From Massalongia carnosa (lineage: Eukaryota), in assembly GCA_965645245.1 (NCBI GenBank), contig OZ287083.1:558001-622000 (forward strand): a stretch of 64,000 bases of DNA, in the 5' to 3' direction. The position numbers were made by a program, and so were the translations under genes. Positions 1 through 64,000 of the stretch are shown here, one piece after another. The notes under the pieces are model-generated. The model saw nothing but the letters and a program-made list of their open reading frames with translations. It did no database searches and was not told the DNA's origin. How positions within the stretch are numbered: position 1 is the stretch's first letter; each line of letters begins with the position of its first letter.

Positions 1-1612
1 AAGGATTCGAGGCTGCTGTTTGTGGCTGTTGTTGACTACTGCCGAACGCAGTTGTGGTTTGGTTGCCACCAAAGATACTATTTCCACTATTCGTAGCACC
101 AGCTGCACCTGTTCCAAAGGGGCTGCTTGAGTTCTGGGTGCCAAATGAAAAATTGCTCTTCGGCGCCTGCTGTTGGGTGCCTCCCCCGAAAATACCTCCG
201 CCTCCAGTATTGCCAGTGCCAAAGCCAGTGGTAGATGCGGTACCAAACCCTGTTTGGCCAGCAGCGCCAAATATACCGCCACTTGGTTGAGCGGCAGCGG
301 TGTTTGTGCCGCCAAAAATGCCCGCTGTAGGCTTTGCTGCTCCAGTGCCAAAAAGACTAGTCCCTGTACCAGCGCCTCCAAAGCTAGCCCCTGCTGTTTG
401 GGTGCCACCGAAAGGCGAAGCTGTGCTTGTGGATCCGAATACTCCACCTCCAGAGCCAGCACCTGCTGAGCCAAAACCTCCGGTATTATTCTGCTGCCCA
501 AAACCTCCAAATCCTGTAGTGACTCCAAATGCGCCTGCTTGGCCACCAGAGTTACCATATCTTCGCCCTTGATTATAATCAGCTAATCTCAGTTCCTATT
601 CATGGGTTAGCGACCTTCAGCAAATAACGCGTCGCGTGTTGTGGCCTACCTCAAAAGAGTAATTCTTATAAGGCTGCATGAAGGGGATACTTTGAAACTG
701 GTTAGAAACGTTGGTGCCTGACTCTTTTTCTGAATACGCTTGAAAAGGAGTGACAGCAGTGCCTTGGGATTCTGCAACATTCGCGCCCAGAGCGGAGCTC
801 AAAGGAGCCCCAAAGGCACCAGTTGATTGAGTATTGGACGTTCCAAAGGTGTTTCCGCCAGATCCGGATCCAAACAAGCCTCCACCAGAGGTGGTGCCGG
901 TCCCAAAAGCAGGCTTGCTAGCTCCTCCAAACAATCCACCAGAGGTGTTATTGCTTGTACTGCCAAACCCACCAAAGCCAGTAGAGGCACCTGCTGTAGC
1001 TGTAGTGCCACCAAACATGCTACCACTACTAGTCGTATTGGTTCCAAACCCAGGTCTGCTGGTCCCAAATGGGGTGGTCGTCGTGTTTCCGGAGCCAAAT
1101 CCTCCAGCTATAGCAGGTTCAATAGTTAGTGATGAAAGAATAAAGGTCTACTCAACAGTGAGATGCCTTTCTTTGTTTACGAGGCTGTGGGAAATTTCCA
1201 GATAAATCTTAGATGAAGTAATGGATGGAGTCATGGAAGTGTTGAGAGAAAGTGAAGAATAAGGTCTCAGAAATAGAGATGAGTCACGTTAGGCAAAATT
1301 ACGGAGCCCACTCACCTCCAGATCCGAATCCGCTGTTAGCACCGCCGAAGATACTCCCAGAAGTGTTCGCGGCGCCCCCAAAGCCAGTATTCTGCGGTTG
1401 ACCAAAACCTAAAAATCAAGTGTTAGGGCGATTGAGAAAATTGATGAATTGAGCGCTTCAATGAGACAAAATGACGAAGGTTTCTACAATTATCCCGCTT
1501 CCGAGACAGTATGCGACGTACCTGGCGCATTGTTGTTATTATTTGTACCGAATCCCCCAAACCCAGCGCCCTGCTGGGGTTGGTTGTTATTCTGCTGGCC
1601 AAAGAAAGACAT
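1..1612 (-). CDS. NUP98: Nucleoporin Nup98-Nup96 precursor, 5' part (GLFG repeats + GLEBS); runs off window edge
   Basis: ATG 1612 (MSFFGQQNN); exons ~1612-1522, 1408-1316, 1107-650, 595-<1 with GT/AG borders; many GLFG/FG repeats; spliced GLEBS motif FQSIPFMQPYKNYSFE|ELRLADY. Confidence 0.93.
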
Positions 1613-2264
1613 ATCTCTGTTCCAAGCCTGAAATTGAAGGTCGAAAGGATAAGCCGCCAGCGAGTTTTAACGGCTGTGTTTGTTGGACCAAGAAGAAAAC
1701 GCGGTCTTTCGCGGGTTTGGGACGGGATGGAAGTACAAGATATTTAAAACATTATAAAGGCCCGTGTACGCAAAGAGCAAAGCGGAGCTCCTCGTTCAGA
1801 GGTAAGGAAGTGAGGTCAAAGAACCGTGACTGACGCGCCGTTGCATTTGGATTTACTTCAGAGTGAGGTTGAAAGGGATTTCAAAGTTAAACCCAACTAC
1901 TTAACATGAATTTCGCTTAATAATATGTCTGTAGTTGAGGATGCTCATTGGCTGAGATATAGGCACCCAGGTGATTTAGGCACGCCACTCCTGCCTGGAT
2001 TGTACAACCTATATATCTCTACCTAAATATTCCTTTGCTCGTCTGCCTACCATTACCCCGCCTAGGGTCTATGATTAAGAAAGGTACATTATGCACACTT
2101 GGGATCGTATCTGTTATTTGGAAGAGTTGCTACCTAAATTCTTTTTATGTGACTCTCATGGGTGCCGCCAAATCCTTCCCAATGAGCAAGCTTCCCACTT
2201 GCCGCCGTTCTGGCATGCTACTGCACAAATGTCCTTCTGCTGCGGAGACGGAAATCTTGTTGCC

Positions 2265-3355
2265 TCAATATGGTAATCGAAGAGGAGTGGGCAGATCTTG
2301 TCCAAGTACCGCTTCTGCCGTTCCAATATCCCTAATTTATAAGCTTGAAGATTTAACATGTTAGGTTGTGTTAAATATCTTACCTTGGCCCACGCGGCGC
2401 CCAGTACTCTCCTGTTGATCTACTATCAAATTGGTCGATGAAGGCAATAAGTGATTGAGCTGCTTGATCTGGCGTGACAGCTATCGTGCTTGCTTAGCAA
2501 GAAGCCTTTATTGTTCAGACGCAAAGTTATTACCTCCTCCATCATCCCAGTATTTATCAAACCCTACCCCTTTCGTCATCTCCGTCCTCATGAATCCAGG
2601 CTGAGCCGAATGCCAGCATCAGCAAGTACTCAACCAACAGCAACACAAGGAGGTCGAACATGAACAACCCCAACGGCGATGCCTTGGTCTTTCAGATCCA
2701 AGCTCAATAACTTCCCAACCATATTCAAAGCGCTCTTGCTGGCATGATGACCGTAGTTACCTCCGCCTTCACTTTCATGTCTAAGCGTAATACTTCCACT
2801 CTCGGAGCTCACGAGAACAATTTTCCCTGATCCAGCCACCAGCCCTGCCTTGACAAGATGATGGACGACGAAGACTGGGCTAATAGCACTGATAGTATAC
2901 CTGATATACAAAGAAGTCAGCTACACTTAGGAGAGTCCAGCGAAACCTATTATGCGTCCAGTAGGCGTCCAAACTGAAATTGGAACCACGATTGCGCACG
3001 TTGATGATTGCGATTAGAGGCCAACACGCTTAGTGGACAACGTTGCAAGGGAAACTTGCATTGTTACTTCATCGTCCCAATTGGGCTTATCGAAGGTCTC
3101 GGTCTTAAAGATGCCTGCCGTAATGATCACAATGCCAAGTTTGGCTCCAGAATTTTCCAGATGCGAGGCCAAATCAAAACCTGCAGATTTTGATAACAGG
3201 TCGATTCCGGAAATATATTTCACATTCTTAGGTGGTTCTGATATATTGGATGATCGACTAGTAGCATAAACAGTTCCTCTGTTTCCTGAGGCATACTTCT
3301 TCACAAGGGAGAGACCTAAACCTCTTGAAGCTCCGACAACTAGAACATCAGACAT
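2265..3355 (-). CDS. Short-chain dehydrogenase/reductase (CsgA-like), multi-exon
   Basis: VVGASRGLG Rossmann motif, VSSESGS, YGHHASKSALNM, VHPGFMRT-type motif across an intron; last exon DIGTAEAVLGQDLPTPLRLPY* ending at 2265. Confidence 0.88.
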
Positions 3356-3669
3356 GTTCTTTCTTTTTGCAGTTCTTAAATATCTGAGGCCCTTGATTTA
3401 TAGTTTTGCGGTTTGGGGTTTGCGAAATATCGGGGTTGGACTGCTTCATCGATGACACCATGACGCAAGATAGAAGATTCCACCGTTCCGGCTGGCGGAC
3501 CGATCCGAGCCCCTCGCTTTCACACGTGATCAATCTAACGAAAGTCGCGTCGCGTGTACTCAAAAGCTGAACAATGGATGAGCATCCGCATTGGGCAAAT
3601 GCGTTTACACCTAGTACAAACAGACAAAACAACTCCATCTAAGTTTCTCTAAAGATATAATCAATCAAT

Positions 3670-4372
3670 ATGGCATCTTCTTCTGCACTTCCTTCGTTTC
3701 CCTCGAGATCGTATGGTGCTGGCCTTGGCAAGCTTCCTGACCGTTCTCTTGGCGCCGCGTTTGGGGCTTCGTCGACTCAACAGCAGCGAGAAAGCCAACG
3801 CTTGGAGAAGGAGCGAATAGAGCGGGAAGAGCAAAACCAGCTGACAGAGGAACAAAGGGAAGAAATTAGGGAAGCTGTGCGTCTTAGACAACCCTCAATC
3901 TAGCGTGTGTGTCAGCAAGTTGACTGGGTCTGCTTTATAGTTTACCCTGTTCGATCTAGACAAAGATAACAAGATTGATTATCACGAGCTTAAAGTCGCT
4001 ATGAAAGCCCTTGGATTCGATTTGCCCAAAGCTGAAATCCTCTCAATTCTTCAAAGCCACGGAACGCCTTCAGAACCTCCAAACTCGAAAGCGCCGCACC
4101 AGAGCCGACTTCTACTCCCTTTCGCCCAGTTCCAAACCGTCATGTCTCAGCGGATTCTCGCGCGAGATCCGCGAGAGGAGATACTGCGAGCGTTTGAGCT
4201 TTTTGATGAAGGAGGAAAGGGGAAAATCAATTTACAAGATTTAAGACGTGTCGCAAGAGAGCTTGGCGAAGGTCTAGAGGAAGATGAGTTGGCGGCGATG
4301 ATAGACGAGTTTGATTTAGATGGTGACGGTGCCATCGACCGAGAAGAGTTCCTGGGAATTTGTTTGCAATGA
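3670..4372 (+). CDS. CDC31: Centrin / caltractin (EF-hand spindle-pole-body protein)
   Basis: [39 protein letters not shown]...[14 protein letters not shown]; intron 3877-3940. Confidence 0.93.
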
Positions 4373-4816
4373 TTCCATTTTCAGCTGGGTGAATGTGCTA
4401 GGTATTCATGGGCGTTGAAATGGAGTCGGCGAAAGTATCATGCATAGTCAGCAGATGTTTCTGAATGGTGGACAGCAAGTATATTAATGCTTTCAGGAGT
4501 TTGGTGTGGAGATGGGTAAGCTTGCTCGTTTATAGAAGCATTGCTTATGCTCCATTGCTCACCATTTATTTACTTTCCAGGTTCAGAATGAAATCTGTTT
4601 ATCTTTGCTGATAACAACCGTGATTCATGAAACTCCACTAGGCGCCTAGAAACGACTCGCAATCTAACTAATCTAATCTAATCTAACTAGGCATCTTAGT
4701 GGGCATAGCGGGGCATTTTAGTTAAGTTAAACGGTTATTTCACTAAACAAATATATTCAGCAACGCGCCAAAACATAGAAGCGCTTCCATGAGAGAGAAG
4801 CTGGTGTTCCTCCACA

Positions 4817-6541
4817 ATGGCACCCAGTATCGTACATCTGCCCAATGGCCAGACTATCACCGTTTCGCCTGTCTTCGCCGGCTTATCCTTCAAAGCAAAT
4901 GATCTGAATGTCCATCATTCAATATCCCCTCCCGGGTGGACCATCATACTGGAATCCGAAGACGAGAAAGATAGCGAGTCACCGCCTAAGACCGAAAGTG
5001 ATGAGCAGACCCCTATTACTAGAAGGTGTAAGATTCATCGTTTTAAGACTCCTATGCTTCACCATGACAATCTCTTCATCTCGTCCATTTCAAATCCGAG
5101 TAACACGGACTTTAAACCTGCAACCTCCCCAACACGGCAAATAGCTATGATGCTATGGGCGACGCTGTACTGGTACTTTCATCAGGTAGGGGATTGATGG
5201 ATGGGCAAGGCCAAAGATACTGACTTGGCATTAGACCCCTCCAAATCCCCATCTCACCACTGGCGCCAATTCAGAAATTCCTGAAAAGGGCAGGCCAAAA
5301 GGCCAATGGCGGGTCAACATCAAAAGAGAGGGTATATTCAAAGGGAGACATCTCCTACCAAAACTGGAGCGTATGGGTCTTATTAGCAGTGAAGACTCCT
5401 GTGTCGGATCGTCCTCCGATAATAGAAGTGGACAAGGGTGGACCGAGATGTTCGTCAGCCAGCATTCATTCTGGCAACTAGATGCTCGAATATTCCTATT
5501 CACGCTTTCACCTACCATGCAATCGCCGTTTCCGGGAGGTTCCTCACCCTACCCTTCGCGGCCAAGCTCTCCCAACCGAGAAGGTGCTGGTGCCATGTCG
5601 CCAAGGCCAGATTTTCACGCAGAAGTAACCCAAGGTCTTTGGACTCCGCAGACACAAGGCCCTTTCGCATCCACTAGTCATCTCCCAACCTACTACCCCC
5701 CTCCTCCTCCCCAATATACATTCACCAACTCCATTAAGCATCCGATTCGTCCAAAACCTCCAGCCCAAGGCGAAACATTTTACACCCGTTTCATACCAAG
5801 TCTGGGTCAATATCTCTCGTTTCGAACAGCATCGAACTCTCCGAAGTCACCTGCTTATCGTGGGCCCATCTCCGGCGCGACGCCTGGTTTCCTTCCTCCA
5901 AAGTCAAGCCTCACATCAGCTGGTTCCATACCATTGATAGGCAACGTAAGCATTCCCCCTTGCGATACAGATCTCTTACATGCTTGGATGAACGACCCAA
6001 GAGTCTCCGCTGCCTGGGGTGTCGCCGGCCCTGTGGAAGTTCAAGAAGAATTTCTGAACCAGGGACTTAACGACAAGCACAGTTTTCCTGTGATTGGATG
6101 TTGGGACGGAAAGCCGTTTGGGTACTTTGAGATATACTGGGTAAAAGAAGATCGACTGGGACGACATCTTACCAGTAAAGACGTTAGTGATTGGGACCGG
6201 GGGTTTCATGCTTTGGTGGGAGAACAGGAGTTTCGGGGAAATCATCGAGTAAAAGTCTGGGCCAGTGCTTTAGTGCATTGTTGCTGGTTGGCAGATCCAC
6301 GGACAGAAAAAGTATTAATGGAGCCTCGAGCGGATAATGCAAAGTGAGTTCGTTTTATTTCATGAAATCTGTATACACTTTAGGATTACATTTGAAGTAG
6401 GATCTTGCTGACAGCGATCGAAGGTTTATCTCGTATCTTCAGGAAGTAGGGTTTTATAAGGAGAGGGAAATCACCTTCCCACACAAACAAGCTGCTCTTA
6501 TGAAAATTGTTCGAGAAGCTTGGGATGCGCCATTTTTATAA
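4817..6541 (+). CDS. N5-hydroxyornithine acyltransferase, GNAT/AlcB-IucB siderophore biosynthesis family (SidL-like)
   Basis: [55 protein letters not shown]; introns 5186-5234 and 6344-6423; ends WDAPFL with no PTS1, which fits SidL better than SidF. Confidence 0.88.
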
Positions 6542-7667
6542 CACATAATAACAGATTTGACGCATTTCATGTTTATAGATAGCAGATCATAAGAAAGTAT
6601 AAGGTCTTTAAAGAAGTATGTGGTGAGTGTCATACTCAACTCCACGGCCTCGAGAAGTCATGAACATATCTTAACTAAGCACATAATATGGTCGCTATCA
6701 TAGCTCACAGTGTTTTTTCTGTTGGCAATAACAGTTTTCGGACTATCTTTTGATAAAAGATCAGAAGGTCGGGATATGATAACTAATTCTCGAATGCGGT
6801 AACTTGATTTCATTCATTTCCATTTTTATTCTTCTTTACAAGGCCCAGCCTTTTCCTCACCTCTCTACTCTTTCAAACTCAGTCAACCATCCAGCATCTC
6901 AATACTTTTGGGCGATGCTAGGATTTGTAAATAGCTCCCATCGATAGATGACATACTTCGTTCAAGCTCTTGACATTCTTAGACTTGCTATATCCTCTAC
7001 GCATTACTTGAGTGGAATCCAAATTTTCATTATAGAGATTCTCACCAGCTACCACTCATTTTTGGGTTGTGACTAGTTTGCGTTCTCCAAGGGCCTTTTC
7101 ACCTTAACCTCAACCCTTACTCATAAGACATTTCTATCAGTTCAATGGCGTGGTGACGTGCTTAGAAGAATTTATCTGTTACCGTTGCTTGGTTCCAAAT
7201 AGCTATCTAAGAGAAATTCGTTCGCTCTACTACTTCGGATGCGCTGATCTCAATCTGAAGCTTGACAGCCAGCCTCGCTGAACAGCTTGTATTTCCTTAG
7301 TATTTCTCTTCTTTCTCAATATCTACCTTACGCACTTTCTCACTCGAAGAAATAATACCGTTGGATTACACGCCTTTCGAAGCTGTTGTACACGAAGGAA
7401 GATCCCTAAGGCTTGTAAAGGACAGCGGAGGAATACTCATTAGGATCTTCATACCTAGATAAGCAGGCTCCAAGCTTAGTTTGAATGAATCACATACTTT
7501 CTGTTTGTTCTTTATTTTTACAATCGGGCGTCTACCTTTGTGCAACTACCCTAAAGCTCCTTGAAGTTTCAAATCTCCTTATGCACAATTCACTTGGAAC
7601 CAGTTATCAGCTGAGTACTGCTTAGCTTTAAGCAGTCCACAGTGCCTGCAGACCTCAGAACCTTGAA

Positions 7668-9478
7668 ATGACTTCCTCTCGGAGCTCTGATCCTATCGTA
7701 ATCCTTGATGATGATGATGATGACTTGGTTGCCTGTGGGTCCTCCTGATCTCTTCAAGGCTCCACTGATCCCAAACTAGCGGCAGCACGTCCAGTCTTAT
7801 TTCAACCACCACCACACCAATCTTTGTTAACAAAATACCGATCTGGTAACATGACGCTCAAGCGAGGAAAAACAGTTGAGCTTAATACAGGAGAGTTCTT
7901 ACGCATAGAGAATATCTTACAAGATAGGGAGACGACGGAAGTATTCTTGGTTGGAAAACGGTTGCAACGAACGAAGGCGCTTCAAGGATATATCTCCCCT
8001 AGACTGAACGAGGTATGCTGGGTTCGGAATATGTGTAGCGACAGATCAGACGAGACAGAAAAAACACCCCTAGGGTGGGTCATTCGGTTACGACAGGCTC
8101 GATCCACGAATAGGCCTTACGTGGATTTCAATGGCTCCCATCTATTGGGAAATTCAAGACGCATGTTGATCAAAGAAGAAGGCGTTCTTTTCTGCAGGTA
8201 CAAATTTATTACAATTTATAGTGACAAAACCGCGAAACGGAGAGCTACGACATTCATCGAGAGATACCTTGGCAACTTGAGTGTCGAAGAGGCTGACCAC
8301 CAGTGTTCTGAAAGTCGGGCAAGAACTCGACAGAGATACGGGTATAGCCAACAAGAATTGTCCACCGAGAACGAGACTAGCTTCTCAACCGAGGAAAGCA
8401 GACTCCGGAGACGCCTTAGTTCGGTCACTCTTATTGATGGTAGCGCGCCTAGAGAAGTAGAACTCATACATCAAAGCGACGTTGACTCTCACTAACGACC
8501 GTACATAGAGGTACACATTCGGAGTCGTCTTCTGCGGTGCAGGAGGTATGTCCAGCGCTGCCAAACAAGCTGGCTTCGACGTAAAGTGGGGTCTGGAATG
8601 GGATCCAACTGCCGCCAGGACATTTCAGAAGAATTTTCTGGGTGCTGTTTGCGAAAACGCCCCTGTCTCCGACTTCGTCACACCCTCGATCTTTCCTCCA
8701 CACGAGTTCCGAGTCACCGTGCTGCATGTGTCCCCCCCGTGTCCCTCTTTCTCCCCCATGCAGACCGTAAAAGGCGCGGATTTCGAAGACAAGCAAGTTG
8801 TCATTCTTAGCTTAAACGAGATCATCACAATGATGAAACCGAGGATCGTCACCCTGGAAGAAACTTTCGGTTTGCTTTTTCCCTCCAACATGGAGTTCTT
8901 TAAGACGGTGATTCGGATCCTGAACGATCATGGATATTCCGCTCGCTGGAAAATTATGAATCTGGCACACTACGGTGCTCCTCAAAACCGCCGCAGGTTG
9001 ATCATCATAGCTGCAGGGTAAGTCGTTCGGTTCCCTTCTCTCTTTTTGTCCATTCCCCGCCCTCTAACCCCCTCAAACCAGACCAGGCGAACCTCTCCCT
9101 CCATTTCCGGCGCCGACCCACCTCGAAAGACCATGAACAATCGCCTCTCTAATCGCTCACCTACCCCCCAACGACCCCTATCACTCCCCGCTCCCCGCTC
9201 CCTACTCCGTCCCCCGCGCACCATACAACCCCCACGGACCCCTCCCCAACCTGATCGCCACCAACGGCGGCGACAACCACCACCCTTCGGGCACCCGCCC
9301 CTTTTCCGTCCGCGAGTTCGCCTGCCTGCAGACGTTCCCGAGAGACTTTGAGTTTGTGGGGAGCAGGACGGCGGCGCTCAAACAGATTGGAAACGCAGTG
9401 CCGCCGCTGGCGGGGAAAGCGATCATGATGGAGATTAAGAGGTGTTTGGAGGAGGTCGATACGAGGGGAACTTGGTAA
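7668..9478 (+). pseudogene. rid: RID/Masc1/DmtA-type C5 cytosine DNA methyltransferase with in-frame TGA codons at 7746-7748 and 9134-9136
   Basis: N-terminal GKTVELNTGEFLRI...NEVCW; motif I FCGAGG; motif IV HVSPPC; RID/Masc1-type motif VI LEETFGL; motif VIII YGAPQNRRRL; motifs [23 protein letters not shown]...KQIGNAVPP; introns ~8457-8508 and 9018-9081. Confidence 0.85.
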
Positions 9479-10375
9479 AGGAGAGAGGGCAAAGGTTCAG
9501 CGGAAAAGGAGAATTGTGGGTTTTTTCGAGACTGGGGCTCCGAGCTCGGTTTTGACTTTGTTTAGGAGAAGAACGGTTTCCCTCCCATGAACGGAGTTTT
9601 CCAAATTCTTGAACTGCACTTCCAGTCCCGGTTCACCAAACCATGTACTATTTTCATGCTTAACAAAATCCCCTAGCCAACCCGGCGATTCGACTCTAAC
9701 ACTGAGATACCTTACCCTACCCCTAAACGCGAACAGACATACCGTATATATACATACGTTGTATATCTAACCCTCTGGAACCCCCCACCAATTGCTCTCT
9801 AAAATTTGCCCGTTATCGGGGAAATCGAGATCTCGACGTTTCCATCCCCATAGGTACTTAGCTATCATCATCATGACACGGGTAGGACTCCCGGTTTCTT
9901 GGTGAGGAGGGAGACGAAGAGGAAAGATGGGACTGGAACTAGAACTAGAATGAAACTGGAATTATAATTAGAAGAGGATATCTTTGCGTAAAAAGAACAA
10001 GCGCAGATGCGGGCGTTTAAAGGGGGGAGGGTTTAGTTTGGGAGTTTCTCATACCCGTAGAGTGATATGGAAAGTGAGCAGACGGAATATAAAGTCCTAT
10101 GCAAGCCGCAGGGATCGGGATTGGGTGTATTGGCTGGTTATCTAATTTCGAGGAGGTAAGTACGCCGATGCGAATCGTCTGTTTGGGTCTGTACGGTATG
10201 CACGATCTAGAAATCGCGTGCACGGGTGTGATATCCATCTCATCCACTCCACTCCCGTTTAGAAATAGAACAAGATCGGACGGAAAGCATACGGGAGATA
10301 TCCAATTCCTCGTCTCAATGATAATCACTAAATACACCTCAACCCCTGCGCCGCCCCCAAAATTAATTAAATAAC

Positions 10376-11784
10376 TTAAAGTCCAAGGGCGTCATACCTC
10401 CCCATCGTAACGTCACATGGCGGAGTCTGTGAGTTCCGAGCAGCCCGCGGCGGATCTCCTACTGTAGGAATTTTCCGTGCAAGGACGGGAACAGTAGAAT
10501 TTCGAGGAGATGCTGCTGGAAGCCAAGAGCCCACGCTGTCGAGTAGAGCCTGCTGATCTTTGGGAATCCTCACGTCGCGCCCGCTGATTCGCTCGGAGGT
10601 CGTACCCTCCCACCTCTGCCTCGTGCGCGGCTCACCATTTTTTTGGGGCTCCTTTTGCTTCGCTCGATGCTGCTTTCGTTTTTCCTTGAGCTCGGAATGC
10701 GTCGGTTTAGACACCAATCCCTTCGAGATGTTGACGTCGCGCATGAAGATTCCCTCGGGGGTTGGGCTCTGCCACCTCTCCCGCCTCTGCATGGTCCGCA
10801 ACTGATCCTTCTCGAGCTCCCCTTCATTCTCTCGATGATGCTCTTGTTTGTCCCCGATATCTGAATGTCTTGGTTTAGATCCCAACTTCCTCTTTCGCAC
10901 CTTCTGCTCCTCTCGAATTCGCCTATGACGATCTAAGCCTTCTGCTTTCCTCGTTGCGTGCTTTATTTCCCGCTCGTCGATGACCCAAGGGGTGCTCAGG
11001 ATATTGCGTCGGAAGGTGGAGGTTTCGGCCCAACCGGCGGCTTCGTCGGTGGTGGTGCGGATGAGGGCTGGGGCGAGGCAAGAGCTGATTAGAACAGTTG
11101 GATGGCTAGCAAGACGTTTGCGGCAGGTATAGAAGCTGCGGCATCTAAAATGAAGGGAAAGAAATAATACCAACCTATTCGCTCTAGAGTTATTTGCTTC
11201 TGCCCCCTAAATTCCCCAATGCCCCCCTTAACCTTGACTACAGCCCCAACATCCACGCCGCTAAGGTCTATGGTATGCCCCATTGCTGACACGCCAATGT
11301 GTCCCCTTTTCCCCCCATCCATGTTATCTCTCTGGAGATTTTCATCATCCTTCATGCTCGCAGCTGGGTTCAAGGCATCTGTCGCAATGCCAGTTGCAGC
11401 AGCCACAGGGGCCTGGAGCGTACAAATAAGTTCAATAGAAGCACCACAGCTATCATCCAACTGGGCGATCCAGCGGTTGTAAACGTAGTCTACAGCAACG
11501 ATGACGCCGATAAGGCGAATCCATCTGATTGGGTGGTTGAGGTGGAAGTAGATATGTTGACCTGAGGATATTAGCCAACAAGCCGTATAACACTAAGGAA
11601 CAAGGGCGAGATTCGAAGAATAGACTAAACAGATAGAAAAGAAAGGCACACCTTCGTAGCCAGCTCTCTCCCTCAGATCGAGCACGTCGGCGGCAGTGAC
11701 GCGTGCCCATGTGTTGTAGGTTGGGGAGAGCGAGAGGCAGTAGGCCGGGTAAAAAGTTAAAGATTTGGAGGAGGGATTTGGCAT
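10376..11784 (-). CDS. STN1: CST-complex OB-fold telomere protein Stn1-like, with charged low-complexity C-terminal tail
   Basis: YPAYCLSLSPTYNTW, NHPIRWIRLIGVIV, LDDSCGASIE, VGAVVKVKGGIGEFRGQKQITLERI, TTDEAAGW; two introns (~11650-11563, ~11173-11070). Confidence 0.8.
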
Positions 11785-12453
11785 AGCATTTTTAGTAGTC
11801 TAGCTTGCTCATGGGGGAGAGAGAGTTGGTGGATATATATACTTACCTAAGTATTTATATTTGATGGTTGAAGCCGTTATTGACGGTTATAATCGGTTTT
11901 TACGGAGTACATACATACATCCAGCATTGCGAGTGCCGATGTTTCGCCGGTTGCCCCTTTGACGTATCCCATCCTTGCCTTCTCGTTCTCTTTCGGATCC
12001 TCGTCCATCTTTGACTAGATTTCTTGTTCCTCATTTCTCATTTCTTGTTACATAATAGCAATCCGTTCAACTTATGTAGCTGAGCCGCTTTCATTCTCCG
12101 TACCCAACCGTATATCTACACCTTCAACACAAGAGACGTTGTAAAAACTCCGTTTCCCATCTTATATTTACGCTTCTTCCATCCACGTTCGTATCAAACT
12201 GTTTAGCACCAAACACTCAAACCTCAACCTTTGTAAGATGCCAGCAATTAAACCACAAATCTCTCGTGTTCTTTCCTTATCCAATGGTTCATCTGCATGT
12301 TGAACCTACCAAACAACCCTCAATTTATGTGATGAACCTTTTTCCGTCCCTATCAGCCTCCTCAGATCCTATCGTTCATCCCTTTCCAAGCCCCATTCAG
12401 TTTAATTCAACTTCCACCGGACTCATTTCTCCGTTCGTTCCTCCCAGGACACG

Positions 12454-12992
12454 ATGCTTCCTATCTTCCTCACATTCCTTCTCGTTCCCTAAAGCCTGGC
12501 AGGAAGCTTCCAATGCGTTCAGTATGAACCTGCCGTCAACATCATAAACGTTAATTCTCCATCCTCTCCTCTTCCACTAGCCCATCCCCCTCCCCTCCTC
12601 CGCTCACGTCCCCTCAACAAGAATCCGTCCCTTTGTCAGCCGCCACCCTCCCTAACTGCCCTGCGAATACGATTTCTTGCTCGATCGGTGAGCCAAGTTG
12701 GTGCTGCACTGCGGCGCAGCATTGTGCGTTCGATGACGCTAGGGATGTGGTGTGCTGTCCGATTGGAAATTTCTGTCATGGGGTGGTGGATTATGGGTTG
12801 GGTGGTAATGACATAGGTAGTGGAGATGGAAGTGGAAGTTGGACGGGCAATGGGAATGTAGGACCTCCACCAGAGACAGGACAAGCTAACGCACTGTTGG
12901 GGGATTTCGTGGGGATTCGGGCGGAGAATGATGGGCCGGTGACTACAATGAATGTAGGGGCGGAAAATCAAGATGGTTCATGTGCAAAGTAA
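12454..12992 (+). pseudogene. Small secreted Cys-rich protein, apparently with a premature TAA in its signal-peptide exon
   Basis: MLPIFLTFLLVP*SLAG (TAA 12490-12492); intron 12522-12580 (GTATGA...CTAG) joins in frame to CPANTISCSIGEPSWCC...CCPIGNFC. Confidence 0.5.
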
Positions 12993-13139
12993 TTGGAATG
13001 GGAATGACCGTATTTGCGGCAACATGGATGTGAGATTATGCGAACGTTCAATTCGGATGAGGGTCTGCCATATCTCCAAATGATTTAGATAAAATAAAGT
13101 TGTATAAGAGAACAGAGATGCCTCGAAATCGAGGCCGGC

Positions 13140-14029
13140 TCACTGATTACCTCTCTGTGCATCTTCCTCATCATTTTTGGGAACCCCGATCACCTTGGGA
13201 ACGGTCACAGCGTTGATTTTGCGGAAAGCCTGCAAAAGTCTGTCAGCAAACAATGGCTGTCGAGGGTCGAATACACCATCGCTGCAGGTCTAGTAGCAGG
13301 CAGCAAACAGTGCTTACACACCTGCCACCACCACATATCCCATGTAAAACTCCACATGTACCAAGCCCATCCCTCGCCGTAATGAACCCACCACCAAGGA
13401 TTGAATAGTTGCTCAACACTTACATTTTTAAACGAGCTGTCTGGCAGCTGCCCGTCCCACTTATCCTCAACTTTTGTAATCTTCCCCGTAACTTTATCAT
13501 AGAAGATTAAGACCTTGCTGTTGATGGTCTGCTCTTTACCAACGCCCTTGACGACATAGCGCGTCTTCAGATCCAAACCAATCGGGTTTCCTCCATCGGT
13601 AACCTCGTGATGGAGGCGCTCGATCTCGGAGAAGGCGGATTGTAAGCCATACTAAGGTCTTTGCGTTAGTTGGGGATTGGATGTGATAGATGGCGGGCCA
13701 CGCTCACCCATTGAGGCTCAAATTGTTTGCGTCCTACTGCCTTCGTTATGGGATCTTCAAACACGCCCTCATCATCCCACAGCTGAAGTTTCTTCAACGA
13801 GGGCCTTCCGGCAAATAACTTCCGTCTTTATTAGGAGAGGCTTCATGAACATACAGAGAGCGCCTCACATCCAAGATACTTCCAACGAGGGTTTGCTGTG
13901 TCTCATCGAGGCTTACACCGCTTGCGGTTTTAATGTGTGTGTTCTCAATCCCGTAGTCTCCGCTGCCTGTTCCTTGAAGCTTAATATTTCCTTAGGTGCT
14001 ATGCAGCTTGAGGGCATACCTGTAGACAT
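13140..14029 (-). CDS. Uncharacterised fungal protein, probably NTF2/SnoaL-like fold, multi-exon
   Basis: Spliced MSTGTGSGDYGIENTHIKT...LFAGRPSLKKLQLWDDEGVFEDP...QWYGLQSAFSEIERL...KITKVEDKWDG...AFRKINAVTVPK...*; canonical splice sites; fold assignment is inference. Confidence 0.75.
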
Positions 14030-14588
14030 GTTGCGTTTGGGAGTATTCAAGGAGACTTTCGGTGAATGGATAATAAATGTATGGGTTCGAACGGCGGGGA
14101 CTTTCAAGTTTCTTGATAAAACAGACGAGGCAGTGAGAGAACGCATGTGAGATATTTAACGGAGGAAAATAAACAATTGCAGAGCGATGAGATAACTGCA
14201 CAATTGCGCCATCATGCCGTTTCTTCCTCTCCAAAAATGCATTGCATCATTACTTTTCGCTTACGAGCATAGGGCAGAAAACAGTCATTGGGCTCAGCAG
14301 GTCTTCGTAACCCTCAGGCCCTTCAACGTGACTATCGATTGTTCCATTTGGATAGTCATGTCCGTCACTATGTGTGTGCCTAGTGTACGTGTATTCTAGT
14401 ACGGAGTAGAAGATAATGAACCCTAAATCGTCGTTGGATAACTGCCGATTAGGAGAGAGAATCAAATGCAATTATCCCAACCATTCTCCTTCGCCGTAAT
14501 AGAGAATCACGTGAGATCGTGTTGACTAGGATGATCGTAACCGATGGCAAGGCTGACAATCAATGTTTGCGACGGCACGTAAAGCTCG

Positions 14589-15116
14589 TCAATCATCTCT
14601 CTTATGTCCAGCAGTAGCAACAGTCAAAATCTCATCTTCAAGCCCCGATACATGGACACAATCAATCCCCCCCTCCTCGAGCTTCATCCTCCCTGTATTT
14701 ACTCCAACAAATATCTCGGGTTCCTTCACTCCCAGGTAAACAATCTTGATACCACCGTGGGTACCAGTCCTAGTTTTGAGGATTCTCTCCGTGCATGGAA
14801 CGTTACCGCTGGCTCGACGGTCACAAGGTTCCATAGTCGTATAGAGGACGCTTCTTTCGGGCAAAACGCTACCGATTTCATCCTCGGAAACTCCTTTCAT
14901 CGCGCAATACTTGTCTAAACAGCACTGCTCAGCGTGGGTGTTGCCGGGCAGCTCCAAAGTGTACCCCGTCGATATGATTTGATTCGCAGCTTCATCAACC
15001 AGGAGGGCTCCAACACGGAAATTGGTAGATTTTGAGATTGACTTTTCTGCGAGCGCCAAGGCAAGACGCATGTAGCTTTGGTGATCTTGCGCCGGGATGG
15101 TGAGAATCTCCATCAC
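14589..15116 (-). CDS. Cytidine-deaminase-fold protein, RIB2-like DRAP deaminase
   Basis: TNFRVGALL, TGYTLELPGNTHAEQCC, YTTMEPCDRRASGNVPC zinc motifs. Confidence 0.85.
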   Translation of the reverse strand: MMEILTIPAQDHQSYMRLALALAEKSISKSTNFRVGALLVDEAANQIISTGYTLELPGNTHAEQCCLDKYCAMKGVSEDEIGSVLPERSVLYTTMEPCDRRASGNVPCTERILKTRTGTHGGIKIVYLGVKEPEIFVGVNTGRMKLEEGGIDCVHVSGLEDEILTVATAGHKRDD

Positions 15117-15845
15117 GAGTGCCGAAGAGTGTGGAAGTAACTAGGCAATCAGATTTATGAAATATAGGAAGGTCAGTCTAGAATGATCGCAATTTGGTCT
15201 TCTTCACCATAGTCAGCTGGAAGACAAACCACCATTTAGCATCCATCGACAGGTTCACTCTTCAAAGCCGTCACTTTGTACCGCCCGATGCAGCTACTGA
15301 ATAAAGTAGCTGATCTCGGGCAGCATTTCCTATCCAATCAGCAAATAGAAGATAACAACGGTTAAAGCGCCCAATGCACATCAGCTGTTGAGGCAGTTCA
15401 AAGTCGACAATGTAAACCTCGGAATAGTTAGCACGAAATTCCTAGCTCAGGCACTAACGTTAGTTGCTATTGGACTAGAATGTTTAGCCTTGCATTAGCT
15501 CATCAGATCTAAAAAAAGTTCAGGCTTGGATGAGCTAACAATGACAACATATTAAAAAAATTTTTAATTTAGACTGTTCGTCTCCTGAATTCATGCTGAG
15601 TAGAATTACGGAAATGGAAAAATCAAATTTCAGTTGAAATTTATACTGGTATGGAATTTAGTAGCATTACAAGGTCCCAGGCTAATAAGTTACTCGTAGA
15701 CGCGTCGCGTTGGATCACATGCAAATCTTTAAGCGATCAAGAAACTCTTGTTATCGGATGTAGGTAAGGCCGTTCTGACAGACAGACTCATATCTGTCAC
15801 GGTGTTCATCTAATACCTTCCGAAAGGCTTTTTTGTTCCATCACT

Positions 15846-16891
15846 ATGGAGGACTTTTCTCTAGAACCTCCCACAACTATTGATCCCTACAAAGTCCTTG
15901 AGCTTGACACGACAGCCAGCGCTAGCGAAGTGAAATCAGCCTATAAGAAATTGGCTCTGCGATATCATCCAGGTAGCAATCATAACATGGGCCCTATACT
16001 TTAAACCTTCACTTACCTTTCAACACAGACAAAGCACATTCAGAGGCCAAGGACAAGGCGCACGTCAAATTCCAAGAGATCGCCTTCGCATATGCCATTC
16101 TCTCCGACGAACGCAGAAGAAAACGCTATGATACCACTGGTAATACTGCGGAATCTCTGGATATCGATGGCGATGAATTCAGCTGGAGTGACTTCTTTCG
16201 TGCGCAATGGGCTGAGGCGGTGACGAAGGAGAAGCTAGACGACTTCAAGTCCGGATACCAGGGTTCCGACGAGGAAAAGCGCGATGTGCTCGCAGCGTAC
16301 ACGTCCTTTAAGGGAAGGATGAACTCGATTTTCAACACGGTCATGTTGAGCAATCCCCTCGACGACGAAGATCGTTTTCGGGCATATATCGATCAAGCGA
16401 TTAGGGAAGATGAAGTAGAAGCGTTTGATGCCTACGCGAACGAGCCTAAGAAGGCGCGGGAGAAGCGCGCTGCGAAAGCTAAGAAAGAAAGCGAGGCAGC
16501 CAGAGCTCACGCCAAGGACATAGGGATCTACGATTTAGCGTTCGGAGTTGAGGACGTTGGGAAAAGGGACAAAGCTTCTATAGCAGGGAAAGGTGAACCA
16601 GACTTAAAGGCGTTGCTACAACAGCGAGCAACAGGCAGAGCGGCGAATTTCCTCGAGAATTTAGAGGCCAAGTACGGAGGAGGCTTAAAAAAAGAAAAGG
16701 GCGCAGAGCATGAACCGCCAGAGGAGACATTTCAGAAAGCGGCTACAAGGACGAGAAAGCGCAAAACGCGTGTGGTCGAGCATGTGGATTCAGAGGAGGA
16801 GATTGATCTTGAAGCGGATAGCCCTGATGATGAACCCGTCGCACCAACGAGACGGAAGAAATCGAAACGGACGAAACTCTCAAAGCGTTGA
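15846..16891 (+). CDS. J-domain protein, DNAJC9-like
   Basis: DPYKVL...KSAYKKLALRYHP|DK, KFQEIAFAYAILSDERRRKRYD, YQGSDEEKRDVLAAY, FLENLEAKYG; intron 15973-16028. Confidence 0.9.
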
Positions 16892-17038
16892 TTCTTTCGG
16901 CATATCTTTTTGTGCAGTCAATTTCAAGCAAGGCGTTTATTGGCGAAATCATGTCTCTTTGTGTAAGCATGCAGGCAGGCAAGGGAATGTTTTTACGGCA
17001 CTGCGCCACATGCGCCACGGCACATGACACCTAATAGT

Positions 17039-19367
17039 TAGGGCTCTGAAAATTTCGAAATTTTGACAAGGTCGCACGAGAATTTCATCACGTGTGCGCG
17101 CCAAGCATGAAATTTTCGAAATTTATTACTAAGCACATATACATATCTTGTAGATAGATCGATACCTCATTTTGATAGTCACTCTCATACATTTAAAGGT
17201 ATCTTCCGATTTTATACTCATGGCTCAACGCGGTGGAAGAAAGAAAAATTCTCTAATTGAGGAGAATTTCAAAGACGTGATCACCATGGGATTGAAAAAA
17301 CCTCACCATCAATGCATTCATTGTGGTCATCAGACTACCAAGAATGCTGTAAGAGGACTATCACATTTAGATCAATGTGATGCCTACAAACAGAAGATAA
17401 CAAAGAAGGAAATGCCTCGTTCAGTTCTAGATCAATCCAACTGCCCATTACCACCATGATTCGTCCCCTTAGCCAGAGTCAAATTGCTCATGCTCATCGC
17501 GAGGCGGCGATGTCTGTTTATATGACAAATCTTCCCTTCAACCACTTCGAGAATCCCTATGTTATTGCGGCATTTCAAGCTCTTTCTCCTGGATACAAGC
17601 CCCCTCATGCCAGACTGATGGCTGGACGATTGTTGGATGAAGCCTATGAAACAGTTAAATTCAAAATAAATCAAGAATTGAATGCTTGCAATCATCTCAG
17701 CTTTTTTACCGACGAGACAGCCAACATTCGAAAAGAGCGAGTAATAAATCTCTGCTGTCACGTTCCCACATCTGTCACTTCTAGTGGCGGAGGATTTCAG
17801 CTAAAAGCTGATGTCGGAGTGGCGGAAAAAATGACGGCTGTCGTACAAGCTGAATGGGTGATAAATGGATGTAGGGATGCTACCAACAATCAGCTTGAAA
17901 GGGTTAATTGTATCTGCACCGACACGTGCTCTACAATGAAAGCCATGTGGACGGAAATTTCGAAAAGTGCAGAGATGAAGCATGTTTTCTTCGTACCTTG
18001 CGATAGTCATGGTTTGTAGCTATTGTTAGGAGACATTTTGAAATTTCCTTATTTTACAGATGTTATAGAAAAGGCTCAGTTGATCGTCATCAGTTTTTCG
18101 CGGATCAAATAAGGAATTAGCCAGTTTATGGAAATACCAAATGAAGGCATACAAACAGCGTCGTTCCTTGGTTCTCAACGTTCTCACCAGATGGGGTACG
18201 ACGGTTGGTCTTTTAAATTCAGTACTGAATAATCAACAGGCCTTGTTGGATTATTTTCAGCAGAAGAATCCAGGCATAGATCAGGGAAGAAATAAACCTT
18301 TGGGAAGTTTCGTCAACGATTATTCCTTTTGGAAGAAACTGACCATGGTCAAAAAGATACTGAATCCCATTCATAAACTTCAGTACATGTCCGAAGCCGA
18401 GGGATATAAGCTATACACCGTAACAAATAACTGGAATATCATTCGCTCTCATCTGTACTCGATGGCCGAAGAAGAAAGCGACAGTGAGGCGGATCTATAT
18501 CACATTGCTCACGTCGTTTGGGAAGATAGATATCTCAGTCAAATAACAGAGCTTCATGTGGTTGCATCTCTTCTGCTTCCGCAAAATCGTACGATAAAGG
18601 TGGTCGGAGTTACTACAGAACATGCTTTTTCATCGATCATGCATAGATTCTTTGCTCGATATCTGAATGCTGAAGATAGCATCGTTGCCATGAGACAATG
18701 GCTTGCTTTTCGAGATCAGGAAGATGGATTTCATGCAAACTCAGAAGGTTGGACTTATCAGATGACACCGGAGCTGTTTTGGAATTTTTGCAAGCATTTT
18801 GCATTGATTCTTAGCAAGCTGGCCAGAAAGGTAATGATGCTTCCTGGCAATTCAGTGCTGGCAGAAAGAAGTTGGTCGGTCATGAATTTGATCATGAACA
18901 AGACTCGAAATTCCATGGCATCGATCAACGTGGATAAGCTGATGTTTATTTATCTGAATGAAAGAACTCTTAACCGACCGAAAGAAATCAAAAGGAAGCT
19001 ACAATTCGCAGACATTGACATAGAAGAAGACGATCTATGTGAGATGGAAGACAGATTGTTGCAGGAAGAAATCTCTCTGCAAGAAACAGCGACAGTAAAA
19101 TCGTTGAAACGACCAGCAAGTCAAGCGATAGAGGGAGATGCGGTCAGGCTCAGAGATACTTGAGATTGTATGAAGATTAATAGCTAAATCAAGTATCTTC
19201 AAGTTGGCATGTCCTCGTTCCTATTTTCCGCTTTCCCCGCACCCCCCCTCCCCCCTGCCTACCCCCTGCAAAACATCCATGAAAATTTCACTCGTGAAAG
19301 TCGCAGTGAAACTTTCATCCCGATCGGGTTAGGCAAAATTTCATAAAAGTTTCATTTCAGAGCCCTA
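17039..19367 (+). mobile_element. hAT-superfamily DNA transposon with a disrupted transposase
   Basis: 13-bp TIR TAGGGCTCTGAAA/TTTCAGAGCCCTA; 8-bp TSD CTAATAGT (17031-17038, 19368-19375); subterminal AAATTTC-like repeats. Confidence 0.95.
17220..19163 (+). pseudogene. hAT transposase (BED finger, DDE, hATC dimerisation) with frameshifts and a TAG at 18017
   Basis: CIHC...H...C; FFTDET; CDSHGL*LL; TRWGT; SVLAERSWSVMNLIMNKTRNSM; split across three ORFs. Confidence 0.9.
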
Positions 19368-20252
19368 CTAATAGTAAGTGTTTGGGGCACTGGACTTCAC
19401 TAGGAATTTCCCCATCATACCGTTGTCTCATCCAACCTTTTCTCATCACGGCTTATACCCAGCAGAGCGCATTCGATTTTAATTAGTTTTCTGCGAGGAG
19501 CATGTCAGCCTTTTTCTTCTTTGCGTCCTTCCCAAGTTTCACGAGAAGCACCTGTTTAACGCACGTGACCTTAGTGGCTGTGACGTTGCCGATATCATGG
19601 CTTGCATGGATCGCACGGTGGCGGGCCGAAACTGCCGAAGGAGATTGCCGAGACTCTTCTACCGGGACTTCGTTCACAAAATCCTCCTCAGGAATACCAA
19701 TTCCGAAGTGATATTCCATCGTTATTCACCATGAATGCTACTCCCTCACCAAGAAAGTACATGATATCGAGTTTGGCTCTTTGGAAAGTTTGACATGCGA
19801 ATAAGGTTGAAGAGTTGGCAGTAAAGATGCAATCTAATCTAACCCTAGCCGTCCCCGGCCGTAAGTTGTACCTATTCCTTGATTTTCACAAGTATGATGC
19901 AGTCCCGAGCGGAACCACCGCCACAGCTGCCAAGCTGCTTCGAATGGAAAACCAAGGAATTCCATGATCGGGTGCATATCCCGTAGCTTCCCTCACTTAA
20001 CTTAACTCATTCCACCCTTCCTCCACACAGTGTCCCGCAACCCGGTCTTACGCTCAGTGGTCATTCGATGTGACGTCAACTCCTTTACATCATACATTGG
20101 TTTTTCCTTGCTGTTGCCCGTCTATGGCTTCTTGGGACTTTTAATACTCGGCCATACCTCTCGATTGCTCTTCAATTTCTCTTCATCATCAAACTTAATC
20201 ATTTTTCCTCCCTTCCTCGTCTCAAGACCTTTCCTCCCTATCCAAACTCACG

Positions 20253-21248
20253 ATGTCGAAGGTCGGTGCCCTTCTCCGTGCTAACACTACGCTCATCCGC
20301 GCTCTCCAATTTGCCATATCGGCATTAGTGTTAGGCATCTTCTCATACTACCTTGCAAGTTGGTAAACCATCTTCGTTGTTGTTTCGCCTTAGCTAAGTC
20401 TTTCATAGATCTTACAAGGCATCATCACCATATTCCAGCATGGGAAAAGGCCGTTGAAGGCATGGCAGGCGCTGCTGTTATCTACACAGCCTTTGCCGTC
20501 TTCCTGACATGTTTTCTGGGTGGCATTGCTGCCTTTGCCTTTCTTGCCATACTTTTGGACCTTTGCTTTCTCGGTTGCTTCGTAGCAATTGCCGTCCTCA
20601 CCAAGCAAGGTCGGCGTAAGTGTGGACGTATCTACTCTTCTCCAATCGGAAATGGTCAGCACGCGTCTTGCAGACTTCAACGAGTTGTTTTCATTGTTGC
20701 GATCATTGCTGCGTAAGATAACGTGTCTGAGAGGATAAGTGTGCATGTATGCTGACTTCTTGCTAAGTGCGTTGTTTCTCCTTTCTGCCATCATGCAGTT
20801 CCTTCTTACAAGGAACCATAAGAAGGAGAAGAAGTACGGGCCGAGTCCTGCAAATAATTATACGGAAGGGAGCACTAAGAAGCAACCATTCTGGAAGCGG
20901 AATGCGAAGCCTACGCGCGATGCGGAGCTTGGAACCGTTGGAGCCGCCGCTGTTTTGGCAGAAGAGAAGCCACGCCAAAAGCGCAACGGCCTTCGTACAT
21001 CCCACGATACCGGCATGACTGGATCAACCGCTGCACCACCGGATGGGACTTATGGAGGAACCAATACTAAATACAACCAGGATCACACGGTTCCGGCACA
21101 AAATACCGGCTACATCCCACCAGCTTCATCTGTCCCTGATACCGTCGTGCATGATCCTAATCCTTACGCAGAAGTACACCATGGAGGATATGTCCATTCG
21201 CATCCTGAGTCGCAACAGCTATCGGGAAGTCATGGTTACACTCGATAA
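20253..21248 (+). CDS. MARVEL-like four-TM integral membrane protein
   Basis: IRALQFAISALVLGIFSYYL, WEKAVEGMAGAAVIY, LLDLCFLGCFVAIA, CRLQR, YGPSPANNYT; introns ~20359-20410, ~20713-20767. Confidence 0.8.
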
Positions 21249-23287
21249 TCCTGTATACGGTGTTGATGTCGTTGGTGGAGCTGGTCAGGAGGCTAAATTT
21301 GAAATTTTGAAATGTAATTGGGTCTATAATTACATGAATGTTTATATCATGAGTGTTTCGCTGTCGCGAATAGTTCAGCGAGGCGTTTCTTCTCTATTAA
21401 GATTTTAATATGGTCCCATTCCAAAATATAATAATTATCATCACAGTCTAAGCCAAACATCATCAGCATTCGATTCATGAGCTTATTCGTTTCTCATAAG
21501 GTTTCATCACATGATTGTTGCGACAGAGTGACACTTCCCTCACCACACTTCCCCCTCCAATCCTCAACCCTTGCGACACCATCGCACCACCGTCTTTATT
21601 TTTCCTTGCGACATATAGAGTTCTCTGTCTCCTTCCTTCATTTCTTAATCATCAAGGAGAGCTTATGTCTGGCCCTGCTATCATGCCGATAGATAAATTT
21701 TTGACTACTCGTTATCGAAAGAAAGTTTGCGCGAAGAACGAGTGGAACCCCCTAGGTCGCCCTCACGAGACTAGGCTTATGCCAGTTTCTGCGAGTATTC
21801 AAGGGCGGGGGAGACGGCAGGATGGGAGTATAAATAAGCTAATCAATTCCTAAGTTCTCCCACTCAACTCAAACGCAAATTCGCGCTCACAATGTTAGTA
21901 TTCATCCTCTCTCCACAGGGTTCCTGCATGGTCCTACTCCTTATGGGCACGCTATGTCAATCAAGGTCGCTCCCACTGAATCCGGCCCAACCGAGCTTAC
22001 CCCTAAGGATTCTAATCCATCGGAGTCGGAGGGAGACACTTATTGGATCAATGACCCAGAAGTTCCCCCAAGCAAAAGATCCCGGTCCTTCTAGCACCTC
22101 CTCTTGTTTCCGACGGCTCCCGCGACTTTGCAAAATTTCACCTCGATAGCTTTAAGAAACCCCTAATACATAGATCCACTCGAGTAGCTCGGCACTAATC
22201 CTGATAAAGTAACTGAACTGGTAGACAAAGGAACTCCGTTGATCTATGAAGGATTATCCATGGCTTCCGGTGGAAAATAAATAAGGAATTGGTCTCCAGA
22301 CTTGTCCAGAGGAGTTGGTTTAGCCGCCTTCAAGGCTGTTTGGTAAGATCGGCGATGAACGCGCTTTGTGACGATCGCTCGCCTTGGGACGACATCCGGA
22401 TTTCCCGCAATGCCAACGGCGATCATGACGGAAGGAAGGGAGAGGAATGGAAGAGAACGAAAAGCAACGGAACCGGAATGGACCGGGAGGAAGGAGAAGA
22501 AGAAAAAGAGGGAGAAGGAGGTTGAGGATTTTAGTCAGTCAAGCTCTGCGTATTAGGTTATATATCTATCTATCTATCAGGGATTGTACAAGGGTACTGT
22601 ATGCAAGCATTCGAGTTACTTTATCTCGTTGTCGAATGTTCATTGTAAGCGTGGAGAACATGAATTCAAGTGTAACAATAAACAAGCTATGATGCCGAGA
22701 CCTGGATATCCAGACGAAGAAACGCATGGCAAACAAAAGTGAATCAATTTTGTTGAATGAACATACCTGCTCGCGGCACAAGCATGCTGTACTTCGCATA
22801 ACTTAAAGGGTGTAAAGCGCGGTGACTTTGCATTCTGTCACGTAGGTGTTTGTAAATAGAAGAGATCTTTGGTAATAAGCATCACTCAGAAAGCAGCACC
22901 TTAAGACGTGATCGAGTTCGTTTCGTTCGCTGGGATGAAGAGCTCGTTTATCATGAGCATACGCTCTCCGTCTAGCTAGCTAGCTAGCCATTCTACAACT
23001 TATTATCCATCAGTCGTTCAATTTGTATTTGCCCATGAACCATGAGTCATAAAGTCACAAACTCCATTTAAAGCACGCACGCTCTGCCATTTTTTGATCC
23101 GTAAGACAAGGAGAGTAGAACCGAAATGAAGGGCACAAAAGTGAAGGAAAGCCAGAGGGAAGCCTACTGTTGTCCATCATCCACACCGCTCGGCTAAAGG
23201 GGCACACAGACCCCACCCAACTCAGCAAATTGTTACTGACAACAGCCGAGGAAGACGTTGTGGCACAAACAACCTCACCCACCTACG

Positions 23288-25617
23288 CTAATCGATCTTG
23301 GCCTCGGTGAGTTTGTTTGGTGTAAGGTTGTTGGCGAGCCGCACGTTGGGGGAAACGTGTTTCTTGGCTTTGCGGCCCGAGAGCCGTTTTCGAGCGACCA
23401 TGACGGGGACGGAGGACTTGGCGACAAGGTAGTTGGAGAAAGAGCCGAGGAGTACGCTACATGTAATGGAATGACTGCAATTAGTAATGAACGATTGGAT
23501 TTTCCCTTGTAGGCGAGTTGGGCGAGAAGTGAGGGGGACGCATACCCCTTGAGAGCACTTCGACCGCGTGAGCCGAGAATAACGAGCGTGGGCTCTAGAC
23601 TGTCGATCTGGACTTGTCAGTATACATGTAGGGTTCGGACTCAGCAGCAAACGAGAGACCCACAGCTTCCGTGATCATATATTTCGGGCTCTTGCAGTGA
23701 ATCACCTCGACCCCTATCCTAACCTGCAGCTTCGTTTTCCTTAGAAACTTGATGCACGTCTGCGAAATCCCCTCAATGGCGTGCAAACGCTCCTGCTGCG
23801 CCTTGGACAGGTACCTCGAGTCCGCCGACCCCGCCGAGCTGTCCTTACGAGACCCAGGCGCGAGCGATGAACCTGTCGATGGGAAGGTAGGTGTCGCCGG
23901 ACCGTGCTGCGTTGCCAACGTCATTCTTTCAATTATCTCCGCCGTGTCTTGAATAGCTTTTCCGCCTTCGCCGATGGGAAGGCTATACAGACCGTCCGCA
24001 TCCGCTCCTTTGCCTGTGCCAACGTCCTCGTCAACAGCGTAGAGAGCTAAGAGTGTGTCGCCATCGCGCAAAACGGTGCCAATAGTCCATTCCAAAGCAT
24101 ACGCGGCCTCGCCGCTCAGGTCGGTGGCAACGAGATAGGTTCTCATGTGTCTATATCCTTCATCAGCTTCCTGTTGCATCCTAGCGAAATCTCCACGGAT
24201 GATAGTTCGGACGACACGGTGAGGGACGGAGTCAAGGATTGACGATGAGTGGATGCTCAAGCTTTGGGCTCGCCGGATGTCGCCGAGCTCTTCGGAATCT
24301 GAGTTTGCGGGGGTTGGCCTTCCGCTAACGCTTTGGTCGTAGTTAGTGCTAGGATGGACTCCTGATCGCTTCCTCTCTCCGTTGGGCCCGGTGACAGTGA
24401 CGGTTGGTTCAAGTAACGAGCGCACATTGTGTCGTGATGAAACCTTCAACCCTGGGAGATGGGTAAATCCAAAGGATTACTTTAAGTTGAGACGGAATGA
24501 TCCACTCACTTTCTTCCTCGGCGGCTGCTAGCAAAGTCTTTGCCTTTCGAGGTCCGGGTGCCTTTCCGAGCCCCACAGAACCCTCCCCGGCCTTCACAAC
24601 GTCAGCCTCGCTATCCTCCCCATTGAACTCGCCTCCATCGACCCCCTTCATCCGTCGCCCCATCTTCCTACCTCTCACACTGCCCTGACCCCAAGCTTCG
24701 TCCGCTGAACTCCCGGTCTGCACATCGTCACTAGTCTCAATGAACGCATCTTCATTCCCGTCATCCTCGTAATAATCTTTCTGCAACCTAGACTCTCCTT
24801 TTGGTGATAGAATCTCACCGTTTTTCAAGCTACCGCGGTAGGAAGCTGTGTTTGTTGCTAACGTGGACAATTCACCTCCTGATTTCAAAAGAGCTGCGTT
24901 GGATAACTTGCGATACGCATTATTCATGTCTATAACCTTTCCACTGTCAGTCACAAACTTGCCAGGCGTTTGCATGAGCATGCCCGTTCCCGGAGATTGA
25001 GACCTGTGAAGCAGATGAGACGATGGAGATTTCGAATTTTCTCCAATGCCTGCGTTGGAGTTATGACTTCCATGATCACGTCCTCTTGGTAAAGCACTGA
25101 GCTCTTGCCCTTGCAATATAGAGGCCATGGAGCTAAGATTTTGCTTCTTCCCTCCTCGCATAACTCGTTTCGGCAGAGCCTGATTTTGAATGCTCGGTAG
25201 CATGCTGAATTGATAGTCTGTATTGGGATCCACCGTCTCCCGTTCATTTGAAGTGCGTGCATGAGCGTTGGTGGCGTTCGATCGGGCTCCACGAAGTCCA
25301 GAAGCCGAGTTTTGTGAAGCGCCAGAAGAAGTCGTGCTCTGAACGATACGAGCGGGTCTTGACGTGCTGGTATCAAGCATGCTCCGCACGCTTTGACTAG
25401 TCCCGCCCATATGCCGGCCGCCGGCCACAATCTTGGGAGCTGCTGGACCAGCAATATCTAGCATGCTTCGCACCGGTGGCAGAGGGCTTGTCGTCCTACG
25501 GTTTTGAGCGAATGGCGAGTCTGGCCTATGGCCGAGACCCCGGCTGGGGTTCGGTATCCCTTCTAGAATATTCATCACCTCCCGCCGTTCATCATCGAGT
25601 GCCGTCTCCAGAGACAT
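23288..25617 (-). CDS. Universal stress protein (Usp) domain protein
   Basis: MSLETALDDERR; YLVATDLSGEAAYALEWTIGTVLRDGDTL; IHCKSPKYMITE; ILGSRGRSALKG|VLLGSFSNYLVAKSSVPVMV; three introns. Confidence 0.9.
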
Positions 25618-27047
25618 TTTTGGAAATCTTTGCTGTGATTTGTTACGATACACAGCTATACATGTCAGAGGTGAATGACAGCGTGTGAAAAAAAAGTTAT
25701 CGAACAGAAATAATAGGCTAAAAGTGCAAAGAGGGCGCAACTATGAATATAAGCGGAGGGAAGAATCAGCGGACCAGTGCTGAGAAGGGCGCGCACGTGG
25801 GTGGGGAATCTGCGTGGTAATGTTGGTTGCTGATTTTCGAAGCGTATGAAGTGAAGAGGCTCTGCCACAACACCAATGGACCTAGCCCTTGGGCAACATG
25901 GTACACCACTACAACTTCCCAGAAACCGGTGGGAGAGAAAGCGGTCACAATGTGAAGTTCTTCGGTAGATATTCTCCGCGTCAGAGAGCTTAAACCCCTC
26001 CTGTCTAAAGCTCAAACCTTCCAAGTAACCGGGCCGAACCTAAAAGAATGCGAATTCTCCTGTCAACCACAATCCTGCGAAAAGTCGGAGAATTAGCGTC
26101 TTATCTAATGTTAGCAAGGGTTGGTGAGGTCAAGTATCGCTCCGCTAATGCAAATGGTCATCTCGAAAAGGGCGATGTCGGGTGGTTGATTCCTCGGAGA
26201 TATCTCCAAGGCAGACCAGTGAAGAGCTGTAGTACGAGGCAAACTGGTAAGGAAGGGGTGAATTAAGGAGGTTCTGATGTGGAGCAGCGGTCTGGGGGGA
26301 GTTCAATTCAAGCCGGATTGATCAATCCTCAAGAGGTATACTAGCTCAAGTCTTTCAAGCTCAAGTCTTTCAAGCAGGGGCGGATCGAGACGACTTAAGC
26401 AACAGAATGGCAAAGGTAAATCAATAAGTAAGTGAGATAGAGATTCCTGGGATGGATGGATGGATGAATGAATGGGTGGGTGGTCTGCACGTCTATAATC
26501 CATAGTCCGCCTATGAAACGATCACGTAAACACCCACCACGCTACCTCTGCAGTATGCGCCTTTCCTAACCAGACCACCACTGGCCGACTTGACCAGGGC
26601 ATTCATGCGGCCAAGACCACAGCCAAGGCGTTTGGCTAGTTTGGCTAGTTTGGCAAAGCATGAGCGCAGTTTCCGGCATTCCGGCGCAGGATGTTGGAAC
26701 CGGATTATTGTCTGGCGGCCTGGCGGTTGATAATGAGGTGGCTGCTGTGCGTCATGAGCCTTGATGTTCCCCGGCGGGGCACCGGATAGGAAAGGGACAA
26801 GGGAGATGTTCAGGAAGGGAGAAGAGAATGGAGAAGGGAGCAAGATCAAGAGATAAGGAGCCGGCCCTTTAATGTTCCCGTGCATTATCTCACAAGGGTG
26901 GGGGCGAATCCTGCAATTCTGTTCGTTGGTGTTTGCAATTACATGCATCGCTGATGCATTGATCGGTCACGACATCGAATCTCCCCCCAAGGGAAGACAG
27001 ACACCTTCAAAAGAGCATGCTTCGCTTCGTACGATATGTAGACATGC

Positions 27048-28212
27048 TCATCTTCTACGGAAAGCAAGGTTTGCTCGGGCGCTGACTCCCAGCTTATGCA
27101 CTCCGCCCCGGCGTTCCCACACCCCGCTCTTCCCTTCCGCAATGGAAATTAGCTCCTCCGCGATCTTACGTGCAAACCCGCCCCGACCGCTTCCCTTGGT
27201 ACGTCGCTTGCATGCTGCATCCAATATCCATATCATAGCCTGCCGTCGCCGCTGCCGAATCTCGAGAGGGATGGGGATCTGAAGCGCAACTCCACCACCC
27301 GCTGCCCCCTTTTGCGATCGGATGCGTAGGAGAGGTGCCACGGAATCAATGATAAGCGTGAGGTAGCGGATAGGATCGAGAGGGAGATGCGATGCAGGAG
27401 GTGCGCCCTCGATTAGGGGTCGTTGAGGGTTGATGTTGGGAGGTGGCGACGTGCGCAGTATTTGCAGTATCAATGCGACATTCTATTTCATACATGTTAG
27501 AAGCCGGCAATAAGATCGAGTATGCTCATCATGGACATCCAAAGGTCGGAGGGACTGACGGCCGTACCCTCTGGGCTGTACTCAGCTTGCCGTCTTCCAT
27601 CAGCAAATTCGTAAATTGGCGAATAAGTGGCTCATATCGATCGATGATGTTCGCATGTACTTTCGATTTCGACTTGAGAATCAGATTTCTTGGCAATGGT
27701 AACGTCGGCAACTCGAAGTAATGGCCTGGACTCTCGACTTCATTGGCCTCATATGCCATTAGGGCTTGATCATATCGCCTGGTAGACGTAGAAAACGGTC
27801 TTGATCCTTTTAGTATCGAGCTTCTAAACTGTTCTTGTAGCACCTTCGGAGCTTTTTCTTGACTATCTTGATCGCGTTTTAGGACCTGCATGGAACGCAT
27901 CAGTTCATCCCCATAAAATCGCTAGGTGAATATCAATCACACCTCTTGCACCGGTGTTCCTTGCTCCAGCTCTGGCCCCCCCTCACCTGTTATTTTTCCT
28001 ATAGCAGCAGCCTCCTCACTGACATGAGGTAGCTGCTCTTGATTTGGGCCTGGGCCTGGTTTGTCAGCTTGGGGAAGGGGTTTTTCTTCGGCAGTGATAG
28101 ACCTCCTCTGTAAGCGGAGGCATAAGGGTAATCGATATGATGATGAACTTCGTAACACAGAGTGAAGCACGGTGGGCTTTCCCAGCTGCAAAGGTTGTAG
28201 GCGTACTCGCAT
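27048..28212 (-). CDS. RSM7: Mitochondrial small-subunit ribosomal protein uS7m
   Basis: RYEPLIRQFTNLLMEDGKLSTAQR; IIDSVAPLLRIR; PLEIRQRRRQAMIWILDA; VHKLGVSARAN; Arg/Ser-rich N-terminal presequence; two introns. Confidence 0.9.
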
Positions 28213-30482
28213 GGTGTTTCGATGTCTGATTGTTGAAGCAAGTAGGCGATTCTTGGGTAGATCCAAGTGTGAATCGTATTTGCGAGCTTATGTAATCACG
28301 GTGGGGGTTAGATTCAGCGCGTCAACCTACAACACTTTACCTGTGCAATTTATTCAAACTGTCAAAATAACAGGTCTTCGGTTTGTTCCCTGAAAGTTGC
28401 CAGAAGCAAAGCACTAGATATCTCTCCTTGAATAAGATGACAGCCCATGTATAGTCATGCTTGACCGGGTTTTTCGCCAATACCCTGATTAACTGCAGCT
28501 TAAGTTCTGGTTTAGCTTGATCCTACAAAATAAGTTATTTTATATCAACCTATAATCGAGTCTTGTGTCCCAATGCCAGTGTTTAATCACTCGACAAGAT
28601 TGGCCTTGATAAAGGAAAAGCGATCTGAGGCTTCGGATCACATGACTATGTTCCGATATATACGAATACGCTGGATGCATGTTGATGGAGTAACAGGCGC
28701 AAAACTCTCCACTAAATAGGCATCCTCGCAAGAGATGGTTTGGAACGCGAGGGCTCAATCAAGTCCTTTTTTCATGAATGACACATGGCGCCAAGATCTC
28801 GAATAGCTGTGTGCTCAAACACTGTGGCGTATAGAGGATACCTGACACAATACTCTCAGGTTCCGTTTTATAGAGTAGAAATTGATATTGCTACTAATCA
28901 GAGGACCAACATACGGCCCAAAGTGTAGTATCTTCATATGGTCGTGTGAAACTAAACAGCATCAGCTCCTACATTCATGACCAGGATATTGAGGTACTAT
29001 CAAGGCTTGTCGAGGAATTGATTCGTCGGTTTGGCACTCGCTCCATGAGTCCTCTGAGTAAGAACATCCATTGAACATCGCAATGTGATGAATCTTTATA
29101 TAAATTCTTTGAATCAGAGGTATCTTATAAGAAGAGATGTAATACCACAATCCCGAGAGAGTACAATGACGCCTCTTACATCATGTGTGAGAGATATCCA
29201 TCCTATCCATGCAAAAGTTTTCTCTCCCTTGAAAGGCATGCTTGATAAAAATGCCTGGAGTCAATCGTTCGGAGATCAGGAGTGTTCGACTCCTTTCCTA
29301 AAGATAAGAGGTCGACAAATATTTGAAATGCTTCCTAGGAAGATACGCTAAAAAATGCTTCAACTCGGCGCAGAGCCTCCTTTCAAAGCATTAATTAATC
29401 TCATACTGTGAACTATTGGCTCTCGCACAAGTACACTGGTTTTTGCATTAACCAAGGAGCTCGATATATTGTATGCTCCCGTTACCCATAGAAACCCTAA
29501 TTTGAACTGTATCTAATCTTAATAGACACAACAGACACTTGATGATAAACACACAATGCTCCGTTTCCCCAATACTTCAGATGTGGAGGTGGTGTTCCCT
29601 CCATAGGAAAAGCATTCGATGTTGTCAAAGATTATATTTCTCCCAAGAACCTAGCTCTGATGTGACTAGGCTGACCCACAGAAGTCTTTAAGAACTTGCG
29701 CATTTTGAATGAGCATTTACCTTTGAGGAAGATGCGAAAAAAGGGATTATGCCTGGCCCATGTGGGTATCCTGCGCTATAATTCGAGCGGTAGCCTTGCA
29801 AATAAACGATATATTTCAGGGATTGAGTTCGATGCTAGGATTTCCGATCATTCTGCTACTGCTAATCGAATCCCATCATAATAGGCCCCTGGAAATATAA
29901 ACGACTCTACAGTCTTCACAAGCTCTTATTGCAGAACTAAAACCATCGTGTCGATTCTTCTATTCTCTACGAAGTAGATGTCTTGTAAAGTTGTAGCGCA
30001 AAGCTGACTAGCGAATGGCTGCAGCAATAAATTCCAACAATCTTTGTGAAACATATTGCGAGATGACCACGTTGATGATGATATCCTTTTATTAGATACT
30101 AAGTTTTCATTCTACCAATCGATAACATCTTGTTATTCTTCATATATCCAATATTATAGACTCACTATCGTCGGAATTTGGTAGATGAATGAAAAAAAGA
30201 ACTGCTCGACCAAGATCATAACTGAAGCCGATGACTAGGGGATGTATGAGGAACACCGAAGGTACAACATAGAAACAACGATAATTCTTAATAGTTCATC
30301 CCATGACTACAGCATTGTCATCAAACTGCATCGGACTTCGGAAGAGCATACATCCAACGGCCAGACAATCAATGACTTCCCCTAAGAATAGGTTGCGACT
30401 TACCTTTGCGTGCATCTCTTGGTTATGAGGATGGTGGATGAAGGACTTAGATGTACACACATATACCAGTTTTAGTTAGTGG

Positions 30483-30535
30483 CGCCCAGAAGTGCTCGGA
30501 GTTAGTGTATAAGAACAACCGAGCACTTCTGGGCG
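30483..30535. repeat. Perfect 17-bp inverted repeat with 19-nt spacer upstream of hxA
   Basis: CGCCCAGAAGTGCTCGG ... CCGAGCACTTCTGGGCG. Confidence 0.9.
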
Positions 30536-30719
30536 TGTTTGCTCGAAACTTATCAAGTCTTCGAACTCACCTCTTGTCACATAAAACTTGATCTTTCTAT
30601 AGCACCTAGCGTGACTTGATTTGACTTCCTAGATATCATTGGCCTAGTCAAACGATAGCTTTTGTTCTTTATACCGTTTTAAACAAGAAATCGAGAACAA
30701 ATAGCCGCTTTTTCCCTTG

Positions 30720-30733
30720 TCGGCGATCTCCGA
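30720..30733. promoter_or_regulatory. Putative UaY (Ppr1-type Zn2Cys6) site TCGG-N6-CCGA in the hxA promoter
   Basis: TCGGCGATCTCCGA ~230 bp before the hxA ATG; TGATAA (AreA-type GATA) at ~30745. Confidence 0.7.
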
Positions 30734-30961
30734 TGAATTTGAAATGATAACCACGCTGTAACAGCTACGAAAAAAGGATTCTTTCATGATCTTGCTACTC
30801 AGTCTTTTAACTATATTTCTATCCTTTCTATACTTTCATTAAAATAACGATATTATTGAGAGTTTCATGTTGTTACGAATCTTGACTGGCATTTTGAAAA
30901 ATGCTGTGAAAAGGTGCTCTATATTTTATAAGCATCATTATCTTTAATTATCGAGAAAAAT

Positions 30962-33900
30962 ATGGCTCCAAGCCCCGCTGTATCTGGTGATAGGCTGCAT
31001 TCGCTGCATTCAGTCATAGAAGACTATCATGACTCCCTGCTATTTTATCTCAACGGCACAAGAGTAGCCTTGGACACCGTTGATCCAGAGATAACGCTAC
31101 TCGAGTACTTAAGGGGCATTGGTCTAACAGGTACTAAACTGGGATGCGCAGAAGGAGGCTGTGGGGCGTGCACGGTGGTAAGTTGAGGCGTATAAACTGT
31201 TGGCTGTTGATGCCGTGCTTATCATGACTAAAGGTCGTATCACAGCTCAATCCAACAACGAAGAAGATTTATCACGCCTCCATCAATGCTTGTCTGGCTC
31301 CGCTCATAAGTGTCGATGGTAAGCATGTCATCACGGTGGAAGGTATCGGAAACGTCAAAAATCCTCACCCCGTACAAGAGCGGATTGCTTTAGGTAATGG
31401 TAGCCAATGCGGGTTCTGTACACCTGGCATAGTCATGGTAGGCCAGATTATCAGCGCCCGGCCTCTTTTTCGCTGATGGCTATTTTAGAGTTTGTATGCA
31501 TTGTTACGAAATGATGCCAATCCTTCTGAGCATAAAGTTGAAGAAGCCTTCGATGGCAATCTCTGTCGGTGTACAGGCTATCGGCCAATACTTGATGCAG
31601 CGCACTCTTTTAGCGCCATGAATTCATGTAAGAAACTCACAGCCAACGGCGGTGGAGGCTGTTGTATGGAGAACGGAAACTCCACCAATAGAGATAGCTG
31701 CTACAAGAACGGTAGTGGCGAAAACATAATTCTTGCTCCATCTCAACGGTACACCCCACCAGATTTTATAGAGTATAAGCCAGATACTCAACTTATTTTC
31801 CCTCCGGCGCTCAGCAGACACGAGTTTAGACCTTTGGCTTTTGGGAATAAAAGAAAGAAATGGTACAGACCTGTGACCCTAAGGCAGTTGCTTGAAATTA
31901 AAAGCTCGTATCCATCAGCAAAAATCATTGGAGGGAGCACAGAAACCCAGATTGAAATTAAATTCAAAGCTATGCAATATACTGCATCAGTTTATGTTGG
32001 CGATATTGCTGAGCTTCGGCAATACGCTTTAAATCCAGAATATCTTGAAATTGGTGGCAATGTTGTGCTGACAGACCTGGAGGCGATCTGCATGGAGGCG
32101 ATTGAGCGCTATGGCCCAATAAAAGGACAGCCGTTCAGCGCAATCCTCAAGCAGATTCGTTATTTCGCTGGACGACAGATCCGAAACGTGGGTACGCCTG
32201 CAGGAAACCTTGCTACGGCATCTCCAATCTCAGATCTGAACCCAGTTTTTGTTGCCACCAATACAGTACTTGTAGCTAAATCGTTGAAAGAGGAAACAGA
32301 GATAGCAATGTCAGACTTTTTTAAAGGATACAGAACCACGATGTTACCCGCCAATGCTATTATCTTGAAGTTGCGGATACCTATCGCTCGCGAGAAAGGG
32401 GAGTACCTCCGGGCCTACAAACAAGCCAAACGCAAAGATGATGACATTGCTATCGTCAATGCCGCTTTACGTGTCTCTCTTGACCAAGAAAACTGTGTGG
32501 AAACGGTTGATCTCGTATATGGTGGAATGGCAGCGACTACTATTGCAGCCAAGAATACAGTAGCTTACCTTAAGGGAAAAGCTTGGTCAGACCCTGCCAC
32601 GTTAGAGGGCGCAATCAATACTTTAGGCGACGACTTTGATCTGCGCTTCGGTGTGCCTGGTGGGATGGCTACTTATCGAAAATCGCTCGCTTTCGGTTTC
32701 TTCTACAGGTTTTATCATGAGGTCCTTTCAGATCTTTCTATCAGGGAAGTAGACGTCGAAGGAGATGTGCGGAGGGAGATTGAACGCGAGATATCTACAG
32801 GCAAGAAAGATCACAAGGCTACTCAAGCCTACGAACAGCGAATCTTAGGCAAAGCCAACCCACATGTTGCAGCGCTGAAGCAATGTACTGGAGAAGCACA
32901 ATATACAGATGATATACCGGTGCAGAGAAATGAGCTTTATGGGGCTGTGGTCTTGTCGACTAAGGCTCATGCCAAGATTTTAAGTGTTGACTTTTCTCCG
33001 GCTATAAAACTACTTGGTTTCGCAGGCTGGGTTGACCACAATGATCTACCCACTCCTGAATCCAACTGCTGGGGCGCTCCTAGCTGCGATGAGGTTTTTT
33101 TTGCCGTCGATGAAGTCTTCACTGCTGGACAACCAATTGGGATGGTTCTTGCTGATTCTGCGAAGCACGCCGAAGCCGGTGCTCGGGCGGTGATGGTGCA
33201 ATACGAAGAGTTACCTGCAATATTCACGATTGAGGAAGCAATTGTTCAACAAAGTTATTTCGACCACTATCGGTACATAAAAAAAGGAGATGTTGAAGAA
33301 GCGTTCAGACGTGCAGATCATGTGGTTAGCGGGGTGGCTCGAATAGGTGGTCAGGAGCATTTCTATCTTGAGACTCAGGCTTGTGTGATCGTACCCAAGC
33401 CCGAGGATGGAGAGATGGAGGTGTTCAGCAGCACACAAAACCCCACCGAGACGTAAGCTTAGCCTTCACTTATTTTAGAATGATGCTTATTAGAAAACAG
33501 GCAGTCGTACATTGCTCAAGTCACAGGAGTCCAGGCCAATAAGATTGTGGTAAAGGTGAAGCGTCTTGGTGGAGGGTTTGGTGGGAAAGAAACCAGATCG
33601 ATCCAATTGGCAGGAATATGCGCAGTAGCAGCCAAGAAAACCAAGCGACCTGTGCGCTGCATGCTTAATCGGGACGAGGACATGATAACTTCTGGTCAAA
33701 GGCATCCTTTTCTGGCACATTGGAAGGTTGGTGTCAATAAGGATGGAAAGCTTCAAGCTCTTGACGCTGAAGTGTTTTGCAATGCTGGTTAGTATGGTAA
33801 ACCTTTGAAGTGGCTCACTCTGACTATTGCTCAGGTTGGAGCCAAGACCTTAGTGGTGCTGTATGCGATAGAGCATTGTCTCACATTGAGAATTGCTATC

Positions 33901-35234
33901 TCTTTCCCCACGTTCATGTCCGAGGTCGTCCCGTCAAAACGAATACGGTTTCCAATACTGCCTTCCGCGGATTTGGTGGTCCGCAAGGAATGTTTATTGC
34001 AGAGTCATATATGGAAGAAGTCGCTGATCATTTGAATATGCCGGTCGAGAAGCTTCGTCAGATCAACCTTTACAAACCCAATGAGCTCACTCACTTTAAT
34101 CAAGAGCTCAAGGATTGGCACATTCCTTTAATGTACAAGCAAGTTCTCGAAGAATCTGACTACACAGCACGAAGGAAGGAAGTTGAAGATTTCAATGCCA
34201 ACCACAAGTGGAAAAAACGCGGTCTCTCCATCATCCCTACAAAATTTGGTATCTCGTTCACAGCACTCTTCCTCAACCAAGCAGGCGCCTTAGTCCACAT
34301 ATACCATGATGGCTCCGTGCTTGTGGCCCACGGCGGAACAGAAATGGGTCAGGGTCTACACACGAAAATGACCATGATCGCAGCCGAAGCCCTTGGCGTC
34401 TCCCTCTCCGACGTCTTCGTGTCCGAAACGGCAACAAACACCGTTGCTAACACCTCCTCGACCGCCGCGTCCGCCTCCAGCGACCTAAATGGCTATGCCA
34501 TCGTCCACGCTTGTGCTCAATTAAATGAGCGCCTACGGCCCTATCGGGAAAAATTCGGTCCAGATGCGCCCATGAAGAAGCTTGCTCAAGCCGCCTACTT
34601 CGACCGCATAAATTTATCCGCCAACGGCTTCTACAAAACTCCAGACATCGGCTACGTCTGGGGCCCTAATACGGGACTAATGTTCTACTACTTCACCCAG
34701 GGAGTCGCGGCAGCCGAGGTAGAGATTGATACTCTGACGGGCGACTGGACTTGCCGGCGCGCCGACCTAAAAATGGACGTTGGCCGTTCCATCAACCCAG
34801 CCGTTGACTACGGCCAGATCGAAGGCGCATTCGTGCAAGGTCAAGGCCTCTTCACGACAGAGGAAAGCCTATGGTTACGCGCCTCAGGTCAGCTCGCCAC
34901 CCGTGGCCCGGGCACCTACAAGATTCCCGGCTTCCGCGACATCCCGCAGCGCTTCCACGTCAGCCTGCTGAAAGACGTGGAGTGGGAGCATTTACGCACA
35001 ATCCAGCGATCACGCGGAGTGGGTGAGCCGCCCCTGTTCATGGGTAGTAGCGTGTTTTTCGCCATTCGGGACGCGTTGAGGGCGGCGAGGAGACAGTACG
35101 GGTTAAGCGAGGTGCTGAGTTTACAGAGTCCTGCTACCCCGGAGCGGATCCGGGTTAGTTGTGCGGATCCTTTGATAAGAAAGGCACTGGTTGTGCCGAA
35201 AGAGGAGGAGAAGAGCTTCTTTATGTCCATCTAG
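30962..35234 (+). CDS. hxA: Xanthine dehydrogenase (purine hydroxylase I)
   Basis: [34 protein letters not shown] (2Fe-2S); FAGRQIRNV (FAD); [38 protein letters not shown] (Moco); four introns. Confidence 0.97.
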
Positions 35235-36758
35235 GGGTTTTTGGTGAGGGGCTTTGAAAGGGGAATCGGCATGGGAAGAATTGAAAGGTCATATTTTTAG
35301 CGCGCTGTTTCCGTTAAGATACCGTGTTTCCCATAATGTAAAGCTCCCTTCCCCTCCACTCATTCCGCCCCTTTCCCCATTGAACCTAGCCTAACACTAT
35401 TTTTTCTCATCTGTCTATCCGTTCGTCCTTCCACGCGGACTCCACTTATTTTCGAGAGGGAGGAGAGGAGGGGGGAGGTTTTGCGATAAGGAGACCGATG
35501 AAGGTAATAGGATGGTGAAGAATCAGGAGAAGGACAAAGGAACCGAGAACTAAGAAGTCAAGGGGAGGATTGAAGTTTGTAGATTGAGGATGGGGATGAA
35601 TGAGGGGAGAGAGAGTCTCGATTCAAGAACGCATCCGTAGGCTGTCACAAATCCCAAGCCAAAAGCCGAAAGGGGTGCGTGGGTACACCATATGTAAGAG
35701 ATCATGCATTCATCACTGCTCTCTTACTTCTTCTTATACAATCTTCCAAGATATTTAACACTTTCTTCTGAATTAATAGATCGATTGATTCGTTAGTAAG
35801 TAGGTATAGATTGAAAGAAAGGAAGGAAGGAAGGAAGGAGTTTTCCTGTTACTCGAAGTAAAGAAACGAGAAGAAAGAACCAGAAAGGAAAGGGCTAATT
35901 AGAGCGATGCGATGCGATCGAAATGGGATATAACAACTAGTTATGATCACAAGAAAGAAAGAACGAATTTGTTGTGACGAGACGTATGCAATGTAGAAAA
36001 GTAAAGCGGGTGGCGTTGGTTGTGCCCCGTTGAGAGCTGGGGCATTTTACATCAATACTGTATCGTATTGTGGTAATAAATAAGGCACTCATCTGTAGGG
36101 AGTTAGATATCCAATAATATGTAATTAACCCGAGCAGTTTGATTGGGCGGGCATGACTTTGCATGTCTCTCTCTCCGTACTCTGTACAGTGTATAGAGTA
36201 TCTCTCTTAGTATCTAGAGTACTATTGATGTAGTAATAACAAATAGAGCAGCTTTAAGGCGCGTTCAACTAGTACTGTCAATTGTTCAACTTTTCGCCCA
36301 TCAGTCCCCAATCACTATTCATCGTCTAGATCCCCTTCACCATCTACCCTCGATCGTTCACTCCCCTTCTATATCAATCGAAGCTGAATGTTTATGAACA
36401 TAGATTCTTCCTAATGTATAAATATGATATATGTCTGATGTAGGGACCTCAAAGGACTTTGACGATTCACCCTGAAATCGTAAAATCGTAAAATCGTCGT
36501 TTTGTAGTTAACGCAAGCGCTGCAAGCTACTTGTGATTGCATCAACAGAGATACTCCGTATAGACTAATGATGAGTTTTATGCGTCATGCCTCCCAGGAA
36601 TGTGTGTAGGGGAGATATTCAATGAGCGGGGAGTGAGTTCAAGAGGGCTGGATGTGGCTTGGACCCGCGAGTGTGGCTCATGGATAACTAAACGGTGATG
36701 CGGATCGAACTCCGAGCAGGCCCGGCCTAGCCTTACATAAGCAAGGGAATGGGTATGT

Positions 36759-37013
36759 TTAGCCCCAAGAGGGGTCATTACCTCGACAATGTTTCTGCCG
36801 GGGACCTTGCCACAGGGCCACGATCGCGATGAGGAACATGACGATGCCGAAGACAATGCTAACGGTGACTTCGGGGGATATTCTGCCCGAGGATCCCTGG
36901 CGGGTAGAGGACGACAAGGTATGTGGGCACGCCGGTGGTGTCGTATACGCCTCGGCCCATGTTCCGGGTTGGCAAGGGGAGGATGGATTATTGACCTGGC
37001 AGCAAGGGGACAT
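36759..37013 (-). CDS. Possible small single-TM protein
   Basis: 84-aa ORF with ISPEVTVSIVFGIVMFLIAIVALW hydrophobic span; GC-rich; no recognised family. Confidence 0.35.
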   Translation of the reverse strand: MSPCCQVNNPSSPCQPGTWAEAYTTPPACPHTLSSSTRQGSSGRISPEVTVSIVFGIVMFLIAIVALWQGPRQKHCRGNDPSWG

Positions 37014-37473
37014 GGTGCGGTGGAGGGAGGAGAGGTTTGATAGGAGGAAGAATGCGCAGCAGGAAATGAAGCGGGGAGGTGGTGATTTATATATTCACGA
37101 ACGACGGATGGCAGATATGTATATCCGTTTTGGACTCAGGAAGCTATTCCTTGAACCATCCAATTATGCTTTTCCTTGATATGGTTTTTCTTGGACCATC
37201 CAAAAGAGGCTCAAGAGCGACAGAAGCGTACTAAGAGGCTCATATGCGACAGAAGGCGTACTTGCCTCTCAGATGCTGATAGTTTGTCCATTGTCAATTG
37301 GTCCGTAGCTTCGATAGTCATCGGCTAAAGAGCTAGTAGAGCTTGTGTGACGACGTCGTACCAAGTACTTTTCGATTCCTACAACATGGGCTCTACGCTA
37401 GCCTACGTTAGGGCGACTTGGGGGAATCACATTGGCGACAATGAGCCTAAATATCATAGATCTTGCGTGTAAC

Positions 37474-37592
37474 TGTTGGAATACTCGCTTAGCCCCATTA
37501 GTTCTAGCTCAGCCCTGCAGGCTGCCATGACTGCTATAAGCAGTCACCTCCGTAGTAATTTCAATATTATGCCGTCAACTGTTTATTTAACA
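37474..37592. mobile_element. Short solo LTR (119 bp), TG...CA
   Basis: TGTTGGAATA...TATTTAACA ends; 5-bp TSD GTAAC (37469-37473, 37593-37597); internal TATAA. Confidence 0.6.
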
Positions 37593-37679
37593 GTAACATG
37601 ACTGTCTCAGCGGGTGGGTTAATAGTCGTTATATTTGCAGCAGGCAAGAGAAGAGGCCTGCAGAGTGGTAATAAGTAGG

Positions 37680-37767
37680 GTTCGCGCTTTGACTTAAGGC
37701 AGTTCCTGACGAAGTGATGAGTTCGCACTTTGACCCAAGGCAGTTCCTGACGAAGTGATGATTCGCG
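37680..37767. repeat. Tandem duplication of a 41-bp unit
   Basis: GTTCGC(G/A)CTTTGAC(TT/CC)AAGGCAGTTCCTGACGAAGTGATGA x2. Confidence 0.85.
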
Positions 37768-37982
37768 ATGTTGCAATCACCGAGTTGCTGTTGCATATCG
37801 CCCTATTGTAGGGGGGTCGCCGTGTTTACATGTTATCTTATTAGTAGCAAGCTTCAAAGTTGTATGCAGAGACGGAAAGTCCTTGGTAGCGCGCATTAGT
37901 GTTATTTTAACGTCATGCAGAGGAGACAGTAAATATCAAAATATATTTATTACATTTGGGACTGTACAGCATGTTTCATTTA

Positions 37983-40615
37983 GGGTGCGGATACGGGCAC
38001 ACCCTATTAGCTACCTTAACACCCTACTTTGCTACCTTCACACCCTACTTGGATACATTCACACCCCCGAAAAAGTAACTGCAAAAGAGAAAGTTTCCGC
38101 CCCCTAAGCGGCGCGAAATTTTGCCGCACCTGAAATTTCGCTGCATCTTTCGCAAAATTTCGTCGCATCTTGGAATTTCGCCGCAACCTTCTTCTTACTC
38201 CTGCAGAATGTCATCTTCCGATGACACGTTCAATGGTTTTGATACCGAATCCAATTCTTCCGCTCCCAATCTCATCATCCTCGAAAGAGTCGCATCTGCC
38301 TCCCCTCCGCCAGCTTCTCCCCCTCCGCCAGCTTCTCCCCCTTCGTCAGCTTCAGCACCTCTTACTGCTCCGGAAGAAGGACAATCCTTTGAGTCTTTGG
38401 AAGACTTGATTCAACGAGTCAATGAGCATGCTGGCCCGCGCGGTTATGCAATTGTTCTCGCTCGTACGAAGAAGAATAAGGATGGAAATACGCGCAAAGC
38501 TTGGTTGATTTGCGATCGAGGAGGCAGAATGAGAGAACCTCGCGGACAAAGTCGTCGTCATACTGCCAGCAGAGCCATTGCTTGTCCCTTTTCAATGATT
38601 GCGATTCGGGAAAAAGAGTCTGATATCTGGTTTTTGGAAGTGGTCAAATCGGAACATAATCATGCCTCGAGTTTGGCAGGGGCTCATCCAGTGCATCGAA
38701 AGATGGCTATCACCGCCGAGGTAAAAGATGAGATATCGCGTCAGCTAACTGTTCAGACTGCTCCATCGAAAGTGATTTCGAGTCTGCACATACCTGATCT
38801 TACCACCGGAATCAATTGGGACGATCCGGCCAATCCTCGAGTCGTCAATCCCATGATCAAACCTCGAGACATCTACAATCTCAAGGCTCAACTTCGTCGC
38901 GAGGCTTTGGGACCGTTGACTCCCATACAGGCATTGATTCGAGAGCTTGATCAGAGCGACGCTTGGTTGTATCAAATGCAAAAGAATGAGGAGGATCGCA
39001 ATCAGATAACTCATTTATTCTTTGTAAAAGGAAGTTCCCGAACTTTTTTAAAGTCCAACTATGAGGTTCTGATCATGGATTGCACTTATAAAACCAATCG
39101 CTACAAAATGCCTCTTCTGATCATCAGCGGTTAAACCGCATTGCATACCAATTTCTATGTGGCTTTTTGCTTCATGGCCAGTGAGACAAAATTTGACTAC
39201 ACCTGGGTTTTGAGGCAAGTCAAAGCTCTATATTTGCAAATGGAGCTTCCAGATCCGACCGTCATTGGCACCGACATGGAAAGAAGTCTGATGCTTGCTC
39301 TTCGTGCGCAATTTCCTCGTACCAATCATCTGCTTTGCATTTGGCATATCAATAAGAATGTCGTCGCCAATTGCAAAAGACAATTCAGCAAGGAAGAAGA
39401 ATATCTAGCTACCACCTACATTACTCATGTTCAGCATTTCGTAAGATGCTTTACCAATCGAGTACTGCATTTTGACACCACCACTACTTCTCGAGGTGAG
39501 GGAGGGCATGCAGTGATCAAACGTCAATTAGGAACGTCGACCGGAGGTCTGAAAACGGTGGTGGACGGAATCAGTCTTTATTGCTGAACGAGTGTCATAA
39601 CTATTGGATCAAATTGAATGAGGACAAAACGCGATATCCGCTAGATCTTCGGAAATCAATTTTTCAGCAAATATCTCCATTCATCAGTACTAAGGCAATC
39701 AGAAGAATTAATTCTCAGTACGATTTACTGACCGGGAGACCGACGGCTCTGCCAGCATGTACGAATTCTATTACAACCAGCACCGGACTGCCTTGCAGTC
39801 ATAGAATTCAGGAAAGATTGTATGGCGAAGGAAGTTTATTGCTGGAAGACGTTCATCCACATTGGAGATTTGAAAGAAACGCTCCCGCCAATGATTTCAA
39901 TCTGCTGATAGTGGAAGAACCAGACATTATTCGACCTCATGGACGACCTTCGGGAGCGGAAAACAGAAGAACTCAAGCTTTCAATGCCTCTACGGGTCGA
40001 CAACCTTCTCAATTCGAGCGAGTTATTATGGAGACGGCAGAAGATGAAGAGGTGCCAGCGGATGTGGAACGGGTCATTCGTCGGGCGGATCCAGCCTCGA
40101 CAAGGGCGCGAGGCAGAAGAGCTCGAGCTGATCGAGCTGATCGAGGTGGTGGAGATGCGCGGGGGACGCGGGGGACGCAGGATGCGCAGGAGACTCGAGG
40201 GACTCGAGGTGCGCGAGGGATTCGAAGAAGTGCTCGGAATGCGCGAGAGAATCAGGGAGGTGAGGGAGATGTCAGAGATGGAGACGGCGAAAATGAGAGT
40301 TGAATGAAGCAGCGATAGATCAGGCAGGAAATGAGGTAGCTAGTCTGCTTTAAGTTTAGTAGCTTGAAATCAAGGTGCGAATGGCCAACATGGTGCCAAT
40401 CGACTCCGATTCCTAAGGTTCGAAAACATGGAATTTCTTCCTTCCCCATCTCAGGCGACAGAATTTCGCACCGCTTACCCTACTCGGGAAAGGGGGGGCG
40501 GAAACTTTTCCTTTTGCGGTTACTTTTTCGGGGGTGTGAATTTATCCAAGTAAGGTGTGAAGGTAGCAAAGTAGGGTGTTAAGGTAGCTAATAGGGTGTG
40601 CCCGTATCCCGACCC
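37983..40615 (+). mobile_element. Mutator-like (MULE) DNA transposon
   Basis: ~120-bp near-identical TIRs (GGGTGCGGATACGGGCACACCCTATTAGCTACC... / ...GGTAGCTAATAGGGTGTGCCCGTATCCCGACCC); 8-bp TSD TTCATTTA (37975-37982, 40616-40623). Confidence 0.95.
38208..40303 (+). pseudogene. MULE transposase (FAR1-type DBD, DDE, SWIM-like finger) with TAA at 39132 and a frameshift near 39580
   Basis: CDRGG...CPF...HNH; MDCTYKTNRYKMPL; TDME; LCIWHI; TTSRGEGGH; CTNSITTSTGLPCSH. Confidence 0.9.
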
Positions 40616-41387
40616 TTCATTTATTATATATTGTTAAATAAAATTTTATATACCTCAAATCATGACATCGAGAACTCAGAGTAATAGTCTAACCATTGGA
40701 CAAAGATTACAAGCATTATCATTGATTGAACACGGCATATCAGCCAAAGTCGTTCAAGCAATTACCGAAGTCTCCATTCAGTCTATTAGCTCTCTCAAAC
40801 GCAAGGCTCGAGATCGAGGATATGACCCCACAGTTTCACGGGTTCTGAAGGTAGAATATGTGCAAGATGCGCCTCGTTCGGGACGTCCTTCCAAAGTGAC
40901 GCCTGCAATAGAACAGGCTATCTTGAACAACGTTCGTCATGATCGAAACGGTAGAGAGAAATCCTCGGCCTCATTCTCGGTGTCCTTCGACGCAATAATT
41001 TTCGTTCCTGTAAGTCTACCATGAAACCGGGCCTTGATTCAGCGATGAAAGAGGCTCGATTGCAGTTTTATTTGCGTTATCGTCACTGGACGCTCGAAGA
41101 TTGGAAGAATGTTATATGGAGCGATGAAACCAGTGTTGTGTTAGGCTCTCGAAGGGGACGAAGACTTCAGTGGCGTACTTCGAAAGAAAAATATACTCAG
41201 ACGTGCATTCGACGTAGATGGAAAGGATGTTCCGAATTCATGTTTTGGAGTTGTTATTCGTATGAAAAGAAAGGTCCTTTTCATGTATGGAAGCCGGAGA
41301 CTGCATCAGAAAAACGGGCTGCTCAAACAGAAATTGACAAAATCAATAAGACGTTAGAGCCTTTAGCGAAAGAAAGTTGGGAACTGG

Positions 41388-41603
41388 TGTCAGGGTCTCG
41401 ACTTGAGGACGAGGACCCTCACCTCGAGAGACGTCTAGACCCTAACAACGCGACATCGGAGTTATACGGAAAGGACTTTCTTAGGAGTAGGACATCGGAT
41501 ATATTCAGTTCTTGTAGATAGCCAGTTGTCAGTTTATTCATTCCATCCTCGGCTGCCTCAGCCTTAGAGGGCTCCCACCCATTGCCTGTCGCAATTACTC
41601 ACA
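41388..41603. mobile_element. Solo LTR (216 bp)
   Basis: TGTCAGGG...CTCACA; 5-bp TSD ACTGG (41383-41387, 41604-41608); removal restores the Tc1 reading frame. Confidence 0.9.
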
Positions 41604-42236
41604 ACTGGAGACAGGCATGAAACGAATGGGACTGCATAACAAAGGAGGCCGAAAACTAACCTGGAGATGGGATGAAAAGCATGGAAAAGTGGTTCGAAAA
41701 GGCAAAGGAGGCGTCGATTGGTATCGATATCAAAAGATCATTCTTCTTCCTAAACGTCTTCCATTTGCTAAAGAATGTATGAAAGATCGTCCCGATACTA
41801 TTGTACAAGAGGACAAGGCTCTCAGTCATGCTTCCAAACATCAAGACCTTGTCTTTATGGATGCAGGAATTTTGCGTCTGCTGTGGCCGGGTAATTCTCC
41901 CGATTTAAACATGATCGAGCAATGTTAGCCTTCGATGAAAAGACAAACCACACGAAAAGGAGCACCTCGAAATCGTATTACGTGTAAGAACCACTATCCA
42001 GGGAAGACGGATAGTAGTCAGCTACCTAAGAGACTAAGCATGAAGAAGAGAAATCTATCTACAAAGAAGAATGTGAAATCTATATGCCCGTTTGCCCTTC
42101 TTCTCGAAGTTTCCATCCGGCTCTAGAAGCTTATCTCCGAAGCTTCGGTCGGAAAGAGCCGTTGGATTTAGCGCTCCCACACCCGAGTCCTGACACTACC
42201 CCCCCTCTTGGTTAGTTAGCGAGCTCCTGATCGCTG

Positions 42237-45200
42237 TCATGTGATTAGCTTCGGTCGCGGCTTCTTTGGATATTTCCGATGATATTCTTCCACAGTTTCT
42301 TTTGAATTCGCAAAATCTTCGGCCGGATACCATGTGTTATCCGGTGGGTAATTGCTCCATTTTACCTTGTATTGTAGCTTCTTGTTGAAAGTTCTTGAAT
42401 CCAAAATATCATCAATTTCAAATTCTTCCTCGTTGTCAATAATTACCGGTGGTGGAGGCGGGGGTATTTGTCCGGGCAATGGGTCTTTACTTGCTGGTCG
42501 GAGTAATGATGAATGGAAAACATCGTGTATTTTCATCGATGCTGGAAGATCTAACTTATAGCTATTCCCCAAAGCTTTTAATATCTTGTACGGTCCGATC
42601 ATCTTATGATCTAGCTTTTTCGAAGGCCTTTCCGTTTTGATATTTTTGGTTGATAGCCAAACTTCATCTCCTTCTTTATAGGTTGGTGCCTCCTCCCGAT
42701 GATTGTCCGCGAATCTCTTCTGACTTTCTTGGCTTCGTACTAGGTTTTCTTTTCCGAATTCCCAGATTTTCTCCATTGCTTGGCCGATATTTTTTGCTCG
42801 AGTTTTCAATATTCTTTCTCTGGCCGATCCGGTAGATGCGTCAATCGGATAGAAGCTCATCCTCGGTTCAAACCCATAGTTGACCTGAAATGGAGATAAT
42901 CCACTTGAAGCTGAGACACAGGCATTTGATGCGAACTCGGCCATCGATAGCCACTCTGTCCAGTCATCTTGCTGATAATTGACATAGGTTCTCAGATATC
43001 GCTCCATTTCTTGATTGGATATTTCGCTTTGACCGTCGGTCTCGGGATGGAATGCGGTTGATAACTTGGCTTTTATTCCCAGCATTACGCATAGCGATTT
43101 CCATACTAGCGATACGAATTGAGGTCCCCTATCTGAGATTATCGTGGTCGGTAGGCCATGCAATTTCCATACATGTTTTATTAGCATTCGGGCCGTCTCT
43201 TCGGCAGTTGTCCCTTCTTCGTCCGTGGTGCATGGAATGTAATGATGCATCTTGGAAAATCGGTCTACTACCATTAATATTGCATTATGACCTTTGCTTT
43301 CAGGTAGGCCAGTTACGAAATCCATTGATATATCTGTCCAGGGCCGGTCTGGTATAGGTAGCGGATTTAATAGTCCGGATTAACCGTCCCTTGGAGCTTT
43401 TGCTCTTTTGCATGTATGACAATTTCGAATGTATTGTTCTATGGTCCCTTTCATCTTTGGCCAAAAAAAGAATTTCTTCATCATCTCGTAGGTCCGCTTT
43501 ATTCCCGGATGGCCAACGGCTGGTTGATCGTGAACTTCCTGTATCAGCTTCATTCTCTTTTCTTCGGGGACAAATAGTTTGGCATTATTCTCGAGCGGAT
43601 CTTTCGACTTTTCCGCGTTGATCTCGTTCATTTCAAACCCCATTTCCTTTTGGATTTGAGGGTCTAGGCTTTCGAGAGGTAAGATTATCTGATGTTGATG
43701 CCTTTGCCTGTCATCTTCCTCTGATTCGGGCCTGTCTCCTGGTCTTCTAGTTAGTGCATCTGCCTTTGTATGGAATTTTCCAGCTTGGTATGTGATGACA
43801 AAATTGAAATCGGCCAGAAATTCAGCCCATCTGGCCTGTCGCCTATTTAGCTTTTTGGTTGTCATGAAATATTCCAAGCTTTTGTGGTCGGTCAACACTT
43901 TGATTGGGAGCTCGGTGGATTGCAGCTCAGGCCTCCATTGTTCGAAACATTTGATTATTGCAAGCAATTCTTTATCGTATATTTCATAATTGCATTCGGC
44001 TGGCAACAGGCTCTTTGAAAAGAAGGCTACTGGTCTGATAAGTCCATCTTCACCTCTTTGCGATAATACTCCGGCTGACACATAATCAGATGAATCCGAT
44101 TCCACGAACGTTTCTCGGCTTGGGCTGAAATGCGCGAGGACCGGGGCCTCGGTCACCCGTCTTTTCAATTCGGAAAAAGCTGCTTGGCAGGCTGGGGTCC
44201 AATTGAATGGTTCGTCTTTTCGAGTTAGATGTACGAGGGGTTTGGCTATTTTGGAGAAGTCTTTGATAAAACGTCTATAAAAGTTGATAAATCCTAGAAA
44301 GGCCTGCACCTGTTTAAGATGCCTAGGGATGGCCCATTCGACGACTGCCTCAATTTTGGTAGGGTCCATCTTGATCCCATTCCGCCCGACTACCACTCCT
44401 AGGAACTTTGTTTCGGTCATATGGAATTCGCATTTATCCACATCAGCCTGAATACCAGCTTCTCGAAGCTTTTGTAGAACTTTTCGAACATGTTTTCGGT
44501 GGTCAGTCATGGTTTCACTATAAACCAAGAGATCGTCCAGATAGGCTATTAGGAATTCGTCTAGATATTCTAAGAAGGTATCGTTGATGAAGTTCTGAAA
44601 CGTAGCAGGGCCGTTGGTCAGTCCGAAGGGTAATACTAGAGATTTATATGACCCAAATCGCGTGCGGAAGGTTGTGAGATCTTCGTCCTTTTCGGTTTTC
44701 ATCCTAAGTCGGTTAAAGGCATGTCGAATATCTATTCTTGTCAAAAATCTAGCCCTGGCCAATCGAGACATTATCTCAGATATCAGAGGTAGGGGATATC
44801 GATTTTTTTTGGTGATTTCGTTTAGCTTTCGATAATCGACGCAGAACCGAAGTCCTCCACTCGGTTTCTTGGCGAATAGTATCGGCGAGGCAAAAGGGGC
44901 CGAGCTGGCTGTAACAAATCCTTTCTTCAGATTTTCTTCCAAATATCTCTTGACCAGTAGGAGTTCTCCCTCTGACATATTATATAGCGGGGCACGCCCG
45001 GGTCCTTTACCTTCTAGCAATTCGATGGTATGGTCATGCTTTCTATGAGGGGGCAGTTCATCAGCTTTTTCCTTAGAGAAAACATCAAGAAAATCGTGAT
45101 ACTCGGGGGGGACTATGGTCTTAGGATCGGTGATTGGCTTTTCTCCCTTGGCTAGTTCAAAGTTGATATCTCTCAGCGAGACTGCAAATATCTCGACATC

Positions 45201-45944
45201 CTTTTGTTTCGTTAATACATTAAATGGGTCTGCACCTATCATCGCTATATCCAGGGCTTCTTCGCTCTCGGCGTCTTTTCTCCAAGACTTTTGCTTCAAG
45301 ATATCTTCCTTTCTTGATCTTCGAACTGAAATCGGGTTCGAGTTGCTATGATTCTTTTCATCGGGTTCGTCTCTTTTCAATATCTTCTTTGGTTGGAATA
45401 TAGGCGTGGTGTCCTTTGTTGAGCCCGGTTCTTCTCTCCTGATTGGCGACGATGGGAAAGGCCTTTCAGGGGCACCTAGATGATTGCAATGATCGGGACG
45501 AAAAGAAATCGAATTCGTATGCCCATGATAGCTAACACCATGTTTTCGCATCCAAGGCTTGCCAAGAATAATCGTTTGTTGGCCCAGCTCGGTGATCAAC
45601 ATTGGTGTTGAGCTCTCGGTATGATTTCCAATTTTCAGAGATGGATAAATGGCCTGGGTAATAGGCTTGCCTTTTCTTCCATCATATGCCTTTATCTCTT
45701 TCCGTCTATTTAACGTCACCGGTGAGATATTAGCCTTTTCACATATTTCCTGCGCAGTTAGTCTATCAACAAAACAATAACCAGTAGATCCAGTATCAAT
45801 CATCGCTCTCGTATTAAATTTATTTCCTACGATACAATCTTCCATTACTGGATGGTCATCGAATAAATCATCCTCCATAAAGAAAGATGTGATAACCAAC
45901 TCATCTACCCCCGCCGCGTCTATGACGGAGGTGCGTCTTTTCCC
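42237..45944 (-). pseudogene. pol: Chromovirus pol (PR-RT-RNaseH-IN-chromodomain) with one in-frame TAA at 43380-43382
   Basis: IDTGST; LRFCVDYRKLN; YLDD; ESDSSD...YDKELLA; H-H-C-C finger; SDRGPQF...QSE; FEIDDILD...YKVKW...TW chromodomain; ORFs 43380-45899 and 42237-43325 share a frame. Confidence 0.95.
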
Positions 45945-47215
45945 GAATCTTCTGCTTCTGCGCTCATCTCGCTAACCCGTCCCTTTCTAGGCTGAGGGCA
46001 GTCTTTGGCCATATGCCCGGTCAGATCGCAGTTAAAACATCTTCCTTCCTTCATTCTTTTCTCCATGATTGGATCGGGATGGGGGGCTCGGGCCATAAAG
46101 GGCGTTGAAGATCGGCTGCTGGTGGCGGAAGGCATTGCGGGAGTACGGGTTAATGCGGGGGTGGAGGCCTTTACGATGGAGGTGGTCCCACCGGCCGTGC
46201 TTGCGATAGGTACTGAGGGGCCAATAAAGTTCTTTCGATAGCCTTTCGTCTTGGTCTCAACCTCGCGGATGGTCTGATCAGTATGCATGCATAGGCGTGC
46301 GAATTCATACAAATCGGTGGCCTTGTAGGCCTCGACGGCTAGCATCTTCTGGAGCTCAAAGTTCATCTTGTTGCGGAGCTCATTCAGTAGGGTCTTTTCG
46401 GAATATTCAAGTTCGTTGGCTAAGCGTTGGAATTCTGACCAGAAGGCATGGAATTCTCGATATTTACCCACTTGTTTAAGGTCGCGGAATTCTCGCAGTG
46501 CTGTTTGTTCCTTGTGAGGGTCACCATATACTCGGTTTAAATCATCGAAAATCTCTTCGGCAGTGGTAAATGGTTTGGTAGACTCCTTTCTAAATCTAGA
46601 GGCTATATGCTTGACTGCCTCACCACCAACCCGAGTCCGTACGTATGCCTTTTTCATGGCCTCGGTAGGGTACCAATCCGCATTGCCTTCTAGCTTATTT
46701 CGCATGCTAGATAGCCAGTCCTCGAAGTTGTCGTCTTTATTATTTTCGAGAATGGGTGGGTCAGGAAGCTTGGAAGATTTGCCAACTCCTTCGGGGGCAG
46801 GTGTTGACGCGGTAGTGGTCGTGTGTGTATGCACATTCTCGGCCGATACGGTGCTTGCGGACGATATGTTGGTGTTTTGAAGAAATTGGATTATCACCTT
46901 AGCTTTATCCAATTCCTCTTGGGCCGAGTCCCGCTCATCGCGAAGGGTCCGGGCTATCTCTAACGTTTCATTGAATCTTTCGGCCACCTTGTTCAATAGG
47001 TGGGTCTTCGTTCGGGACTCCGTCTTCAACTCAGTTATCATTTCCACCACCCGCTGGGGGTCCTGGCGGACAAATTCATTCAGTCTATCCACGGAGTCGA
47101 TGCTATATGGGGAGTCATCATCGATAATATTAGGGACAATGGACTCACGTCGGCCCTCCATGGGTTCGTCCATAGTGAGCCTACTCCTTCGAGGCTCGCT
47201 GATTACTCGGGGCAT
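45920..47215 (-). CDS. gag: Retrotransposon Gag
   Basis: 431-aa ORF; KLPDPP...W capsid-like region; CFNCDLTGHMAKDC zinc knuckle. Confidence 0.93.
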   Translation of the reverse strand: MPRVISEPRRSRLTMDEPMEGRRESIVPNIIDDDSPYSIDSVDRLNEFVRQDPQRVVEMITELKTESRTKTHLLNKVAERFNETLEIARTLRDERDSAQEELDKAKVIIQFLQNTNISSASTVSAENVHTHTTTTASTPAPEGVGKSSKLPDPPILENNKDDNFEDWLSSMRNKLEGNADWYPTEAMKKAYVRTRVGGEAVKHIASRFRKESTKPFTTAEEIFDDLNRVYGDPHKEQTALREFRDLKQVGKYREFHAFWSEFQRLANELEYSEKTLLNELRNKMNFELQKMLAVEAYKATDLYEFARLCMHTDQTIREVETKTKGYRKNFIGPSVPIASTAGGTTSIVKASTPALTRTPAMPSATSSRSSTPFMARAPHPDPIMEKRMKEGRCFNCDLTGHMAKDCPQPRKGRVSEMSAEAEDSGKDAPPS

Positions 47216-47716
47216 TTCTTCTTTCTTTCTTGGGGGTGTTCTTATCTTGTGATCTTCTATTCGATGGCCGAGAAATCCTGGTTTCTACGATCCTGGGTTC
47301 TGGTTCTTCTGGGTCTGAGTTCTTCTTTTGATTCTGGTAATTCTGGTGGCCTAGAAATCCTTGCTTCTAAGGTCCTATGATCTGGTTCTAGTCTAAGTTC
47401 CGGGTTCTTCTTCTAATTTTCCTGGTTGAACGGTTTAATATCGTGTTCAGGATAGCAAGGGTTAAAGAAGATGCTTAGTCTAATGTAAGAACCACTATCC
47501 AGGGAAGACGAATAGTAGTCAGCTACCTAAGAGACTAAGCATGAAGAAGAGAAATCTATCTACAAAGAAGAATGTGAAATCTATATGCCCGTTTGCCCTT
47601 CTTCTCGAAGTTTCCATCCGGCTCTAGAAGCTTATCTCCGAAGCTTCGGTCGGAAAGAGCCGTTGGATTTAGCGCTCCCACACCCGAGTCCTGACATTAC
47701 GGTTGCCAAAGCATGG

Positions 47717-48687
47717 TGTTGAATATTCAACCCCTAACAGTACAGTGAACACCTACCAGTTCAATGAACATAGCACCTACGACTGCCCAAGAGGGACAGA
47801 GCACCACGCGGTGCGAAAAAAAGTTGACACATGTCAAGGACTGGGCAGGGGATTGAACTAATGTTCCTAGGAATTGGATTGGGTGATCAAGATGTCTTTA
47901 TTAATAAGGCTATAGCTAGGTGATGGATTGCTATACAAGACGTCGGACAAGGAGTCAACTATCTAATTAACTTGTCCTTCATTTTATATTTGTCTCGAAC
48001 CCTTTGCATGAAGATTCGATCAGTGTTCATCTCCCCCTATTAGGAGACGTACGGCACGAAGGTTTGACGAGGTGTTTGACGATAAAAGGTGGAGATGAGG
48101 TTCTCCTGTCGTTGGTACGCTTTGATACAGCTTTGACCTGAAGCCGTTGAGAGGGGTCTAAACTCGATTTAGTTAATGAGATTCTGACTAAGCTGAATAG
48201 AGGAACGGGAGCTTAGTCAGATTCATCTGCGGGATTGATTCTGGATCGGGTTGGTTCGATTTCATGACAACACACCAAAACTCGTCAGTACGCATAAAAC
48301 TACACAACTATCAAAGCTTCAACATAATATAGAAAATCAACAACAGATGAACCAGTAAAACAGACTTGATAGAGTAATAGAGTTATGTGTTCAAATTCTC
48401 CTTAACTTTTCTGAAATGTATTACTTAACGATGTAGCCTATCATATATTTTTGGTGTGTCAACTATTTTTCGCACCGCGTGAGCACCTACAGAAACCGTA
48501 GATGCCGTATTAGGCTTAGCCTAGAGATTAGATAAGATTGGCTCAGATAATCTTATCACATCGCTTAGCAGAGGGTGACCAGTTATGGGACAAAGACTGC
48601 TGAACAGTACTCTTCATCCTTAACATCACGGTCATACATACCATTTTATCATAGCCATATAGCCATAGTCATATACCTATTTCAACA
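47717..48687. mobile_element. Solo LTR (~289 bp once its internal insert is removed), copia-like termini
   Basis: TGTTGAA...TTCAACA; 5-bp TSD CATGG (47712-47716, 48688-48692); removal restores the Tc1 frame (AKAWTQCW). Confidence 0.88.
47805..48481. mobile_element. Non-autonomous TIR element (677 bp) with CAC...GTG ends and 5-bp TSD
   Basis: 27-bp TIR CACGCGGTGCGAAAAA(A/T)AGTTGACACA, 26/27 identical; TSD AGCAC (47800-47804, 48482-48486). Confidence 0.9.
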
Positions 48688-49030
48688 CATGGACTCAGTG
48701 CTGGATCAAAGATTTCAAACAGGAACAAATTCAGCATTGGATAGAACGAATTCCACGACATATCGAGAAAGTCATTGCTTTGAATGGGGAAACGAGTATC
48801 GAGAAGGTCGAGACAACGGTGTAATTCGACCATACAATTCGGAAGATCGTCGCATTCGCTATCGCAAAAATATGAAGCCTGATGACGATGATATAGACTG
48901 ATTTAGGCCTGATTTTAATGTATTATATCGTTAGAAATGAAGTTGATAAAGGTGAAGACGATAATCAAAATACGTAAATATGGAAAGGGGGCAATAGCGC
49001 TGCGCTAAATGCTTAGTGTTATTCTTAGCG

Positions 49031-50312
49031 TATCCAAAGCGAGAATACCCCACCAAAACACATCAAAATTCATCCCTATTCCTTATTTTTTCATCTATTC
49101 ATCACCTCCTACTCGTGGCACAATTCATTACGATATACCTATCAGAGCTAATATTTCAGGGCGTTTATCACTATTTACAAGTGAAAGCAACTCCGTTCGA
49201 TCCACGTGATATTTTCAGAGAATTTGGCGTTTCAGAGCGTCAAGGCTATGCAATTATTCAACCCGAAGCATCTGCACGAAGACGTCACAATATCGACGAT
49301 TTGAACGAGACACGAGGCCGCAAATGCAAGCTAACTAGCGAGCAAGTACGAGAATCAGATTAAATTTTGCAGAATGACGGACTACAACTGGAAGGAAAAC
49401 GTTATACTCTACATGGAGTCAGTTGGCCACTGAGGTGGGAGCCGAAATTTCTGGATGTCAATGCAACGCACGCTCTAAGCTGCTTTGAATTATGAGAAAT
49501 GTCTGGCCTGTGTCAAAGGATGGCTGTCAGACTCTTCCATGAACAGATGGGTGGAATACGCTTCCCTGATGTATAGTAGATATTCAAAGCCTGAAGACTG
49601 GCATCGCGTACGATTCAGTGACGAAGTGCACTTCGGATATGGTCCTGAGGGTCAATTACGAATCATTAGACAGCCCGGAACACGATATAGATGGGACTGC
49701 ATTCAACATCGCGATGCACCGCCTGAAAAAGATAGAAAACGCAAGCATGCATGGGCGGCGGTGGGCTTCAATTTCAAGTCAGACATCTACTTTTATGACG
49801 TACCGGGCAACAGCAATGGCAAGATGACGCATCAAGTTTATATAGATTCTATACTAGAGCCCGTTGTGAAGTCCTGGTTGAATCGTGGCGATGACTTCGT
49901 TTTAGAAGAAGACGTTGATTCAGGTCATGGCACGGGTAAGACGAGAAACGCGGTCAAAACGTGGAAACAGAAGCATCAATTGGAACACTATTTCAACTGC
50001 GCTTCATCGCCTGACTTATCTCCTATTGAGAACTGCTGGCTTCCCATAAAACAGCACGTACGGAACTACCCTCATTGGGATGATGCCTCATTGGAAGCGT
50101 TGATTCGTGAGGGATGGGCCAGTGTCAGTCAGGAATTTATCGATGAACGGGTGCTTGATATGCCTAGAAGGCTTCAGGAGGTAACAGATGCGGAGGGTGC
50201 GATGACTGGTAATTAGTTGCAAATTTCAGATAGATAATGCAATGATGTAGGTGAAAAAAAGGAGAATTAGGGGTGAATTTGGTGTTTTGTTGCGGTATTC
50301 TCGCTTGCACGT
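49031..50312 (+). mobile_element. Second Tc1/mariner-like element, degenerate transposase (DD38E spacing)
   Basis: Imperfect ~60-bp TIRs (AAGCGAGAATACC... from 49037; ...GGTATTCTCGCTT to 50306); ETRGRKCKL, VRFSDEVHFG, EED...SPDLSPIENCW; TAA at 49361 and frameshifts; ends approximate. Confidence 0.85.
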
Positions 50313-50600
50313 TGCGTTTTTTTTTATGACCGCGTGCCGTGTCATCCTCCGTACAGAGTATATATCACAAGTGATCATGAAGTGAAACGAATACTCTGTG
50401 GATCTTGTAAGTCTACCTGAATTAAGCGTTATATTCTACTCCGTACGGCAACTTATGTAACTAATCTTCTGTCGCATCGTCAAAAACATAAAATACTTAA
50501 AGTACGTAACACAAAGATAGAATACTACATAATGCTGTGATTTGTTCCCTACATCAAGAAGGCAGCAACGCAAAACGTCCCATCACATTCCACTGTGTGA

Positions 50601-52200
<1,600 letters not shown>

Positions 52201-52955
52201 GTGATGGCGGGAGTTTTCCTTTCCGAGCTTTTCCCTTTCTGGCTCAAGGGAGGAGGGGAGGGGAGCGAAAAGCGGAAGAACCGGAGAAGTTGTAGGATAA
52301 ATACCGTTCGATGCGCTTTTTTGCCGGTTTGTCTATCCTTGCTTCTGGGATTAGATATTTAGCTAGATACCCTTCCATCCATCCATCCATATATCAGAAG
52401 CTCAACCCTTTTGCGGCAAGCAGGCAGGCAGATCAATACAAGTCCCCCATCCCCCCTTAAACGCATCCATCACCACACCCCTATCTTCCTCTCGCTTCTC
52501 AACGTTCATCCATCATCATCATCCGTCCGTTTCCGTGAGGAGAGTAGCCGTCATCCGCTATGCCGCTATACCGCTATGTATGTATGCATGCGAGCAAGCG
52601 AATAGAGAGAGAGAGAGAAAGAGAACGCTAGTTACGTCAGGCTAGTTCTAGGAGGAGGTGTCGGTAAATCTGTAGATTAGTAGATGGATAAATGGATGAA
52701 CGCTGCGTTTCGTGAGTAGGGCTTTTTTGGGGGGAGGGGGGTTGTGTATGTGTGTGTGTATGTGTTCGTAAAGGGGGTTGGGGAGGAGAAAAGAAAGGCA
52801 TGGTTTGTTCAGTGAAAAGGAAGGGCCCAAAACCCATGCTGGAAGCTAGGCAATGAGCAAGAAAGGGGGAAATTTCCCCCCAGGTACCCAACACCCTTCT
52901 ATCTGCTCATTCAGTGACTATCTCAACGGTACCCCATCCGCTGCCTGCGCTATAA

Positions 52956-53807
52956 TCAAGCCTTTTTTTGCCCACCGGGACTCACCTTACCTCTCCCCTC
53001 CCTTTCCCTGTCCCCCAACCCCTCCACAATCCCCTCCCTCCTCCCCAGCTCCTGCCGCAAAACAGCCACCACCCACTCCAAGCCCTCCCCCAAGCCCATC
53101 TCTAGCCCCCCCACCCTCACCCCCTCCCTCGCGCACACCTCCCCGTCCACCGCGCCCTCGACATCCCCGCCCACAAAGTACCTTCCATGGCCCTCGACCC
53201 AACCCGGCCACACCACGTGGTCGAAATAACCCGGGGGGTCGGCCCAGAACCCATCCAGGGTGACGAAGTCCCCGCGGGCGTCCCGCCGCGCACGGGCCGC
53301 GGCCTGCGTCGCCCGCAGGAGGATCTTAACGGCGAACAGGCTCGGCAGCGGCGCCAGCGACGGCGGGAAGAGCAGGAAGCCGTCGACGATGAGCAGGTGG
53401 GGCGGGACGGGGAGGCGGGTGAGGAAGGCGGGGGTGGAGACGCGCAGGCGGGCGACGGCGGCGGCGAGCTCGGGATCGGAGGGCGCGTTGTCCGGGGGCG
53501 GGATGCCTTGGGGCGGGCGGGCGTGGAGGGCGATGGCGGCGTCGCTGTCGTCGCGGTGCCAGGCGGTCAGGCAGGCGCAGAGGGCGGGGAGGTCGAGGGC
53601 GGCGGCGCAGTCCCAGTCGCGGTGGCCGGCGCGGAGGGGGAGTTGGGATTCGGGCTTGTAGAAGTCGTCGACGTGGATGAGGGTGCTGGTGGGGAAGAGG
53701 GCGAGGAGATGCGTGGCTATGGTGGTTTTGCCGCTGGCGGAGAGGCCGCTGAGACCGACGATTAGGCGGCTTGGGGAGGGATGGGGGGTTGGGTAAAGGG
53801 GTGTCAT
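52956..53807 (-). CDS. NRK1: Nicotinamide riboside kinase-like P-loop kinase
   Basis: IVGLSGLSASGKTT, HVDDFYK, DWDCAAALD, IVDGFLLF, FVTLDGFWADPPGYFDHVVWPGW. Confidence 0.88.
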   Translation of the reverse strand: MTPLYPTPHPSPSRLIVGLSGLSASGKTTIATHLLALFPTSTLIHVDDFYKPESQLPLRAGHRDWDCAAALDLPALCACLTAWHRDDSDAAIALHARPPQGIPPPDNAPSDPELAAAVARLRVSTPAFLTRLPVPPHLLIVDGFLLFPPSLAPLPSLFAVKILLRATQAAARARRDARGDFVTLDGFWADPPGYFDHVVWPGWVEGHGRYFVGGDVEGAVDGEVCAREGVRVGGLEMGLGEGLEWVVAVLRQELGRREGIVEGLGDREREGRGKVSPGGQKKA

Positions 53808-54488
53808 GGAGGGGATGGTGGGGATAAAGGAGGGAGGTTGGGTCGTCAGGTGATAGAGGAGGGGAGTTGGAGATAACTGCGGACCCAATTTGTCATCTCG
53901 TCTTACGTCAAGATTACAAGCATTCAACTTTCGGTTGCATGCATATTCATTATTTTGCTCGTCGGCCTCATGTGCAGGCTTCCATTCAAAAGATTCCTCT
54001 CACCAGGCAAACGGAGCCAAGTATCAACTTCTTCAGCTCATGGAGCGCAGGTTACCAAAACGGCGGTCCCCCCATTCACCACTTCGGGAATCCCACCCAA
54101 AGCCCTCGGTTTGATCAATTGCTACACTACCCTGGTTCTTTCGACGCCTTCAAGCTTACTATATGTACAATCTAAGGTCCATGGGAGCTACGTCCCCAAA
54201 GCTGCCACGGAAAAGAGGAACGAAGGGAATGTTTTAAACCCCCAGAATTCGTCATTCTAATGCTCGGTTTGAGGGTTGAAAGCATTGTCCGAAAAGGAGG
54301 GGAAAAAGAGAAAGGAAAAACCGCTAAAAGCATCATTCTCTCAAAACTTTGCGACCAAACAAGCCGACATTCTAGAGGAAAGATAGTTTACACGGAGAAA
54401 AGCTGTGATAGACTGAGGCTGAATCCCGACGGGAGAGCGTAAAGAGACGTTTCCGTGTATAGGAAGAGGCCGGTGGCCAAAGAAGAAC

Positions 54489-57400
54489 TCATTCCTCCTC
54501 GCTCTCCTCGCTATCCTCATCATCACCACTCGTATCGTTTGCTTGCGTTGCGGAATTGTCTACAGGAAAGGTAAGCTTTGTCAACCAAGTGACTCAGCTA
54601 CAGCTTACTATGATCAGGAGCCTCGTCGGAGCCCGGGTTCTGGAAGGCTGAAAGATTTCCACGCATAAGCTCGATTCGCGCTTCTTGCTCGGTTTTGCTC
54701 ATGGGCTTGTTCTTCTTCCGCGGTTGAGCGACGGTTTGTGCTGCTGGAGCGGCTCGACTGGCGGTTGGTTTCTCCTGTTGAGGTGCATGTTTCCGTACAA
54801 AAACTAAAAGCTTATGAAGTACTTCATCCGAGAGCTCGTCGATGTCGAGTTCGATTTCATCATCTTGTACGCCCTATCGGTGTTCAACATCAGCATTAGT
54901 ACCAACCATCTCAGTCATGTGGTGAACGTTGTGGATAAGTCAATGGTTGGAAGGACTTTATCCCTACCTTTAGTGAAGGCATATTGTCACGAATAATCTT
55001 AAGCGCTGTGGCCATCCTATTCTCTGACAAGCTATTGATCCGGTTCGAAATGTCTTGCTTCTGCTCATATGTAACGTAGGGGGTCTTCTCCTTCTTCGCT
55101 GGTCTCGAGGCCTTCTTTTCTACCTTGGCTGGTGCAGTTGAGGCTTTCTTGCCGTCTTTCTTGTTGTTCAGCTTTGCTCCCTTGCCTTTCTTGCTAGGCA
55201 CCGGTGGTGTTTTCTTTTTCTGAGTGATCAACTCAACCTGCCTCGACATCGCTGCTATCTGCTGTTGCAACTTTGATAATTGACTCTGCTCTTCTTCTTC
55301 CTCTTCCTCTTCTTCCTCCTCCTCCTCCTCCTCCTCATCCGAATCAGGAGAACTGCCAGGTGATTGATGGCCAGATCCAGGAGTATTAGCATCAATCCAT
55401 TTTGTCTTCTCCCGCCACTTTTCGTCAAATATCGCTTCTAGCTGTTTCCCCATAGCATGTACCGGGTCCGCAGGAGGATTAAACTTGTAGCAGTTCTGAA
55501 ATATCAACCGCACATCCACTTCGAACTCATGCGCATTTTCATACTGACCATGACTTAGCTTCGAACCCACGGTGCCAAGGTCCATTGGATGCTTGATGAC
55601 TTTGTGGTAGTGGGGTATATTAAGAGCAACTGGGTCCACGGGCACGCTAAACGGGTACGCGACGCCTTGGTATTTGGGTTTTGATAGTTCATTCATAACG
55701 TATTGACAGAATTTTAATTCCCACTGATACTTCTTTTTTCTTGGCTTCTGGTTGGCATAGGGTAGGTCGCGTGGTGCAGGAGGATGTATCTCTCTCTTGG
55801 GCCGCCCATCACCCACCGTGGAGTCACGACGTATCAAGGGTACACCTTGTGGGCCTAAGGCGAAAGTCGTCGGAGACGCGGCGGTGATGGGTGAACGCGC
55901 AGAGCCTGGAAGAGACGATCTCGACTCCCGCCGAGAACCGGCCGCTTTGGTAGCCGTAGGAGTGGGAGCCTTCCTTTTTTTTTCGATAGGTGCAGGTTCA
56001 GCAATCTCGGGGCCTGGTAGGTTGGCCATTTGCTTGTCAAAAGACGCTTTAATGTTTTGAGCATTCTTTGTGACTACATGATCTCGACCGTTAAAGGTGA
56101 TACAGTTCTCGACTATCTGATTGAAATCCTCAACGTAAGCAGCTATCGAGGAATATGAGTTGTTCTTAAGTTTCTCCTCTATGGTCCTGAGATCCATGGG
56201 CTTGGTAATTATAGTAGGGTAGTTGGGGATGTTTAAGGCGACAATATCAACGGGCTTGCTAAAAGGTAAAGCATCGTTCGTGCGCTTGATATTCTGGATG
56301 ACTTTAAGAGCGAACTTATGTTGAGGTTTGGTAATGGGTTGTTCGGATTCTGCTTTCGAGCCCCTTGTTTCTGCACCACCAACGTTAGTGTTTATTTCGG
56401 GCAAGTCAGGCACCTTAAATTCTGGCGCAGGAGAAGTATCGTCATCTGTCTTGGGACGTTTCGTGGCAGGTCCATAATCCATGTCATCCTCATCGCGTTC
56501 TCGCGCCACCTTGGCTTGACTCGAAGGCACGTCTTGCATCTCGTGATCCCCACAATGACCCTGGTTATTCGCCACAGGTAAAGGCGCGTTCGCTAAGGCT
56601 GATGGGGGCGCTGAATCGTTGGCTTGCTGTGGTTCCGGACTTTTCAGAACGGGTGATGGGGATGGCGCAGGGGCTATAGGCAGCTCAATTTCCGTATTCT
56701 CGGGAATCGGTACTGGTGGATGATGAGGTAGTTCTGCGGTCGCGATCATAATTGTATCGTTTGATTGCTCGGCGCCATCCATGTTGTCGTGGGTCGGTGA
56801 GGTAGATGTAATAACAGGTGTTGTCACGGCAAGCTTGGTAGCTTCATCTGCAGCGGCTATAGGCGCCAAGTGCTGCGGCACTGCCAGTGGATCGGTGACT
56901 GAGTTAGGTCCTCTTGCATCCAGGCCGTTGACTCGTTCAGGATCTGTTTGCAGGCCCTTTTGTTGCTTCTGATCCATGATTTCTGCCATATGTTGTGGAC
57001 TCACTGGTTGAATTTCTTCGTGCGAATCCGACCCTGATGGTTGCACGATAGAGGATGCTGAGTCCATAACATTGTTGTCGGTCAACACTGGAAATGGGCC
57101 ATGGCTAATTCCGTCACGTGCGTCGAGTCCCGCTGGCCCGTTTGGCGGAGGAAGCGCGTCAACATCACCAGAAATGATAAAAGAACTTGATTGAAGCTCC
57201 ATCGAACTTCGCGACTCTATATGATCCAAGGATAACTTTACATCATTTAAAACCACCGACTCGACATTTTCCGTCGATGGAGCTTGGATCGAATTAAGCA
57301 TAGTCGAAGCAGGACCATGGGGTGAAGATTTGACAGTATGGCCATTCTGCAAAGGGCCCCTGCCGTTTCAAACAATAAATACGTGATCGGAAGGTGAGAA

Positions 57401-57528
57401 TCATAATCAGAAGTGAAAGGTCTATGTGCTTACCCGTTCGCGTCCGTGTCTAGATCCATTTGATCAGACGGCGGAGTGGGAGGCGCCCTCGCCTCGATAG
57501 ATCCAATATCTAACTCAGGTACAGCCAT
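54489..57528 (-). CDS. BDF1: BET double-bromodomain + ET protein
   Basis: BD1 PFSKPVD...YPTIITKPMDL...N; BD2 YPFSVPVDP...KHPMDL...NCYKFN; ET domain VTYEQKQDISNRI...EIELDIDEL; three introns. Confidence 0.95.
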
Positions 57529-59087
57529 CCGCAAAAGGAATCACGATTGGGATGGAGCGGTTTGCGCAACAAACAGGGAATAGCTTTACTCGATTCGCTT
57601 TGACGTCGCGGTAGTGGTAGACCTGAGAGATATATGGGCTAAGATAAAATGCGCGATAAAGGAAATGATGAATATAGCTCGACGTGATAAGAGTTTTGAT
57701 GTGGTGCGGCGGATCTGAATGTCGAGGAAATGAGTTGAAATTTCTTTCTAGCTAAGACTCATTCAATGTAACACTCCGAATGAATGATAAATCACTTCTT
57801 TTATGGATGACTCAGGAAGAGAATCATGCGCAAGCGTAGCTTTGTTGAGATCATGTGGATGAATTAGTAAAGCGTAACGATAGAAATGAAAGTCGTAGAA
57901 TCGTAAATGTGGGAATAGCTTCAACGATGACCAAGGCGACAGCGAGGATACGGGCAGGTCAGACTAGCTAAAGCGACCACGTGATAGGAGAGAGTTTAGG
58001 CGAGTAAGAAGAGATAACGTAGTTTCGGATTATTGTGTGGGTGCGATTTTGTGCGTGCTTATTGGGGCCCGATGGCGATTGGATGGAGAGGAATTGGGAA
58101 GTTGATCGGAAGGTCACGAGAATGTGGGGGGGGGGAGCAGGTGACTTTTGTTTTATCCTCCTGCAAGAACGCTTTAGAGGTATTAGGTATGGGTGTGGGA
58201 GTGGGCGCAGGTGTGGGTCGAGGACGGAGATGATGTATAGTGGTAAAAGTGGTTAAAAAGGGTAAAATGGCATATTCCGCTCAGTTGAGGAATTTTATCA
58301 TCGAGGACCCGGAGACGGGCAAGGGCCGAGGTAATATAAAGTCTCAAGAGTCAAGACACGTCGGAAAAGTTGGAACGAAAGGCAGCAAGTCTTTAAATGG
58401 CCCAGCACAGTCTGTTAGCTTGCGGTGGCATTTGCCGGAAATGCAAGGATTACGGCAACACGACACGCTGATTGGCTGATTGGCGTGAGGGATACATGCT
58501 TTGCATGAGGGTAATCTGCATGCAGCTAGTCCGTGTTTACAATATGCCCCTATCTCCACGCGTAACCCCCCCCCACACAAGGCCCTTACATCAAGGCCAA
58601 AGCAGAGCTTCCTGGCAGGAGCCTTTAATCCACAAAGGACGCCCGTCCTTGACCGCGACGTCTGGTCCCATCGACAAGCAGGCTGTGTTGATCTCGGGGA
58701 CTGTTGGTAGGAGCCTTGTGGTACATGGTACCGAGTAAAGTCAAGAATTTCCATTAGCCCGGAGAAACCCCGCAATGACTCAATCTTGTGCTGGTCAACG
58801 CACGGTTTGCCACTTGTGAGTGAAATAAACCAAAGATTCACACATTACGAGGATGACGGAAATACGACAAGTGAACTTGGGAGTGAAATTTATTTCTCCA
58901 GCTTCGTTGCTTCCGAAGATGATGAAAGGTAGCCTTCTCCAGAGGGATCAAGACACGTGCGAATGGAAAATGACACCATGCAAAAGTGAAATGAATTCGG
59001 ACAGGGCTTCGGTAATTTAGGAAAGTCAAACGACAAAATCAAACCGACCTAGGCGGCAGCCCATGCTCAGTCAAGTTCAGAATTTCA

Positions 59088-59136
59088 ATGATGATGATGA
59101 TGATGGTGGTGATGGTGATGGTGATGGTGATGGTGA
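59088..59136. repeat. (GAT)n/(GATGGT)n microsatellite
   Basis: atgatgatgatgatgatggtggtgatggtgatggtgatggtgatggtga. Confidence 0.9.
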
Positions 59137-59477
59137 TATGACGTTGCTAGAGAAAAAGGAAGGATGAAAGCTCAGAGCTGCACTGATGAGAAGAGGAAAC
59201 ATGAAGCAAACGTTTCGGTCTTTGGGCAGAAAGGATGCAAAAGGGGATCGGCTGACTTGATTCCGTGATTTTCCAGGGTACGAATTGCACCAGACCCATT
59301 AAGATCTTAGCGCGAGTTACTAATCAAATTACAGAAAAAAAATGTTCGGCAAAGCTGTGTGCGACGCACAACGTGAAAGAGAGCAGTTATATCTAGTTGA
59401 GCTCGGTCAGCCTTCCGGACAAGGTCACGGCACTTTCGTCCGCATATTTCAAGACTTAGGATTTCACTCTCGGCACG

Positions 59478-62156
59478 ATGGTGAGTAAGAAGCAGTCACG
59501 GGGCGCCTCGTCCAAAATCTCGTCATCAGCAGCGCCGGCAGCGTCATCCATGACTCAAACAGCTAACAAATCTTCAATACTCCGATCGCTATTTTCACCG
59601 TCCCAATATCAACTCTCTCTATTTGCCTCGGTGATCCAAGGCCTCGATTCTCAGCATTTGCGAATTCATGATACCACCACAGGCCGGATGCGCTGCGAGC
59701 ACGCGATCAGCTCGAAAGCAATGATAAATTGCCTTGATTGGGGGTATTACGGCAAGACTTCGCATGATCAGCGCTATCAAGAATCAAACAAGAAACGGAA
59801 GAGAGAAAATCGGGTAAATGGCTCTGCAGCGGACGCGATTGGTACCGGTGTCGTTCTTGCTTTTGGTACAAGCGACGCGAAGATCAATTTTTATTCGGCT
59901 GCCCAGGCGAAGATTGTGGGAGTTCTGAGCGGCGTACACACTCAAGGGATTCAGGATTTCAAGTTTACAGATGGAGGGAAATCTTCACAAGCTTGGAGCT
60001 TAGGAGGAGACGGAAAACTTATACAATGGGATCTCCTGAAAGGCACGAGCTTAAGGTGAAGAAGCATGGCTACTCTGCTTCTGTTACCTTGGCTTACAAC
60101 TTACAGGTCTCTAGCAATACCTATTCCGAATGCAACTACCCTTTGCCCCTTTAATTCAGCTGTGATCTGCGCTTCTCACACTGCCTGTCTCCTGGATCTA
60201 GATTTGGGGAAACCAACTTTCTTCAAGGCTGCTACTAATCCTATCCACAGCATCAGATGCTCTTCATCCGATTCCTCATACGATCTTGCATTCCTGACTG
60301 CAGCTGAGTCCGATCACTTCATTACCGTTTTCAATACGGTTTCTGTCGAATCCATAGGAACACTTCGCGCAGAAAACGAACTGATTTCCCTTGAGCTTTA
60401 CACTAGGGATAGAGATCATGGAAGACTTCAAGAAAATATGGTCAATCAAGAACTTCCAGAACAGGTACTGTTAGCTGTAAACAAAGACGGGGTTCTCGAA
60501 ATATTTCCCTCTCCATTCACTTTCGCCAGCTCTTCGTCAAACAAAGAATCAGAGAGTCTAAAGACTAGGATGAGGCTAAGAACACGGAAAGCCGCCGCCC
60601 TGGTGAAAATCATTAAAGAGGACAAGATGCAGACATCGATTCCCGTGTTCGACGCATCTTTCCAGGGGAACGATATCGTCATGGCCTGGACGGAAGGTGG
60701 AGTCAACCTTGTGTTTGATAAATTTCCCTGGCGGGAAGAGGGGAGCGGGAAACTGCTGGTGGATGGCATAACGGAGATTATCAAGGGAAGGGGCGGAGCA
60801 GGAATTAGAGCTGCTGTCATGAACGGAGTCAAAGACATGGGCAGGAACCATGTCGATGAGTCACGGACTGTCGTGTCCAATGGTGCCGACCCGAATGGCG
60901 AGGAAACGAGGGGGGCTTTGCCAGAGATCATCGATATCTCAAGCGGAGAGGAAGATAGTGAGGAGGAAGAAGAAGAAGAAGAAGAAGAAGAAGAAGGAAA
61001 AGATAACGTCGGCGAACAAATTGAGGAAGGTTCGATATCGAGCGATGACGACGTTTCAATGCAGGACCCGGAGAATGAGGACGGTGGGAACAGCAAGAGA
61101 TTAGTAGAGCCACAGCCAGCACAAATAGAGGATGCAGATGCGGAGAGGCCAGAAGAACTTGAAGGAACCAAAGATTATGAGGAGCCTTCATTTGGCGAAC
61201 TACTCCGGGCTAATGCCCCTGAGCCAGTTAACGTCCAGGCTGCATTTACAGTTCCGCATGAGCAAGCCTTAGCACCGGTAGGGGAACGAGGACTAAACTT
61301 ACCATCAGGCATGTCGCTCAGCGCTGTTCTCACACAGTCACTCCGCACAAACGATGTGAACCTTCTCGAAACGTGCTTTCACGTGAAAGATCTCGCTATC
61401 GTGCGCGCCACCATTGAGCGAATCGATTCATCCCTTGCCACAGTCTTGCTACAACGACTAGCGGAGCGGTTGCATAGTCGTCCAGGGCGGGCTGGAAGTC
61501 TCATGGTCTGGATTCAATGGACGTTGGTTGCCCACGGAGGATATCTCGCCAGCCAACCTGAGCTGATGAAGAAACTTGCATCCCTTTACCGTGTTGTCAA
61601 GGATCGATCGAATAGTCTTCAGTCTTTACTATCGTTGAAGGGGAAGCTAGACATGCTAGAGGCGCAGATGAACCTACGAAAGAGCATGCAAGCTCGATCC
61701 AGAGCCTTCAACGCTTTAGATGATGACGATGAAGAGGGGGTGATTTATGTCGAGGGCCAAGAAGAATCGGATGGTCAGAGCGATGTTGCAAGTCACGTTG
61801 ATATGGATGATCAGGTGAAGCCTGAAAAGAATCTACAAGGCGATGACACTACCTCTCAAAGCGGGAGCGATGAAGAGAATGATGATCACGACGAGGATGA
61901 TGGGATGCTCCCCGCTATCAACGGCATAGGCCCTGAGGACTCTTCAGAAGTCGCTGATAGCGATGACGATGGTCTCATCGATGACGAAGCTTCCTCTACA
62001 GATTGCGATTCAAGTATCGAAGCATCCCCGGATGAAGTAGACCACGAATCGATCGATTCTTCCGACTCCGCCGCGTCTTCTGAAATTGAGGCCCCTCCCA
62101 GAAAACGACTTTCAAAGGTTAAACCTAGAAATGGCCTTCGTACACGTAGCGGCTAA
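59478..62156 (+). CDS. UTP5: U3 snoRNP/SSU processome subunit Utp5 (WD40 + Utp12 domain)
   Basis: FASVIQGLDSQHLRIHDT; SLSAVLTQSLRTNDVNLLETCF...RPGRAGSLMVWIQWTLVAHGGYL...LKGKLDML; acidic tail; intron ~60056-60107. Confidence 0.92.
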
Positions 62157-64000
62157 ATCACAGGCACTCCATCAAGTATTCTTTTTTAAAATTCACTTAC
62201 TTTCTTCCTAGCTCCGCTGTCTAGCGCCTACCTTTTCTTTTTCCTGTGAGTTTCACTGGCGACTTTCTTAAATGCAAAAAACATGGCTCAGCCGTCGTAC
62301 AAGAAGAAGCATGGAAAGCCGAGCGAGCGTACGAGATACCCCCGAACGAAAAATCCTGTATAATATGCACGATGACACGAGTGCATTGGGTCGGTGTCCT
62401 CGTGCCTTTTTCTTGTGGATTGTGCGTCATTGACGTGATATCCCAGGTGACTTTTTGTGGATTATTCTCAGGTTTATTTCGCATGTAGAGTGCCTTTGGC
62501 AATCTCCCCTTCCTTCTCGTTCTATGAAGAGAAGGTGGGGGGGATAGGAGCTATTGGGCCTTATGAACAAGCCATGAAGGTAGGGTTACTGGGGGAACAG
62601 CGGAGGACTTGGGGATATTAATGTATCTACGTCTGGAACCCTAGCGTTAGGAGCTGTTGACCCCTTGGGCTGTACAGATCTAGGATCAATTCAGCGTCTT
62701 GGCCTTGGAGGTGAGCTTCTTTGGTGTGTGCTACTCTGATCATGTATAATGGAATGGGTACCTACGTCCCCAGCGCCATATCAAACAGAATTCGCCACAA
62801 AATCTCTTGCTTCACTCCAAGCATTTTCTCAAGAACATATTCCTCCTTACATTGCGGCCTTGGTTTGCACCTGACTCACGTATGAATCGCTCCCGTTCAC
62901 TCCCACTTGCCCCGTTCCCCCCTCCTATCACAACTCGTCAGAGAAGAGTAGCGATTTGAATCAATATCGGAGCTGCAAGGATAACACCTTTATTGTTTCG
63001 TCACCAGCAGGCTGTGTTGGGGGTCTATCCTCTTAAAACATATCTTGTAAAAGACTATCTCATTTAGTAGTTAAAGAAAGGGAAAAGGGATGACATGGAA
63101 TTTACCAAAAGCACCTAGGGATTATCCCATTCCAGCAGCTGTACATTTCTTGGCGTGTCTCTTGGCAGCCGCGACGCTTTTCTTCTAACAAAACGTTACC
63201 GTCAATTAGTCAAACATTATTGACCAGCTGCTGCTGCATGAATGAGCGATTACGGAGTATTAACACGATGCGGTTTTTTCCATGATCAGCTCATGGATCT
63301 ACAAGTCTTGGCTTTCAGGGCGAAGAAGCTATGAGAGCTAATTTTTTTTTCAGCTATTGGGCGGTGCTGGCAATTCCTGATTCGAGGCTATCGCTCATTA
63401 AATCAATGCTATCAGAAAGATAAAGGAAGTACGCTACAGGATGCGTTGATATTGCAAGTACGCGGCTACAGAGCGCTCGGGAAGTTGAGAAACGGATCCC
63501 AAAACAGAGGTCATACGATGAAGAAGCGCTAAGAGAATGCACCTTTAACTAGGAATGCATGTGTGTACAGAGTTCATTTAACTGGCGCTGCATAGATGCC
63601 TTCTACAAGTCAGTGGGGAAGGATCCCATTTCTGTACAAGCAGGAACTCTTCATCTGCACGACCCATCCCAGTTCCATCTCCGTGAGGTCACTTCCGAGC
63701 ATCTGCGGAAAACGCTGATAGCCCGCGATTTATATAGCGATTCTTCGTTCCTGAGCTTACCATTCTTGGCAAGCTTGGCTCCTTCCATTTCGTCTTGCAG
63801 CCTTCCACGTTGGGGTGGTATGAATGCTGCTCAGATGCAAAATTGATAAATCTCGCCTTTTCGTTCCTTTGCTATTGTCTTCACTTTGCAGATACCCCTC
63901 TTAGCCTGGTGCTCGAGGCCGTCATGCTCTCTCTACCTGCCTTGCTCAGTAAGGTCGTAACTTCGTTCAACCATCATCTCGATGGCTTGTCCGATTTCAA

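Follow-up and report, generated by a model that had tools for sequence, protein, structure and literature searches.

Two in-frame TGA codons in a RID-type methyltransferase gene of a lichen-forming fungus: a probable unitary pseudogene

Architecture and family of the interrupted gene

The gene described here occupies positions 7668-9478 of a 64-kb window of Massalongia carnosa DNA (the window being the whole stretch of 64,000 nucleotides that was analysed, with positions counted from its first base; Table 1). Its stop-to-stop ORFs occupy three different frames (7749-8495, 8509-9021 and 9137-9478), and two putative introns, called on splice signals and homology, would reconcile them. Once both introns are left out, the coding sequence measures 1695 nt and contains internal stops at codons 27 and 451 only, referred to below as TGA1 and TGA2. 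Both had been picked out in an earlier sequence-only reading of the locus and are confirmed, in register with the homologous reading frame. The same reading had described a frame that stays open through HPSG...QIGNAVPP, and no stop indeed interrupts 9137-9478. It had also reported an absence of frameshifts, which is correct for the window allele, although 7668-9478 is not one frame and changes frame twice, at the putative introns.

The position of intron 2 is common to orthologues: the models P0015 and P0021 join up at this point without a gap, and the ORF-type predictions P0002, P0003, P0011 and P0017 run into the intron as '..AAGYV..' or '..ASGYV..'. At the other end of the gene, DPIVILDDDDDDLVACGSS, an acidic motif at the N terminus, can be aligned with D[IV][IM]DLDRDDSP.T..GD of Teloschistaceae orthologues, which indicates that ATG 7668 is the ancestral start and that TGA1 falls within ancestral coding sequence. 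The ATG at 7851, proposed earlier as a way around TGA1, is codon 62 of the reading frame. Of the six closest aligned orthologues with a complete N terminus, four have a Met at the same place, and several orthologue ORF predictions begin at the equivalent of Met62, MTL[KR].GKTVEL.

Table 1. Positions of the gene's parts, of its lesions and of other features in the 64-kb window
Feature	Position	Strand	Remarks
Neighbour, GNAT acetyltransferase (Acetyltransf_8)	5235-6347		
Exon 1, codons 1-263 (putative)	7668..8456	+	probable ancestral start ATG 7668
GAT-rich repeat	7698-7731		codes for a poly-Asp run
Candidate 45-nt in-frame intron	7735..7779	+	GTGGGT..CTGAT..TAG; would excise TGA1; proposed from signals
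TGA1, codon 27	7746..7748	+	TCC TGA TCT; poorly conserved linker just past the N-terminal motif
In-frame ATG, Met62	7851..7853	+	candidate restart downstream of TGA1
Codon 178, TAC (Tyr) in the window	8199..8201	+	TAA in the X4 allele via 8201 C>A
Intron 1, 52 nt (putative)	8457..8508	+	GTAGAA...CACTAAC...TAG
Exon 2, catalytic half	8509..9017	+	PF00145, E 2e-28
Motif I, FCGAGG	8530-8547	+	exon 2
Site of +T insertion in X4	8642..8643	+	frame shifted
Motif IV, SPPCPSFS (catalytic Cys)	8731-8754	+	exon 2
Motif VI, LEETFG	8854-8871	+	exon 2
Motif VIII, QNRRRL	8983-9000	+	exon 2
Intron 2, 64 nt (putative)	9018..9081	+	GTAAGT...TCTAAC...CAG
Exon 3, short target-recognition region and motifs IX, X	9082..9478	+	PF00145, E 1.8e-14
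TGA2, codon 451	9134..9136	+	..HLERP*TIAS..; within the target-recognition region, upstream of motifs IX/X
Motif IX	9311-9340	+	exon 3
Motif X, GNAVPP	9389-9406	+	exon 3
Natural stop TAA	9476-9478	+	end of exon 3
Neighbour, DNAJC9-like gene	15986-16891		
hAT-type transposase ORFs (Dimer_Tnp_hAT) and FAR1-domain transposase-type ORF	17381-19163 and 38079-40303		long open frames
Neighbour, xanthine dehydrogenase	31489-35234		
Ty3/gypsy LTR retrotransposon, nearly intact	41983-47700	- (ORFs)	ORFs 42237-43379, 43380-45971, 45920-47284; RT, RNase H and integrase domains
Neighbour, BET bromodomain protein	54911-57367		
Neighbour, Utp12	60060-62156		

A Pfam profile search returned PF00145 on both sides of TGA2, in exon 2 and in exon 3, and exon 1 past TGA1 (7749-8456) matched no Pfam family at E <= 0.01. 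Since PF00145 lies on either side of TGA2 and orthologues align across it free of gaps, the TGAs sit in a genuine coding frame and are not chance occurrences. Six C5 cytosine methyltransferase motifs (I, IV, VI, VIII, IX and X) are present in canonical order. The motif VI triad is EET instead of ENV (codons 379-384), EET or ENT being found in the orthologues, and motifs VIII and IX are spaced by 82 residues, which makes for a short target-recognition region. Precomputed annotation gives PF00145 as the sole Pfam content of the 20 closest homologues, with no accessory domain; BAH and other accessory domains are features of DIM-2 and Dnmt1. Excerpted text of PMC6709928 names two peculiarities of the Masc1/RID group: EQT or EET replaces ENV, and the target-recognition region is ~80 aa long.

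The closest homologues of exon 2 with a named source are from lichen-forming fungi, with Heterodermia at 59% and Teloschistaceae at ~46%; the best match overall reaches 71%. The Heterodermia orthologue, P0015, is full-length and aligns with Eurotiomycete proteins over 94-99% of its length at 37-41% identity, and its best named full-length matches carry the source name 'C-5 cytosine methyltransferase DmtA'. DmtA is a close homologue of RID and Masc1 according to the abstract of PMC2432034. Motif features and the source names of homologues together support placement of the disrupted gene in the fungal RID/Masc1/DmtA cytosine-methyltransferase family. The RID/Masc1 label given from the bare sequence thus stands, on the EET triad, the VIII-IX spacing, PF00145 and the lack of an accessory domain.

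Spread of the stop codons and a second allele

Five sequencing runs from three studies, none of them recorded as RNA, contain all or part of the stretch, and four of these, again from three studies, were compared with the locus. The comparison was made on assembled contigs and not on raw reads, so that rare variants such as a minor intact allele would be dropped. Both TGAs are unchanged in the contigs of all four runs (X1, X3, X4 and X5). The X1 contig matches the window exactly or almost exactly; since the window may have been derived from it, it gives no independent support. X3 comes from a further sample of the X1 study and is identical over both stops. X5 belongs to a third study and is labelled as another organism; its contigs (7667-7944 and 9000-9168, depth 3.9 and 4.2) show no differences. 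X4, a lichen metagenome from the second study, provides a contig over 7732-9600 at depth 26.8 in which both TGAs are kept. A spliced joint was seen in none of the contigs.

The presence of the TGAs in contigs of four out of four runs from three studies means that they are not due to misassembly and not restricted to a single sample. Sense codons in the reads, or a stop confined to the sequenced strain, had been put forward as outcomes that would undo the disruption or its recoding, respectively; TGA stands at both sites in the contigs of every run, and X3, X4 and X5 share both codons with the window. An error of assembly or sequencing, or a pair of stops limited to the sequenced strain, has a negligible probability given a second sample (X3), a diverged allele in a second study (X4) and a third study (X5), all with both TGAs.

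The X4 allele is separated from the window by one insertion and, over 1869 bases, 17 substitutions, all of which fall outside the two TGAs, as does the insertion. One substitution, 8201 C>A, converts codon 178 from TAC to TAA. The insertion, a T behind 8642 (codon 308), is carried by one contig and diverts translation into a frame that ends at a stop at 8808-8810 (ORF 8496..8810), with motif IV and its catalytic Cys read out of frame. Two of the substitutions fall in intron 2 and 15 in coding sequence, the latter comprising 10 non-synonymous (one of them the nonsense change) and 5 synonymous differences. Over 1288 non-synonymous and 398 synonymous sites this gives a pN/pS of 0.62 (binomial test against neutrality, p = 0.37, on only 15 differences), which is not distinguishable from neutral. 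The TAA at 8201, the extra T and this ratio are not what selection keeping the gene otherwise intact across individuals would leave. Furthermore, a frameshift cannot be repaired by editing, which makes recoding of the shared TGAs unlikely.

Several smaller features of the run assemblies were recorded. The X4 contigs break at the GAT-rich repeat (7697 / 7732), which was left out of the read comparison; length polymorphism at the repeat is possible. The overlap and break between the two main contigs of X3 falls at 8496-8525, and a 55-nt contig (depth 7 versus ~866) departs from exon 2 at 8525 into unrelated sequence; this may reflect a rare variant, by rearrangement or insertion, or noise in the assembly graph. 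X1 and X3 each contain an 89-nt contig (depth 12 and 21, versus 460 and 866) that matches the motif X region at 9354-9387 with 4 mismatches in 34 nt, the probable source being a diverged paralogue or a different methyltransferase gene belonging to a less abundant organism.

To measure constraint, the conceptual protein, with X at the stops, was aligned with 219 homologues and columns at least 93% conserved were considered. Of 55 such near-invariant columns, four hold a non-consensus residue in this protein (D269V, G280A, D293E and D333T), the column of D269V being occupied by D in 218 of the 219 homologues, and one further column at least 93% conserved is absent from the conceptual protein. 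The median homologue departs at ~1 of 56 near-invariant columns, and the rate seen for the window is reached by 5 of the 219. A maximum-likelihood tree of 42 rows (44 were chosen, and P0004 and P0125 were dropped because motif VIII was not locatable) showed no clear acceleration, with a terminal branch of 0.68 for the window versus 0.59 for its sister P0002. Metagenome contigs scanned with exon 2 yielded four loci at only 25-29% identity, too distant for a branch dN/dS or for assessing the candidate N-terminal intron. All catalytic motifs are intact in the window allele, which has no frameshift; these two properties, along with the lack of clear branch acceleration, suggest that inactivation was fairly recent.

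Bypass, recoding and loss of function

For a full-length enzyme to be made, both stops would have to be circumvented. The sequence offers no acceptor AG between 9137 and ~9330, so TGA2 is not removable by splicing without losing motif IX. Among alternative acceptors, that at 9129 keeps the same frame as 9081, and that at 9086 opens a Pro/Arg-rich frame out of register with motifs IX and X. Splicing out of TGA2, which the sequence-only reading had raised as an event that would refute disruption, was accordingly rejected for want of a usable acceptor. There is also no in-frame Met between TGA2 and codon 548. TGA1, going by its sequence context, could be removed by splicing of the 45-nt candidate intron or avoided by starting at Met62. 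Excision of the candidate intron would take out CGSS, which is aligned with a conserved xGDS, and this argues slightly against its being an intron.

It is conceivable, then, that a truncated protein, begun at Met62 or freed of TGA1 by splicing and running to codon 450 with motifs I-VIII, has a non-catalytic function, for example in sexual development. The conserved, in-frame ATG at 7851, the acceptable signals of the candidate intron that could remove TGA1, and developmental roles of RID-like proteins mentioned in extracts of PMC2432034 and PMC6709928 are all in keeping with such a product. However, the X4 stop at codon 178 and the X4 frameshift at codon 308 both lie inside it, near-invariant columns are substituted within it and pN/pS is near neutral, and a functional truncated protein is accordingly considered improbable.

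A more elaborate possibility had been suggested from the sequence: that A-to-I editing in the sexual stage turns the two UGAs into UGG, or that ribosomes read through them, with full-length RID made in fruiting bodies only. The Fusarium precedent invoked for it is sound, in that the premature stop of FgRID/PSC49, a member of the same family, is corrected by editing and the edited allele has TGG (PMC12366691 and PMC10776026, as excerpted). In addition, the window allele retains all motifs and has no frameshift, both stops are common to all sampled individuals, and the TGA2 position is variable among orthologues, such that Trp might be tolerated: the residues in this column, across 16 aligned orthologues, are N, N, N, A, T, T, T, A, T, S, A, M, R, R, P and T. 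Trp itself is found in none of the 16. Of the two residues that had been anticipated at 9134, Arg does occur (2 of 16).

Most of the evidence points away from recoding. The X4 allele has the TAA and the one-base insertion in addition to both TGAs, and these are beyond repair by editing. At premature stops, sexual-stage editing converts UAG to UGG and strongly favours an A that has U at -1 and sits in a hairpin loop, according to passages of PMC12366691, PMC10776026 and PMC11156358. Here the codons are UGA and in both of them the candidate edited A is preceded by G, not U. No hairpin was found at TGA2, where the 61-nt fold around 9134 has a stability of -5 kcal/mol (z = 0.43, with 130 of 200 shuffles at least as stable). 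UGA-C is the leaky context for readthrough, but the two TGAs are followed by A and T. The four substituted near-invariant columns likewise weigh against a full-length enzyme kept in use. Selenocysteine or a structured recoding signal was tried as a further candidate and rejected, no Rfam element being detected at E <= 1 in 7000-11000 and no tRNA gene within the 64-kb window.

The phylogenetic position of the host is also unfavourable, as it is a lichen-forming Lecanoromycete and not a Sordariomycete. The same three sources assign the origin of the editing system to the ancestor of the Sordariomycetes and treat Pyronema as a separate case; genome-wide editing was, by their account, not found in A. 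nidulans or B. cinerea (PMC12366691, PMC10776026, PMC11156358). Lecanoromycetes are mentioned 0 times in the editing review PMC11156358. With X4 carrying a TAA and a frameshift, UGA in place of UAG, a Lecanoromycete host, no hairpin and no Trp orthologue, the proposed UGA-to-UGG editing or readthrough switch is very improbable. A narrower form, in which the window allele would be stage-gated in fruiting bodies (TGA1 spliced or bypassed from Met62, TGA2 edited or read through) and X4 would be a null variant, is given just as slight a chance. If true, this gated form would put stop-codon gating of RID outside the Sordariomycetes and on UGA.

The locus is, in all likelihood, a plain unitary pseudogene of a RID/Masc1/DmtA-type methyltransferase in a lichen-forming Lecanoromycete, shallowly decayed and of fairly recent origin. 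Recent loss of RID was the first of the two alternatives originally offered, and the shared TGAs, the extra lesions of X4 and the near-neutral pN/pS favour it. Under the pseudogene interpretation, an ancestral gene of three exons and ~564 codons would have gained two nonsense codons in the common ancestor of all sampled individuals and would have drifted free of constraint since, one sampled allele later acquiring a third stop and a frameshift. A full-length enzyme would be impossible; at best, a fragment to codon 450 might be made, without motifs IX and X and with only a minor part of the target-recognition region. Judged from these lesions, the disrupted gene would be devoid of function. RID-dependent RIP would then no longer operate in this fungus, although RIP could still be performed by DIM-2 or another enzyme.

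Genomic context and comparison with known RID-type systems

Every one of the neighbouring genes, which are ordinary ones (Table 1), shows long open exons, and in-frame stops are therefore not general to this assembly. The best named matches of the Utp12 neighbour are from Lobaria (65%) and Pseudocyphellaria (61%); together with the lichen-fungal homologues of exon 2, they place the host among the Lecanoromycetes. GC content per 2 kb ranges from 0.42 to 0.60 across the 64-kb window and an AT-rich block is absent. The two 217-nt LTRs of the Ty3/gypsy element are distinguished by two transitions; its pol and gag ORFs are long, with one in-frame TAA at 43380-43382, and its GC content is 0.45. Divergence of the LTRs was considered as a test of RIP and set aside, two transitions in 217 nt being too few, over too short a length, to be informative. 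The composite RIP index is -0.76 for the Ty3/gypsy element and -1.08 and -1.16 for the hAT-type and FAR1 ORFs; no RIP signature was found in the transposon ORFs of the 64-kb window, and no 1-kb window within it exceeds 0.5. Transposon ORFs free of a RIP signature fit with RIP not acting on these elements, bearing in mind that one 64-kb window cannot represent a genome.

RID-type proteins are needed for RIP in Neurospora. They are also needed for sexual development in Aspergillus nidulans and Podospora. A natural null in all sampled individuals suggests either that the RID-dependent pathway is dispensable and has been lost, or that sexual reproduction is rare or absent, the first option being in line with the unmarked transposon ORFs of the window. 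A dead RID is also a small data point on genome defence in lichen fungi. It contrasts with Cladonia rangiformis, which excerpts of PMC12542154 describe as having strong RIP, transposon-derived blocks of ~16% GC and homologues of both RID and DIM-2. Both are Lecanoromycete lichen fungi with a RID homologue, whereas the window analysed here is without an AT-rich block or RIP signature (PMC12542154, same excerpts, for Cladonia).

The result is a dead member of a known family and not a new mechanism, and the closest parallels differ from it. FgRID1/PSC49 of Fusarium graminearum belongs to the same gene family and likewise has a premature stop in an otherwise intact-looking gene; there, in the accounts excerpted above, it is a selectively maintained TAG that is edited to TGG in a Sordariomycete with known editing, whereas here there are two TGAs in a Lecanoromycete, no hairpin, and a second allele with lesions beyond repair. 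Compared with RID of Neurospora crassa, Masc1 of Ascobolus immersus, DmtA of Aspergillus and PaRid of Podospora, the gene has the same order of motifs I-X, the EET triad, a short target-recognition region and no accessory domain. Unlike these four, it has two TGAs that break its reading frame (four such lesions in the X4 allele) and substitutions at near-invariant residues, D269V for example.

What the first reader, a model, noticed from the sequence alone, without database searches (positions are those of the whole stretch)
13230..13423. Intron hides an in-frame 34-codon Trp-rich segment ending at a second donor: candidate membrane-anchor alternative exon
Seen: the last intron of the NTF2-like gene is 194 nt, longer than most here, and open in frame. 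Its first 102 nt encode VSVEQLFNPWWWVHYGEGWAWYMWSFTWDMWWWQ (10 Trp of 34) and end at CAG|GTGTGT (13321), a phase-0 donor compatible with the same acceptor (13230). Ten in-frame TGG codons are hard to explain as neutral intron sequence. Inference: alternative 5' splice choice gives soluble versus aromatic membrane-associated isoforms, or a Trp-codon/UGG-repeat regulatory element.
Basis: partly seen in the sequence, partly recalled or inferred. Interest (0 to 1): 0.7.

Follow-up and report, generated by a model that had tools for sequence, protein, structure and literature searches.

The report
Conserved Trp-rich optional exon inside intron
The first 102 bases of this fungal "intron" are a protein-coding, tryptophan-packed segment kept for hundreds of millions of years between two rival splice donors, so the gene probably makes a common short protein and a rarer, membrane-seeking long one.

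Summary
On the minus strand, 13423..13230 is a 194-nt GTAAGT..CAG intron. Its first 102 nt read in frame as 34 codons with 10 TGG, and end at CAG|GTGTGT (13321).

This is not neutral intron sequence. In 44 of 80 related fungal loci the same aromatic segment sits at the same place. Among 38 distinct DNA versions (window included):
- length is 102, 105 or 108 nt;
- 1 has a stop codon;
- 37 keep GT at the upstream donor;
- 36 keep GT at the downstream donor.

Among Lecanoromycete pairs the segment is as conserved as the flanking exons (0.79 identity). The rest of the intron sits at random level (0.53).

RNA-derived ORFs from relatives show only the short form, made with the upstream donor. Two of these match species whose genomes carry the segment. 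None of 133 non-NCBI (single-ORF-type) database proteins shows the long form spliced at the downstream donor. No RNA data exist for this organism.

Best reading (about 0.6): a conserved alternative 5' splice site. The major product is a soluble NTF2-like protein. The minor product carries a 34-residue aromatic, probably membrane-binding, insert. The long mRNA is inferred, not seen. The closest known analogue is the intron-encoded membrane helix of yeast PTC7.

The parts
14030..14146 (-). In-frame upstream ATG plus a 39-codon basic extension with no acidic residue (looks like a mitochondrial presequence); optional N-terminus
   Evidence: translation: 7 R/K, no D/E. RNA-derived ORFs of relatives start at an equivalent upstream Met (P0058, P0074, P0089, P0095, P0202). 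Targeting not tested.
13424..14029 (-). Exons 1-4 of the NTF2/SnoaL-like gene (exons 14029..14020, 13966..13869, 13818..13708, 13651..13424; introns 14019..13967, 13868..13819, 13707..13652)
   Evidence: Read. The joined translation matches orthologues. Fold is an NTF2 cone.
13418..13423 (-). Upstream donor (donor 1), AAT|GTAAGT
   Evidence: GT kept in 37 of 38 distinct versions. Used in RNA-derived ORFs of relatives.
13322..13423 (-). Optional 34-codon aromatic (10 Trp) coding segment
   Evidence: Conserved in 44 of 80 loci. Nucleotide identity equals that of the exons. dN/dS below 1.
13316..13321 (-). Downstream donor (donor 2), CAG|GTGTGT, phase 0
   Evidence: GT in 36 of 38, G at +5 in 35 of 38, G at -1 in 37 of 38 distinct versions. 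Use not observed.
13230..13321 (-). 92-nt intron proper, shared by both forms; branch-like CTGAC at 13246..13242, acceptor CAG 13232..13230
   Evidence: The equivalent stretch is at random-level identity between relatives (0.53 versus random 0.52).
13289..13335 (-). Predicted hairpin pairing the end of the Trp segment and donor 2 with a downstream pyrimidine-rich stretch (approximate limits)
   Evidence: 8 of 9 donor-2 positions paired, -25.4 kcal/mol, z -2.1. One search gives z -2.0. A lead only.
13140..13229 (-). Last exon: conserved 29-residue tail plus stop
   Evidence: Conserved in all aligned orthologues.

Best explanation
The last intron of this NTF2/SnoaL-like gene holds an optional coding segment bounded by two competing 5' splice sites that share one branch point and acceptor. 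Splicing from the upstream donor (13423) removes all 194 nt and gives the short protein: an NTF2 cone joined directly to a conserved 29-residue tail. I take this to be the major mRNA. Splicing from the downstream donor (13321) removes only 92 nt and inserts 34 residues, 10 of them Trp, between the cone and the tail. I infer that this long form is minor or condition-dependent, and that the insert is a helical, membrane-interface-seeking element that changes where the protein sits. Shown here: the segment is under purifying selection as protein; both donors are conserved; the upstream donor is used in relatives. Inferred: use of the downstream donor, membrane binding, and any regulation.
For: Coding constraint:
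- 44 of 80 metagenome loci carry an aromatic in-frame segment at this exact position.
- Among 38 distinct DNA versions (window included) the length is always 102, 105 or 108 nt, and 1 of 38 has a stop (L010).
- Over 21 Lecanoromycete pairs, nucleotide identity is 0.79 in the segment, 0.79 in exon 4 and 0.78 in exon 5, but 0.53 in the rest of the intron (random 0.52).
- Median dN/dS is 0.40 for the segment and 0.10 for exon 4. For the L003-L004 pair the segment has dN 0.118 and dS 0.842.
- The segment occurs in named Lecanoromycetes, Dothideomycetes, Coniocybomycetes and a Leotiomycete MAG.

Donor 2 looks like a splice site, not a pair of codons:
- The hexamer is GTG followed by TGT, GGT, AGA, CGT, AGC or AGG. 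The encoded residue differs, but G at +5 is kept in 35 of 38 and G at -1 in 37 of 38.
- Both donors match CAG|GTRAGT about equally (6.71 versus 6.76 of 9).
- Whole-intron length is a multiple of 3 in roughly a third of class A loci by my hand tally of the lengths (no script count). So full retention is usually out of frame, whereas the donor-2 junction is in frame.

Donor 1 is used in vivo:
- 16 of 133 non-NCBI database proteins are short forms.
- P0112 equals the P0061 exons (Paraconiothyrium brasiliense, whose gene model carries the segment), 180 of 180.
- P0199 and P0202 equal P0171 (Cladosporium allicinum), 177 of 177, minus the segment.
- P0202 matches the genomic read-through P0207 at 191 of 193, and lacks both intron 3 and the segment.
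- Five Lecanoromycete short ORFs (P0058, P0074, P0083, P0089, P0095) also lack intron 2, which all 7 Lecanoromycete genomic loci examined have.

Both forms appear to stand alone:
- 20 loci have a plain 53-81-nt intron at donor 1 with no segment, and 12 have no intron.
- Donor 1 is destroyed but the segment stays open in L025 (TTAAGT), P0066 (N-M-S) and P0162 (K-A-S).

Protein features:
- An AlphaFold2 model of the long Lobaria model P0004 has mean pLDDT 79.1. The NTF2 cone spans residues 25-138. Helices 158-176 and 180-196 cover the segment at pLDDT about 67-76.
- The Wimley-White interface sum for the 34 residues is -15.4 kcal/mol.
Against: - No mRNA-type evidence for the long form. Of 133 non-NCBI proteins from three searches, 0 join the segment directly to the tail. 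105 read through it as genomic ORFs, and 4 more were not classified by the script.
- All 31 proteins scored as long spliced forms are NCBI gene predictions, and NCBI models are themselves split (31 long, 39 short of 79).
- No RNA run is available for this organism. The four holders are genomic contigs without joints.
- Two distinct versions, covering four loci (L003-L006, Parmeliaceae-like), have GGAGGT instead of GT at donor 2 yet keep the segment under constraint. At least there, another route (retention or a non-canonical site) is needed, or the segment has another role.
- The segment is not a classical transmembrane helix: it contains E, H, D and a G-E-G break, and Kyte-Doolittle mean is -0.38.
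- The 80 loci were ranked by tblastn with a query that included the segment, which favours intact copies. Many loci are close relatives, so counts are not independent events.
Confidence: 0.6

Rival explanations
1. The segment is expressed by intron retention rather than by the downstream donor. Unspliced mRNA gives the NTF2 domain followed by the aromatic segment and a short, variable, lineage-specific C-terminus (a tail-anchor-like form), as in yeast PTC7.
For: - Passages read in PMC3597508 say most described fungal alternative splicing events are intron retention.
- The Parmeliaceae-like loci L003-L006 lack GT at donor 2 yet keep the segment (dN 0.118, dS 0.842).
- In L003, L005 and L006 the whole 156-nt intron is open and in frame.
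- The window's frame stays open through the intron.
Against: - It does not explain the phase-0 GTGNG motif with G at -1 kept in 35-37 of 38 versions while the encoded residues vary.
- The sequence after the segment is unconserved (0.53 identity).
- Read-through tails range from 2 to more than 70 residues.
- The highly conserved last exon would be lost or frameshifted in most lineages.
Confidence: 0.15
2. In this organism the segment is a constitutive part of exon 4. The true intron is the 92-nt GTGTGT..CAG, and the upstream GTAAGT merely encodes Val-Ser and is not used.
For: - 31 of 79 NCBI gene models include the segment.
- Donor 2 matches the consensus as well as donor 1 (8 versus 7 of 9 in the window) and lies nearer the branch point.
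- A 92-nt intron is closer to the gene's other introns (50-56 nt) than 194 nt is.
Against: - Every RNA-derived ORF found in relatives is the short form, including five Lecanoromycete ones.
- The window's donor 1 is a perfect GTAAGT.
- GT at donor 1 is kept in 37 of 38 versions, with Ser always AGT or AGC (36 of 36 versions that encode Val-Ser there).
Confidence: 0.08
3. The segment is a relic. It was once constitutive coding sequence, is now always spliced out with the intron, and has no present function.
For: Only short transcripts are seen. The segment has been lost outright in 20 loci with a plain intron and 12 without an intron. L010 carries a stop in it.
Against: If it were never translated it should have decayed like the adjacent intron sequence, which is at random-level identity, whereas the segment keeps exon-level identity. 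It also keeps an open frame in 37 of 38 versions across four fungal classes.
Confidence: 0.07
4. It is a non-coding RNA or DNA element (a UGG-repeat splicing or Trp-sensing element), or a chance open frame.
For: The region around donor 2 folds more stably than controls in part of the lineages. The segment is G+T rich.
Against: - All TGG are in one frame, and indels come only in threes.
- Trp is exchanged for Phe, Leu or Tyr with two-base changes, and in Cladosporium the segment becomes a hydrophobic Leu/Val/Phe stretch.
- The whole-intron fold is not unusual (z -0.71).
- 0 of 200,000 shuffles reach the Trp count.
Confidence: 0.03

Closest known systems
Yeast PTC7 intron-encoded membrane helix (described in PMC3597508; abstract and passages read)
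   Same: An in-frame, stop-free stretch inside an intron encodes a membrane-targeting segment. The spliced mRNA gives a protein with a mitochondrial targeting sequence, and the form that keeps the stretch goes to a membrane. The arrangement is conserved across a clade and has been lost in some lineages.
   Different: PTC7 uses full intron retention of a 3n intron near the N-terminus and a predicted classical TM helix. Here the stretch is bounded by a second donor, the whole intron is mostly not 3n, the insert is near the C-terminus and Trp-rich rather than aliphatic, and neither the long form nor any localisation has been observed.
Yarrowia lipolytica MDH2 alternative splice sites for dual targeting (PMC3372373; abstract read)
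   Same: Two splice sites in one intron give two isoforms that differ by a short targeting element.
   Different: That case uses alternative 3' sites and a peroxisomal signal, is stated to be unique to that species, and both variants were detected in cDNA.
SKI7/HBS1 ancient fungal alternative splicing (PMC3597508; abstract read)
   Same: A rare case of a protein-diversifying splice choice conserved over deep fungal divergences, with lineage-specific losses.
   Different: Different gene and alternative 3' sites, and both products were shown to be functional.
NTF2-like / SnoaL_2 (PF12680) proteins such as limonene-1,2-epoxide hydrolase
   Same: The host protein has this fold (Foldseek probability 1.00, TM to target up to 0.77). 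The Pfam SnoaL_2 hit is 29.0 bits for P0028.
   Different: Sequence identity is 11-19%. P0004 and P0074 score below the Pfam cut-off (17.4 and 19.3 against 27). No catalytic residues were examined. None of the matched structures was seen to carry a Trp-rich insert (not examined in detail).
5' splice-site-occluding stem-loops (SMN2 exon 7, PMC1802598; MAPT exon 10, PMC9236610; search listing only)
   Same: In several lineages the exon end and donor 2 are predicted to pair with a nearby downstream complement.
   Different: This is a prediction only. It is strong in 7 of 36 sequences, has not been tested for covariation on an alignment, and is in fungi.

Membership tests
Alternative 5' splice-site (exon-extension) event | Two GT donors in the same phase sharing one acceptor | tested here: met
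   GTAAGT at 13423 and GTGTGT at 13321, both phase 0, with the acceptor at 13230.
Alternative 5' splice-site (exon-extension) event | Both donors conserved in orthologues | tested here: met
   GT at donor 1 in 37 of 38 and at donor 2 in 36 of 38 distinct versions; G at +5 of donor 2 in 35 of 38.
Alternative 5' splice-site (exon-extension) event | The interval between the donors is frame-preserving coding sequence under selection | tested here: met
   Length is 102, 105 or 108 nt; 1 of 38 has a stop; identity equals the exons (0.79) against 0.53 for the rest of the intron; dN/dS is below 1.
Alternative 5' splice-site (exon-extension) event | Transcripts using the upstream donor | tested here: met
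   Met in relatives only: 16 short forms among 133 non-NCBI proteins, two of them species-matched to genomes that carry the segment. Not testable in this organism.
Alternative 5' splice-site (exon-extension) event | Transcripts using the downstream donor | tested here: not met
   0 of 133 non-NCBI proteins show the segment joined to the tail. Assembled contigs drop rare variants, so a minor form is not excluded.
NTF2-like superfamily / Pfam SnoaL_2 (PF12680) | Cone-shaped alpha+beta fold; Pfam score at or above the gathering cut-off | tested here: met
   Fold: Foldseek E 6e-6, probability 1.00, to limonene epoxide hydrolase, NsrQ/Dcr3 and PhzA/B. Pfam: 29.0 bits (cut-off 27) for orthologue P0028, but 16.0-19.3 bits for P0134, P0004 and P0074. 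Exon fragments of the window gave no hit.
Single-pass transmembrane or tail anchor | About 18-22 uninterrupted apolar residues | tested here: not met
   The window's segment has E, H, D and a G-E-G break, and Kyte-Doolittle mean is -0.38. On Wimley-White scales the best 19-residue window is -9.4 (octanol) and -13.5 (interface) kcal/mol. The Cladosporium variants come closer to a TM helix. No TM predictor was available.
PTC7-type intron-retention dual targeting | Whole intron is 3n and stop-free, so the unspliced mRNA encodes the full protein | tested here: not met
   The window's intron is 194 nt (not 3n), and read-through changes the frame of the last exon. By my hand tally lengths, whole-intron length is 3n in only about a third of class A loci.
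Mitochondrial presequence (N-terminal extension) | Basic, hydroxylated N-terminus free of acidic residues, present in mRNA | tested here: inconclusive
   The 39-residue extension has 7 R/K and no D/E. Equivalent extensions occur in RNA-derived ORFs of relatives. No targeting predictor was run.

The most novel reading that the evidence does not exclude
An ancient splice switch shared by at least four classes of Pezizomycotina. A hairpin that mimics the U1 binding partner masks the downstream donor, so the default product is the soluble short protein. When the hairpin is opened by temperature, desiccation-rehydration stress or a helicase, the downstream donor is used and a Trp-zipper-like helical hairpin is inserted. 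This tethers a presequence-bearing NTF2-like protein to a membrane. It would be an RNA-structure-gated relocalisation device in fungi.
Probability: 0.12. Interest if true: 0.8.

Novelty: new member of a known kind. Interest (0 to 1): 0.55.

Why it matters
Protein-diversifying alternative splicing that is conserved over deep fungal divergences is rare. The abstract of PMC3597508 calls such diversification much rarer in fungi than in Metazoa.

This locus offers a candidate event spanning four classes. It has a clear, cheap test: one RT-PCR across a 102-nt size difference. It also has natural controls, since some lineages have lost the segment, the upstream donor or the downstream donor.

There is a practical consequence too. 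Public gene models for this family are split almost evenly between two different proteins (31 long, 39 short of 79 NCBI models), and a few are plainly wrong, so annotation needs transcript evidence here.

An insert of 34 residues with 10 Trp is among the most Trp-dense conserved segments one could ask for. It would be a useful object for studying membrane-interface anchoring.

Tried and rejected
- RNA evidence for this organism: no RNA holder is listed. The 4 runs that hold the stretch are contigs that cover it colinearly with no joints.
- The window's own genome is not held.
- Earlier-findings look-ups by place and by sequence returned nothing.
- The listing of cluster members, meant to look for RNA-derived members of the long-form clusters, was switched off. 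That question stays open.
- Pfam on single-exon fragments gave no hit.
- Folding the whole intron with flanks gave no unusual stability (z -0.71). Only the local donor-2 region stands out.
- The ESM Atlas look-up gave only generic SnoaL-like or unnamed fungal and plant clusters.
- Two literature searches found nothing on this feature. One used tryptophan-rich, SnoaL-like, NTF2-like, alternative splicing and Pezizomycotina; the other used lichen-forming, alternative splicing, intron, isoforms and tryptophan. The one NTF2-like hit (PMC4608573, passages read) concerns an intronless DUF1348 gene and is unrelated.
- Supplements of the Cladosporium fulvum splicing study (PMC11694984, abstract only) were not opened. 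They may list isoforms of an orthologue.
- I rejected a re-splicing or twin-intron reading, because there is no internal acceptor or branch site between the donors.

Full report
**Observation.** The gene lies on the minus strand.
- By my reading, the exons are 14029..14020, 13966..13869, 13818..13708, 13651..13424 and 13229..13140. The introns are 53, 50, 56 and 194 nt.
- The joined exons give a 178-residue product that aligns end to end with orthologues.
- The last intron runs from GTAAGT at 13423 to CAG at 13230.
- Its first 102 nt continue the exon-4 frame as VSVEQLFNPWWWVHYGEGWAWYMWSFTWDMWWWQ.
- All ten TGG triplets of that stretch are in this frame and none in the other two.
- The stretch ends at CAG|GTGTGT (13321), in phase 0, the phase of the acceptor.
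- None of 200,000 shuffles of the 102 nt reached ten in-frame TGG (maximum 8). The gene's other intron sequence predicts about 0.45.

**Relatives.**
- A protein search with exon 4 plus the segment found 153 fungal proteins (E ≤ 0.001 among 228 candidates; 120 listed). Two further searches were aimed at the segment-tail junction of a Lobaria and an Aureobasidium model.
- A scan of metagenome contigs gave 80 loci with DNA (288 pattern matches, 139 confirmed, best 80 kept). These fall into three classes:
  - 44 loci have an aromatic, in-frame segment directly after the upstream donor.
  - 20 have a plain 53-81-nt intron at that donor, with no such segment.
  - 12 have no intron there.
  - The other 4 are broken or cut by a contig end.
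- Named carriers of the segment include many Lecanoromycetes, several orders of Dothideomycetes, Sclerophora (Coniocybomycetes) and a Claussenomyces MAG (Leotiomycetes).

**The segment behaves as coding sequence.** One search covers 38 distinct DNA versions, the window included.
- Length is 102, 105 or 108 nt, and one version (L010) has a stop.
- In 21 pairs of seven Lecanoromycete sequences, nucleotide identity averages 0.79 in the segment, 0.79 in exon 4 and 0.78 in exon 5.
- The remainder of the intron averages 0.53, against 0.52 ± 0.04 for random sequences under the same alignment scoring.
- Synonymous sites are mostly saturated. Where estimable, dN/dS is below 1: median 0.40 for the segment against 0.10 for exon 4, and dN 0.118 with dS 0.842 for L003 versus L004.
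- Replacements are protein-like. PWWW becomes PFWW or PLWW. In Cladosporium the segment is a Phe/Leu/Val/Trp-rich stretch of 36 residues.

**Both donors look like real splice sites.**
- The upstream donor keeps GT in 37 of 38 versions. The hexamers are GTGAGT 12, GTAAGC 12, GTAAGT 10, with GTGGGT, GTCAGT, GTTAGT and TTAAGT once each.
- The Ser codon that overlaps this donor is AGT or AGC in all 36 versions that encode Val-Ser there.
- The downstream site is GTG followed by TGT, GGT, AGA, CGT, AGC or AGG. The residue encoded changes, but G at +5 is kept in 35 of 38 and G at -1 in 37 of 38. This pattern points to a nucleotide-level constraint on a donor, not to a conserved Val-X dipeptide.
- By a crude count of matches to CAG|GTRAGT the two donors are balanced (6.71 against 6.76 of 9).
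- Whole-intron length is a multiple of three in only about a third of class A loci (my hand tally of the lengths). Full retention would therefore usually break the frame of the strongly conserved last exon, whereas a donor-2 junction never does.

**What RNA shows.** No RNA run is listed for this organism. The four holders are genomic contigs without joints.

Indirect evidence comes from the protein database. Proteins from lgn, ena and jgi sources read straight through introns, so I infer they are single-ORF calls on contigs. Examples are P0207 through intron 3, P0013 through intron 2, and P0123-P0128 through the in-frame rest of the last intron. A fully spliced protein from those sources therefore implies an RNA-derived contig.

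The 133 such proteins classify as follows:

| Class | Count |
|---|---|
| Short form (exon 4 joined to the tail) | 16 |
| Read through the segment | 105 |
| Read through a plain intron | 8 |
| Not classified by the script | 4 |
| Segment joined directly to the tail | 0 |

- Two short forms are species-matched to genomes that carry the segment. P0112 equals the exons of the Paraconiothyrium brasiliense model P0061 (180 of 180). P0199 and P0202 equal the Cladosporium allicinum model P0171 (177 of 177).
- P0202 also lacks the intron 3 that the genomic P0207 reads through (191 of 193 identical).
- Five Lecanoromycete short ORFs (P0058, P0074, P0083, P0089, P0095) also lack intron 2, which all seven Lecanoromycete genomic loci examined possess.
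- So the upstream donor is used in vivo in carrier lineages, and the short mRNA is the one that gets assembled.
- The long form is so far a prediction. All 31 proteins scored as long spliced forms are NCBI gene models, and NCBI models are themselves split (31 long, 39 short of 79).

**Natural experiments.**
- The segment has been lost while the upstream donor and a normal short intron remain (20 loci). The short protein therefore suffices for a core function.
- Conversely, the upstream donor is destroyed while the segment stays open in L025 (TTAAGT), P0066 (N-M-S) and P0162 (K-A-S). This argues that the segment is translated.
- Against a simple picture, two distinct versions covering four loci (L003-L006, Parmeliaceae-like) have GGAGGT in place of the downstream GT, yet still keep the segment under constraint. 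In L003, L005 and L006 the whole 156-nt intron is open in frame; in L004 it is not. I cannot explain how the segment would be expressed there other than by retention or a non-canonical site.

**The protein.**
- An AlphaFold2 model of the long Lobaria model P0004, built with a 45-sequence alignment, has mean pLDDT 79.1. It shows an NTF2-type cone (residues 25-138), a low-confidence linker, and two helices (158-176 and 180-196) covering the segment and the start of the tail at pLDDT about 67-76.
- Foldseek places the cone with limonene epoxide hydrolase, the NsrQ/Dcr3 isomerases and PhzA/B.
- Pfam SnoaL_2 is at or below threshold.
- The segment is not a classical transmembrane helix, because charged and Gly residues interrupt it. 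It has a Wimley-White interfacial free energy of -15.4 kcal/mol, so an interface-bound or hairpin-type membrane association is the most natural inference.
- An in-frame ATG 117 nt upstream adds 39 residues with seven R/K and no acidic residue. Equivalent extensions are present in the RNA-derived ORFs of relatives. The protein may therefore be mitochondrial, possibly with two start sites.

**A lead on regulation.**
- In a 75-nt window around the downstream donor, predicted folding is more stable than in composition-matched shuffles: mean z is -0.97. The upstream donor gives +0.54 and an exon-4 window +0.48 (36 sequences).
- z is at or below -2 in 7, 0 and 0 of the 36 sequences respectively.
- The stems pair the G-rich end of the segment and the first donor bases with a complement 8-25 nt downstream. 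The complement differs with the exon end...GGCAG pairs with CTGCC..., and ...GGGAG with CTCCC....
- Limits: the sequences are related, the shuffles were mononucleotide, and no alignment-based covariation test was made. Donor-masking stem-loops are known in SMN2 and MAPT (search listing only).

**Explanations.**
- I put about 0.6 on a conserved alternative 5' splice-site event with a dominant short form and a minor or conditional long form.
- I put about 0.15 on expression of the segment by intron retention.
- Constitutive inclusion in this organism, a non-functional relic, and a non-coding element each get less than 0.1.

**Comparison with known cases.**
- The closest known case is yeast PTC7, where a conserved in-frame intron encodes a membrane helix. 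The spliced form goes to mitochondria and the retained form to the nuclear envelope (PMC3597508, passages read).
- The present case differs in several ways. It has a second donor instead of a 3n intron. The insert is C-terminal. The chemistry is Trp-rich. The phylogenetic span is much wider. The long form is unproven.
- Yarrowia MDH2 (PMC3372373, abstract) and SKI7/HBS1 (PMC3597508, abstract) are further fungal precedents for splice-site choice giving two functional proteins.
- My two searches found no paper describing this family's segment.

**Limits.**
- The loci were ranked with a query that contained the segment, which favours intact copies.
- Counts are of sequences, not independent evolutionary events.
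- Source labels were transcribed by hand from the search tables.
- Assembled contigs under-report rare isoforms, so the absence of the long form is weak evidence against a minor isoform.
- No localisation or transmembrane predictor was available.

Noticed in passing
window 14030..14146 (-): An in-frame upstream ATG gives a 39-residue basic N-terminal extension with no acidic residue. Both this Met and the internal Met recur in relatives' RNA-derived ORFs. This suggests a mitochondrial presequence and perhaps two translation starts, so up to four protein forms.
   Followed up: partly
window about 13289..13335 (-); also L001, L002, L010, L015, L038, L045, L048 around the downstream donor: A predicted hairpin pairs the end of the Trp segment and the downstream donor with a nearby complement. 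z is at or below -2 in 7 of 36 sequences, against 0 of 36 for two control windows.
   Followed up: partly
L003-L006 (locus positions about 1831-1836): Parmeliaceae-like loci have GGAGGT instead of GT at the downstream donor, yet keep a 9-10-Trp open segment with dN well below dS. How the segment would be expressed there is unexplained.
   Followed up: partly
L010, L011: L010 has a TGG-to-stop change inside the segment with both donors intact. L011 has a broken exon 4. These may be decaying copies.
   Followed up: no
proteins P0061, P0078, P0094, P0096 (NCBI models): Some public gene models of this family look wrong at this intron. P0094 translates the segment out of frame. P0061 runs past the conserved downstream donor. 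P0078 and P0096 include only part of the segment. P0008, P0009, P0017, P0026 and P0084 are fused with neighbouring genes (Pfam PF00383 and/or PF10451 labels).
   Followed up: no
window 14589..15140 (-) and 11089..11592 (-): The flanking ORFs look like a cytidine/deoxycytidylate deaminase-type protein and an OB-fold (Stn1-like) protein. This is judged only from the Pfam labels of fused relatives' models, which imply the same gene order in Teloschistaceae.
   Followed up: no
window 12555..12992 (+): A 145-residue stop-to-stop ORF rich in Cys, Gly and Pro lies between this gene and the next. Not examined.
   Followed up: no
intron 3 position (window 13652..13707) versus L001-L008: The intron before exon 4 is present in the window but absent in the Lecanoromycete loci L001-L008. 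Intron 2 is present in Lecanoromycete loci and absent in the Dothideomycete loci examined. Intron gain and loss is active in this gene.
   Followed up: partly
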